Of a stretch of DNA of 64,000 nucleotides, positions 1 through 64,000 are shown in pieces. The position numbers and the translations under genes were made by a program. The notes beneath the pieces are model-generated. The model was not told where the DNA came from, made no database searches, and saw nothing but the letters and a program-made list of their open reading frames with translations. The stretch is from Paragordius varius (lineage: Eukaryota > Animalia > Nematomorpha): contig OZ176057.1 of assembly GCA_964247055.1 (NCBI GenBank), positions 372,001-436,000 on the forward strand, given 5' to 3'. How positions within the stretch are numbered: the first letter of the stretch is position 1; each line of letters begins with the position of its first letter.

Positions 1-837
1 AGAATATGTTGAAAAAGTTAGTTTTTCGATATTATACGTTTTACATTCTTGAGTAAATATTTGGACAAATTAGAATTTTTATTGATCACTTCTATCATAA
101 TGCGAAAAAATTTGTTATAATCACGGCATCAAGCATTTCATATCTCAAATTTATGAATATGATGACATAACGCAATCATTTTGTTGGCTAAATATTATAA
201 ATTAGATTCCCTGAGCATTTAAAATGTTATAATAAAATTAATGCCACAACAGTTGCCAATAATGTTTAACTCGATATTAAATCCGTCATATTTCCCATTC
301 GTAAGGGTTATAATTAACTTAAACTTCATACGCATATACACTTGAACGCAATCATAAAGGAACAAATTTTATGAACGAGCCAATACGATTAAAAATACGT
401 AATTTATGTTATTTGAGATATAAAAACATTAGGCTTTTACTTTCAGTTAATTAAATGTAAAAAGTTTCTTGGTTTTTTAAAAATTTTAAAACTTATTATT
501 TGCACAACAAAATGTTTTAAACTAATTATCTTTAAATTATAAAATGTCTTATTAAAATAACGGAGACTGCCTAAAAACAACAATTTATTGAAAAACCCAG
601 TAGCCCTTATAATAACTTTTAAAGTATGTAAAAGAAGCTAATATACTTCCCAAAATTCATAACAACCCATTTTTATTAGTATAAAGGTAGTAACGAAAAT
701 TAAAAACAATAAATCCTACAGTCGTTTTATATAAACATATTTAATCGTAAATAAAGATAATGCAACAAAATATTAATTTCAAATTTTATTCACAGAAAAT
801 CCAATCCAGATATTTATGCAAAATGAAACATTTTACT

Positions 838-1638
838 TTAAATTATCAAAAAGGAAAACTTACGCCAAGGCGGTCTTTCAAAACTTGTTGGTTCATCTAG
901 AGCTGTGTCAGAGGGAGATTTGTCTTGCGAAGATGGCCGCAACCCCCAACCCCCGACTGTGCTTCCCAAAGATAGACCTCGGGCTTCAAAATTAAAGTTT
1001 TCATGTTTGCTAATTTGTCCGTCATTCTTTTCTTCGCTGAACCCTAACTGCGCCGCAGGTTTGGGATTTGGTTGATCAACACTTTTTTCCTTTCGGGAAT
1101 GTTTGTTTTCTTCCTTGACTTTCGCAACTATTTCTCGTTCCGGAACTGGCCGAGTCGGAGTCGGCTGAGAGCGGTTGAAGTTGGAAACAGAACCACTGAA
1201 AGCTCCAAAAGCCCCAAAAGAAGCGAAATTACGAAAGGCCGCTAAAGGTCTATTGAAGCGTGATGTGACATCATCTATTTGCCATCCTATCTTCAATTTT
1301 TTGTTGTGTTTTGAATGTGGAGTTGATGCAGGTTGAACCGGTTTCGTTGGCAGTGGATACGAGTTTATTGTATATTTTTTAATCTGATTTATCCTTTCTA
1401 AAACATTGGAATGAGCATTTCTAGTTTGAGGTGAGTTGCTTATGTTTAGCCGATTGCGACCCTTGGTATTATAATATTTTATGAAAAATGATAATTTAAA
1501 TAATAATTGTTTAAAATTTACTTGAGTGTTCGTATGTATTGCTGTTGAACCAAATATGGGGGAATTTTGGATACCATTGGAAAATTGACCAATAATGAGT
1601 GGTAGGAATGCGATATGGCAAACGATGAATATGTACAT
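838..1638 (-). CDS. Orphan putative secreted protein, 266 aa as an unspliced ORF; the 3' end may be spliced
   Basis: 801-nt ATG-initiated ORF that is clearly more GC-rich than its flanks. The hydrophobic N-terminus MYIFIVCHIAFLPLIIG|QF looks like a signal peptide; the rest is S/P/K/N-rich and low-complexity. AATAAA lies on the minus strand at 785-790. A strong donor (C|GTAAGT) at 863 could replace the last ~8 codons. No family recognised. Confidence 0.7.
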   Translation of the reverse strand: MYIFIVCHIAFLPLIIGQFSNGIQNSPIFGSTAIHTNTQVNFKQLLFKLSFFIKYYNTKGRNRLNISNSPQTRNAHSNVLERINQIKKYTINSYPLPTKPVQPASTPHSKHNKKLKIGWQIDDVTSRFNRPLAAFRNFASFGAFGAFSGSVSNFNRSQPTPTRPVPEREIVAKVKEENKHSRKEKSVDQPNPKPAAQLGFSEEKNDGQISKHENFNFEARGLSLGSTVGGWGLRPSSQDKSPSDTALDEPTSFERPPWRKFSFLII

Positions 1639-1692
1639 TTTGAGAATATTAATAACACAATTTTGATGAAATAATAAATTGGATTAATCCTT

Positions 1693-1714
1693 GGGCGGAC
1701 CTGCGTGGGGCGGG
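1693..1714. promoter_or_regulatory. Two GC boxes (Sp/KLF-like) upstream of the orphan ORF
   Basis: GGGCGG at 1693-1698 and GGGGCGGG at 1707-1714, 55-76 nt upstream of the ATG at 1638. A third CCGCCC lies at 1940-1945. These motifs are rare in this AT-rich background. Confidence 0.35.
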
Positions 1715-4694
1715 AAGGATTAAAAAAGGCCAGAAAAATTTGATAAAAATTGGGTGCAATTTATGAGCTGGACGTGATTGATAACATTGTTATGTTTTTC
1801 ATTGTAAAAGAAGCGAGACCATGTATGGTGATAAAATGTCAAGAATGGAAAACTTAATATATTTAATATAGCATATTTACTTTGCAACACAAATTTTTTT
1901 AAAAAACAAATTTTTAATTGTTTTTACAAAATTTATTGTCCGCCCTTTTAATGGCGGAGATAAATGAAATTACATTTGCATTCTGCTACAATTATTAGTT
2001 AAAGAATTGGGTTTTGGGAGATTTATTTTAATAACTAGTCGATTCAAACACACATAGATATATATACAAAATTTTATGAAAATAAATTAAACAATAGCAG
2101 GAGCGATATATACTTTTAAATTTGGAAAACAAAAGAAACATAGGAAGTTCTCAATTACTAAATTTGATAGTTAACTGGTTAAGAAAAATGAATGATATTG
2201 CGTGCATCATTATCTCTAAAAAAACTCTTCTATAAAAAATATATTTTAGACGAATATCTTATATATGCACATTGCTGAATTTTGTTCAATATTGCTAAAT
2301 CACTCTGAATTAATACATTAATCAATTAAATAATCATGTAAGCATTTCTTTGATTTTGATATATACATATTTTTCTACCATGATAATAAAGAACAAAAGA
2401 GAAAGAAACATTGTTTCTTGCGGTGACCCAATTTCAATTCCAATTTACCTTTTAAAGAAAACATCAAAACTTTTTTATATGATAGTGTATCATTCGCACA
2501 ACGAAAAAGTAAAAAAGAATGCAAAAAAAATCAATTAATTTTAATTTAAATTAGTTTGTGTGTGTGACTCCCTAAAAATTAATTTTTACAAATAAACCTT
2601 GAAATAGTGCCTATATCAGCAGGTTAAGGTTTCAATTTTATAACAAAAAAACTAACGGTTAATTAACTCTAAAATCATTAATGAAGAATTAGCGGTTAAA
2701 ATGGAATTTAACATTTCTATATATGTTTGTGCACAGAAACATTTAAAGATGATTTTGATATAACGATTTAACCTTCAAGTCTTTAAAAATGTTTTCATTA
2801 AGCAACGTTTAAAAATATAGATAATAAGAAAGATATTTTTGATATTTAAGACAGATAGGCGTAATTCAAATAAATTTACATTAATATTATGTAATTTAGT
2901 GTGTTAATATTTTAAAAATATATAATTAGCTTTTAACAAAGTTCTGTACCATATCGCCAAATTTTTATATCTAAATAAATGCCGCAACCAAAGTGGGATG
3001 TAGAGAAAAAAATATACCTTTATAGTTACAGTATAAATTGAAATTATACAGACAATGCGTAAAAGCTTTAAACAATTAATTTTTCCAAAAAAACTACCAT
3101 ACTATTTGTATCATTGTTTACATAAAAATTATTATTTGCAATTTTGAAACATGTAATTTAGTGTGCTACCAATTTACATCTCCATTACATACTTTGCCAT
3201 TTAACATAAATCAAGTTAGTAGAACGGTCTTTTGATAAATTGTCTTGGTATTTTTAAATTTGTTAGTTTAATATTAATTTTTATTGTGTTTCAATTATCG
3301 AAAAAATGACAGTTTTTATCTTTAATTGCTGCTCTTTATAAAACCTGGTTTACTTTTTCTGTAAAGGCCTTTTTAGATAACCAAAATTTAATTATTGAAA
3401 TTTTTAATTGAATTGTCTAATTTCAATCGCTCCCTATTTCGCAATTCAAGAATTATGTTAAATAAATGAAGATTATAAAGACTTCGGCTGTCTTTGTGAT
3501 TTTTATGTGTTGGTAATTTTGAAATTAACTTCGCTTCAGTTTTTTATATATAAAATAATATTGGTCAGAACGAAAATGAAAAACTGGCACATAATAAACG
3601 ACATTGTCTGTTTTTGTAAATCTCTATGGATTTCTATTGCTGAATAATAAAATTAAACATGAAACCGGTGTTGATTTCATAATAAATTGTCAGACATATA
3701 TTTAAAGGTTTTATTGCAAAATTAACCTGTTTTATAAAGGAAAAAAATTGGGACTTTTGGAGCCCAATTTAATTATATTTTTTGGAAATATTGTTTTGCT
3801 TTTTATAAGTAGTTTATTATAGATTTTAGTGATATTTTTGAAATGAAGCATTTAGTTTAGCATCAAAAAAAGTATTACAAAAAATGTCCTCAAATTTTGA
3901 CATATGGACTTATTACAAAAGAGTAAATAACTTTCTTATATCACTCGTAAGTCCTTAAACCAAAAGCACCATGAGATTTGTGATACATTTTTCTTTCGAA
4001 ATATACATATTTTATCATGATAATTTTTGGATTCTATGTATAGAGTGCTCTTAATATATTCCCTATAAAAAGATTTAAATCTTATATAAAAAGGAAATTT
4101 TTGATAATTTGCACCCAACCTAGTTAGAGTTTAATTTTTACACAATATATATTATAAATTTTCCATACTAATAGAAGCAAAAATCTATCATCTCATAGTT
4201 TTGATTAATTTTTTCGGGAAATTTTGATTATATATTTTTGCGCTATTTTGGCTTTTTATATCGGAAATTAAAATATCATAAACTGTATTCAAAAAGTCAA
4301 AATTTGATAGAATTCTATTATCATGTGTCTTAAAGTATTTTTGACCCCCTCTAAAATGAGCTTGCCTAATAAATTCAAAAAGTTCGGATTATATAAGAAG
4401 TTTTAATCTAGATTACTCTGCGCATATCAGGATCTTATAGTTTTGGGGCTTACTAGTGGCTATGAGGTATTTGCCTGATATAATATCGCAAAATTAGATC
4501 ACACCCAATAGTCCGAAATCAGATGGAAAATCGTTATGAAGAATATTTTTATGGATAAATGTATCAGAATGATGCTTTTGGTTTAGTGGCCTACTGACTT
4601 AAGAATATTTGCTTCGTAAAAAATTAGCGTACAACATTTTAATTTTTTTGGTAAAAGTTGAATGCTTTATCATAAACAATATCATTCAAAGGTA

Positions 4695-4696
<2 letters not shown>

Positions 4697-4746
<50 letters not shown>
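4697..4746. repeat. (AT)n microsatellite, ~25 units
   Basis: Pure AT dinucleotide run seen directly. Confidence 0.98.
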
Positions 4747-4749
<3 letters not shown>

Positions 4750-5652
4750 ACACCTCATTCATTTTGGGGCAGTTTCTAGTAAAAACTAGTGTTTTAGTTA
4801 TGGTTTGATTATCAAATCCTATTCTTCTGTAATAGGTTAAAAACTGATAACTTTTGCAGTTTTTTGTATAGAGTCCCAGGATTGCCACATGATAAAAGCT
4901 AACAGCTATGTGGAGATCAATAAATGTCAAAAACTTGCTGGATTCGTAATCAAAGCCTTTTAAATTAATTAATTAATTAATTATATTTTTAAACCATATA
5001 CATTTAATACCTCTTTCATCGAATGGTGGCGAAAAGGTTATTAGTTTTTTTTAACATTTTGAGGTTTAGGGGGAGTTTATATCCCAGAGCGATTTTAAAT
5101 TCAAATATCAAATATGTATGTAAGGTATTAGCCCGAATTTCAGACTTCAATACCCCTTTGGGTAATTATATATCCCGAGCGATTAAAAGCTTAAATATGT
5201 TAGAGAGCCAATATTAAAAATTGGCTCTCTTTTGCCTTTTATGAAATTGATATTAAAAAAATATTTTAATATAACGCCATTTTTTTATTTTTTTTTAAAT
5301 CGCTGATACAATAATTAAATTATTGTTAAAAATTGTAAATATTAGGAAAAGTTACATTTTACCAGCCAAAACTGTTATTGATTTTTAATCACCTGTTTAT
5401 TTAGGTTTTGGAGCTGTCCCAATTTTAGGCTCTAAATGTCATATCACTGTTATTAATATAAGCTCCCCTATCATTATAGGTGAACATTGTTTAATATTTA
5501 AATTTTTAAAAAAATAAAAACAAGTAGTTTATTTACCATGACCTCTGGGATAAAAAACTCCCACAATACAAAGGACTAAACAGGAAAAGATAATGAATTG
5601 TTAGATTGAAAGAAACAGCTCCAATTTAAATTTATGATTATATCCTAATTAA

Positions 5653-6229
5653 CACTTCAATTCAAATTGGGGTATCTAAATACCCCAGGCTAAATTTAAA
5701 TTAATATTTTTAAAAAACCACTGAAGGAAATGGTCCCATTTTAAATTTATGCTTCTATCCTGATAAAAATTATATAAATATGACAAAATATCTTGACAAA
5801 ATTTTGTTTTGAACAAAAAGTTCCATCTCAAACTACTTCGACGTTATTTTTATTTTGCAAAATTTTTGCAATATATCGTCTTATTATAATTTTAAGGGTA
5901 AAATTAAAGGTAATTTTTTATTTAAATTACATCTAACTTTGATTGAAAAAGAAAAAGCGGTTTATTTTGTATTATTTTTTAATTTTACCATTTCACACAT
6001 GTCACGTTGACGAAAGTACAACCTTTCGGTTTTGGCTTAAAATAAATATCAAGTATTTTTGAAAAATTTTTTATATATTTGGTTTTATTAATGTTATATA
6101 AGTGCAATATTTTGCCATGGTTTCGATTCCTTCCATACTTTTTAGAGTATTTGATTTTAAACAGGCCTGGGGTATCCAATTACTTCAATTTGAATCGAAG
6201 GACTAAAATGAATGTGTTGTATCCAAGTG
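5653..6229 (+). mobile_element. piggyBac-like MITE, copy 1
   Basis: TTAA at 5649-5652 and 6230-6233; ends CACTT...AAGTG. Subterminal CTTCGATTCAAATTGGGGTA..TACCCCAG inverted repeat is flush at one end and offset ~27 nt at the other, the asymmetry typical of piggyBac. Non-coding, with several further copies in the window. Confidence 0.75.
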
Positions 6230-6570
6230 TTAAAATTGTATAAACGAGAAATCTTAATAAATTTAGTTTTAAAAAGTTTCATATTTTGCAAAATATCGTT
6301 AGAATCTACGATAAAAATAAAACTATAAATTTTTAATCACATCTAACATTGATAGAAACAGACAAAATGTTTTTTCATTATTTTATATTTATCTAATAAT
6401 TACAAATCATGACCAAATTTATACCTTAATTATCCATAAAATAATATAAATTTTTTTTATATTTCCGTCCATCCATGTTATATATGTGTAAACTTTTGTT
6501 ACGCTTTAAATGGTTCCAATTTAAAAATATTTGATTTTGAACACATCGGTCCCCACAAACCCTAAATTAA

Positions 6571-7168
6571 TACTTAGATATAACACATTCATTTCAGTTC
6601 CTCAATTCGAATTTGGGTAGTTAGATACCCTAGCTCTTGGATATAACACACTGATTTTAGTCCTTCGATTCAAATTGGTTGGATACCCCAGGCCTGGTTA
6701 AAAGCAAAAACTCTAAAAAGTATGGAAGGAATCGAAACCTTGGCAAAATTTTATATAACATTAACAAACCAAAATTTATAAAAAATTTTATTCAAAAATA
6801 CTTGATCTTACTTATTTTAAGCTAAAACCGAAAGGTAAAAATTTTGCCAATGTGACATGTGTCAAATGGTAAAATGAAAAAAAAAATACAAAATAAACTG
6901 TTTTTCTATTTCTATTAATGTTAGATGTAATTTAAATAAAAAATAGGCTTTCGTTTCGCAAAAATTTTGCAAAATAAAAATGGCGTCGGAGTAGTTTGAC
7001 ATGGAACTTTTTTTTCAAAACAAAATTTTATTTAGATATTTTGCCATATTTATATAATTTTGATCAAGATAGAAGCATATTTTTAAATTGAGATCGCTTA
7101 GTAGTTTTTTGAATATCCTAAATTCAAATTTAGTCTAGGGTATTTAATACCCCAATTTGAACGAAATG
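6571..7168 (-). mobile_element. piggyBac-like MITE, copy 2, inverted relative to copy 1, with one end duplicated
   Basis: Reverse-complement match to 5653-6229. TTAA at 6567-6570 and 7169-7172. The terminal ~60 nt occur twice (6571-6632 and ~6636-6700). Ends ~65 nt before the SNRNP27 ATG. Confidence 0.75.
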
Positions 7169-7236
7169 TTAAACCTGTACTAAAATGAATATATCCAAAT
7201 GTTAAATTTATTTTGCGTCTAATTAACATATGACCA

Positions 7237-10200
7237 ATGGTATCACCCTACAGTAATGATATATTTATAAAATTAGGAAGAAGGAGTAGATCCAGATCTC
7301 GGGATCGCTATGGAAGAGATCATCATAGAAAAAGTAATTTTAGTTTGATAGTATAGGAAAAAGTCCATTACGAGAACGGAAACGTTCGAGGTATACTTTT
7401 ATACAATATAGATCTAACGAACGAAAATCCACAAAGAAAAAGCAGACAGAACAAATAAATAACACGCATAGTAAAAAAACTGTGGACATACCCATACCAT
7501 GTATTAAGCGTATTTATATATATATATCTTTATTTTTAGTTAAATATTAATATAATAATAACTTATTTTTAGTTAAGAATATTTAATTCCGAATTTTCAA
7601 AATAATTATATATATTATATATGAGTATTAATGTATAAAAAATCAAATGTTTAAAATTTTTCACACATTAAATAGCGAAATTAATGAAGGTTTTAGTCAA
7701 GTCGTTTAGGTGCAATTTGAAACATAAAATTTTGTGGCTCAACCGGTTTTAAAAAATAATTTTTGTTTTTTTATTTATGAACGCTATTTAAATTCAGATC
7801 TCAGGCTTTATTAGCGCTTTGTTTTATAGTTTTTACCATAAATGTCGCTGATATGTTTCCTCATACTTAGTCTTAATTTTGTTCTGCTCTTTCCATAAAG
7901 TCATACAACTTTTAATATTTCTATCATTAATCTTTTATTTTATACAAAAAAACGTAAAACACTATATTGGTTCTCACAATTTCAATCATTCATGACATAT
8001 TTTTTATGTCCGCGATGTCATATTTGGATTTTTCTATATTCCCGAGGTCAATCTTGAGAAAAACTGCTGTTTTGAATGTAATTTTAGTTGAAATACAATT
8101 TTCAAATGTTCTCCTGTATTAGATAGAAAAGCTTTTATTTTATAGTTTTGCAACTTCTGTCTAAAATTGAGGTAGCTATAAAACATTGAAATAAACAGCT
8201 GATTTCAAAATCAAGGTTTGAGTAATGTTGCTTCAATCTTACGACATAAAAGGGGTTTACATAACCCCTGTCATAAATGAAATAATCTAACATGCACGCA
8301 ATACCAAAGTTTTCTGGAAGAAATATGTACACATTTTATCGAATATTTTTTAGATTTATTTGAGTCATGGAAATCAAAATTTGCATACTTTATGAAATAA
8401 TAAAATCTACCCAATTTTTGAATTCTTTAAATTGGAGGATAAAAAATGATGTGTATATATAACAAATTATTTATGGGTTTTAGAAATTGGAATAATGTCA
8501 TACATTAGTGAAATAAACTTCTTTAAAAATATATTTGGAACACACATTTAAAATCCAAAATTTTTTAGATGGTATGCAATTGATTTAATGAATATTTTAG
8601 ATTTATTTGCTGTCAGGGCAATACGATGGTCTATATAATATTTTGATTAAGCGTATTTATGGTTCATTCCTTAAATGTCCGCCAATTTTTACCCTTTATT
8701 TTAAAAACGCATTTTTTATTACATCCTGATTTTCCAAACATGCAAAACGAGAAAACCAGAATTTTGTTGATCAACGTTTTAGAAAAGATTGAAGAATTTA
8801 TATTTCATAGATATCCTATATTGTATTTCCAAAAAAAAACAAATCCAATCCGAGTCAAGAAAATTGGGACAGCTTTATTTAGAAGTGAAAAAAGAATTGG
8901 ATTATGGCATATCACTAAACCAAATTATTAAAATGTATAATAATATCCAGTACAACTTAAAGAAGAAAGTTCAAAATTCTTATAAAACAGGAAATATTGA
9001 TACTCCGAAATTCTTAGATTATGACAAAAAATTATACTCGCTACTAAATACTCTTCTGGTAGCGAAATAAACGCACTACTAAAACAAGGTTACAATTTCG
9101 ATATAATTGGTATTTTTTATTAAATAATGTATAGACTTAAGTGAAAAAATACTAAGTTTGGATGAGCATCAAAAAATAAGCAAAAAAACATGCGATAGTA
9201 CATCAGATTGTATCTTTGAAGAGGATGGAGAAATTTATGCGGCACTTATATTGAGTATTTAAAAATAAATATGTAGATTTTATGAATAATTGCGTCCCGG
9301 ATATTTTATTCCCAGAAATGTAAAATATTCATTATTATCCACATTTGCTTAAATGTTATGATTAAAATACTTTTTCGATTTAAAAAATTTAAAGGGTATT
9401 TCGATGGTTTATTATATTTCTACATGGGTGCAAATTGCACCCACAATACAAAGCATATTTTATTTTTCTGTCCATATATTTACATCTGAAACCATTTCCA
9501 ACTGATTCATCGGAAATTGATCCATTTGTGGCGAAGTCTCCTACAATAATGGCTTACATAGGATATTATTCGTGTCGCATAGCTTCGGGATATCCCAAAT
9601 AATTGCTGACTCCATGTTAAAATCCCAAATCTGCCAAATATCCTAAAAATATTTCAACATACCGTTTGTACATCTAAAAACATTTTAGTTTTGTGGGTCT
9701 AGTCTTAGATATAGTGGAAATATCTCGTTTGTTATAAAATCAACGGTTTCAGGAGGAACCTTGATAATGATTTGTAATCATTTGGGCTTATTGAGCACCT
9801 GGCTATTATCCTTTTTGTTAATAATCTACGCATTAATTGAATAAAAATTACTGAAAATAATTAATAGCACTTGCGAGCGATTGATTCGATAATATGAGAT
9901 TAATTGTGGTATTACTTAAAATTAAAATTTTTAAAATACTTATTATTTGTAAGAGACCTGATTGTTAAAAAATTTGAGAGAATTGTTGCATTGACAGCTT
10001 TTTTGGAATCTCTTTTAGTAGCGAGATTAATTTATTTTCATAACAAAAAACTTAGAGGAATTTGTGTTTGTTATTGAATTTTCTTAATTTCTTCTTTCTG
10101 CTGTAATTGATATTATTATACATTATGATAATTTGGTTTAATGTTATGTCATAATCCAATTCCTTTTTCACTTCTAAATAAAGCTAGTCCCAATTTTCTT

Positions 10201-13200
10201 TAACTCGGATTGGATTTGTTTTCTTTTTCGAATACAATAGAGGGTATCTATGAAATATAAATTCTTCAAACAAACGTTGATCAACAAATCTCTGGCTCTC
10301 TCGTTTTGCATGTTTGGATGTAAATCAGGATGTTATAAAAAATGGCGTTTTCAAAATGAAGGGTGAAAATTGGCGGACATTTAAGGAATGAACCATAAAT
10401 ATTATGCTTATTCAAAATATTATACAGACCATCGCATTGCCCTGGCAGTTAATAAATCTAAAATATTAAGTTAAATCAATATGCCATCTAAAAATATTTA
10501 TATCACCTTTATACGCTATTTTCTCCTTTCAAAGGAGGTAAGCGTGTTATAGTTTTCCATTTGTTTCTTTCTTGAGCTTGTTCGATATCGATACTGAGGA
10601 AATCTAGGTCTTCTTGAATGGTGGATTGCCAGGTTTTTTTAAGGCCTTCCTTTTTTGTTTTTATTATTGGTTGAATAAGACTGTATGAGCTTTATCCAGT
10701 TTGTGTCTTGCGCTCTGTAGATGTGACCAGCCCAACGCAAACGGTATTCCCGGATAGCTGTATTAATTGGTTTAATTTTTAGAGTTTGATAGGGGCAAAA
10801 TTTGGCTTGGAAATTGTATATGTTGGGGTTATGTGCGAAAAGAATGGCGTTTAGGATCTTTTGTTCACTCTTTTGCAGTTTTAGTAGATTTAATTTAGTC
10901 ATAGGCCATGTTTCCGTACCATATAGTATAGCAGGACGTATAGCCGTCATAAAAATTTTTGCCTTTGAGCTGAGTAAAACGTAATTATTATTTATTATTG
11001 TGCGCAGAGTATGATACTTTTTCCAGGCGGCTTTGATTCTATGCGATAAGGCCGATTCTATACCACCACCAGCATCTAAAGTATCGCCTAGGTATGTAAA
11101 TTTGTCGACAATTTCGAATAAAATGGAGGATTCGGGGATTCTATGGTTAATGTATTGGTTGTACTGCACGGGGACAGATAAGGTTTTTATTATCATATAA
11201 ACTTTTTAAAGTGGAGCATTTTTTATGTACCCACTTTAAACATTTGTTACACTTTATTGAGTTTGACTTTACATTTAATGAGCACACGGAGCAGGGCCAT
11301 TTTATTGTCCTGTTTTCATCGCACATTAGTTGGGTCTTAGATGTATTTACCTTCAAACCGAATTTACTTAGGGTATCCTTCCATAAATTTAACTTTTCCA
11401 TTAATTCCGTTGCAGATGTGGCGCATAATATTAAGTCATCAGCGTACAGAACTTCAAAAGGTAAGCCTTTTCGTATGTCTTTTGTGATTTCCTCCATAAT
11501 TAGGATAAATAAAAGGGGGCTCAATATAGAACCTTGGTGTAGGCCGTTTTCAAGTGGGATGGGGTTCGTATCGCCAACGCTTGTGCGGATTACAGTTGAG
11601 GTGTTCTTATATGGTGCTTCTATTATTTGTATCATATTTTCCTCTATACCTTGCCTTCTGAGCGACCAAGAAATCAGGTGTTGCGGGACTGAGTCGAAAA
11701 CCTGTTCCATGTCTACAAACGCATAGTGGGGAGGAAGATTTCTCAGGTGAGCATTTTGTAATTGGCGGATTATAAATATTGCATCTATAATAACCTTGTT
11801 TTTTGAAAATCCAAATTGCATAGAATCTATGCTGCAGTGTTGACGGATTCTGTTGGCTATCAAATTTTCAAAGATTTTAAAACCATGTTCTAAGATGCGT
11901 ATGGGACGAAAGTTGGAAACGTTAAAACGATCACCTCTGCCCTTATAAATTGGGATTGTATAGCTTTTCAGCCAATCAGGGGGTATGATATTATTAAATG
12001 CTATGTTGTTCGCAAGATTTTTGAAATAATCCAAAAATAAATTATGATCTAGGGCTTTGAATACATCATTTGTGATTTCTGATAAACCTGGGCATTTATT
12101 ACTTTTTAAATTCTTTAAACAAAATTTTATAAATGGTTGAAATGAAGAATATGTTGGGTGATGGTTCGTGATTTCCATAGGTATTTTAGGTTTATTAAAA
12201 ATATTAAAAAAGTGGTTATACCATGTGGCTTTTATAACTTGGGCGTCGTGGGTTATAGTATTATCGGGTAATCTAATTGCATTTGTTTCGGCCCTTATAC
12301 TATTATCATATTTTACCCATCTATATGCAGATTGGGAAGATATGGCTTTTTCTAGTTCTTGCCCTTTTTCTTCACCCATTTTTCTCATCGATGCTCTGAT
12401 CGCTTTACGGCAATCTTTCTTTGTTTGGATATTATTTTGCTGTCAGCACTTTTTTCTTTTTTCCATTTTTGGAAAAAGCAGATTTCTTTTTCTTAATTAT
12501 ATCTATCAAGGATATTTGCCACCACCATTTAAATGCTTTTTTATTATCAGATTTCATTCTGCCAACATTCTTCTCTAGTGATTCAATGCAGCTATATTTA
12601 AAGGAATTTCAGAGGTGTTCCGGAGAGGTTGTTTTTAATTTAAGGGAGCTTTCCGTGTCCAGTTTCAATCTATTATTGATATTATTATCGACTAATTTTT
12701 TATATCTAATTTAGGTTTATTTTGTCCAATGGGTGATTGCGTTGATGTAGATTTATATAATTCAGCAATAATGAGTTTGTGCTGTAGTTCTAAAGCGGGG
12801 ATAGATCTAATATTTTTAAATGAGATTTTCTTCTTTTCTTGACATAATTATGTCAATCATCGAGCGATTTGTGCTGGATATATAGGTTAGCAAGTTATTA
12901 TCATTTTTTTTAAAAAAGGTATTAATGATGGATAAATTATTATTACTTGCGAAATCTAATAATATTTTACCATTTTCATTTAAATCATCCATTCCAAAAC
13001 CACCATGTACTGAATGTAAAGATTCTTTACCGAAGTGAGAGTTTAGGTCACCCCCGATAAATATGAAATCAGTGTGTGGAATAGCAGTGACTTTTTCATA
13101 TAAAGCCAACCAGAATAAATCCTTACAGTCTGAATCACAATTGATTTGTGGGGCGTACACGGATAAAATATGATAGATTTTTTTGTTGAGTTGAATTTTT

Positions 13201-16200
13201 AATACTAATAATCTTTCAGATGAGTAATCAATGGATATGATATTGGGTATAATGGAATTTTTGACATAAACTCCGACACCTGATGAACGGCCATTAGATC
13301 CAGACCAGAATAATTTATAATCTAGAATGTTTTTGGAACCAGTGTTCTTCCAGCGAGTTTCTTGAACGCAACATATTTCGATGTTCTTGGAGAAGAGCAA
13401 AGCTGCTATTTCCTGACTCCTTCAGACGAATGATATGATTAGTATGGAGTGTGGGATTCGAACACATCTTATGTTTTGTTATAATGTATTGATATGATAA
13501 GAACAAGCAAAAAGCGAGAAAGAAAAGTGAATTAGCGATAAAATACTGAAATAAATTATGGAGCAACCGTTTTTTACGCCGTGTATGCCCTTACCCGGCA
13601 ATCAGAGAATCTGGAGGAAAGTAAATAAACGTTTAAAGAAAGATGGTGGGTTACAGCTGTTAAAGCGAATGTATCCGCCATCTAAAAATATTTGGATTTT
13701 AAATGTGTCCAAATATAAAGAAGTTAAGTTCACAAAGACGTGTATGCGATTATTCCAATTTCTAAAACCCATAAATAATTTGTTATGTATACATCATTTT
13801 CTATCCTCCAATTTAAAGAATTCAAAAACTGGGTAGATTTTATTATTTCGCTATGTATGCAAATATTTCGATTTTCATGACTCATATATATCTAAAAAAT
13901 GTAGTTCGATAATATATGTACATATTTCTTCCAGAAAACTTTGGATTTTGCATGCATGTTTTAATACTTATCCATTTTTAACTGGGGTTATGTAAACCCC
14001 TTTTAGTGTCGTAAAATTGAAGCAACATTACTCAAACCTATATATTATTTGTTAAATATACTTTAGTTTATATCCTCCAATTTACAGAATTCAAAAATTC
14101 GCAATATTTTTAAAGCCATTTTGAAATTTTAATAAGTCTACCTGGAGCAGACTTATGATGAATGTATGATATTTATTCAAAAATGTAAGCATAAGGACGT
14201 AAGTAATACTTACCCGAACATGGGTCATAATATCAAGTTTTCTAAATAAATTTTTTTATATTTCAGGCATTAATGTTATATCAGTGCAAACTTTTGCAAT
14301 GGTTTCAATTTGTTTCATATTTTTCGAAATATTTGATTGTAAACAAGCCTGGAGTCCCCAATGAACATTCGAATCAGATGAAATGACTTTGTTGTATCCA
14401 AATGTCAAAAAAACTTTAAATAGCTTAAAAAGCTTTAAATAAAGCATAGATATAAATTTGCCTAATATCTAAAATATTTTAAGATATTTCAATTTTACAT
14501 CGATCTGGGAAATAAAACTCCCCAAATGTCATTAAATGTTACAACTGTTCTTTATATATATATATATATATATATTCATAGCTTTTTGTTTTACATTAGA
14601 AAGTTTTTAACAGTTGAATTTTTATGAATGTTTAGTTAAAATTAAGTTAACTCATGAATACAGTTTTCATAAAGAGAGCCATACTATTTCACCCATAATA
14701 TTTTCCACCTAACCTTTAAGATTTATAACAATATACCATTTACACTTCAAGAGTGTCCTTGAACAATTCAAGTTGGTCCTTGAACAGTTCAAGTTGGTCC
14801 TTAAAATTTATTAATTTTGATTTAACCATAATTTTTGCATTTATTTTTTTATTTAATTATTTATTAACCTAATTTTCTTTATTTATTATATACTTATTCA
14901 TTTAAAAATAAATTTTTTTATTGAAAAACCACTTTTTTGTTTAAAACTATTTTTTTTCAATTGAACAAAATTATTGACTTTTAAATGTTTTTAATGAAAA
15001 ATTTTAATTAATAACCCAGAAAACTAATATAATTTTTCATTTCATGTTAAAATCTTATAAATATCCAAATTTATTTTAAGAATTTAATAAAGATATACGG
15101 TTTTTCAAAGATTAAAAGTTGATATCGATTTAAAATTTATGTTAAATAATAGAAAATAGGTTAAAAACAATAAAATAGACGAATTATTTTCGATGTGATT
15201 GATAAAAGTTAAAAACAAAGCAAAAAAGTTAAAGGACCAACTTGAATTATTCAAGGACCAACTTGAACTGTTCAAGGACCAACTTGAACTGTTCAAGGAC
15301 CAATTTGAATTGTTCAAGGACCAACTTGAATGTTCAAGGACCAACTTGAATTGTTCAAGGCTCTTGAAGTGTAAATGGTATATATACTCTATTGAGTATT
15401 GCCAGAAAGTTATATTTATTGCCAAATAGCATATAGGAAGTATTTTTGGCTTATGGCTATTTTCACTTTGTACTATTATTAGCCAATAATAATTCTCTTT
15501 GCTGCATATGCTATTTGGTAATAATTTACTATTACTGTAATTAGGTGTTACCATATAAAAAATATATAATTATAAAAAAATGACCTTGTTTATATAGCAA
15601 TAAAATGTTTGTATCTTTTAGTCTTTAATAATATATTTTATCAATTTAGTGGATAGTAAAACTCTGGCCGAACAAGAAGAAATGCGAAAATTAATGGGAT
15701 TTTCCGATTTCAACACCACCAAAAATAAACATGTTCTGGGTAACATAGAAGTCCCTGACGCTGTAAACATACTGAAAAAGAGAAAATACAGGTGCGTCAT
15801 TTTCCATAAAGTTAAAACTTTTTTCATATTAAACAGCAATACTTTTTTATATCTTGATTTTTTTCAACATAATCTATTGTTTTGGGTCAACGATTAATAG
15901 ATATAAACTGGTAACATACACTAATTCTTACATTTGACAACAATTTTTAAAAAAATACCTGCCTCTATTTACGGTTTTCTTTTTAATTTTATTTTAAACT
16001 CTTATAGTTAAAACCTTGCATATCAAAAGGCAGAATAGCATGCCTTTTGGTGAATCTTGATTTTTCTATATTTTTTTATCATATCCTGTATATATGTAAT
16101 ACATACAAATTAGCATTACTTTATTTTTTAATATCTTAAACGATGAATTATATTAGGAAAAATAAGGTTTGTTTTTTAACAAGATATTCGTTTTTAATTT

Positions 16201-18855
16201 TCATCATTTGTTTTTATTAATTTTACCGTAAATTTGACATTTTCAGCGGTAACTATATATACCCAATTTACACTTCAAGAGTCACCTTGAGCACTTCAAG
16301 TTGGTCCTTTGATTTTTTTGTTTTGTTTTTTACTTTTATCCATCAAATCGTGTATCCTTCATTTACTTTATCATTTTTAACCTTTTTTCTATTATTTAAC
16401 ATAAATTTGAAATCAATATCAAGACAAACTGTATGTATTATTTTTTAAAATGGATTATAAGATATTAACCCCTAATTAAAAAATTATAAGTTTTGTGGGT
16501 TATTATTTACAACTTTTCATTAAACATTTAAAAGTTAATAATTTTGTTAAATTGGAAAAAATAGTTTGATACAAAAAAAGTGGTTTTTGAACAAATATTT
16601 TTATTTTTATATGAATAAATATTTAACACTGGGCAACAAATTTTTTTGCCACTCGAGTTTTTTGCATTTTCTTATATTTAGTATCATTTTAACGGTAAAT
16701 CTGAGATAAAAATAATACTTGAGAGAAGAATTTTGTATAATTTGATTTCTTTGATTATGCGCCCTCATTATAAAAATTTTATTAAAAAATGTTTTTCTTT
16801 GAAAATATACAAGTAATTCTCATTTGTAATATATCATTCGAAAGAGTAATCTATAAAATGTATACTAATATGTATTACATTGACAGCTAATATTGGACAC
16901 AAAGAGCGTTCTTTAATTATTATATTTTTAAAACTAATGGATGAAAATAGCTCAAACTTTGTTTATATGGTGATGAATGTTCAAAAAAGATAACAAAAGA
17001 AAGTTTTTTTTATTAAAACATTTTTTTATTGCTTTTATGTTACTCAAAACAGCCATTTTTAAGTTTTTTGATTTTGACAATTACCATCTCATCAATATTA
17101 AGCTAATAATTTCGAAATTTTAAAGATTAAAACAAAGTTTAAGGTATTTTTGATCTTTTATAGCCGTAATCCAAATAACTTTTACATCCGATTGATTTAA
17201 ATGACTTACCACCATTTAAAAGATGCAATTTTTTGCGCTCTTTCGAATGATATAAAATACATGGCTTCATATTTGAAACTTTTAATTTTCGAAATTTCGA
17301 GTTTAATGCTAAATCGGGGCCAAAAATTATCGATAAACTCTAATATAAAAAATTCTTGCAAGCTAGACCAATTCTTTTCAGATATACTAATTATGTTGAA
17401 TGAAATAAATTTTAAATTTACAAGAATGGCATTTAAATAAGTTAAAAGTTGTTGTCTAGTGTAATAAATAAAGAAAATTTATAAATTATGCTGCGAAACA
17501 TGGCAAATAAGTAAAACACAGGAAAATATGCTGGATAATATGGAACAAAGATTGATAAATACATTTGAGCGAACAATCTCTCATGATAAACAAATCCTAA
17601 CAATCTCAAAATATATTCAAATCCGTAGACTTGGCTATTACGGTCACATTCAAAGATTAGATAACGATAATTGGATTAAAAATATAACAAACTTTAAGCC
17701 AAACAAACAAAACAGAGTTGGTCCTCCATCTAGCAATAACATGGGACAAAAACATTACCCAAGACCAACAGGCCAAAAACATAAAAGCCGGGGACTGGTT
17801 AAACAAAAATTCCTTCAATGCAATGATTAAACACCTAAATATCAAAAATTAGTTTTAAAAATAAAAAAATACATGCAAAAATTATGGTTAAAATAAATTT
17901 AAATAAGGACCAATTTGAAGTGTTCAAGGACCAACTTGAAATGTTCAAGGACCAACTTGAAATGTTCAAGGACCCATTTGAAGTGTTCAAGGACACTCTT
18001 GAAGTCATACAGCAAATTAAACGTTTTACCATATTATTAGAATTTACTTGATCTTTTAGCAATTAGTTCCGATTTTATAATTGTGCTCTGAGTTCCCAAA
18101 ACTATAATTTTCGTCTAAAGAAAACTTTTATGATTTAAAATATTATATTACTGAACCGACGTCATCAATTATTATTATTACTTGTAATGTGAGAAAAAAA
18201 TGCCATTTTTGAATTTTTTGTAAATCACAAGTCAGTAAAGACAGTTTTTCGTATTTTATAATTATTTTTATTAACTATTGACACTACATATGCTTAAAAC
18301 TTTTTTAAATCCATCTATTTCTAAAATTAATTCGTAGCTTTCATTGTCTTGAATAAGTTTTATTTTGTTCTTTTTTGGGTCACAGCTTGCTGAAGGCGTG
18401 GATTGGACAATTAAAATTAAATTACATTTTTTGTTTTTGAATAAACGGCTATTAATTTAAAGTGAAAATCGTTTATAGTATAATGTGTTTTACTACTTAA
18501 ACTTTGATTTTAATAAAATTATATATACGGTTTGATTTGATCAATTTTCACATATACAATTATGTCATATCTTTATATCTAAATTAAAAATATTTTTAAG
18601 ACAAATTTTGGGAAACATATATACTTTATTTAGGTCAAAAAATTTACAAATTTACGTTTGTCGCCTTTTAAATTTGTTTTTAGTGGTTTTAAATGCTAAT
18701 TTATAACCGCCTTATAGTTTTTAGCAGAAAATAACCAATTATAACTTTTATATATACCTTTTTGATTTTATTATCTTTAATATTTGTTTTTATCTTGTAG
18801 ACAATACATGAATCGGAAAGGAGGATTCAATAAGCCATTAGATTTTATTGCCTAA
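7237..18855 (+). CDS. SNRNP27: U4/U6.U5 tri-snRNP 27 kDa protein, 6 exons, 120 aa
   Basis: Exons 7237-7252, 7277-7333, 7357-7390, 7412-7470, 15650-15791, 18801-18855; all introns GT-AG with matching phases; total 363 nt. Protein MVSPYRRRSRSRSRDRYGRDHHRKRKSPLRERKRSRS...EQEEMRKLMGFSDFNTTKNKHV...[23 protein letters not shown]: RS-rich N-terminus plus the diagnostic SNRNP27 C-terminus ([22 protein letters not shown] in known orthologues). Confidence 0.95.
8659..9070 (+). pseudogene. Frameshifted Myb/SANT/MADF-like ORF in the left arm, mirrored at ~10060-10390 (-)
   Basis: Joined frames give EEFIFHRYPILY...KLGQLYLEVKKELDYGISLNQIIKMYNNIQYNLKKK, which fits a trihelix MADF/Myb pattern by eye. Harbinger elements are known to carry a Myb-like second ORF. 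Inferred, not HMM-confirmed. Confidence 0.4.
9270..9765 (-). pseudogene. Decayed Harbinger/HARBI1-type (DDE_Tnp_4) transposase fragment
   Basis: Across frameshifts and stops: VPPETVDFI..., FLGYLA..., FGISRSYATRIISYV...WINF, LCIVGAI-CTHVEI, NHNI*ANVDNNEYFTFLGIKYPGRNYS. These match the Harbinger motifs FGIS.ST..RII, GAIDCTH, N.Q...D...F and PG..HD in the correct order. Confidence 0.75.
10500..13676 (-). mobile_element. Full-length RTE-clade non-LTR retrotransposon (APE + RT + PHD-type finger), frameshifted
   Basis: Exact 17-bp TSD GCCATCTAAAAATATTT at 10483-10499 and 13677-13693. APE in ORF 12816-13400 (CCVQETRW, SVYAPQ, GGDLNSH). RT in ORF 11147-12388 (GLHQGSILSPLLF, LYADD). C-terminus in ORF 10639-11196 (KFTYLGD, LYGTETW, RLRWAGH, GRP). 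Confidence 0.95.
14732..15382. mobile_element. Foldback-type MITE, subfamily 1 (21-bp subterminal arrays)
   Basis: TIR TATACCATTTACACTTCAAGAG / CTCTTGAAGTGTAAATGGTATA. Unit TTGAACTGTTCAAGGACCAAC occurs 2-3 times in the left arm and 6 times in the right arm. Confidence 0.85.
16627..17461 (+). mobile_element. Chapaev3-like (CMC) MITE, internally deleted copy
   Basis: TIR CACTGGGCAACAAATTT / AAAGTTGTTGTCTAGTG with TAA on both sides (16624-16626, 17462-17464). Near-identical to 26745-27850 except for a ~240-270 nt internal deletion. Confidence 0.85.
17480..17835 (+). mobile_element. 5'-truncated RTE LINE, 3' fragment
   Basis: ORF 17528-17830 contains RRLGYYGHIQRLDNDNWIKNITNFKPNKQNRVGPP, matching the RLRWAGHIYRAQDTNWIK...KGRP tail of the LINE at 10500-13676. 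Confidence 0.75.
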
Positions 18856-19749
18856 CTCAACGGATCAATTATAATTCACAAATATTAAATAAATTTTTAT
18901 ATGATAATTTATTCCCTAAATTAAAAAATTGCAGACAAAACCTATAAACACATAAAAACAATTGTTTTTTATCAACGATAATTGCTATTATGCGGTAAAA
19001 TTGCGATATGATATTTCTTTATTAGAATTTACCCAATATACGCCTTCAAAAAATGATTTAATGTTTTATATACTAATAACGAAATTTTTTGCATGCAACA
19101 AAGCGGAAGTAACGTTTGGAAACCATTATATATATATATATTATATATACCTTTCTTATACAATGAGAAAGAGTTTTTATACTTAAAAGTTGTCATTGAC
19201 CATTTTGGCTATTGATTCTGGCTCTAGGCTATAAAACTCCCCAAATCACACTGAGTCGATAAATCTTTTTTCTCTATTGAACTGCAAAGGAAAATAAATA
19301 TATTGAACCTTTTTTAAAATAATACGCTACTTCCGCTTTGGTGCGAATGACAAATATTTATTTTTTCATATAAGCCTTATTTTGAACGCGATATATTGGG
19401 ATAACAATATATGATAAATTAAATAAGCTTCAAAGCCTTTAACCCATAATATTTTGATTCAAATGTGACGCCAAATGCACTTTTTAGTATCAATTCATGT
19501 TAATTCACCTATGAAATTTTAAATCGTTAATACTCTGTGTTAAAGAAAATCCGTCTGGTATATTATCAAATGAAATTTTGTTGACGCGTTTTATCTGTTA
19601 CAATTAATTTTATTCGAGTAGTTCGACACGATTTGGAATTATTGGTTTTGGCTATTTAAATAACTTTTTTTCTAAATTGTCAACCGCATTTATTTTTCAT
19701 ATTCATTACCCTGAATCCTTCAACTATCAAATGATATATGATTCATAAA

Positions 19750-22700
19750 TAGAGCATTTTTTTGCTCCCGTGTTATATACTGTGCATGTTAAATCCCATC
19801 AACACTTAACGCTATTCCCAAAATATTTTTTATTATTCAATACTGTCCTCTGTTTTACCCTTAATCCCTAACTTCACAACAACTTTTCTAATCTGTTAAT
19901 CTTTTAGGTAAATCCAAACTTTTTAATTAAAAAACAAATATTATGTTATCCAACACACAAGATCTAATCCTTGTTATAATTCCTTAACTAAAACAATCAA
20001 AAAACACCCTGAGCTGTCTTAAATATAATGTTTATAATAGACACAGAATATAAGGTACTTACTTTCTTTCGAAATAGCACCAAATTATCTTGAGATCTCT
20101 GTCCAAAGCCTTATCAATATCTATACAAACTGCATATTATTCTTTTTATGTTCCAAATATTTTCCTATATCTTTATTTATAATATATGCAGGCCGTGATA
20201 TTTAAACCTTTCGCTTGGTAAGTCAAATTTGGTAAATATACTAATTAACTTTCAGAGCTTCCAACACTCAATGCTGATATATCATCTGGCCCAGTAGCCT
20301 CTTTTTAATTCATCCTTAACATTTTTGTTTCCTCCTTCGTAACATCGTTGATATGAGTATGAGAATCGTTCTCTTAAGTAAAGATTGAAGTTTTGTTCAA
20401 TTCTTTAAACTCATACAATATACAGTAATATTAAATTTATACAGACAAACCATAAAATTGAAAGACAAATATATTTTAGAAAAGACACCATTTTTCAAAA
20501 TTTACTGTAAAAATTGATAAACGGACAAAATCTAAAAATATAAAGATATAAAATTTTTTCCAAAGACAACCACACTTTTTTAAACCTTAATTTATCCTAT
20601 ATATATTTAATCTATATTTATAAAAATGGAAAGAGGTGGCTTTGTGATCTGTTTCCGGAAAACCGGTAGACCCATTTAAATCGAAATATCGAAAATATAT
20701 AATCATTAAAGAATGCCCCGACAATAGCTTCGATCTTTTTTCGAATTAGGCCCCCATTTCGGGCTTACCCCGTGTATAAAACGGTTTTTTTTTGAAAAGA
20801 GAAGTTCACAAAAAATGTGTAATTTTCCCGGAATTATGTTGGACCATTCGATTTCAAATATGATTTTTTTTACTTATTTACGATTGCGCCCATAGTCGGC
20901 TCGCTTTTTTAATTTAGGCTCTACTTTTACCCGCATCCCCGTAAAATGCTATTTTTTTCAAAAAAATTAAGTTCACATAAATAATTTTTGAAACTATTTT
21001 TCGCCCAAAGCATGAGATCATAAAAATTTAATGATTCCAGGTATTCCCTGTTAAAAGGCAAAAATTTTAGTCAAGCGTTTCTTTTATATTGGCTGCCGGG
21101 TATCCGTCACGAAATAGTGTGTCTTTGGGGTTAAATTTTAGAATACCTACCAGGCCCTATGAGTTCAATCCCTGCTTATAATATTAACCTTAAAAAGTCC
21201 AAAATGAACGGTTTTTTTAATTAGCGGTTAAATAGGCCTTTACGCCCTAAATGCGCTATCATTAAACTATTATTTAGTTAAGCCATTCTTCCATAAACAA
21301 TTACGAGCATATGGATAAATGATGATTCCAGGTATTCCCATATAAAGGCAAAAAATATTATCGAACGTCTTTTTTATGGCCTCTGAGTAGGGAGCTACCC
21401 GCCTAAAACTTCGCCACCATATGTGAATTGCGTTCTTTAGGATTGATTTTCAAAAATCAGGCCATATAAGTTCTATTAGGGCCTGAAATATTACCCGTAA
21501 AAAGGCAAAAATTAAGTCGCGCGGATTTTTTAAATTAGGTGTTAAATAGGCTCTGGGGAGGGGCTACCGGTGTAAAAATGCGTCACTATATCGATACAGC
21601 ATGCCTTTGAAGCCAAATTCCAGAAAACTTATGAGACTATGTGAGTTCAATAAGAACATAAAATATTTATTGCCCCTCAAAAAACAAATATTTTAGGATA
21701 GGGGATTATTTCAATGAGTCGCTAGAAAAGTTTTAAGCCCTGAAAAATTCACCGCGATAGAACAATTTTTGGTTCTGAAGCAATGTTTCCAAGAATAGGA
21801 TATGGACATTATAATTCAAGATGTTCCCCATATAAAGACAAAAATGTTACTCAACGAAGAAGCTACCCAAAAACTGTGCCACTATATAGAAATTGCGTTG
21901 ATTTGGAACTTTAAAACTTATGCCATATGAGCACATTTAAAGTTCGAAATATTACCCGTAACTAGGTAAAAATTAAGGTCAGGCCTTTTTTTATTAGCTG
22001 TTAATTTGGGGCCTTTATTCCATAACGCCATCATATAACTATTATTTAATGTTGATGTATTTTTTCGAATAACCCATGAGACGATTGACTCAAAAATGAT
22101 TCCAATTATTTTCCCTATAAAGGCAAAAAATTCAATTTAGCGTTATTTCCATATAGGCTTATGGGTAGGGGTGGTCTACCGGTTTAAAACTGAAACGCCA
22201 TACAAAAATGGCGTTTTGGAGCTAATGTTCAAAAAACTTAAGAAGCCATACGAGTTCAATAAAGGCTTTAAATACCCATAAAAAGGTAAAAATTATAGAA
22301 TAGCGGTCTTTTCCGTTAGCCGTCAATTTGGGGCTTTTACACCAGTAAACAATATAGAGATCATAGCTATTAAATAATGTTTCGAAATAATCCAAATATA
22401 TGGATAATTTATTGTCCCTTTTTTCAAATAGCCCCCCCCCAGAAGTCTGGACTTCCTCGGGCATAGCAGCACGAGATTTACGCTAGTTCCTTTTAATTAT
22501 AATATTTTAATGTTTAAGTTATAAAGGTTGATTCTTTTCTCTTATCATCTATTCATCAAAATTCAACCATGCCTCTCTACATACTGATGGTTTTCTACAT
22601 TTTACCTCAGAAACTTGTTACCTGCCTCTCTTAAGTTGTTACTGACAATAATCGATCTTCTAAAACAGTTTTCACCAACCTAATCATCCCATTTTAGTCG

Positions 22701-23250
22701 ACCTTTATATATTGATTTTTGTCTAAAAACTCACATACAACGGATTATGTATAAAACTTATATCCGTGTTATGACTTTATTTTACTAATTTTGCTTTCTG
22801 GATCAGATAAAGTCTTAATACTTAGAGGATCTGCAAATGGGAGTGTTTATTTGAAATATGTATTACTTTTCATCAACACACCTGCGAATATCTAGAAACC
22901 ATCATTTGTTTCCCTGTCTTAAATTAAATCTAACCAATAATGAAACCCTTTTCTATTAACACCAACGTGTCCATTACACCTAAAGATTCTATCAAGTAGC
23001 TGATTAGCTAATTTTTTATCCAATTCTTTAAACTGTTTTTCTTTTCCTTCCACATTCAAACCTATTAGTGGTACATATATTCCTCAACTTCATTCGAGTA
23101 TTTTTACATTAAACCATTCCCCTCCCTCGTACTCTCTACTGCATAAAACAATCTTTGATAGCCATCATCTGTGGAGATCGCTACCTTTTCAAGCACCACC
23201 TGAATCGTTAGTCTTTTTATAAAATTAACAGTATCTAAAACCAAGTGTTT
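19750..23250 (-). mobile_element. Highly degenerate RTE LINE, interrupted by a MITE and a Helitron
   Basis: APE remnants at ~22520-23200 (GYQRLFY, NGHVGVNRKGF) and RT remnants at ~19750-20380 (ATGPDDISA, CIDIDKALDR) lie in the correct order on the minus strand. Many stops; boundaries approximate. Confidence 0.55.
20611..22486 (+). mobile_element. Non-autonomous Helitron carrying an internal ~150-bp tandem array
   Basis: 5' end A|TCTATATTTATAAAAATG. 3' end has hairpin CTCGGGC(22456-22462)/GCACGAG(22469-22475), then 7 nt, then CTAG|T. Inserted between A and T with no TSD. Internal motif AAGGCAAAAA-like recurs at ~21056, 21194, 21346, 21502, 21836, 21965, 22121 and 22284. Confidence 0.75.
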
Positions 23251-24449
23251 AATCGTCTCTACATATTAAATTTTTTTAAATTTTACAATTTCAGATAGTT
23301 TGCTTGACACAGTGCTCTACCTATAATATGAAGGAAATCTTTACATGATTGCACCAAGCAATTCGGTCATAGGATAATTTCTCACCACAACTTTACATGT
23401 AAAATTTAATGATTAAAATTCTATGGCAAGAAAAAAACAGTTTGAGAGGCTCATGCAGCCCGTGGTTTCGGTTTAATTACCACTTATATATTGGCTCTTT
23501 TTTTCGTGTTGGTTAATTGATTTATGGGCGCTATTGTTTATGGTTTTTTACCAGACGTTTATTTTATTAATAGATAGGTAAAAAACGTATGTAAATAATA
23601 ATTTCGAATTCTGTTTAAGTAAGAATAGGTTTATAATAAAATTAAACGGTAATTCCATTTCAATCGGGCACAATAAAAAATCTAATCATATAATCATTTT
23701 TTAGAACTAATAATTATACAACAAATTTCAAAATTATGCTGGTTACATTCTGACAAGAAACTAAAAAAATAATATATAACAATAAGTTTTATTATTAAAA
23801 TTAAAAACTAAGAACGAGGTATTTTTGGATCCGAAACCAGAGTGATTCCTGAAAACTGCGGCCAGAGCCGCGTTCCGGTTGGAAGCCCTGTTGAGTTATT
23901 TTTTAGAGGCCAGATAATTATACCACATGACTGCTCTTACGGGTGAGACAGCTAATATAGTATTCCAAGATTTTATTTTTTCGTTACTCGCGATTACAAA
24001 AAAGTGGATCGACCATGATATGAGCCATAAAAAGTATAATGCTAAAAATTATTGCGCGAAAGGATTTACTTTGTAAAAGTACATTTTAAATTAGGGTTGG
24101 GTTTAACCCATACTAAAAATTTTGCCTATATAAAAAAATTTAAGGCCGTTTATGTCATGCTTCAAAGATTGCTTGAAATTTTTGGGGACGTTAAACGTTA
24201 ATTTTACAGAGGGAGGACAGCGGGCATGAGAAGTTCCAAAATAACAAAACATAAAAAGTAATAAACGAATGTGGTTATATAAACAACCAAATTTAAACCT
24301 TGATTTTGACATTATATCGTTTTTGGTTATGAAATAAATAATTTATGAATTAATTTAAATTTTTACCATATTATTTTTCAGTCAAAACAATACTTAACCT
24401 GATATGTGGCGATATTTTATACAACCCTTTTGATTAATAATAATTACAT

Positions 24450-27400
24450 TATATGATTTCACTCTTTCCAGCGATCATATCCGTAAACTATTTCGCCATA
24501 GAACCCTGTCTTGGGCGTTCACGCGTTTTAAGTTCAGTTTTGCCATGCCACTCTTAATTGTATCAATCCATCACGTTTTAGGTTGCCCTTTTCCCCTCTT
24601 ACCTTTTTTATCTCTTCTTTCTACATGACCAAACCATCTTAGATTTACCATCACTTTTGCGTTACCGGTTTGATTTCCGTACTTTTTCTTATGTAGACAT
24701 TCCTCACCTTGTCATTCCTCGTTACACCGCACATCAATCTGAGCATTCTCATTTAAGTAACCTCAAAGTGCATCTCTTCTGATTTCTTTATTGCCCATGT
24801 CTGTGCGTTGTACATCATTGTTGTCTGTACAGCAGCACTGTAAATCTTACCCATGACTTTTAAATCAATATTTTTATCTCACCAAACATTTGAAATCTTT
24901 TTATAGTTTGCCCAACTATTTGGAATTCTTAGATTTATAACATGAGTTAAAGAACCATCTGCTAAAATCGCTCCTAAATATTTGCATTCCTTCTAACCTT
25001 TTAATACCCCGTTTTTTCCACCAAAATTTATTGATTCCGTTTTCTCTTTATTAACTTTTAATCCGCATCGTCGTGACACATTAATCCATTTCCCCAACAT
25101 TTCTTTTAATTCATGTAACTCGTCGGACAGCACTATTAGGTCGTCTGCACAAAGAAAATAACCAGCCACCGTGTTGCCCTACTTCTTTTGAAATTTCGTC
25201 CTTGCATATTATAATAGTAACGGCTGATTGGTGGCCCCTGATAGACCCCTTGGCTTATTTCAATAGGATCTGATACTCCGTGGTGCTTTTTAATTTTGGT
25301 ATGGTGTGAATCGTACATGCTTTTTAGAATTTTTATGTAACTTTTAAGGACGTTTTTCCGTCTTAAGCTCCACCATATTGTGCTCCGTGGTAGTCTGTCA
25401 AAAACCTTTTCAATATCGATTAAAATACCATGCAACTCTTTTTTCATTTCTATATGCTTCTCGATTATTCTTACTGCCTGAATCGGATCAATGGTAAACT
25501 TTCCTGGAATAAAACCAAATTGATTATCCTCTATACTAAACATTTATATTCGTTTCTCTAGTGTTTTCTCAAATAACTTCATTGTAGGCGACATCAATCT
25601 TATCCCTCTGTAATTTTTACAATCATTAATATCTTCTTTACCCTTGAAAATTGGAACATTAAAGCTCTCCTTCCATTAGGTTGGTATCATACCTGTAGAA
25701 ACTACATTATTAAAAATATCCGCCAAAAATTAAAGACCTTTCTCTGACATTATTTTCCAACAGTTTGTCAATATCCTCTGGACCTGCAGCCTTATTTATA
25801 GACATCTCTTCTAAACCAGCCTGGACTTTTTTTGTTTCCATAGCGCAGATATATAATCTGGTGCTTCGCGTAAAGTTTTACTGACGCCCAATTCAAGGTC
25901 CTGAAAATATTCTTTCCACCTCTTAAAAATTTTCGCTTGACGAGTAATTTGCCGTTTTTGTCTTTAATAGCCGTCGCGTAAGAGGACCAGTTCAGCTTTA
26001 TTCTGTGTTTTTGTCGAGCAATTTTAAAAACTTTTTTAGACCTTGCTTATTTTCTAACTCCTTGTAATATTATGCCGTTTTTTCTTTTTAATCTTACAAG
26101 CCTAAAAAGTTCCTTATAAATCCTTTTGTATTTTTCCCCGTATTCTGCATGTGGTTAACCACATTTAAAAGCTTTGCTTTTCTCCGCTATTTTAGAATTA
26201 TTTTTTTGTTTTACAGCCATGCTTTTCTATAAACCTGATTTCTACCACCTTTCATTCCGGACAACTTAACTCCCGCTAATTTATTTTTCCACCTAAGACC
26301 AAACATCTGGATCGCTGTTCCTCTAGTATTCCTACCGTTTCTACAAATTTTACTTAACTATTTCTTAAGCTTACGTTTTTGTATTTATTGGTATATCTGT
26401 CATATCACATATTTAAATTTGTTATGTACTAATCTGCAGAGGTGTGACTTTGCAGACCACAGCAAACTTTAAAGACTTTTGCGGTATTGATTTGTGTCAT
26501 CTTTCCACTTTTGTGAATAATTAAATATGGCTATGCCTTTTAGTAAAAATGATATTTGTTAAAGCTAAGTTATAAGATTGAGCAAATCTTAATAAACTAG
26601 CCCCTACTCCTTCACCCCGTAGCCTTTTCCGCCATGCCAAGGTTCACAACCTGTCCTATTTTGTGCCACATGCCTATTGAACCATAAAATACGATTTCTC
26701 TGTCTTTCGTTAATAAAGTCATTTCTGCGTGTAACAAATCATAACACTGGACAACAAATTTTTCTGCCACTCGAGTTTTTTGAGTTTTCTGATATTTAAT
26801 ATCATTTTAACAGTAAATCTGAAATAAAAAATATAACTCGTTGAAAGAATTTTGTAGAATTTGATTTTTTTGATTATGCGCCCTCTTTATCAAAATTTTA
26901 CTAAAAAATATTTTTCTTTGAAAATATACAAGTAATGCTCATTTGTAATATATCATTCGAAAGAGTAATAAAAACTCTATAAAATGTATACTAATATGTA
27001 TTACATCGACAGTTAATATTGGACACAAAGAGCGACAAACGCGCGAAGCGAAAGCATTTTTTTTAATTATTATATTTTTAAAACTAATGGATGAAAATAG
27101 CTCAAACTGTGTTTAGATGGTGATGAATGTCCAAAAAAAATAACACAAGAAAGTTTTTTTAATTAAAACATTTTTTTATTGCTTTTATATCACTCAAAAC
27201 AACCATTTTTAAGTTTTTTGTTTTTTAAAAATTACCATCTCATCCATATTAATTTATTTTCTTTATAAGGCTGATAATTTCGAAATTTTAAAGATAAAAA
27301 CAAGGTTTAATGTATTTTTGATCTTTTATAGCCATTATGTAATAAATTTACAGTTATAACTATGCATTTTAATATCCACTAGGTAAAATATTTATGATAA

Positions 27401-28200
27401 TAATAATTTTTATCAAAAAAGCAAACCAAAAGCTTTTTCAAACATTTTTTTAAAATTAAATACTAATATAACCCTAATAATTATATTTAGTTAATTTATA
27501 TGATTTTCAAGTTAGTTTGTCTGTGAAAATTCATGACTTATTTAAGGATTGAAAATTTCGACCATTTAAATCCAAATAACTTTTACATCCGATTGATTTA
27601 AATGACTTACTACCATTTAAAAGATGCAGTTTTTTGCGCTCTTTCGAATCATATCTAAAACTTTTAATTTTCGAAATTTCGAGTTTAATGTTAAATCGGG
27701 GCCAAAAATTATCGAAAAACTCTAATATAAAAAAATTCTTCCATGCTAGAACAATATTCTTTTCAGATATACTAATTATGTATTTTAATGAAATAAATTT
27801 TAAATTTACAAGAATGGCAGTTAAAAAAAGTTAAAATTTGTTGTCTAGTGTAATCGTTCTCAGGTTTACTTAACCCTATAACGCCAAAGATAGTAAAAAC
27901 CCTATTAAATAGGTCGACATTTATTATTCTACTGTCAGCACATCTAACCTCAATTACTTGATTGGCAAATTTTGCACACACTATTATGCGACCCCACTGT
28001 AACCATCCGTAGAACTTGACGTCTTAGTGCCGTTTCCAACAAAAAATTTACCATTTTACCCTCATAGTTTCAATTAAATCATATAACTTACTTATTAACA
28101 AACCAACATTTATACTGGCAAAACACACTCTGCAACATTGCTTCTCCTTATTGGCATACCTCCGTGCAGCGACTGGCCAGGTCTGACCTACACGCCTTAC
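24450..28200 (-). mobile_element. Near full-length degenerate RTE LINE, split in its endonuclease region by a Chapaev3-like MITE
   Basis: APE: VCFASINVGLL and QVIEVRCADSRII (ORF 27772-27981), continuing past the MITE with WHGGKGYG. RT: FGFIPGK and IDIEKVFDRLPR (ORF 25136-25543), then FLCADDLIVL. RTE-type tail near 24450-24600. No TSD found. Confidence 0.85.
26745..27850 (+). mobile_element. Chapaev3-like (CMC) MITE, longer copy (1106 bp)
   Basis: TIR CACTGGACAACAAATTT / AAATTTGTTGTCTAGTG with TAA TSD at 26742-26744 and 27851-27853. Confidence 0.88.
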
Positions 28201-30049
28201 AAAAAAACACCCATAAAAAAACAAAAATACAATTGATAAGAATAATAATAGTAATAATAGACAAAAATAAACACTAAAATATAAAGTATTTAATGTTTAA
28301 ATGGAAAAAGTGAAACCAAAAAATTGAACCAAAAAAATAGAATAAATATAAATGAAAAAATAAAATCATCTTTACAACTGAGGATTAAAAAATATGGAAT
28401 ATGTAATATACTTCAATTAAAACGATAAATAGAAAAATATTATAAAGGTAATTTTTCGCATTTTTTTTAATTAATGAATATAAAAACCTTTTTGATTGTT
28501 AGACTTTTTAGAATAGACTGAGATACACTTAAAACCATGTAATTTGAAACTGCCATAGATAGACATATTATGATTGGTAAAAAATTAAAGTACTGATTTA
28601 TAAATAAGTGTACCAAGGGTATCTAACGATTGGCTATGTTTTCCGGGACCCTCCAAAAATAAATTAATTTTAAAAATTGATCTACATCGCTTATTTTTAG
28701 TGCATGTGGGTATCTTAACCAAAACAAAGTAACACTTCTTGCATAAAGTAATACCCAAAATTGAGTAAAAAAATTTGTCAATGAAACTCCTGAAAAAACG
28801 AATGAAAGAACATCTATGATAGTGTCATTTACATTCCGAAAAAGGTGAAAAAATATTAAATATCTAAAAAACCTTTTATTAATTTCTTGATGCGTTTATT
28901 GCTGGCAAAGAAAATTATTTATTAGATATAAATATGTAAATTTTCATATTTAAATTAATTATAAATGTTAATGATGATTTTGTTAAATGATGATTTATAT
29001 ATTTTTAATTTTTTTTAATAATATGCCTGCATATTACCTTACATTAAAACATTTGTTAATATTAAATTTACGTATATTTTTATTTATATTATAAAAAAAT
29101 CCTATTTACATTCTAAATTAGTAGATCTGTTCAATATATACGAATAAAATGCTGATGAACATATTACATTCTGAAAGGAAATTATCACAGACAAAAATTG
29201 GAAAAATCAAAATTTTTTAAGGATATTGCTTAAATATTTAACCTTATTAACTAAGAGCTTGATCGCAAAAATGGCTAGTTAAATGTTCATTTCCAAGGTA
29301 TTAACCTTAATTTAGTTGATGTTTTACTGTAAAAATTGTATTTATACAGACAAAACGTAAAAATACAAAGACAAATATTTTTATCTAAAAGATAAACATT
29401 CTTTTTAATATTTTATTTTTTAATGAAATAAAAAATATCTATGCACATTGTATTATCGCACTATGTTAGATTAATTTATCGGAATTATAAAGATCAGCAA
29501 AACACAGTCTATCATAATCAGTCATAATATGTATATTTACAATAACAAAATAAAATATCCTAAATTATAGTCGATAATAGTATAATGTTAAACATTTTTA
29601 TTGATGCTTGCGAAATTATTATAGAAACATAGTTGTGTTCGTAGTGCTCATATAAATATAATTTTTGTTCTAATTATTGTACAATACAATTGTTTCTTTC
29701 AATAAATGACGTTATTTGGATATTTTGCATGCATTCTTAATAATGTGCATACTACTTTTTCAAGACAAAACAATTGATATCCTCCACTGTTAAGACCTAA
29801 TAAAATATATTGCAGTAATATAAACAATAACTTTGATTTAAAGCCTACTAGTCAAAATGTAAAAATCTGTCGCAAATATTTGTTGCGAATTTAGATGCAA
29901 ACGGTACATGACTAATCATTAGTTGGAGTTGACATATAAAGACAGCAAATTTTGCAATTTTGACCTTTATAATTTGCAAATCAATAGACGGATTACAGCT
30001 TAAAAATTATTTAATAGTTGGACAAAGTCGAATAACTCATATAAGTTAG

Positions 30050-30640
30050 GAAACCTGAAAATCTAAAACATTTGGTTGTAAATGTAACGGATGTTTCTAT
30101 ACCAAAAAAGCAATAGATTCTTTCGACTTTTTAGGCTCTTTAGCAAAAATGGTTCAACATTTTTATCCGCATATTTTATTAATTTAAGTTTTTCTAATTA
30201 TTTTCCTTATCTTAGATCGTTAAGAGTTTATACTGAATTAGATTGCTGGATCCCAAAAAGATCTCAGTCATTTAATTATTTTTTTCTGAATATTCAAAAA
30301 TGAATTTATATGACATACCTTGCTCCATAACATTGTATAAGACGAGGAAAAATTGGACATTTTGATAAGAGTTCTGGAATTAAAAATCGACTTGTCTCAT
30401 AATTCGCTAGATAGGTGGCCTGATATATGCACTTCCGGCTTAAAAACAGTAGAATCAAGCCATAATTTTTTGAATGATAATTTGCTTAACAGTGCAAAGA
30501 AATACTGCGGACTTCCTTCACATTTAAAAAATTTCTATTTAAAATCAAACAGAGTGTGTTCTGCTGTAATCATTTATCTAAGCTAAATTCGACAAGTATA
30601 AAGATTTTAAATTTGGAAATTAATAATATATGGTTTAATA
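30050..30640 (+). pseudogene. Leucine-rich-repeat gene relic with frameshifts and stops
   Basis: Successive LxxLxLxxNxL units: NLKHLVVN, FPYLRSLRV, IDLSHNSL, LKTVESSHNFL, LKNFYLKSNRV, IKILNLEINNI. They are spread over different frames, with several shifts at poly-A runs. Confidence 0.55.
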
Positions 30641-33600
30641 TAAATAATTAAACACGTTAAAAAAGTTTTCTTATAATAAAACAAAATTACCAATTAGCGG
30701 TTAAAAATTTAAACTTATCTGACAACCCAATCTAGAATTTAATGCATTCCTCAAAAAATTAGCTATTATTTTGGATATCAGCTTACATTAGAAAATACCC
30801 TGCCATTGAAATACCCACATTTTAATATTAGTAAACCTAAAAATTTATCTTATAGAAAATAATACGAATGTATAGTAAAAATAGAAATATACGGATAAAA
30901 GGTTAATTCTAAAGAAAAACACTTTTTAAATCCGATTTTTTAAATTGTAACGTGTTTAAATTGCAAAGTTGAAATATAAATTTAATATCGTTAACTAGTA
31001 AGTAAATATTTAATATAGGAAATATTAAAGGTTATAAAAGTGTATGTATTTTAAAAATATTTATCTTTGTATTTTCAAGTTTAATCCGTTTAATATCAAT
31101 TTTTACTGTAATAATTTTTAAATAATTATTTTTTTAAAATGCCAATATAAAATTTTTTGAAATATATATGAAGAATACAGTAACGAAAGGCTTTTATAGC
31201 TAAATCACTATTTTAAATGGCTATAAGTAAATTGTGCATATTTATGTTCCATTTTAAAATTTTTGCAAAAACAATACCCCATGACTTTTGAAGGTTTACA
31301 TTTCAGAGTCATTTGATTTGATACTTAAAAAGTTTTAAGTTTATTAATCTAAATTTAAAAATTGCTTTTTTTAGAATATAAAGCACATTATAAATTATTT
31401 TATAACTGTAAAATTGCAAAAAAAATTATTTTTTTAATTTTTAATACAAAAGAATAATGTTTGATAATACTATTTTATTTAAAACAGTAGTTTATTTATG
31501 AAATTAAAGTGTTAAATATAAAAACAACCCAATATATAAATACCAAAAAAATGTCATGAATGAAATATTTATTTAAATGCGACTAAAGGGTCAGAGAATG
31601 CATATTTTCAAATTTTTCCGATATGAATATTTTTAATTTCTTCCTATTTCATGAATCTTTTATTTTTCCCAGATATCTTAAACGTCCGATTTTTATAATA
31701 TATATAATTTATATTAAACAATAAAAAACGTATATTTTATATATTTAAGAATAAGAACGTATATATTCTATTTTTTGAAATGCTCAAAAACTAGTAGGTT
31801 AGTAGAAAAGTTTAGTTAATTTTAACTGACATGTTTATTAAATTACTATCCTTTTATAATATATAACTTAATAGAATTCGCAATTTTGAGTGATTCTGAT
31901 ACGGGTTTTTCATAGATGTTTTTTGGCTAATATTTCATTTTAATATCTAAAATCTATGTTATATTTATTTTATATAATTATCCAATTCTAAGAAACATTT
32001 TAAAATGCGATTCAAAATATTTGTTTAAAAGCGTAAATTTGACCGGGGCATATGAATACAATGTGATATGACAAATAAAGAAAGTTTGTTTTAATTGAAA
32101 GTGTATGATCCTCTTGATAAACATTACTGTAAAAAGCTTTATTTAAACCAATTAAAAAATTGGTAAAGAAAATTTTGCGGTATGCCGAATTCGGTAACAA
32201 TTCCAGATTTTTTTATGCCGGATAATATATGCATGTTGTAATTAAACATTATGAAGATTATAATTTAAACTACAATATAGCACATGAATTAATAAAAACA
32301 ATATCTAAAAATTACATATAAAAGCAAGGATTTCACAGCATTCAATAAGAAAATATTTCATTATGTTAAATTAATTCCTTTAAATTATTTAAAACGTAAC
32401 ATATATAGAATCATTTGGTAATGAATCTCATCCAATGAATCGACTGCAAAAACTATCTTTTATCATTGCAAATAATAATTCATATCATCTATTCATTTTC
32501 TTTAAATATTTTCCTCACGTGAGCCACTGTACATATCTAGTTAGGAAAATGTCCTTTCTGTTATTTTTACTTTTATAATAGTATCAGCATGTGTAATTGA
32601 TCCAAATTTTTTCGTAAAAAAATAACTTGAATTGGTTAAAGTTATTGACTATTTTGGGATCACATAACTTAAAACTCTTCCAAAATTACAGTGAGGGATT
32701 AGCTTAACCATAAGAAGGAACTTGACATTCCTAAACTTTTCAGAACTTTCAAAGATGATTCGATATGTAACATTATATAATATTCGTCAAACTGCTACTG
32801 AAACTTAAAATCTACTTATAAATTGGAATCACTGGATTAATTTAACTCGAAACATAAAAAGATTCCTAAAATTAAAATCAAAGTATTTAATAATAATATA
32901 TTATAAATAAATTATAAATAACAAATTAATATATTATAAGTTCTATATTCTAAAACAAAATATCACAATCAACATGATTGGTTGGGCTAATATAGCAATG
33001 TTACTGTAACAGCGGCTCTTTAACACCTTTTTGTAGCCCTGTAATTTGCACCTTTTTAGTGTAAGACTTTGTATGATTTTGTAATATATTAGTTGAAAAA
33101 TAAACTTTGGTTGGCTATTCCTCAAATAAATATATTTCATACTTTTAAGAATATGTTTTGTTTTTATAAAAAATAATTTTAAAATTTTATATGTGTATAT
33201 TTATCAAATAGGTATGGGTGATCGGCCCTTAAGATATTCAATAAAAATTAAAATACAGACATACGAAAAAGTATAAAAACAAATATTTTTTTCAAAAACA
33301 ACTATACTTTCTTCTACCCTTAATTTATCTTATGAAAATAATATAATTATACTTTATACATAATTGAATGTGTTACCAGTTTACATTATATTTAATACTT
33401 GTAGCTTGAAACAAACGCAAGAAAATGCATGTTTGCATTTAGGAAAAAATATTTGTCTCTTTTTTTTGCGTTTTGTCAGTGTATTCAATTTTACTCTTAT
33501 ATATATTTAGTGGCACTCACATACAGTATATTAAAAGGAAAAACATATATAAAGGCTTTTATATATTTTAATGGTTGGGCCAATAAAAAAACATAATGTT

Positions 33601-35069
33601 GAATAATTGTTTCCTTTTTATTTTTTTTAACATTCATACTGTAAAGCATGAGATGTTTTTTATATTTTATTAATATTAGGCCCGATATTTTGGTGAGATT
33701 TTTATTTAAATAAAATCAAGAAAAATGTATGTTTTCTAAAGTAAAATTTAAGTTTTAACTTTTAATATATTCGTATAAAAAGAGCGGTATATATTGTAAC
33801 AGAATCATTTTCTGCTAATTCCCCAGCTTGATTTTTTAGGCACAGCAGAGATTAAAATTACACAGACAAACTTAAGACAAATATTTTTACAAAAAGAGTA
33901 CTATACTTTCCAAATCTTGATTTTTTTAAATATAATACATTCTTCAACAACAAAATATAAAATAGAGATGGTATATTAGTAACGATTACAGTTGTAAAAT
34001 CCGTAGGATAATGATAAATTTATTATTACATTTTTTTACGATTGTTATTGAATGTAAGAGGATATATTAAAATAACTTTGTAAAAATTACTGTCCTTATA
34101 TTTCTGAGTTTGCTTATAATATTAGTTTTTATTGTAATTACAAATGCAATAAAAATGAATTTAAACAACAACATATTATTCTAAAAATTACAACATATTA
34201 TATAACATAATGCGATCGATGTTTCATAAATTAACATTTATAATTGCAATTCCCATAACGATAAGTTTTATAATAGAAAAAAACGTATGGTTTAAAATTG
34301 CCTGTTTAATGTATTGTGTTTAAAGGTATTATGGATAATGTTAATGGTTCTTATTGGTCGAATACCAGTGCAAAGAAACTCTACAAAAATAATATCAATC
34401 CTCTAATGGTCCAGGCTAAAGAAGGTGAAAACATACGAACAAACAGTAAAAATACAAAAACATATATTTTTTCCTAAACGACAACCATACTTTTTGAAAC
34501 CTTATTTTTTCTCACATAAGCTATTAGTTATACTTATGTTTTATAAAACACGTATAATATCAGTTTTTACTGTATATATTACGCTTTATTTATTTTTACC
34601 AATGAAATGGATTTCACTAATAATTAGCTCTTTTATTCTGCATCTGCGATGTTTTTGGATAATAAAATCCTTATGCGACTGTAATTATACATTGTATAAA
34701 AATGATTTTTTAATAACCTGTATAGATTCCAATTTTGCTTTAGTAGCTCTGATAATATATTATTTAAGAAAATCGGTTTTCCTGAATTAACTTTATTATC
34801 ATACAAAAGTATGATGGAGCAAGAACCGTTGATTTTACATTCATAAAAAACTGAAGATATGATATTTTGGAAATTTAATAATAAATACAACAGAAATATA
34901 AAACAAAGTGCTCAAAAAATAAAATACAATGTAGTCATAGATCATATGACAACACTATCGCCTATTCATTTCAATTGTCAGCGTTACTATCAAGCTCTCA
35001 GATGCTGTATGATTATGCTTACCTAACTGTTTCTATGTGTTAATATTGATTATCATGTCCGTGCTAACT

Positions 35070-35182
35070 TTACCCTTCAACAATTCAAACTCACCCATGT
35101 GTTTTAGTACTAATATAACTCATTATTAAAAAAAATAATTTAAAGAATTGTTTAAGGTTAAATTTTAATAGTAAATGGTATA
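35070..35182. mobile_element. Foldback-type MITE subfamily 2, deleted remnant
   Basis: ACAATTCAAACTCACCC repeat unit and right TIR GTAAATGGTATA. Confidence 0.5.
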
Positions 35183-37895
35183 AACTAATTTGACCAAATG
35201 GTTCGATTTTTCGCCTTTTTGCAGGTCATTTAATTTGGTCCATGGCTCTTCTCTTACAAGCACGTTTAGCTTTGTAACTGGGTGTTATAATCAATTTCCA
35301 CTCTTGTTATTATTTTACTAAGACGATTGATAATATTATATTACAGTATGCATTTTAATGTATGTTAAGTAATTTTATTGCCAGTCAAACATAGATGGTT
35401 TATGTTTAAAATACTGCTCGACAATATTTAGTAGTACACATATGAAAGAGGAGTAACGTGTGAATTTATGGATATTTTGTAATTTAAAATTTTAAATATT
35501 ATACAATTGTTAACATTTGAATTTGAGGAATTTTGTGGGTTTGTATCTTTAATATATTAATAAAAAGTAAAATAGGTATTTTAAAATTATTTATGTTGAT
35601 TATTAGCAATTTATATAGTAATTATTACCAATTAATAAAATAGGTAATGTTAAAATTTATGTAAATTTTAGATTGGTTTTGTTTTTTATTTGCATTGCTA
35701 ATCATTGATAATTTTTTACGGATAAAAACTGCCGTTAATAAATTTAGTCAAATTTTAATCTTTGTTTTTTATGGTAATTGTAATGAATTGCTACATATTT
35801 TGGACATTAAAAATAAATTTAGTCAAATTTAATTTGTTTGTTTTACCTGTATTTATTAAAAATCCAAAGTATGTAGTAATTAATTACGATTAACAATGGT
35901 AAATAAAAAAAATTAAATTTTACTAAAATTTTCAAAAACCTCAATTTTTACTTTTATTAAAATGTCCAAAATATGTTACAATCAACAATGTTAAAAAACA
36001 AAAAAATTAAATTTGCTTAAATTTATCAACGGCAATATCCGAAATTCTTAAAAATTCTTAATCAAAATTTAAAAAACAAAACCAATCTAAAATCTATTTT
36101 CACAGTTTTGGACTAAATTATAAAAATACCAATTCTGCACAACAGGTATTTATTATGTTAAATATTAATTATAAAATTTAATTAGGAATAATTAACGTAA
36201 ATAATCTTAAATCTATTACTATTTATTAATCAATTAAAGATAAAAACCCACAAAATTTGGCATCTAAATACGTGTTAACAATCAAATGTTAACATATATT
36301 GCTATAAAATTCTCCAAATTTAACATTACAAAATGTCCATCAAATTAAGCCTGTGTTAATTCTCATGTCAACTTTTATATGTGTACTATAAAATAATTTT
36401 GTGGAGTATTTTAATGTTATTTGACTGGCAATAAAATTACTTAACAAATCTGATTGCTAATTTACCCTATCATACCCGCCTTCATAAAAAATTTCTATTA
36501 TATTAATAACCCCACGTTTTCAGTGTTTTTTAAATTGATGGGTTCTAATTACTTGGCTCTATTACACCCTCCGCTTAAAATATTTTCAATAAATATCTAC
36601 AAGTGTATTCGTTTTCTAGCAAATTATTTTAAAGCCAAGAATTGTTTGACAACTCCCATTTTTCAAGACGTTGGAACAAAACTGGATTAATTTTTAACGG
36701 CTCAGTCAACATAGGCGCATTTTTAAATGATCAAGGAATTCCACATTCAAAAAATGTATCAAGATTTCCAGTAAATGCTTTAAAAGGCAATAGCTTTTTA
36801 AAAACAGGCAAATCAATAAAATAATTCGAATTTCAAAAAAATCAAAATAGTACATGTTTCCAGGATAATTGCCCCAAGACAATATTTTCTCAAACCGTCA
36901 CAACAACGGTAGGGTTAATAAATATATAAAGTGGGACATTTATGGATAAAAAGCATCTTTATTAGGCTAACTAGGGCTAACATATTTTTCCGAATTAGGC
37001 TTTAAAGTCACCATTCCACATTTTTATTAATATGTGAATATAAACAGTGCACTAAATCGAGAGTCTAAAAAATTTATTTAAAAGCAACAAGTTTTTCGCA
37101 TTTTACGCAACTTTAAGTTCCTTTTGGATGTGTTACGTTTGCTAAAAAAATTAAGCCTTTGATTGAAAATAGTTGCATTTGACTAAAAGGTAAAAATATC
37201 CGAAATTGTCCTTTTGCTTTATGAGTCATTTATGAAGGGTATTCTTTTATGTTTCTTATTGAGAAATAGCTGAATTAGCGCAATTTATACTAAATAAATT
37301 TTTCGGAATAATTTTTATTTAATATTTTTATAGATTTAAGCGCAGGTAATCCAATTAAACAATTGTATCAATTTATGTATATTGATTTGTCTCATATTTA
37401 ATTTCATTTATATTTTTTTCTGTGTTGTAATTTATTTTTAAGTTTTTTCTTTTAACTGATGATGCCATTGGGCGAAAATTTGAGTCTATAATAAATTTAT
37501 TTTTATTTTCTTTCATTTCACGACGTTAACACGAATCTTATAAACAATTATGAGCTCATGTATTTAAATTAAACTTAAGGAAATCGCGAAAAACAGTATC
37601 TAATAGAGATTTTATGGACAAGGATCAATTATGTATGAGATATTGATTATATTTGTAATTATTACTAAACCTAGAAACTTATTTAACGAAATACAGTAAG
37701 TCGAACATGCATAAAATTATTCAAACAAAACGTAAAAATATAAAGCTAATATTTTTTTCTATTTGACATCCATACTTTTTAAATTTTAATTTTTTTTACT
37801 TTTAACTCACTGTTTAGAATCGCAAAGAATTAGAGATTTTAGGTGAGACAATCAATTATGTATATTTAGATAGTTTAGCTACTAGTTGATATTAA

Positions 37896-38448
37896 ATACT
37901 TCACTCATTTTAGTCCTTTGATTCAAATTGGGGTAGTTAGATACCCCAGGCCTGTTTAAAATCAAATAGTTTAAAAAGTATGGAAGCAATCGAAACCATG
38001 GCAAGATTTTGCACTTATATAACATTAATAAACCGAAATATATAAAAAATTTTTATTTAAAAATACTTGATATTACTTATTTTGAGCTAAAACTTAAAGA
38101 TAAAAATTTAGTCAACGTGACATGTGTCAAATTGTAAAATTAAAAAATAATACAAAATAAACCGCTTTTTCTATTTCTATCAATGTTAGATGTAATTTAT
38201 ATAAAAAAATAAGCTTTAGTTTTACATGAAGACGATATTTTGCAAAGTTTTTGTAAAATAAAAATGGCGTCGAAGTAGTTTGAGGTGGAACTTTTTTTTT
38301 CAAAACAAAATTTTATCAAGATATTTTGGCATATTTATATAATATTTATCAGATAGAAGCATAAATTTAAATTGGCACCGTTTCCTTCTGTTGTTTTTTA
38401 TTTAAATTTAGTCTGGGGTATTTAGATACCCCAGTTTGGATCGAAGTG
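37896..38448 (-). mobile_element. piggyBac-like MITE, copy 3
   Basis: Same family as 5653-6229. TTAA at 37892-37895 and 38449-38452; one end slightly truncated. Confidence 0.78.
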
Positions 38449-38593
38449 TTAATACATTAAATATAGTATAATTAAATAATATATTTATTTTTATGAGAAG
38501 GAGTATCCTAACCAATTATAATATCATTGCACTACACACAACAAATTTCGACTTTTTTTAACTGCCATATGTGGAAATTTAAATTTTAATTAA

Positions 38594-39154
38594 CACTTCG
38601 ATTCAAATTGGGGCATCTAAATACCCCAGACTAAATTTAAATAAAAAACAACAGAAGGAAACGGTGCCAATTTAAATTTATGCTTCTATCTGATAAATAT
38701 TATATAAATATGCCAAAACATCTTGATAAAATTTTGTTTTGAAAAAAAAAGTTCCACCTCAAATTACTTCGACGCCATTTTTATTTTACAAAAATTTTGC
38801 TAAATATCGTCTTTATTTAATTTTAAGGGTAAAACTAAATCTATTTTTTTATATACATTACATCTAACATTGATAGAAATAGAAAAAGCGGTTTAGTTTG
38901 TATAATTTTTCAATTTTTCAATTTGACACATGTCACATTGACGAAATTTTTACCTTTCGGCTTTAGCTTAAAATAATAATATCAAGTATTTTTGAATAAA
39001 ATTTTTTATATATTTCGGTTTATTATAGTGCAAAATTTTGCCATGATTTTGATTGCATAGATACTTTTTAAAGTAGTTGATTTTAAACAGGCTTGGGGTA
39101 TCCAACTACCCCAATTTGAATCGAAGGACAAAATGAGTGTGTTGTATCCAAGTG
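38594..39154 (+). mobile_element. piggyBac-like MITE, copy 4, head-to-head with copy 3
   Basis: TTAA|CACTTCGATTCAAATT...GTATCCAAGTG|TTAA, with TTAA at 38590-38593 and 39155-39158. Confidence 0.82.
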
Positions 39155-40339
39155 TTAAGCATACTAATTCAAATCCAAATTTGAAAATATTTTTGACCTA
39201 GCTTGAATAGATTTTGGAAAATTTATATTTTGTTAATTTTAAAATAATCGAAAAATCGGACGCTTGATCAAATATATTATAAGATAGAAAAAAATTGAGA
39301 ATATGAAACTATCATTAAATAAAGCATACAAAACTGTATCTTTTACATATAAATATATTATATAGGCTTTTATTAAAAATCGTAAATTGAGAGATGTCAT
39401 ATTATTTGCTTTTTGCGAGCTCATCACAAACGTTTGTAAATAAGTTTCAGTGTAAAAGCATCAGCTTTTAGAATATATATATTTTGTCCAATTTTAATTT
39501 ATGTTAAATTTATGAACCAATTTAAGTACATCAGTGGCGAAAAACCCAATCATTTATGCAAAAATCTATGTTACTTGTGGATTTTTATATTTTTTAAATT
39601 TGAACGAAATGGACATAGTAAAATTAACATTTATATATAGGCCGAGGTAAATGATCATAAAAAATGGATTAACATAGATTACAGCTTGTTGAGTATGGTA
39701 TCCTGTTCATGTAAAGAAATTTTTAATTCACATAAATCTGAAAACTCAAACTTATTTATATGTTTGAATAAATTGATGGATATCTATAGATTATATTAAA
39801 TTAATAAACTTAACCACAAATTAGTCGCGGCTAGAATTATTAATGTAAAAAATTTGCGACGAAAAATCTTTTGGGATTTGAAAATTAATGCATTAAAAAA
39901 AATATATCATCATGGATTGTTGATTTATTCTAATACTAGTTTGATAATTCATGCATAGTTTAACGCTACTTTTTGGTTTTATGATTTATTTTTATCATAG
40001 ATTGTTACAAAGAATTATATTAATGCTAAGATTTTTATCATAGATTGTACACAGCAATTTATTCATGCTAAATAAATCTATTTAATGAAGAATAAATACA
40101 ATATGAATACATTTATTTATTGTAAATACATTTACATAGCTTATAAATACATATACATAGTATATAAATATATAAAAATTATGTATGATTCCAAATAAAA
40201 TTGGATATCATATTAATAGTATACTACTGATGGCCTTTTGTCGATTTGTGGGACCAGTAATAGAACCTTCTTTTTTGCAGACAACAAAGAAAGTAAATCC
40301 TTGGCAGCTTTTTTGGTAATTTTGTGCTTTTTAATGAAA

Positions 40340-41160
40340 TAATGGGCTTGTGTAGTCGCGCTGCAAGAGCCTTTTTGTAATCAAAAAGACAAAATTAGCA
40401 GTCTGATTTAAATTTATATGATTTTTCGGTTCAAAGTCAAATCATTGGCACGCTAAAAGGCATTGCTTTATTGTTATTTTTCCAATCAATTAAATTTATA
40501 CGGCATGAATCGCATATTTTTTTCGGAGCCCAAGGTTTGGCAGCATCTATTGTATCAAAACATTTCGAAAAAAGTTGTTCTATTGTGTTTCCTAAATTTC
40601 TTAATTTTTTTAAAAAATCCATCGTCCGCAAACATACAAAATTTGTTCGGATCATTTTTAGAATTGCGTTCTATATTATAAAGATAAATACCTGCTTGCG
40701 GGATCTCGCTCGTGTCAACGATTTGATTCAAAAACTTAAACATAAATGCACTAGGAAAGTATATTTTGGATATATTTTGATAAAATTTAAAAAACTACCT
40801 CTAATGAAAATTACATTATAAAAGCGACAAAAACTTTTTATAAAGAAAAAATATTTCTTCATTCTTAAAGAGCAATGTTAATTGAAATTGTTATTAATCT
40901 TAATTTTTTAGCAATCATTAGAGTTTTAGATTTTCGCTCACAAAAAAACGTCAATTTTTGCTATTATAAATTCGAAATTTATGACTATATTGATTAAGAT
41001 CATTTTTATAATCTATTACGCTCTATCGATTGATATATTATTTTATTTTTTGAAAAATCCTTTCAAGTAGCCCATTTTTTTTTTAATTTTTGGTATAGGT
41101 ATACTATTAGCTAACAGAAACTAAAATAATATCATTTGGCAGAAAAATTTGTTGTCTAGT
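40340..41160 (-). mobile_element. Chapaev3-type DNA transposon relic: left TIR plus N-terminal transposase fragment
   Basis: TIR-like CTAGACAACAAATTTTTCTGCCA at 41159-41137 (minus strand). Transposase motifs across ORFs 40555-40743 and 40437-40655 and beyond: NDPNKFC(YVCG), KPWAPKKICDSC, W...MPFSVPMI, EPKNH, DC*FC. These match the Chapaev3 N-terminal Zn-binding region as recalled. Right end not found. Confidence 0.72.
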
Positions 41161-44100
41161 AGTGTTGGGAAATAATTGGTGCATTTAATATATCTATAAT
41201 TTCTTCATCGCTAATTAAATTTTCTTCAAGTGATTTCAAGCAGAGTGCGCCACAGCGAATTCCTAAAACAAAGAAAAAGTTTTATTTAAAACAAACGAAA
41301 ACTTAAAAATAAACAAACTTAAAATAATACAGTTTTTGTGTATATATTAAATGTTACTTATGTTTTTATTATAAATTATTAAAGAATTGCAAGTATGAAT
41401 TTACATTAAAAATTAAAATTACACGGACAAAACGCAAAAATATAAAGGCAAATATTTTTTTCAAAAAAAACCATACTGAAACTTATTTCTTCTTATATAA
41501 ATTATTTACTTTCCACTTAAAAATATAAAATTGATTGTGTTACCAATATACATCTCTATATACTTTGCAATTTCAACAATGCATTATAATTAAAAAAATG
41601 ACATTTAAAAGGTATGGCTATATTTTAGAAAAAATATTTGTACTCATATTTTTACGTGTCCGTATATAATTTTAATTTTTACTGTAAAACATACATTTTT
41701 ACATCTTTTTGAACTATAAATTTGGTGTATATTACACCTCTACTCCTTTGCAAACGAAAATGTAAAATAGTAGGTCTCTTAGTTTTAGTATTATCAAATA
41801 ATCTTTACAGTATTTTACCAGATTGAATGGCTCCAGATATGGTTCCTTTCTCATAATTTGCCGTTTCAGTCCCTCCAAAAAATATCATATTTTTGGTGAC
41901 ATTATTGTTAAGTTTATCATTACAATTTTGCTCTATATTAAGGCTATTAAACAATTGTAAATTTATGAGATTTTGAGTTTTTCCAATACAAGGAACCGAA
42001 ATAGGACCACCAAAACACAAAGGCTCCATTCTCCAATCCTATAAGATTATAAAAAAAAAACCGTTTAAATTTAAAAGTTAATATTTATTAAAGACGTGAA
42101 TTACGTTTTTTTGTTAAGTCTGGCAAAAAATATGATATACTATATAAAAATGGTAAAAATTTGGGTTAGAAATATCTCAACTATACAACATATTTAGTAT
42201 TCCAGACTGATTAAAATTGCCTAGTAGAGTGGTTTAAAACAAATGACTTTATATTTAATGATGAAAATTTTATAAGAATCATTCAAATCGATTGTAAAAA
42301 AATATAAAGACAAATATTTTTTTTCAAATAACCGCTCTACATTAAAACTATGAATTTTTAATATACATTGTCTTTTTTGCAAAGTTAATAAGGATGTATA
42401 TTGGTAACACAATCAACTATTTATTTTACGATGTAATATAATAATAATTTATATAGAAAATATTGTGTTCAAAAAATGGTTGCCTTTTGATCTAAATATA
42501 TATTTATTTATGTTTTTACTATTAATTTCATTTACTGTATCTATATATATATATATAAATGGTCAAACATGGGGTTTAATATCACTAAACCCTACAAATT
42601 TAACATACCTAACTACAAAATAATATTTTAATACGGTGGTTTATTAAACAATATTATAGTTATTATAATAAAAGATTTGAATCAAATCGTTTGAGTAATT
42701 GCAAAAAATAACAAAAAAACCTTTTCAAAATAATTGAGGAAAGATTTAGCCTCTGTAGTTTTCCAGACTGCATTAAGGTACGATGTTATGGCTACAATAC
42801 GTTCTTCTTGCTATATATTAAAGAAATCAATCAATTTTAATTATTTTAGCTTAAAATTTGAAAGGAAATATATGAAATTATAAAGTTATGATGATCTTAA
42901 TCAATAGGAAAAAATTAATTTTGAATTCAAGGACTTTCTCTATAATAAAAAAATTAATATATTTTAGTATTAAACCGGTTTTTGTATCCAATAATCATAA
43001 TTATCAGCACCGATGAACCCACTTAAAACGCCAAGGACCACACTTGATTTAACTAAAAGTAGGTAAAAATTTAAATTATATGACAAAACTACATATATTT
43101 GCTGAAAAAACAATCATATTTTTACGAGAATTATATTAAGATTATAAATAATTTATGTAAGAAAAGGTTAGTAAAGTGTAGTTTTTTGATAAAAATTTCT
43201 CTTTATAATTTAAATTTTTATGCCATTCTTAAAGCAAACGCAATAATTTTTCAAATGTTAAATATGTTGCGTTTTTTGAAAAAATGCTTTTGACTGCAAA
43301 AATGTTAACTATACCATTTACAGTTCAAATTCACCCTTGAACAATTCAAATTCACCCTCGAACAATTCAAATTCACCCTTGAACAATTCAAATTCACCTT
43401 TGAACAATTCAAATTCACCCTAAAAATAATTTATGTATTTTCAAACTAATATAACTCATTATTAATATGAAATATATGTTTTGTATAGTTTATTATTTTT
43501 TTCAGTATTAGTTTAATTTAAAACAAAATTTTTATTTTTTAAAAATATATATGGTAATTTTTAGTATTAAAAACATATATTTTATATGAGGGTGAATTTG
43601 AATTGTTCGAGGGTGAATTTGAATTGTTCAAGGGTGAATTTGAATTGTTTAAGGGTGAATTTGAATTGTTTAAGGGTGAAATTGAATTGTAAATGGTATA
43701 TACTTTTATGTTTTCAGTTAAAGAAAATTAAAATTACCTGTAAAATTTCTATCGTGACAACTAATGATTGAAGTATCAAAGCAACAATCGAAAGGAGCCA
43801 CACAATAAGAACTTCCCTGCATTTGGTATCGGAAGCAATTATTAACAGAGTCGAAATAGGAATACCTTTATATAATAAAGTATAAAAATGAAATATATTA
43901 TATACAAAACGTAAAAACATATAGACAAATATTTTTATCTAGACAGCTATACTTTTTAACTTTGATTATATTATTAAATTTGTAAAATAAAATGTTTTAC
44001 CAATTTTTTAATTCATACTTTGCTTATTAAACCAATGAGTTATATTTAAAAAGCGTTTATAAATAGGTTTTAAAAAATATTTGTTTCAGTCTTTACGTCT

Positions 44101-46513
44101 GTATATTTTCAATCTTTCCCTTTAATAATAATTATAATCAACAACTTCGATGTGATGTATTTGGAATATGTCTAAATTATTGTATATTTGGTATATTGTA
44201 TAATTATCAAAAGACATCAATCAATCTTTAGGATTTCAATTTCGGCTATTTAATAAAAGTATGTTGCCAAATAGTTCCGATATTTTAAAATATAAAAAAA
44301 ATAAGAAAAATATCTAGCAGATCTTGAGAAGAGGATTTTTTATTCGAATTTATTTATTTAAAAATATCTTTTGAACAAACCTATTATTTGCAAAAAGTAG
44401 CATGGCTTAAAATTAAATAGGAACACTACCCCACAAGATAGTTGTTATGGTATATATTCAACTTTTTTACCGAAATACAACAAAATATCAATCATTTATT
44501 AAATCAAAGAATTTCAATTTGAAATTTTTTCTATAATATAAAGATTTTTTTTTTCGTTAAATGGGTATAAATATTTGTAAAGAATTGAAAAAAACAAGAG
44601 ATCTATGGTATTAACAATATCATATTCATCAAAATATAAGAATTACTATGTAATACTTTTTATCCAGTTCTAATTGATTGCTATCGATATCATGAGCCTT
44701 ATTATCAACTGAATTATCAATTTTTCCAGAGTTTGTTAAGTCTTTTATAGGTGATGACAAATTAAATACTGTACCAGTGTGACTGAATTCTAGTAAACGC
44801 CAAAAGGGCTAAAAAATAAAAATTTAATCTACATTTAAAACAATTTTTTTTAAAGTTAAAAATAAAACGGGCAAAAGGAAAATACTAAAAGATAGATTTT
44901 TTTTTCACCAAAGGAAACTCGAAATTTTTTGTAGCGTATTTTATAATCTTCAAACTATTTAAGAGAGACTGGTACACTCGTAGTTAAATAGAATAAGTTA
45001 AAAAAAGTATGGTTGTGTCTTTTAAAAAAAAATATTTTGTACTTTAAGTTTTAATGTTTTATCAGTATAATTTCATTTTGGTGCTATTTTCAAATTGGGG
45101 AATTTATTTGATAATAGAAAATTTTTTTTTATATCTTAAAAGGAATTTAATCAATCATATTAACATAAGTTTTTTTTAAAGACAAAAGTTTATAATTTAA
45201 AATAAGTCTAAAAAATTTAAAAAAACATTTTATTGCTATGGTTTAATTATGCGAAACATGCCTTTATTTTTAATATTTTGGGGTTATAAATCAATATATA
45301 TATATATATATGTTTCATTTTGCGTATAATTTCATTTACTGTATATACAATAAGAATATACATAAGACAAAAAGTCAATATAAAGACAACAATTTTTTAT
45401 ATAATACTTTTTAAATTTTGAATATTTATATATAAATTTAATTGCATGTTAAAAATTTACATCTCTCCTTGATAACTTTGCAATTTTTAAACAATGATAT
45501 ATAATTTAATATAAATATCAAGATCTAAAATATTGGTTGTCTTTGAAAAAACAATATTTGTCTTTATATTTTTACATTTTTCACCGTATAATTCCAAAAT
45601 TCACTGTATTGTTAAAAACTATACCATTTAAACCTTGATTATTGATATATAAATTATAATTATAATTTTAAAATATATACAGTAAAAATTAAAATTATAG
45701 GGGCAAAACATAAAAATATAGAGACAAATACCTTTTCAAACGTAATTTTTCCTCTATAGGCTATTTAATTGATTGTGTTACCAATATACATCTCTATTTC
45801 ATATTTTGCAATTATGCGTTATAAACGAAAAAAATCAAATTTGAAAATAAAGTATGGTTGTCTCTTGAAAAAATATATGTCATTATATTTATACGCTTTG
45901 TCCGTATAATTTCAATTTTTACTGTAATTGCATTACAAATTACATATCTATTTCATACAATCGAATATGTTATGATAAATGTCGATTTTAAAAAAAATCA
46001 ACGGTCGTATTCAAAAAAATATTTGTCTTTATGGTTTTACGTTTTGTCGTCTGTATGATTTAAACCAGAGATGGTGCCAAACACAAATGGCTTTACGGGC
46101 CGCATTTGCAAACTATATGGGAGTTAGCCAATATTTTATAAGATTAGACCACATAAGACTGTAAAAACTACTATTTACTTCAACAACTTTTGAAAGTTCT
46201 CAGCCAAAAAAAGTCAAGACTTATTCGTTTCTTAGTTTGTTTTGTTTTCGAAATTTCTATCGTGGGCTGTAAAAATATTTTGAAACTCCTGTTTTAAATG
46301 TTTACTGTTATATGATATAATTGCTTACTCTGGGATAAATCAGTACAAATTTCAACATTCTCCCAGGTATAAAGGCATTTTTTAATGATGAGCCAATCAC
46401 ATCACATATATCTACTAGACTTTCTTTAACATTAAAATTGTTTTCATTAAAATTATTATTGATTGTCGAATTGCGGTGGCAAAAATTAATCTGAGCTAAA
46501 ATAAAATAAATTT

Positions 46514-46557
<44 letters not shown>

Positions 46558-49500
46558 CATTTAGAGTTCAAATTCACCCTTAAACCATAAACCTAAAATT
46601 AAATTATGTGTTTTCGAACTAATACTTATTAATAGTATAAAATATATCTTTATGGCATAGTGTATTATTTTTTCACTATTATTTTAATTTATAAACAAAA
46701 TTTTATCTTTTAAAGATATAAATATTTAATACAAAACATATAATTTATTTAAGGTGAATTCAAATTTTCGATAGTGAATTTGAATTTCGAGGGTGAATTT
46801 AAATTATAAATGGTTTATATATGATGAATAGACAAATATTTTTTTTCAAAAAAACCACCATACTTTTTTAAAATTAATTCATTTAAATATAATTCATTTC
46901 TTTTAAAAAGAATTAAATAGAGTTGTTAATTGTAACCACAAACAATCATATATTTTTGTAATTTATTAATTAATTTATATAGTAAAATTAAGGTTTAAAA
47001 AAAGATATGGTTTTTTTTGAAAAAATTGTCTTAATATACAACGAGTAAAAAATAAAAAACTAAAAATAAGGTAAACAATATTTTTTCTCGCTATTACAAT
47101 TATGAAATCATAAATGAATGTGGACCACCATTTTTCATCTCTATACCTAATTTTAATATAGTTAATAGACCTTAAATCAATAAACCTAGTCATTTATTTT
47201 TACGAATTATCTTTGTTGAAATGCATCTTATAAATCAAAATTGATTCCAAAATAAAATTTATCATTATTTCGAAAATAAACCCAAACTAATCGGGGGTAT
47301 AGCTATGATAAGTTTGCGACAAGTAAGCAATGTCCCATCTTCACAATAAACTTTCACGCCATTTGGTTCACAATCGTTTTTAAGATTGTCATTTAATTCA
47401 ATCTAATTTCCAAAAAATTAATGAAAAAGAACTTAAATTTTATAATGTAAAACATACAGGAGTAGGGGTCTTGAACACAAATGGCTTTGCGGGCCGTGTT
47501 TTTGGGATCAAAAGATCTGACGGACGCCGCATACGACAAATACATGGATATAAACATATATTTTTTTTAGATTTTGAACCATAAGATTGCATAAACTACT
47601 ACTATTTAGTGATTTAATCTGCTAAGTTGACTACAAAATTCAAAGGAGGAAAGATTTATTCATAAAAGTTCTTGGGGATAAATAAATTTTAGCTCTAATT
47701 TTCGTAAAATGCATTTAAAATTTCTCGCTCGACAGCAGAAATATTTCGAAGGGCTGCATGCGGCCCGCTTGTTGGACACCCCAGGTATCTCAACACTATG
47801 GTATATTTATTTGAAGTCCACATTAAATCGCTAGTTTATCATTAATTTTTGAGGCCATATATACCATTTGCCAAAAATGTCCTTAAACACTTCAAGTTGG
47901 TCCTTAAAATTTTCAAATTTTGTAACCATAATTTTTGCATGTACTTTTTTATTTTTAACCTAATTTTCTTATTTTATTATAAATTTATTCACTTAAACAT
48001 AAAAAATTTTATTCAAAAATTTATAATTAAATTAATTTTTTTCCAATTTAACAAAATTATTAACTTTTATATGTTTAAAAAATTGTAAATAATATCCCAA
48101 CTGTTATATTTTTAATAAGGTGTAAAATTTTATGATATCCAAAATAATTTTAAGAAATTAAAAAAGGATATACTGTTTCTCAATGATTAAAAATTGATAT
48201 TGATTTAAAATTTATGTTAAATAATTGAAAAAGGTCAAAAACGATAAAATATATATATCATTTACAATTTGATTGATAAAAGTTTTAAACAAATCAAAAA
48301 AGTTAAAGGACCAACTTGAAGTGTTTAAACAACTTAGGACTCTTGAAATGCCAATGGTCATATACAGCAAAGGGAAATATTATTGACTTTAAGTTATTTT
48401 TTTCGTATTCTTACTGCTATTAGCCAATAAAATAAGATTTTTCGCTGAATATGCTATCTGGCAGCAATGACGATAACACATATTGTAAAAAATGATTTGA
48501 AATAATTCGCAAAATCAAGTTTTGGAATTAATATGGAATAGTTAATAAATAATCTAAAGTTACAGTAAAAGCTGAAATTATACGGACAAAACGTAAAAAG
48601 TTAAAAATAAATTTTTTAAAAGAAAACCATACTTTATGAAATCTTAATTTTGGTTATATAAATTATTTAATTACAATCGTAAAATAATGTGATGCCAATT
48701 AACATTTTTATCCATAATTTGCAGTTTAAAACAATGTTATATTTCAAAAAACCAAGATTTCAAAAGTATAGATGTCTTTTGTTGAAAAAAATATTTGTCT
48801 TTATATTTTTACATTTTGTCTGTGTAATTTGAATTTTTACTGTAATAGACAAATAAGAAATCTTATTATCAAAATTATTTTAAAATAAATTACCTTTACC
48901 ACTTTCTTATTGTAAAATATATTAATCTTGCTATTATTAATATTGTCATTATTTTTGAGGGGCAATTCAATGTCTGAGAATGATTTTGTCTTGCTAAGAT
49001 TTTCAATAATTTTTTGGCATAAAGTGTGAGCGCCTCCCTGTTAAATTGTAATATAAAATTTAAAAATCAAAGTTTCTTGCAACTATTATCACAATAATAA
49101 CTCATAATGCAAAAAAGTTTATTACTAAAAAATGCATACTGTAAAAGTTAAAATAAAAATTTTAAAACATTATAAACACACTTTTTTTTGAAAAAAAACA
49201 TATTATAAAAATATATTGTATACGTTTTCACCCATATTATTTTATTAACCTATTCAAGATTTTATATTAGAAAAGTGTTTTTAATATGTTTATATTATAC
49301 ATAACTTTATATCAAATATATCAGTATTAATTTTATTTATATTTTAATTATAAGCCAACAACGTCCTATTGGCACCCACCTACCCGCAGTGTTGGCTGGG
49401 CCATGAAAATAATGCGTATGTTAACGACAAAGGCCAGTTTCTAATGATCTGAAAAATTAGTTGATGTACACAAGGGAAAGGCATGTAAACTACGTAAGAA

Positions 49501-52500
49501 ATTGTCTCAACGAAGTATAAACATTATGAATGTGAATTACTTCGTGGTACAAAAACTCACTCTGAATTCCAAGTCATGAAGAAACAATTATACAGACAAA
49601 ATTCATCTACATATGTTAAAGCTAAATATATATTTTTTACCAAAGAAAACTTAAATTCATCATAAAATAGGAGATGGAGATATAAATTGGTAACAAACTC
49701 ATTTATAAAAATTATATCAAAGTTGTCGAACATTTAAATTATATATTTTATATAAAATGAAAACTTTTATTCTATAAACGGAGGAGGGAGAATTAATTTC
49801 TTGTACGGCGGCATTTTCATTATTACATGTCTTGGCATTCCTATTATGACAATTGTAATTGATTAGCATGTTATATATGCCATTTTTTGTGCTATTCTTT
49901 GGAATGCAAGGACAACGACAGCAAAATACTTGTGTTTTAATGCTGAAATCATTTGATTCTTCAACAATATTGTAGGATGGTAATTGATAAATCAAATAAA
50001 AACTAAAGGGTATTTCATCGCCAGGCGAACCAAAAAGCAACGTATGTATCAACTCCATATATTTTCTTAATGGTCCTAAATAATGTATATAATAAACGGG
50101 CAAAATTTACAGTAAAAATTGAAATTATACGACCTAAATGTAAAAATATAAAGACAAATATTCTGATGACAATCATACTTTTGTAATTTATTTAAATAAA
50201 ACCCCATACTTGAAATTGCAAATTAGGAGATTGATATGTATATTAGCAATACAATCAATATTACAATTGTAATATTTATTTTCATAGGAAAAAGTAAGGT
50301 TTAAAAAAGTATGGTTGTCTTTTGAAAAAAACTTTATATTTTAACGTTTTCTCAGAATAATATAGCAATAGGCACAAATTTTAGTTTGTTAAAACGACAA
50401 TTTAAAAATATATAATTAAAACTGTGAGTTAACAATTTACATCACTATTTATTTGATGAGCCAAAAGAATAGGGTATTATATTTAAAATGTAACAAGGAG
50501 GTTTGAAAAATATGGATGTTGTTTTTTTTAAAAAAAATTGTCTTTAAAATTTCATTCCTTTGTACAATTTCAATTTTTAATGCGCAAAACAGCAGACGTA
50601 AAAATAAAAACACTTTGTGGTTTTCTGTTTTGAAGTTGGATTTATAGTAAAAATTGAAAATATTCAGACAAAACGTTAAAACATAAAGACAAATATTTTT
50701 TTGAAAACGACCCCATACTTTTTTAAGCTTATTTTTATTTAACAGTTGAAATTCAACTAAAATAACTTTCAAAACTGTAGTTTATTAAAAAAATAAGCTA
50801 TTGGATATAAAACCCCAATACAAAGATAAAAAAATAAAAATAAGAATGCGATTACAGAAAATGTTTGAAAAAACATTACACGCCTCTAAAAAGGGGTATG
50901 AAACGGAGAGTAGAGTTTAAAAAAAAGATTATATTGAAGTCTAATATTTTATTTAGTAAATTTCTCAAACTAATTTATAAAAAATATACTATAATATTAA
51001 TATACCTGATACTATGCGGGTATATGGCCACCCCAAACTGCTTATGTAGGATTGTATAGAATGGAATTCGTATTTGCTTAAATATCGTTTTAATTCGTGG
51101 GCAGAATTTGGTAATAGCATAATTCGTTCGATTTTCGCTAACTTTCTTTTAACCTGTTATAATATATACAGTAAAAGTAAAACACATAAATAAAAAGGGA
51201 AACACATTTTTTTAAAAAGACAACCATACTTTTTAAACCTTAATTTATCTCATAAAAACCATTTTATATAATTGTAAAATATGGAATTGATTGTGTTACC
51301 AATTCACATTTAATAAACGAGTTATATATGACTAAGTTTGAAAAAGTAAGGCGGTTTTTTTGGCAAAAATTTGTCATAATGTTCTAATATTTTGTCCGTA
51401 TATAATATCATTTTTTACATATAAAGCCATTTCAAATCTTTATTTCAATCAATTTTTATACTTATTTAACACTTCATTCCCTTTTCACTTTTTAATCCTA
51501 ATTTGCCTTTTGGATATTTTCAGAGTAAATAAACTACTGTTTTTAAAGTTATTTTAGTTCAAATTATCAAACGTTGTTCTGTATTTTTTGCAGTTTTGTG
51601 ACTTATAGATTCCCCAAAACACGATTGAAACTAACAGCTGATATCGAAATTAAATCAAGTTTTTTTGAGTAAAATGTAGCCTAAAAGCTTCTTAAAGTTA
51701 ATTTTAAACATTTTATAACCATAATATATAGTTATTTGCCTGTTGCATTAGCGAAAAAACTTAAAAAAAAATTGGGGGCAAAAAAGTTTGATATGAGGGT
51801 TTTATTTAAATTTTAAATTATTTTTAAAAAATTGTATAATGCGCCTAAATGACTAGAGAGAGCATATTTTAGGTTGGGCTTAATACCTTAAATACATTTT
51901 AAGACATTTATATTTATCGCTCTGAGATGTAAAATTCCCCCAAAAGGTAATGAAGTGTAAAATTACAAAATGGTAGGATTATACAAGAGCTTTCAATAGA
52001 AACAATAGTTAACACAATGTTCTAACAAAGTACTGTAAAAATTATGTATATTTATTAAAACATCTTATTTTTTAAGTCAAAGAATCAAAAATGCTATTTT
52101 CAAAAAAAAACTAATAGAATTTTTTTTCAAGTAAGAACTTGGAGTATTGTGGTAAGGAAATTACTTTTTTCATATATAGTCGCCAAGCCCATTGATCGAT
52201 AAAGTGTGTTGGTCCTTTTAAGATATCCAATTTTTCAGATGAATACAACACATCCTTAAATGGGTCTATAGAGAATGAATTATCTTTCTTTATATTTGAT
52301 ACATTTTGAGCTAAATTTGAATCAGTTGGCACTTTGAAAGCAGGTTTATGTTCAAATTTGTTGCAATAAACTGTTTGACATTCGGTTAAAGGGGTGTATT
52401 TGCTATCAGCAAGTAATATGCTATCTATGTCAGAATCTGTGATGATCGGTACTTTCAAAGCTTGAATTAACCAATCAATATGGATTTGATCCCTATATAT

Positions 52501-54018
52501 ACATTGATATACAAAACCCATACCGTACCCGGTTCCTGGTCAACAAGAACCTGTTCTACTTTTTTTAAAACGGTTCCAAGTACTGATATATACCATTTAC
52601 ACGTAAAATTAGCCTCGAACAATTCAAACTCACCCTAATTTTTATGTGTTTTTAGGGGCTTACATCATTTATGAAATAACTCTTTATCTGGTTTTGTTTA
52701 TATTTTTTTCTGTAATATTTAAACGAAAATTTATTTTTAAAACAAATTATATAGGTAATATTTGATAATCAAAAACTAACATATTTTAAGGTGAATTTGA
52801 GGGGTAAATGGAAATACACATAAATATCATGTTAAGTCTAACAGTTAATAAATAAAAAAGAAGTGGGTCAGATATATGGAAACCAGCAAAATCTAGTATA
52901 AAATATCCTTAATTTTTTTAATATTTGCTTATACTATAACAATTTGCAACACAGTAGTGTATGGAAAATAGAAATGATGTAATTGTTTATTCGTATTTTA
53001 TTCTTTTTTCCATACACTAATATTTTGCAAATTATCCTAGTATAGTGTGAAACAAACCATTAAAATGTATCCAGTAAAATTAAGAACCCATTTTTTCATA
53101 CAACAGTTGTAAGGAAATTAAACACCTGGTCTTGCTAAAAAAGTTATGGAAAATGATTTAAAAATTTGCGTATTGGCCTTTGCGTCTTTTATTAAACATT
53201 GATCCTGAAATATAAATTATTTAAAATGAGTTGGTCACTTTTACACTAATTTTAAATTCCAGTGTGACAAAGTTTCAAGGCGTCAAACCTATGCTTTTGT
53301 TAATTAAGGGATTGCAAAATAACTTTTTAATCGAATTCACTAAAAACAGTGCAACTACCACAATTTAAAATCTAAGCTCTTTCATAAGGTTAAGTGTAAA
53401 GAAATAACTTTTCTGACCCAACTTATGACTAACATTTGAATGAATAAAAGTTATTTTTAAGTTTTAATATTTGGAAATAATCCAAGAAAAATTTCATAAA
53501 AAGTTTAAAATTCCATTTTTTATTATATTGCCCTGGTCTGAATTAAAATTTGGATATCATTAAATTTTGGTGCGGACACAAGGTTTAGAAATTAATAACA
53601 TATCAATCTATATTTGCATTAAAACTTATTTATAATTTGGCCTTTTTTGATTTATAGATAATATATGTAAATTTATATACTAATTGCATTTTCATTCTAT
53701 TTTCTAGATTATAAAATTTAAAAAACAATAGAAAATGTATAAATTTTAGAGACTCAAAATTTTAAACTTAGAAATCCATTCCCCGCCCAAATCACAGCTT
53801 ATATTTTTGAAAGGTCCATAATTTATATAAGGCGCAGGACATAATCTACCACCGGTACTTTCTATATATAAGCAGTAAATATGATATTTCATAAAAATTG
53901 TACTTGTTCCTTCCAAAATAACAATATTATATTTTTCGCATTTATTGCGCATGTAAAAGGCAGAGGATAACCCAGATAACCCTCCTCCAATTATGCATAT
54001 ATCGGATTCAATATTCAT
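41156..54018 (-). CDS. Flavin-containing amine oxidase (MAO/AofH-like), 14 exons, 676 aa
   Basis: Exons (minus strand): 54018-53904, 53861-53768, 52492-52165, 51153-51006, 50075-49930, 49037-48894, 47402-47288, 46495-46329, 44808-44657, 43865-43738, 43052-42976, 42810-42721, 42038-41819, 41262-41156. All introns GT-AG with consistent phases; 2031 nt. Motifs in MAO order: IIGGGLSGL, LEG..STGGR, DLGGEWI, GGAHTLCQKI, IIAIPP, GRMLKFVLIYPRPFW, LSGFIG, EERI, DWRMEP..GGP, FGGTETA..GTISGAIQSG.R. The exon 6 donor could be 6 nt earlier. Confidence 0.9.
41404..41684. mobile_element. Tc1/mariner-like MITE, representative of ~20 copies or fragments
   Basis: ~80-bp TIR with consensus CAGTAAAAATTGAAATTATACGGACAAAACGTAAAAATATAAAGACAAATATTTTTTT..AAAAGACAACCATACTTT and TA flanks. 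Other copies or fragments near 3030, 20425, 29330, 33240, 33850, 34440, 37690, 42300, 43900, 45370, 46000, 46830, 49140, 50110, 50500, 50650 and 51170. Confidence 0.75.
43310..43700. mobile_element. Foldback-type MITE, subfamily 2
   Basis: TIR TATACCATTTACA / TGTAAATGGTATA. Unit TTGAATTGTTCAAGGGTGAAT occurs 4-5 times in each arm, inverted between arms. Confidence 0.88.
45680..45924. mobile_element. Tc1/mariner-like MITE, complete copy
   Basis: TA|CAGTAAAAATTAAAATTATA ... TATAATTTCAATTTTTACTG|TA. Confidence 0.85.
46519..46554. repeat. (AT)n microsatellite
   Basis: Pure AT run directly adjacent to a foldback-MITE terminus. Confidence 0.97.
46557..46817. mobile_element. Foldback-type MITE subfamily 2, degenerate
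   Basis: TTCAAATTCACCC at the left; GGTGAATTTGAA repeats and AAATGGT at the right. Confidence 0.6.
47463..47784. mobile_element. hAT-like MITE, degenerate
   Basis: Ends TAGGGGTCTTGAAC..GCGGGCCG and GCGGCCCGC..GTTGGACACCCCAG resemble hAT (CAGGGGTGTCCAAC-type) termini. No intact 8-bp TSD. Related end fragments near 23870-23890 and 46075-46105. Confidence 0.5.
47860..48363. mobile_element. Foldback-type MITE subfamily 1
   Basis: TATACCATTT start, TTCAAGTTGGTCCTT unit, interior similar to 14732-15382, AAGGACCAACTTGAA at the right end. Confidence 0.8.
48563..48842. mobile_element. Tc1/mariner-like MITE, complete copy
   Basis: TA|CAGTAAAAGCTGAAATTATACGGAC ... GTAATTTGAATTTTTACTG|TA. Confidence 0.85.
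52589..52812. mobile_element. Foldback-type MITE subfamily 2, degenerate
   Basis: TATACCATTTACA left TIR, GAACAATTCAAACTCACCC unit, GGTGAATTTG..GTAAATGG right end. Confidence 0.65.
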
Positions 54019-54454
54019 TCCATATATATCGGTACAGTAATACATTGGTACAGTCGAAAAAACACATTTTCCATACAAAATGTGCAAAGAAAAGCGGAAT
54101 TTATGATTTTATCATTTTATTTTTTACAGATTTTAGTTATAACATTTTTTAAACAGATTCTTTGAATAAGAAACATATGTGTTTCTATGGATTAGCTCCT
54201 AATCTTTTACACCTTACATGGATACATAACATTAATTTTAGTCCTTCGATTCAAATTGGGTAGTTGAATACCCCAAGAATAAAATTCTTTGAAATATGCA
54301 CGGCAAAAGTTTAATTGAAACACTTTGTATAATATGAAATTATCTAAATTCCGGACTATATTTATATTGATATTTAAAAAAACAATTAAAAAAACGGATG
54401 CTTCCATTCTGAAGAATTATATTAGCCGAAATATCTGAAAATTTACTTTTTTAA

Positions 54455-55022
54455 CACTTCGATTCAAATTAAGGTATCTAAATAACCCAGACTAAAAAGT
54501 TAGAATTTTTAGAAAACTACTGAAGGAAACGGTCCCAATTCAAATTTATGCTTCTATCCTGATAAAAAATATATAAATATGCCAAAATATGTTGATAAAA
54601 TTTTGTTTTGCAAAAAAAGTTTCACCTCAAACTATTCGACGCCATTTTTATTTTACAAAATTTTTCAAAATATCGTTTTCATTTAATTTTAAGGGTAAAA
54701 AAAAGCTAAATTTTAATATAAATTACATCTAACATAGATAGAAATAGAAAAAGCGGTTTATTTTGTAATATTTTTTAATTTTACCATTTGACACATGTCA
54801 CGTTGACGAAATTTTTTCCTTTCGGTTCTAGCTAAAAATATTTAATATTTTTGAATTAAATTTTTTATATATTAGGTTTATTAATGTTATATAAGTGCAA
54901 GTTTTTGCCATGGTTTTGAATCCTTCTATACTTTTAGAGTATTTGATTTTAAACAGGCCTGGGGTATCCAACTACCCCAATTTGAATCGAAGGATTAAAA
55001 TTAGTGTATTGTATCCCAAGTG
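54455..55022 (+). mobile_element. piggyBac-like MITE, copy 5
   Basis: TTAA at 54451-54454 and 55023-55026. An inverted end fragment lies at ~54215-54276. Confidence 0.8.
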
Positions 55023-55026
55023 TTAA

Positions 55027-55408
55027 AAAAAGTTCCATATAAACGATTTCGACGCCATTTTTATTTTACAACATGTTTGAAAATTATCGTGTTATTTATT
55101 TTTTAAGCTAAAAGATCACATTTAACATTGACAGAAACAAAAAAAGTGGCTTATTTTACATTATTTTTAAAGTTAGCTAATGCATACATGCCATGTTAGC
55201 TTAATTTTTACCTTTGGGTACCATACATTAAGTAATATCAAGTAGGTATTTTTGAATAGATTTTTATTTTATATCTCTGTTTAATAAAGTTAAGAGTACA
55301 CCTTTGCCTTGGATTGATTTTTTGAATTATATATTTTTAACAGGCCTGGGGTATCAAAGTACTCCAATTTGAATCGAAGGATTAAAATGAGTGTGTTGTA
55401 TCTAAGTG
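55027..55408 (+). mobile_element. piggyBac-like MITE, copy 6 (partial, tandem with copy 5)
   Basis: Starts at the internal AAAAGTTCC..TTCGACGCC motif and ends GTATCTAAGTG; more diverged than copy 5. Confidence 0.7.
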
Positions 55409-56229
55409 TAAATAATGCATTTAATTCAATCAAACAGTAGATTTCTTTATTTAACAAACTTTAATAAGACAATTATTATAATCAATCAGAAATGTGTATC
55501 CAATTAAGACATTAAACGGGTTAAGCAGTGCTCATCAAAAAATATTAAGTTTCACAAAAAAACATATATATTGTCCCAAGCGCACTATATATTACCGAAA
55601 TAAATTTGATAGCTATTTTAAAAATTTACAAATATTTATATTGAAAATAGATACATCAAAATTTTAATGAATAAATCAGAGGCATAACGTGGGCCGCGGT
55701 TTCGAATACCATACCACTGGTTTCAAGTTTTTACATATTTAAGGAAAAATTTTCATTTTATTTTGAAGCAAATAAAAAATAAAAAAGAGTTTTTTAATGT
55801 ATATTTGGCATATCGAAATTATCATTTTCCGTTTTTTAAAAAAAACCTATTTTAAATTCGAAAATTAGCTTTCAGAGCCACACGTTAAAAATAAATAATA
55901 TAATATATTGTTTTTATATGTTTTATACTTATATTTTGAAACTTAAACGTTAAATTGCAAATAACTTCAAGTTAAGACTTAAACATTTCATTAATTATCT
56001 TTGTCCGAATTTTAATTCCAAATTTTTTTTCAAGTTTCTAATTATTTATTATTAGAAAGGCCAATTACCAAAATAATCATTTTTATACCTTTTATTACTT
56101 CTTTAATCACTATTTCCGTTAAATATATTACAATCTTATAATCGCAGTCAAATGATTCATTTATTTATTGTAAATTATATATGATATGGTTCAATTGTTT
56201 TTTATGTTACTTTTAAGATATCTTTTAAG

Positions 56230-59010
56230 TTATTACTTAGATTGTAAAGACGGAATCCATACACTTAAATAGGGTTGACCAAAGCCTCGGCAAACTAGTT
56301 CATAAAAATGCCAAAAATTAATATGATAGATAAAATACTTATAGGAAACTGGAACTTCAAGGGTTTGAATGAAGAAAAAAAGACTCTAATAAGAAAAGAT
56401 ATGCAAAGAATCCAATTAAACATTTTGGGCCACTGAAACCCAATACAAGGGCAACGCTATTTATATAACGAAGATTGTATTTATATGTCGGGACAAGATG
56501 AAATAAGGAGGGAGGGTGTCAGTGTAATATTAAATAAAGAATATAATAAATATGTCAATTATAATTATGAGCATCAGATTTAATGTTAGCCCGGTTAACT
56601 TAACATATATCATTGTGTACGCCCCTACAGTGGACTCCGAACAAGAAACAATAGATGCAAACGAACACCTCCAAGACTTAATAAATTCTGTACCTAAAAA
56701 GGATATGATTATGATAGGTGGTGATTGGAATAGTAAGGTTGGAAATTAAGATTACGACAAGATAGTGGGAAAACACGGATTAGGCGAAAGGAACGAAGTT
56801 GGTGAACGATAAATACAATTCTGTATGATTAAACAAATTTTTGTTGATACATGGTATAAACAACATAAAGAAGTTATGCATGGACGTCCCCTTGTGAAAA
56901 ATATAAAACCAAATAGATTAGTTTATAGGACAACAAAAATGAAAAAGTTCTCCATTAATGCTAAAACCAAGAAAAGTTGTGACTGCTAAGCGATCATCAA
57001 CTATTAAAAAACAATTAAAACGCACATGTTAAAACTCCGGAATAATAAATAATAACACAAATACAATGTTGAACAAATCCATTTAGAATATAAGATACAA
57101 GTAAACAATTTACTTGTTTTAGATAATTAATACTCAGAAAACCAATGAATTAGTATAAAAACATTAATTCACGAGAAAACACAAAAACATTTACCAAGTA
57201 AAAAAAACATTATATAAGAAAGGTATATCAGATGACTGTATGAAAATAATTGAAGGAAGAAGAAAAGCTAAGAAAAGATATAATACATATGGTTAAGAAA
57301 TTGAATTCAAGACGCCAGAGACAGAAAAGGAAAAACCTGGAGGAATATTTCAACGAATGCACGACTATTGAGGAAAACAGAAAAGGCTTAAGCAAGCCTC
57401 TGTTCCAAACCATCAGAAAAAAAACAAATCAATACCAACTTCCAAACATAATAAGGTAATGATGGAATGATCTTGACGACGGAAATAGAAATCAAACAAA
57501 GATGGGAAAATTACACCAAACAGCTATATAGTGCGCACCCAGGTGCAAACGATAGACAAATATATGGGAATGCGGATGATGAGTTATGTATACTGGAAGC
57601 AGAGGTAATAAAAACTTTAAAATCGATACCAATGAGGAAAGCCTCGGGAATAGACAATATTTGGAATTAATAAGAGATATACCAATATTTGTTGTGCATA
57701 GATTGTGTCAGAATGGGAGTCAGTATTTGGCCAAAAGTCTGGCAAACTTCACTGTTTATCCCAATCCTTAAAAAGAAAGATAAATCAAATTGCGAAAACT
57801 ATAGAAACATAGCTCTCATTAGTCATGCAACTACAATTTTATTGAAGATTATCCATAACAAAATACACCAAGTGATAGCCAAGATTCCAGATGTTCAAGC
57901 AGTATTTATGAAAGGGCGTAGCACAAGAGATCATATTTCTAACGTAAGACATAATTGAAACTTGTAAACAATTTCAAGTAGAGTTAGTAATATGTTGTAT
58001 TGATTATATCCCAAGCTCTTGACTCAATTAACCATGTCCATTATGGTGAAGTTTGGAAGCAATGGGAGTTACTGCAAAGCTAACCTTGCTCAAAAATTGT
58101 ATGAAGACCAAAAGGCCACACAGTTGCAACGAAATTTTAATACAGAAAGGTTTTAGGAGGATGTTGCCTCTCACCATAATTGTTAATTGTACAGAAATGA
58201 TCATGAGGAAATTAGATGAAGCCACTGAAAGCCTAAGGATAGGAGGAAGAAGGATTAACAATTTAAGATTCGCAGATGACACTACGCTGATCGCAGATAA
58301 TGTAGAAAGTTTAAAGAATATGATAAGGTTAATAAGAGAAGAAAGCAATAGATATGGATTGAACCTCAATCCTAAACTAAAATTATGAGTTTATTAGAAA
58401 ATAACCCTAATATAACCATAGATGACACCCCAGTAGAATAGTAAATGAAATCCTATTTTTAGGCTATGTAATAGGTTTAAACGTCTCTTCCACGCCAGAT
58501 ATTAACGCCGCATATAGGGAAGTTAGCTGCGAACATGTTGACTAAATTATAAAGTAAAGATATCAATTTAAAAACCAAAAAGAGAGTAATGAAATGCATG
58601 GTTTTTCCGGTATCAAGTTATGCTGCCGAAGTTAAAACAGAATGATAAAAAGAGGATTGGAGCGTTTAAAATATGGTGTTGAAGGAGAATGTTGAATATT
58701 AGATGGGCTGACAAGGTTCAGAATGAAACAATAAGAGAAATATTAAATATTGAGAGTCGCTTAATGGAAGCTATAATAAAAAGAAAGTTCACATACATGG
58801 GTCACATTTTAAGAAATAGATCTCTGGAGAAGGATTTGATTTTTGGAAAAGTTTAAGGGAAAAAAAGGGAAACCGATGTTAAGATGGCTGGATACTGTAA
58901 AGAAGGAAAATGGTAGATATATAGGAATTGGGAGAAATAACACGGGAAAGAGATAAGTAGAGAGAACTCGTCATTTTAGTTTCCGAGGGGTCGAACTCGA
59001 CCTAAGGAAA
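56230..59010 (+). mobile_element. Near full-length degenerate RTE LINE (a different subfamily)
   Basis: APE: IGNWNFKGL, VYAPT, GGDWNSKVG. RT: NYRNIALISH, LRFADDTTLIAD (ORF 58053-58388). C-terminal WC.RRMLNIRWADKVQNE motif and a TACC-like tail near 59010. Many stops and frameshifts; no clear TSD. Confidence 0.85.
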
Positions 59011-60494
59011 TACCTACCTAGAAATTTTAATACATTTAATGTCATGATATTCATGAAAGCAGCATTCAGGTTTAGCTGATAAATTTTACTAGCAATATAT
59101 GATTTGCGACTTTTTTGAGGCAATCAATATAAAGCCTGAAAAAGACTTCTTAAGCGTAAAAAATTATATCTATTTTCCTAGCAGAGCATTTTTTGCGATT
59201 TGTGTGCACTTTTAAAGCACTGTAATTTGGGGGTTGAGTTATATATAATCAAAATGTTATTGAAAGGCCGCATAAAATCATTTAGGTCTTGGCTTAGTGC
59301 AGAGAAAAAAACACTATACACAACCAAAAATATTTTAAGAATATATTTTTTGATAAGAATGTATCAGATTTTTATGGTTTTAGTATTGAGCATTTGAGTC
59401 ATATATGATTTATACTTTTGTAGTAATTGCTCCTTATCAAAATCGCTAAATTATTAAAACAATTTGCGGACACAAGGCACACTCAAAAATTCTGGTGGGG
59501 CTTTCAATACGATTCATTTATGCATTTTTACTATTTGCTATATTTCTCTACATCTAAATATAGAATCAGCGCGCAAATTAATTTTTTTAGTGAATGCTAG
59601 ATGTTACTGCAAAAAGAACAAAATATTTATGTCAAATTTAATTTTTAGATGTGGGCTCCGGTCTAAAATTTGGACTACTCCAATCGGGCTAATTGTTTAT
59701 TTACATGGCCATTATAGCTTTACTTCATTCTAAGGACATGTTTAATCATTTTCAATTTAGAAAGTATTTAAACCACTTTTGTTATAAATTGATACGAAAC
59801 GGGCTAATTTTATAATTGGTTGTTTCCTTATATAATAAAACTGGTACTTTGGTCAAAACCAATATGGCAATATTTCAATTCATATGAAGCCAAGTTTTTA
59901 CATCAAAGCTTTAAGTAATCCAGTGGTGAGTACCAATAAATTAATAATTTAAAATTTTTGACCAGTCAAGCTAATAAACTTTCTAATTAGGTTAAAAAAT
60001 TCCATCAAAATAAATTATATATATTGGAAAAAATCATTTTTTCTTACATATACATTTTGATTATCAAGCGAATAAAGCGGTCGAGTAATTTTCTAAGGAC
60101 TAGCGGCCTATCAGAAATCGTTAGACAAGCTTAGGATGGAAAGTAATATAGTTTTATATTAAAGCCCGGTTAGACCTTATTTACTTAGCTGGTTTATTAC
60201 TTGCTTAGAAGTATTTCTTTCCGCTAAAGGTTGTTTTTACAACTATTCCATATAGTGAAAAAATTAACTGAATTTTTAGGCATCCATTCATTAAATTTCC
60301 AGGATATTATTTAAATTATTATAGCAAACTTAGCTGAATTATATATTTATTTAAAGAGTAAATGACACCTTTTAGTTTAAAATAAATTTCTTACAGTTTT
60401 ACCCAATTCGATAGGGTTTATTTATAGTTATATAAAATACACAATCAACAATCAATTACGTAAATTTGATTCTTGAATTAATATTAATGTTTTT

Positions 60495-60901
60495 ATGAAA
60501 TTCATCAAATTTTTTAAAAAATCTTGTTGTTGCTGTTGCTGTCCCGTCACCGATGAAACCGTTGAAACAAATCCCGCAGACAATCCGCAACCAATTGTGA
60601 GAAGTAACTAAAGCTTATATTGTCTATTAAATCTTAAATTATCCATAATTTCGTGGTATTTTTTAAGAAACACATTATTGCATGCTTGATTTGGATGTTA
60701 GGGTAATACTGAATTTAGACTGTACAGTTGTTTAATGACAAAGTATTAAGCATTATAGTTTAATATGTCTTATATTGTATAAAGTTTTTTAAATACCTTT
60801 ATCCTCTTATTCAACTATAGATAAGAAAAACAAATGGCAATTTTTGAATATTTTCAGGAAAAAAAGGGCTCACCCCACTACCAATGAAGGAAACCCAATC
60901 A
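60495..60901 (+). CDS. Probable first two exons of an unidentified gene with an N-terminal poly-Cys motif (partial)
   Basis: Exon 60495-60603 encodes MKFIKFFKKSCCCCCCPVTDETVETNPADNPQPIVR (donor A|GTAACT). Exon 60858-60901 has TTTTCAG acceptor and GTATGT donor, matches phase, and adds RKKGLTPLPMKETQS. Further candidate small exons lie at ~63070-63580. Confidence 0.5.
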
Positions 60902-63900
60902 GTATGTGTTAACCATTATATCCTTGATTTAAGTCACATTTCAAAATCTAACATTTGAAATACATTATAATGCAACAAAAACGACTGACTATAATTAACT
61001 GAATATAAATTTTAAAAAAGATTTCCAAAATAATGTGAAAAGAAATAGAAAAGTAAGATGTAACTATATCGCTCATTATTTTAACTACGTATAGCGTATA
61101 GTTTAAATTGATTATCATACACATCTGTTAAACTTGTTTACTTAAGATGTGAAATGTTACGAATGATTGATTTTTTGTAAATAAAGTTGATTTGAGTTTC
61201 TTTGCTGCACAGATGTAGTATACCATTTTAAGAGAGATTTGAATGGTTTTAGACAAAAGTGTACGCGAATTATATTTTTATACATACAAAAACAAAAGAC
61301 TCAAAGCAATCGATTATTCTAAAATAAACCCTAAAATAAAGTAAAACTGAATCGATTTTTAATTTAAAAAGTAAAAATGAAGTATTTGCTAATGATATCT
61401 TTTCACGTTGGCCCGAATATTAAAGGGATCTTGAGCCTAAAATTTTCAATTTCAATAATATATCGCTAGACTTTTAAGCTAATACATAACTTGCCACCTC
61501 ATTGATATATTCAATCAGCATCATCAGTCAAGCGACAAGTTTTTTAAAAAGTCATTAATACCGAAAACTTTAACATAAAATAGATATATTTTAAACAGTT
61601 TTTAAAAAATATTAAATTAATCTTTGATATATTCAAAGTTTACGTGTAGTATATCAAGGAGGTTATATTATTAAAAAAATTTAGGTCTCTGGAACGGGAA
61701 AAACATAATCTTTGCGTTGATATATAAATATGGTTGCTCCTATGATAATATTGATATTTTAGACACAGTTACCTCAATATTAAATTTTACACTGCTTTTA
61801 CATTGCAATTCATATGGTAATTCCATTTCTATAATAAATTAAAAGCTATTGAATAGATTTGACATTTTGCTAACCAAACAGGCCCATATTTTAGAATTTT
61901 CATGCCGAATAAAAAAGGTTGCGGTATCTTGCAAAAAAACGTATATCAACTATTTTAACTTCTTTGATTTTTATATGAATGTCAAATTTCGGTTTAAAAA
62001 TTAAGTTTTTAGAAATCAGTATTATTGTATTGTCTAACTAGCCTTTACATTTTGAACAACCTTGAGCCGCCCGCATCGCATATATAATAAAACTTAAGTT
62101 AATTAAAAAGTGGGCCTTTTGTGTTAAAGTTCGGCAAAAATATCTATGAAGCAAAATAAGAAAGCGTATTGGAATAAGGTGGGACTTATGTTGCCAAAAT
62201 AAATCCCTTTTCTATCTTCGCTCTCAACCCTGAACGGACCTGTGCAAATGATTTCGTCATCCCTAATATAATTTGACCGTCTTAATTAATAGGGTGCATC
62301 GAAATTATTTCAAATTTTTATGGAGTATATTAAAAATCTAAAATAAGCTTATATTAAATACTCTTTTATCTTTTGATCTTTTGACTCAAATATACTATTT
62401 AATTTTAGCGATTAGAGCAATTCAATAAACTTTATTGTTGTCTGATGAAATGTTTACCTATTTAAAAAATGTAACTAAAGGGACTTTGCAATGGCTGCAG
62501 GGAGTCTATAAGAGAGAGCCAAGCTTTTAATACCTTTGGGACGAAACAGGATATGTTCTTCATAAAATCATGTAAATTGTGTAAAAACATATAAAGACAA
62601 TACAGTATCTGAGGAAGAAAAATGCAACTTATCCTTATTTCGCTCCAAAGGCAGTGTAAGCTTGGCTCTTCCTCCCAGTGTCCCTCCAAACCTTGCAGCC
62701 AGAATTTGCCAACAAAGGTCGGCCTGCAAGTCACTGCAACGTATCTTCTGGTTACTTAACACGTAACTTATCAGATATCAATAAAATCTACTTAATTGCT
62801 TTAATCCCTAGATTTATAATCTATTTAGGGAAACTCAAAAGATATTGCATATAAGTATAAGAATAATTTTTTAATCTGGCCTGTCACCCATTCACATCAT
62901 TAGACGAATATTAATTTCTCAGACGCATATTTTTAAAACCCTTTACTTATATTATATAAATTTCATACAAATAATAGTAAATATGTGTTTAAATCTTACA
63001 TAAAAAGACAAACTAAAAATAATTAATTTGGTTATTCTTAATTTCTAAACACAATCCCGATTTAATAGATGATCAAGCTGTTAATTTAGAACAGAATATA
63101 GTTGAGGCTGGAGATATAAAACCAACGAATTTGAGTAAGTTATTTATTTAGATTATATACTGCATTTTGTATAGATTTAAATGCTAAACTACTTAATATT
63201 GTAGACATTTTATTAAGTTTAGTATTCAAAGAAGGAACTACGTTTTATGTTGTTTAATTATATTATTGTGATATTTTTTGGAATAAAGCCTTTTAATCCA
63301 CTAAAATGTTTTATTAATATGTGCTCAAAGCGATTTTTAGAGTCAACAAAAGTGTAAATTCAAAAGGACCATATGAATCGTTATATATTTTGCCTTCTAT
63401 ATATTTTGTGACACTATATAATATTTATTTTTCCCTCGTAGCAATTTGGAATGGGAATCTTAGTATGCGTATATCATTATTTGTTAAAAAACCATATTAT
63501 TACTAATATTTATATATTCAATTTATTTTATTTATATACATCATCAATTAAGCTAACGATCATCCAAACGCAGTCAATAATTCAAACGTAAGTACAAGTT
63601 TCATACATCAATCATATTACACAATTAAGAAATAGTTTTAATATTATATAATATATTATATGGGTTTTTTCAAATCAGCCGTTAATAAAATTATTACTTT
63701 TACATCCATTATTTTTAGATATAATATTTTTCAGGATTTTTTTATTAAACTAAATAATTTTTTTGGATTTAAAATTTTAATTACAATAACAAGTTAATAT
63801 TTTTTCATTAAAATGCAGTTCAAATATAATTCATCTAAAAAAACTAATCACTAACAAAATTTTTGGGCTTACACTTTACTAACATTATAATGAATACTTA

Positions 63901-64000
63901 CCTCTTTTAAAATAAAGATTATTCATAAATTGGCACAAAGTATATCTAAGCCCCTTTTAACTCTGAAATATCACATCCAGAAATTCGATCTTATTATCAA

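Follow-up and report, generated by a model that had tools for sequence, protein, structure and literature searches.

Known systems with ultra-short introns

In a 2026 survey covering 51 animal genomes, introns shorter than 30 nt were confined to myxobolid myxozoans and Dicyema (PMC13644364). According to the same survey, the short class forms the genome median in these animals (22–27 nt) and has long RNA reads behind it. Myxobolus genomes can be large and rich in repeats: one of 206 Mb has a mean intron length of 507 bp (PMC8855578), and one of 185 Mb consists of 68% repeats (10.1101/2024.02.09.579586). Among parasitic flatworms, Opisthorchis felineus has microintrons clustered at the 5' ends of genes, with a mode of 37 nt, beside introns of 3 kb (PMC6530080), and the monogenean Gyrodactylus salaris has a microintron mode of 32 nt (PMC4040987). 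In these flatworms the adjacent 5' microintrons occur in genes with kilobase introns, and intron definition was proposed as the reason for this arrangement. The genome paper of Schistosoma mansoni reportedly gives 5' introns down to 26 bp. Outside the animals, introns of 20–35 nt in Paramecium and of 18–21 nt in the Bigelowiella nucleomorph are cited in PMC2222250, and introns of 15–16 nt in Stentor in PMC13644364.

The window analysed here, a stretch of DNA of 64,000 nt with approximately 26% GC and zero N gaps, includes a SNRNP27 gene in which three predicted introns of 21–24 nt precede two of several kilobases. Compared with the systems of Hadjez et al. 2026 (PMC13644364) and Aruga et al. 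2007 (PMC2222250), it resembles myxobolids and Dicyema in having GT-AG introns below 30 nt at conserved positions, with a GTa signal at the 5' end and no pyrimidine tract; in both cases the short introns are adjacent and the animals parasitic. Myxobolids also combine introns below 30 nt with large, repeat-rich genomes. The window differs from them in belonging to another phylum and to a full-bodied ecdysozoan worm, and its short class is predicted from DNA and located only at the 5' end of SNRNP27. With the parasitic flatworms it shares adjacent 5' microintrons in a gene with kilobase introns, although the lengths are 21–24 nt in the window against modes of 37 and 32 nt. The introns of ciliates and nucleomorphs are similar in size and in their AT-rich GT-AG form, but these organisms are non-animals in which nearly all introns are tiny and have no multi-kilobase neighbours.

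The size class and the layout are thus each already known, and the mixture of tiny and huge introns in one gene is not new. The initial annotation had regarded the locus as the strongest candidate in the window for an undescribed system, which was not upheld, as flukes and myxobolids already show similar combinations and the range of intron lengths is wider in the orthologous gene of Gordionus. What is new, on the gene model presented below, is a floor of 21–24 nt in an ecdysozoan whose sister lineage has approximately 40 nt. A literature search of incomplete coverage found no description, for hairworms, of intron lengths or of the layout with short introns at the 5' end.

Gene identity and exon model

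Database searches were run with single exons as queries. Exon 5 (15650–15791, plus strand, as are all parts of the gene; 142 nt) contains the Pfam domain SNRNP27 (PF08648; E 9e-13, 48.5 bits with a cut-off of 23.1), and matched also the human U4/U6.U5-27K protein in a PDB search. The full HMMER scan of exon 5 against 1.84 billion proteins gave as its top match the SNRNP27 protein of Gordionus (P0001; 66% identity, E 1e-11), the next true match having an E value of 5e-6. In view of this match a myxozoan or mesozoan source, considered at first, was rejected. The window protein and the Gordionus protein also clustered together in the tree, with modest support (88/69), and in both analyses the nearest relative was thus a hairworm protein. 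The word-index protein search with exon 5 produced no match, and the Gordionus protein used as a query retrieved neither a named hairworm nor any near-identical protein derived from transcripts. The assembly concerned, Gordionus sp. m RMFG-2023, is taken here to be that of the Montseny hairworm G. montsenyensis. For G. montsenyensis a genome with 27% GC and 64% repeats has been described (10.1101/2023.06.26.546503).

When the five introns were removed using the intron 4 donor at 7471, the joined model formed an open frame of 120 codons from the ATG at 7237 to the stop ending at 18855. Both the N-terminal RS-rich region and the conserved end KRKYRQYMN...LDF of SNRNP27 are present. The C-terminal motif is intact, including the Met aligned with a Met of human 27K; one Met of the 27K protein has been tied to 5' splice-site choice (PMC10581693). 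It is most likely that a horsehair worm (Nematomorpha) is the source of this intact SNRNP27 gene and that the five introns of the gene are old and of U2 type.

Exon 1 (7237–7252; 16 nt coding) begins the protein with MVSPY, and the Gordionus protein begins with MVSPH. The RS-rich exon 2 (7277–7333) is 57 nt long in both species, and exon 3 (7357–7390) is 34 nt long versus 37 nt in Gordionus. Exon 6 (18801–18855; 55 nt coding) ends with LDFIA and the stop codon.

Exon 4 (7412–7509) is probably 98 nt long; an end at 7500 is about equal and an end at 7470 scores worse. The initial annotation had placed intron 4 at 7471–15649. Its GT-AG ends and its acceptor hold, but the donor at 7471 is less likely than those at 7510 and 7501. 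The reading frame of exon 4 continues beyond 7470, and the GC content is exon-like (36%) through 7471–7509 and 11% beyond 7509. With the donor at 7510 the intron is 8140 nt and the protein 133 aa long (score 330), with that at 7501 the lengths are 8149 nt and 130 aa (score 332), and the donor at 7471 scores 306. The two better donors each yield a Leu before DSKT, matching Gordionus. Exon 4 alone gave no local alignment with Gordionus, and the choice between 7501 and 7510 is therefore uncertain; the alignment scores suggest that the donor is probably one of these two and not 7471. The 30-nt GT-AG segment 7510–7539 was rejected as a fourth tiny intron because an in-frame stop comes right after it. 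This segment is opened by the probable donor of intron 4; its end is a possible cryptic or recursive acceptor, and a short local duplication is present at approximately 7530–7577.

The three 5' introns

The three short introns, all of GT-AG form, are located at 7253–7276 (intron 1; 24 nt, phase 1), 7334–7356 (intron 2; 23 nt, phase 1) and 7391–7411 (intron 3; 21 nt, phase 2). The GT...AG segments of 24, 23, 21, 8179 and 3009 nt on which the initial annotation was based were all verified in the sequence. Its claim that the 23-nt intron has to be removed for the sake of the frame was likewise confirmed, as retention of intron 2 leads to an early stop after 31 residues. Introns 1 and 3 could be left in with neither a frameshift nor a stop, hence the frame alone does not require their removal; it is orthology rather than the frame that supports their prediction.

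All open models of the 5' region of the gene (n = 8,734) were enumerated and scored by alignment to Gordionus. The two best of the 8,734 models, with scores of 332 and 330, contain exactly the three tiny introns. The best model without any intron shorter than 31 nt had a score of 296, with AT-rich inserts left in the RS region. The GC content of the intron cores was 11% versus 39% in exons 1–4 (p = 4e-5), and for GT and AG to occur jointly at two specified positions by chance the probability was 0.002–0.004 per intron. Each intron is reduced to GTA at its 5' end, a core rich in A and T, and a final TAG. In each of them an A stands seven bases from the 3' end; with DNA so rich in A and T this is not noteworthy. 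Of the features of ultra-short (<30 nt) U2-type introns, GT...AG ends, length, and shared position and phase were found, and removal of the tiny introns restores the best homologous frame, although this is strictly required for intron 2 only. The three segments are very probably genuine ultra-short spliceosomal introns.

Two other readings of single introns were tried and rejected. A U12-type intron 3 is contradicted by its donor, which differs from GTATCCTT at +5, by the lack of a TCCTTAAC-like branch box, and by the Gordionus intron at the same site, which is U2-like. An acceptor giving an 18-nt intron 2 runs directly into a stop.

With lengths divisible by three and no stop, introns 1 and 3 could also be decayed introns that now mostly stay in the mRNA and encode 8 and 7 extra residues, intron 2 then being cut as 32 or 41 nt; open models without any intron shorter than 31 nt do exist. 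These models were, however, 34–42 points lower and put hydrophobic peptides encoded by AT-rich DNA into the RS domain. All three segments also lie at orthologous sites, with their GT and AG ends exactly preserved and an intron-like composition. This speaks against retention, which we consider very unlikely.

Intron positions in Gordionus and other orthologues

Five orthologous proteins were mapped exactly onto their own loci to obtain intron lengths and phases. The introns of Gordionus SNRNP27 (locus L001) are 41, 39, 44, 40, 40,846 and 1,389 nt long in phases 1, 1, 2, 1, 0 and 2, and those of the window 24, 23, 21, approximately 8,140 and 3,009 nt in phases 1, 1, 2, 1, (absent) and 2. Introns 2–5 are located on codons aligned with those of Gordionus, and intron 1 to within one Arg of an Arg run. 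Intron 3 and the 44-nt intron of Gordionus interrupt the same codon after KRS. The two genes share five intron sites with their phases, a succession from short introns at the 5' end to long ones filled with repeats at the 3' end, and a similar GC content (27% in Gordionus). They differ in that Gordionus has short introns of 39–44 nt, an intron 4 of 40 nt and a retained intron of 40.8 kb.

Also gar, scorpion, starfish and annelid have a phase-1 first intron after the first RS block. The scorpion and starfish genes open with phases 1, 1, 2, and their first introns are 289–2,119 nt long. Because the RS region is of low complexity, exact orthology with the introns outside the hairworms is loose, but deep orthology of the first introns with those of scorpion and starfish is likely. 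Gordionus (1389 nt), gar, scorpion and starfish all share the phase-2 site of intron 5. The phase-0 intron after (S/T)TK or TSK, present in Gordionus (40.8 kb; L001:10525-51370), gar, scorpion and starfish, is absent from the window, which has lost this ancient intron. The intron 4 site of the hairworms (window 7501–7510, L001:10411) is offset downstream, by approximately three codons, from the phase-1 intron that gar, scorpion and starfish have, possibly owing to intron sliding or local indels.

The initial annotation had stressed that tiny introns share a pre-mRNA with transposon-filled introns about 400 times longer. This agrees with the computed range of approximately 390-fold, and the Gordionus introns, from 39 nt to 40,846 nt, have a range of approximately 1,050-fold.

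Long introns and their transposable elements

Intron 4 (7510–15649; approximately 8.14 kb, phase 1) corresponds to a Gordionus intron of 40 nt at this site. Of its length in the window, 66% is repeats and LINE frames, rising to 83% when the whole nested block is included. This block (8214–14039) consists of a fold-back element interrupted by a LINE. The arms of the fold-back element (8214–8572 with 13678–14039, and 8558–9048 with 10014–10499) are inverted and have an identity of 84–85%. The broken non-LTR retrotransposon within (10639–13400, minus strand, i.e. antisense to SNRNP27) includes an endonuclease (12819–13400), a reverse transcriptase (11147–12385) and a C-terminal frame (10642–11196). 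Further downstream in intron 4 a MITE-like element (14731–15383) has 21-bp tandem repeats in its inverted ends, with relatives at 16253–16626, 17845–18005, 43310–43702 and 47879–48367. Intron 5 (15792–18800; 3009 nt, phase 2, in an Arg codon after KRKY) is made up of repeats to approximately 56%, among them the 3' fragment of a LINE at 17528–17830. Both long introns have longer T-rich 3' ends. The Rfam scan found no snoRNA or snRNA hidden in the long introns, and no snRNA gene in the window.

Similarity between the repeats of the window locus and the Gordionus locus was detected neither with blastn nor with tblastx, which fits the expectation of separate transposon loading. The 40.8-kb intron of Gordionus is repeat-rich, and transposase-like frames were observed inside it. 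Just downstream of the Gordionus gene (L001:54927-57446, minus strand) there are two frames of 405 and 378 codons resembling the pol of LTR retrotransposons. As intron 4 is long in the window and the 40.8-kb intron in Gordionus, growth of long introns has taken place at different sites in each lineage.

An assembly join in the long introns, named by the initial annotation itself as something that could overturn its claim, was judged improbable. In favour of such a join, these introns are rich in repeats. However, recognisable transposon or repeat DNA makes up 56–83% of them, and this, together with the conserved exon order and the junction phases that match Gordionus on both sides of each long intron, argues against a join. 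Further, the reading frame is intact and there are no gaps, and independent contigs cross the edge between exon 4 and intron 4 without differences, so that a join or a pseudogene is extremely improbable.

Public reads over the locus

In the run search with exon 5, four runs under one species label contained the exon, none of them recorded as RNA, and five runs guessed to be RNA under the same label contained almost none of its words. Two RNA-labelled runs inspected over 7170–7640 gave no contig on the gene. Two public runs (X1 and X5) carry unspliced DNA across most of 7170–7620, and one of them may be the source sample. Run X5 had zero differences from the window, and run X1 had three substitutions, all of them exonic (n = 3): two that change amino acids in the RS-rich exon 2 (7287 and 7295) and a silent one at 7430. 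We infer the excision of the introns in RNA from the sequence comparisons above.

Other features of the window

A flavin amine-oxidase-like gene was found on the minus strand at 41156–54018, with seven stop-free exons from 54018 to 47282 (363 codons) and apparent further exons near 46490, 43050, 42810, 42040 and 41260. Its first intron is 42 nt long, in frame and stop-free, and introns 2–6 are 892–1497 nt. As also this gene has its short intron first, the order is not peculiar to a spliceosome gene. That the host of the tiny introns is one looks incidental, given the intact conserved C-terminal motif of SNRNP27. The layout known from flatworms, with minimal introns at the 5' end, adjacent where there are several, and long ones downstream, was found in SNRNP27, in its Gordionus orthologue and in the amine-oxidase gene, a small sample.

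A frame of 266 codons without a Pfam match (838–1638, minus strand) may hold an in-frame AT-rich intron of approximately 60 nt near 1470–1530. A MITE-like family with inverted ends has many copies in the window (5660–6230, 6600–7190, 37900–39160 and 54240–55030), one of which has its end within 100 nt upstream of the SNRNP27 start codon, where it may overlap the promoter. Two more decayed LINE copies are located at 24500–26700 (minus strand; Pfam reverse-transcriptase match at 25139–25543) and 56280–59010 (plus strand).

Splicing and history of the introns

The reading preferred here, with a probability of roughly three in four, is that the gene has old U2-type introns of which the 5' trio has been cut to 21–24 nt and the downstream pair filled with transposons. 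Introns 1–3 are too short for a pyrimidine tract, and pairing of the two splice sites across each intron by the spliceosome is therefore most likely. Intron definition by the ordinary major spliceosome would thus account for their removal, the branch point presumably being an adenosine a few bases before the AG, in analogy to myxobolids, dicyemids and ciliates. The transposon-filled long introns with their longer T-rich 3' ends suggest that exon definition most likely serves to recognise exons 5 and 6. Intron and exon definition on one transcript is normal in animals, and on present evidence the occurrence of tiny and transposon-filled introns together calls for no new machinery.

The halving of the minimum at the same three sites, compared with Gordionus, could also point to a changed spliceosome, with altered U1 or U2 snRNA or lost or shortened proteins, as a requirement for introns of 21–24 nt. 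This appears unlikely. The window contains no snRNA gene that would bear on it, the C-terminus of SNRNP27 is conserved, and myxozoans with introns of 22–27 nt keep a canonical U2 branch-point region and U2AF (PMC13644364). More speculative, and quite unlikely, is a mode of splicing coupled to position, in which introns of 21–24 nt would be removable only near the cap or promoter, for example with the help of the cap-binding complex or of altered U1 or U2 parts, and exon definition would take over further downstream. If such a mode were true, the approximately 40-nt introns at these sites in Gordionus would make that species a natural control in the search for what halved the minimum.

As regards history, the layout with short 5' and long 3' introns probably predates the split of the two hairworm lineages, as it is present also in Gordionus, with a wider range, and it would then be ancestral to both. 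Two steps would be specific to the window lineage: a lowering of the intron minimum from approximately 40 to 21–24 nt, and growth of intron 4 by transposon insertion from a short intron to 8 kb. The latter intron, with its nested transposons and its 40 nt in Gordionus, has very probably been inflated in the window lineage. The direction of change is deduced by parsimony with one sister taxon and from the transposons being still recognisable.

The initial annotation had gone further and suggested a once miniaturised genome re-inflated by transposons. Locally the growth of intron 4 fits this, but a history of the whole genome was left unsupported by one gene and one sister taxon. Were all introns once approximately 22 nt long and hit at random, the tiny ones would be those left unhit, and since small introns are small targets, insertion alone might give two size classes. 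Such a history would be consistent with the tiny introns being genuine. Intron 4, 40 nt in Gordionus and 8.1 kb in the window with 66–83% transposon or repeat, would agree with such a course, and the shorter protein (130–133 aa versus 160 aa in Gordionus) and the one lost ancient intron fit compaction. Against this, the layout recurs in Gordionus over a larger range of lengths, and introns 4 and 5 contain no recognisable remnant of 21–24 nt. Random insertion also predicts no order, but three tiny introns precede two long ones in the window, four short ones two long ones in Gordionus, and the amine-oxidase gene is arranged likewise, although the numbers are small. Miniaturisation of the whole genome is for these reasons doubtful, and shortening of the 5' trio together with local transposon growth downstream is preferred.

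Implications

The locus contributes an exact comparison of five introns with Gordionus, including one of 40 nt there versus 8 kb here. As the same introns are 39–44 nt long in Gordionus and 21–24 nt in the window, a comparison of these two relatives offers a way to ask what sets the minimum length of an intron. Gene finders with a floor of 30–40 nt would mis-model the starts of such genes. If RNA confirms the junctions, hairworms would be the third independent animal lineage with introns shorter than 30 nt and, as far as found, the first among ecdysozoans.

Follow-up and report, generated by a model that had tools for sequence, protein, structure and literature searches.

A Chapaev3-type transposon appears to have replaced the stop codon and 3' end of an oxidase-like gene in Paragordius varius

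We propose that a flavin amine-oxidase-like gene of the nematomorph Paragordius varius now ends on a stop codon taken from a transposon. Very probably, a Chapaev3-type element inserted between the last sense codon of the gene and its stop, and the TAG that closes the reading frame today comes from the element. The locus lies in a 64,000-nucleotide stretch of GenBank assembly GCA_964247055.1 (contig OZ176057.1, positions 372,001 to 436,000), here called the window; coordinates are window positions, and features are on the minus strand unless stated otherwise. Aligned DNA allows both tips of the element, its duplicated target and the site of the old stop to be located, together with an empty site in each of two paralogs.

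The gene is divergent, with candidate exons from 54018 to 41156, every one of them open, spread across 13 kb with introns filled with transposons. The exon at 54018-53749 encodes IIGGGLSGL, the N-terminal GxGxxG Rossmann motif for FAD/NAD(P) binding, and scored 22.2 bits against NAD_binding_8 (cut-off 21.9) in exon-wise Pfam searches. The penultimate exon (42038-41819) is an open frame bordered by an acceptor AG at 42040-42039 and a donor GT at 41818-41817, and encodes the C-terminal FAD motif ...FFGGTETANYEKGTISGAIQS-G. The last exon (41262-41156) runs from an acceptor AG at 41264-41263 to the stop and encodes G-IRCGALCLKSLEENLISDEEIIDILNAPIISQHY-stop. The last two introns both have standard GT-AG borders, and GAIQSG-IRCGA, read across the last splice, is the usual C-terminal FAD motif of flavin amine oxidases.

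Pfam, PDB, Atlas and library searches of this gene used single exons as queries. Weak exon-wise Pfam matches to Amino_oxidase (PF01593) fell colinear along the gene, with 15.2 bits at profile positions 231-259 and 13.3 bits at 403-436 in the penultimate exon, both under the cut-off of 19.8. PF01593 was present in 30 of the 30 named Atlas hits to the penultimate exon, and a PDB search with this exon gave marginal matches to amine oxidases over the C-terminal FAD motif, among them MAO-B with a 26-residue stretch aligned at E 0.97. Pfam and PDB searches with the remaining candidate exons added nothing. A six-frame scan of the genome for PF01593 returned only three other places, missed the oxidase-like gene itself and revealed no paralogs, and orthologue word searches with a 142-residue exon and the 77-residue penultimate exon were blank. 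A HMMER search of the whole library with the penultimate exon as query gave two hits, both of which were rejected as relatives: the top one is a tandem-repeat protein matching an Asn-rich insert, and the second matches the same Asn-rich part of the query.

At its 3' end the last exon reads ...CCA ATT ATT TCC CAA CAC TAC TAG, with Gln at 41167-41165, His at 41164-41162, Tyr at 41161-41159 and the stop TAG at 41158-41156. An earlier note on this DNA had proposed that a transposon terminal repeat supplies the oxidase stop, and the match was borne out as an exact one over 24 nt (41160-41137). The left terminal repeat, CACTACTAGACAAC..., occupies 41164-41137 and supplies the His, the Tyr and the stop, the TAG being bases 4-6 of the repeat in its consensus form. 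Compared with the family tip CACTAGACAAC, the left tip CACTACTAGACAAC carries a private 3-bp duplication, and this variant is unique in the genome. A 19-mer from the terminal repeat matched three places in the window with up to 3 mismatches (0.10 expected), and the 24-mer had 499 matches with up to 2 mismatches in the 110.6-Mb genome, while a reversed control had 0. Of the possible left boundaries, CAA|CAC... is the only placement under which the duplicated copies are identical and the C8 paralog described below fits without a gap; we rejected a boundary with the first base changed from C to T and CAC as the duplication, and another with the first base lost. Because the last exon has a lone GT, at 41253, and none after it, there is no late donor able to bypass the stop, and a splice past it is impossible.

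The repeat had been read in the earlier note as the terminal inverted repeat of a Chapaev3-like MITE. The terminal repeat was correctly recognized, and the MITEs at 16627-17461 and 26745-27850 in the window carry the quoted ends, but the copy at the stop is not a MITE. It departs from the MITE interior after 24 nt and instead follows, from its second base, a family of 2.5-kb elements, with 93% identity over the first 121 nt. A genome search with the 866 nt after the Gln codon found four copies that match from the sixth base of the query (41160) at 93% identity and then continue at 84%. Since the flanks of these copies differ from one another up to CACTAG, we take CACTAG to be the left tip of the family.

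Three full copies of about 2,540 bp (L043 299-2838, L044 306-2861 and L045 373-2910), 98% alike, run from CACTAG to CTAGTG, each set between two identical copies of a 3-bp duplication (TTA, TAA and TAT). Of 30 MITE copies with the same tip, 28 could be followed to the opposite end, and 25 of these carry identical 3-bp duplications; the duplication was TTA or TAA (TWA) in 25 of 30, an A stood before it in 29 of 30, and the leading C was kept at 28 of 30 sampled MITE ends. Published hallmarks of Chapaev3 transposons are CAC...GTG tips, a TWA duplication and insertion between A and T (PMC4079192, a study that also used paralogous empty sites). The assignment of the element to the Chapaev3 kind, already made in the earlier note together with its orientation along the gene, is thus supported by the tips and target duplications of its family, which point to this group independently of any transposase alignment to a named Chapaev3 protein. 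Pfam searches with the reading frames of the 2.5-kb family gave no match. By language-model features in the Atlas, L043:1217-1738 fell near the RAG1 ZnC2/ZnH2, Plavaka and Transposase_21 clusters (0.97-0.90, with recognition below the reliable level); these neighbours would fit a CMC-type transposase and are only a lead.

The copy in the window is a 2,635-bp relic (41164-38530) in the same orientation as the oxidase-like gene, with its CAC start at 41164 and its GTG end at 38530. It is colinear from tip to tip with the full copy L043 299-2838 in six BLAST blocks, the final one ending at position 2832 of 2838. Internal deletion has left it without the putative catalytic part kept by the 2.5-kb copies (L043 938-1931), and the part of L043 that is absent from the window copy holds a 174-aa reading frame. 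A remnant of the N-terminal part of the element's protein persists at 40743-40437 as a pair of open frames that overlap and include a Cys-rich stretch resembling a zinc finger; they start 421-510 nt from the tip on the strand of the oxidase gene, where the earlier note had put a transposase relic about 450 nt downstream. This relic scored 19 bits against zf-AD in Pfam, below the cut-off, and has relatives elsewhere in the genome at 43-80% identity. Near the right end, an unrelated MITE on the plus strand (38589-39139) is nested within the transposon and splits the L043 colinearity between 2778 and 2777; it is 90% identical to 37902-38453, in inverted orientation. The transposon has diverged by 7-18% from its nearest relatives and has since taken up a MITE itself, so its insertion is not a recent event.

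The right terminal repeat, which the earlier note had suggested looking for, ends at 38530. It reads ...GTTGTGTGTAGTG (38556-38530) and differs from ...GTTGTCTAGTG by a private 2-bp gain and one substitution; read inwards, the right tip is CACTACACACAAC, a variant unique in the genome. After its last G at 38530, the minus strand continues CAA TGA TAT TAT AAT TGG. The CAA directly beyond the right tip (38529-38527) is the right target duplication, and its left counterpart, at 41167-41165, is also the last ancestral sense codon (Gln) in the alignment with the paralogs (alignment A2).

A genome search with the last two exons of the oxidase-like gene found two duplicates, one on C8 (G000:C8:1467645-1469261, minus strand; element-free stretch 1467645-1467764) and one on C2 (G000:C2:14696538-14697374, plus strand; element-free stretch 14697306-14697374). 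Because intron sequence is present in them, they are DNA duplicates and not processed copies, and in the exons they share with the window both are broken by stops or frameshifts. At the DNA level their last exons have 92% and 82% identity to that of the window, and neither duplicate has the element. Past ...CCAATTATT, the C8 copy continues TATTACAATTGGTTAG... and the C2 copy GATAGTAAAATTGGTTAGGAACC...AAAAATAAAT...; the window beyond the right tip reads TGATATTATAATTGGTTAGGATAC...AAAAATAAAT, which is the sequence following the last exon in both duplicates. In alignment A2, the left flank of the element closes on three columns of both paralogs, CAA, and its right flank opens on these very columns, the pattern left by a duplicated 3-bp target.

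When the CAA is taken a single time, the window has ATT ATT TCC CAA TGA, equal in length to ATT ATT ACA CTA TAA in C8. Given this gap-free fit, the window and C8 stop at the same codon: the ancestral TGA (38526-38524) aligns with the TAA stop of the C8 paralog. The C2 paralog has lost one base at the stop site and reads on for a few codons, and a further 10 nt are missing earlier in its last exon. Beyond the ancestral stop, a remnant of the old 3'UTR (38523-38454), with AATAAA at 38489-38484, is homologous to the post-exon sequence of both paralogs. It is cut off by the second MITE copy (37902-38453), past which colinearity between the window (37802-36606) and the C2 paralog returns, over six blocks.

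These features suggest the following course of events. A cut-and-paste transposon of the Chapaev3 type, pointing the same way as the gene, would have entered behind the final sense codon and ahead of the stop, duplicating the CAA (Gln) codon as its target site. With the family tip CAC TAG, the frame would then have read CAA CAC TAG, that is, one added codon (His) followed by the TAG of the element. A later 3-bp duplication inside the tip would have added Tyr, giving CAA CAC TAC TAG and changing the end of the protein from ...SQ to ...SQHY. The old TGA, about 70 nt of old 3'UTR and its AATAAA would have been moved 2.6 kb downstream, so that the poly(A)-type signals nearest to the new stop are within the element, and the private changes at both tips may have immobilised this copy. 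Counting against the reconstruction, the duplicated target is CAA and not TWA, and neither tip fits the consensus unless small private indels are allowed; for one chosen alignment, three bases would agree at random in about 1 of 64 cases.

Downstream of the new stop, ATTAAA (41087-41082) and AATAAA (41047-41042) are the earliest hexamers of poly(A) type. They are part of the element, like the stop and the present 3'UTR, in agreement with the transposon origin that had been suggested for stop, 3'UTR and AATAAA; the AATAAA was also correctly placed in the earlier note, although it is not the nearest signal, since the ATTAAA is closer to the stop. This AATAAA is present in other copies of the element. 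Its presence alone proves nothing, because the hexamer is common in DNA of 73% A+T, at about one every 330 nt per strand in the window. The mRNA would be predicted to end inside the element. Folding of the new 3'UTR as RNA revealed no unusual structure (z = 0.78).

At 122 exon sites where all three copies align, the window copy has 2 private changes, C8 has 12 and C2 has 7, all of them small counts. We infer that the gene is still alive because its exons are open and change more slowly than those of the duplicates. A contrast between exon and intron rates (2 of 220 versus 66 of 811) was dropped; intron columns were poorly aligned three ways, and exon blocks alone remained after strict filtering of the three-way alignment.

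The same structure would also be found if the gene had died, either through losing its 3'UTR or at some earlier point, in which case the transposon stop would have no biological role. The Amino_oxidase scores below cut-off, the lack of relatives in the word searches and in the one whole-library search, the two decayed duplicates and the stretching of the gene by transposon-filled introns would all fit such a history, but we consider it unlikely. All recognised exons have stayed open, the last two introns have kept their GT-AG borders, and the window copy has accumulated fewer private exon changes than either duplicate; moreover, the frame is intact despite the age of the insertion. Tentatively, a living gene under constraint could have long taken its stop, its whole 3'UTR and its poly(A) signal from a Chapaev3 tip, with the tip indels locking the element in place; we put this forward as a possible reading that falls somewhat short of an even chance.

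A different consequence had been drawn in the earlier note, namely that the insertion may have trimmed the C-terminus, removing a hydrophobic anchor of the kind found in mitochondrial monoamine oxidases, and altered the location of the protein. The stop is indeed transposon sequence, and the present tail, EENLISDEEIIDILNAPIISQHY, is acidic and not hydrophobic, so that the reported absence of an anchor is correct. Its loss through the insertion is very improbable. The only sequence found beyond the right tip, where a displaced coding tail had been sought, is the duplicated CAA, directly followed by TGA. Both element-free paralogs are gap-free across the junction, with C8 stopping at that very codon, and the last exon offers no donor from which splicing to another exon could have started. 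Past the FAD motif, the tail would have comprised 19 residues before the insertion and comprises 21 now, acidic and without a hydrophobic stretch; on this alignment the predicted protein has gained two residues and lost none. An attractive inference, the loss of a membrane anchor with a change of location, is thereby corrected. We also considered that the extension might mask a peroxisomal signal and rejected this, as neither the C-terminal -ISQ nor -QHY resembles the SKL-type consensus.

That the 24-nt match is a chance or low-complexity resemblance, with no transposon end at the stop, has only the A+T richness of the region in its favour and is negligibly probable for a repeat of roughly 500 copies with none in the reversed control, whose homology to full elements runs 2.6 kb to a matching right tip and whose empty site is supplied by the paralogs.

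Compared with known flavin amine oxidases (PF01593, which includes monoamine oxidases A and B), the gene likewise has the N-terminal GxGxxG exon and the C-terminal motif ...FFGGTET...G.ISGAIQSG-IR.GA. It differs from them in being very divergent, with all exons below the Amino_oxidase cut-off, and in its short, acidic tail after the FAD motif, which lacks a membrane anchor now and would have lacked one before the insertion.

The element family shares with the Chapaev3 group of the CMC (Chapaev-Mirage-CACTA) transposons its CAC...GTG termini, its 3-bp TWA duplications and the A that precedes them. In contrast to the Chapaev3 target A-TWA-T, the window copy sits in CAA, with C before and T after, and is off consensus; it also differs from the group in its private indels at both tips, its nested MITE and the absence of the putative catalytic part. 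The locus thus documents Chapaev3 target-site behaviour in a little-studied genome. If the reconstruction is true, the CAC TAG start implies that any member of the family that inserts between two codons in sense orientation adds a single residue and then terminates the protein.

Host genes whose 3' ends and poly(A) sites come from transposons are well documented, and terminal regions of DNA transposons are among the known sources (Lee, Ji and Tian 2008, PMC2553571). The locus belongs to this well-established class, as a clean but ordinary case that raises no new question. What sets it apart is that the element sits precisely at the stop, that the protein hardly changed and that two duplicates still preserve the empty site; it is a worked example of a DNA transposon replacing a stop and 3' end while leaving the protein almost untouched, with the steps readable within one genome. 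As in the documented cases, the terminal region of a transposon would here have become the end of a host gene; it differs from them in that the element also replaces the stop codon, with a two-residue change to the protein, and in that the poly(A) signals are predicted ones and the host is an invertebrate.

Full copies of the 2.5-kb Chapaev3-type element related to the relic at the end of the oxidase-like gene were compared at three loci (L043 299-2838, L044 306-2861 and L045 373-2910). The tips of these copies have identical sequence at both ends, the two that we compared directly share 98% identity, and target duplications are intact in all three. Because such similar full copies retain their target duplications, their sequences suggest recent movement of the element. 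The left repeat of the three full copies reads ...TTTTTTGGCCA, whereas that of the window copy and the MITEs with the same tip reads ...TTTTTCTGCCA; given this common repeat, the MITEs may have descended from an older subfamily that includes the window copy.

Around the old gene end, an unrelated MITE of ~550 bp is present twice (37902-38453 and 38589-39139), the copies lying in mutually inverted orientation with 90% identity overall and 96% across 232 nt. The 135-nt spacer between them holds the right tip of the transposon together with the ancestral stop codon and 3'UTR, and any read-through RNA would be expected to form a long hairpin from the inverted pair and this spacer. Elsewhere in the genome, two MITE copies, L003 (G000:C1:6379305) and L004 (G000:C1:6385598), lie 6.3 kb apart with identical flanks, and therefore belong to a local duplication rather than representing two independent insertions.

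Within the first coding exon of the oxidase-like gene, a candidate in-frame GT-AG intron of 42 nt (53903-53862, minus strand) lies between the GxGxxG and GGR motifs; its excision would give a protein reading ...ILEGTKSTGGRL. Partial, decayed copies of the gene at G000:C8:1467645-1472994 and G000:C2:14696538-14697374 (loci L051, L052, L053 and L055) are DNA duplicates. Both retain intron sequence and are interrupted by in-frame stops and frameshifts; the middle exons are missing from the C8 copy.

By language-model features, with recognition under the reliable level, the clusters nearest to a 174-aa frame in the full element copy L043 (1217-1738) carry RAG1 ZnC2/ZnH2 core domains (score 0.97), with Plavaka and Transposase_21 clusters also near.
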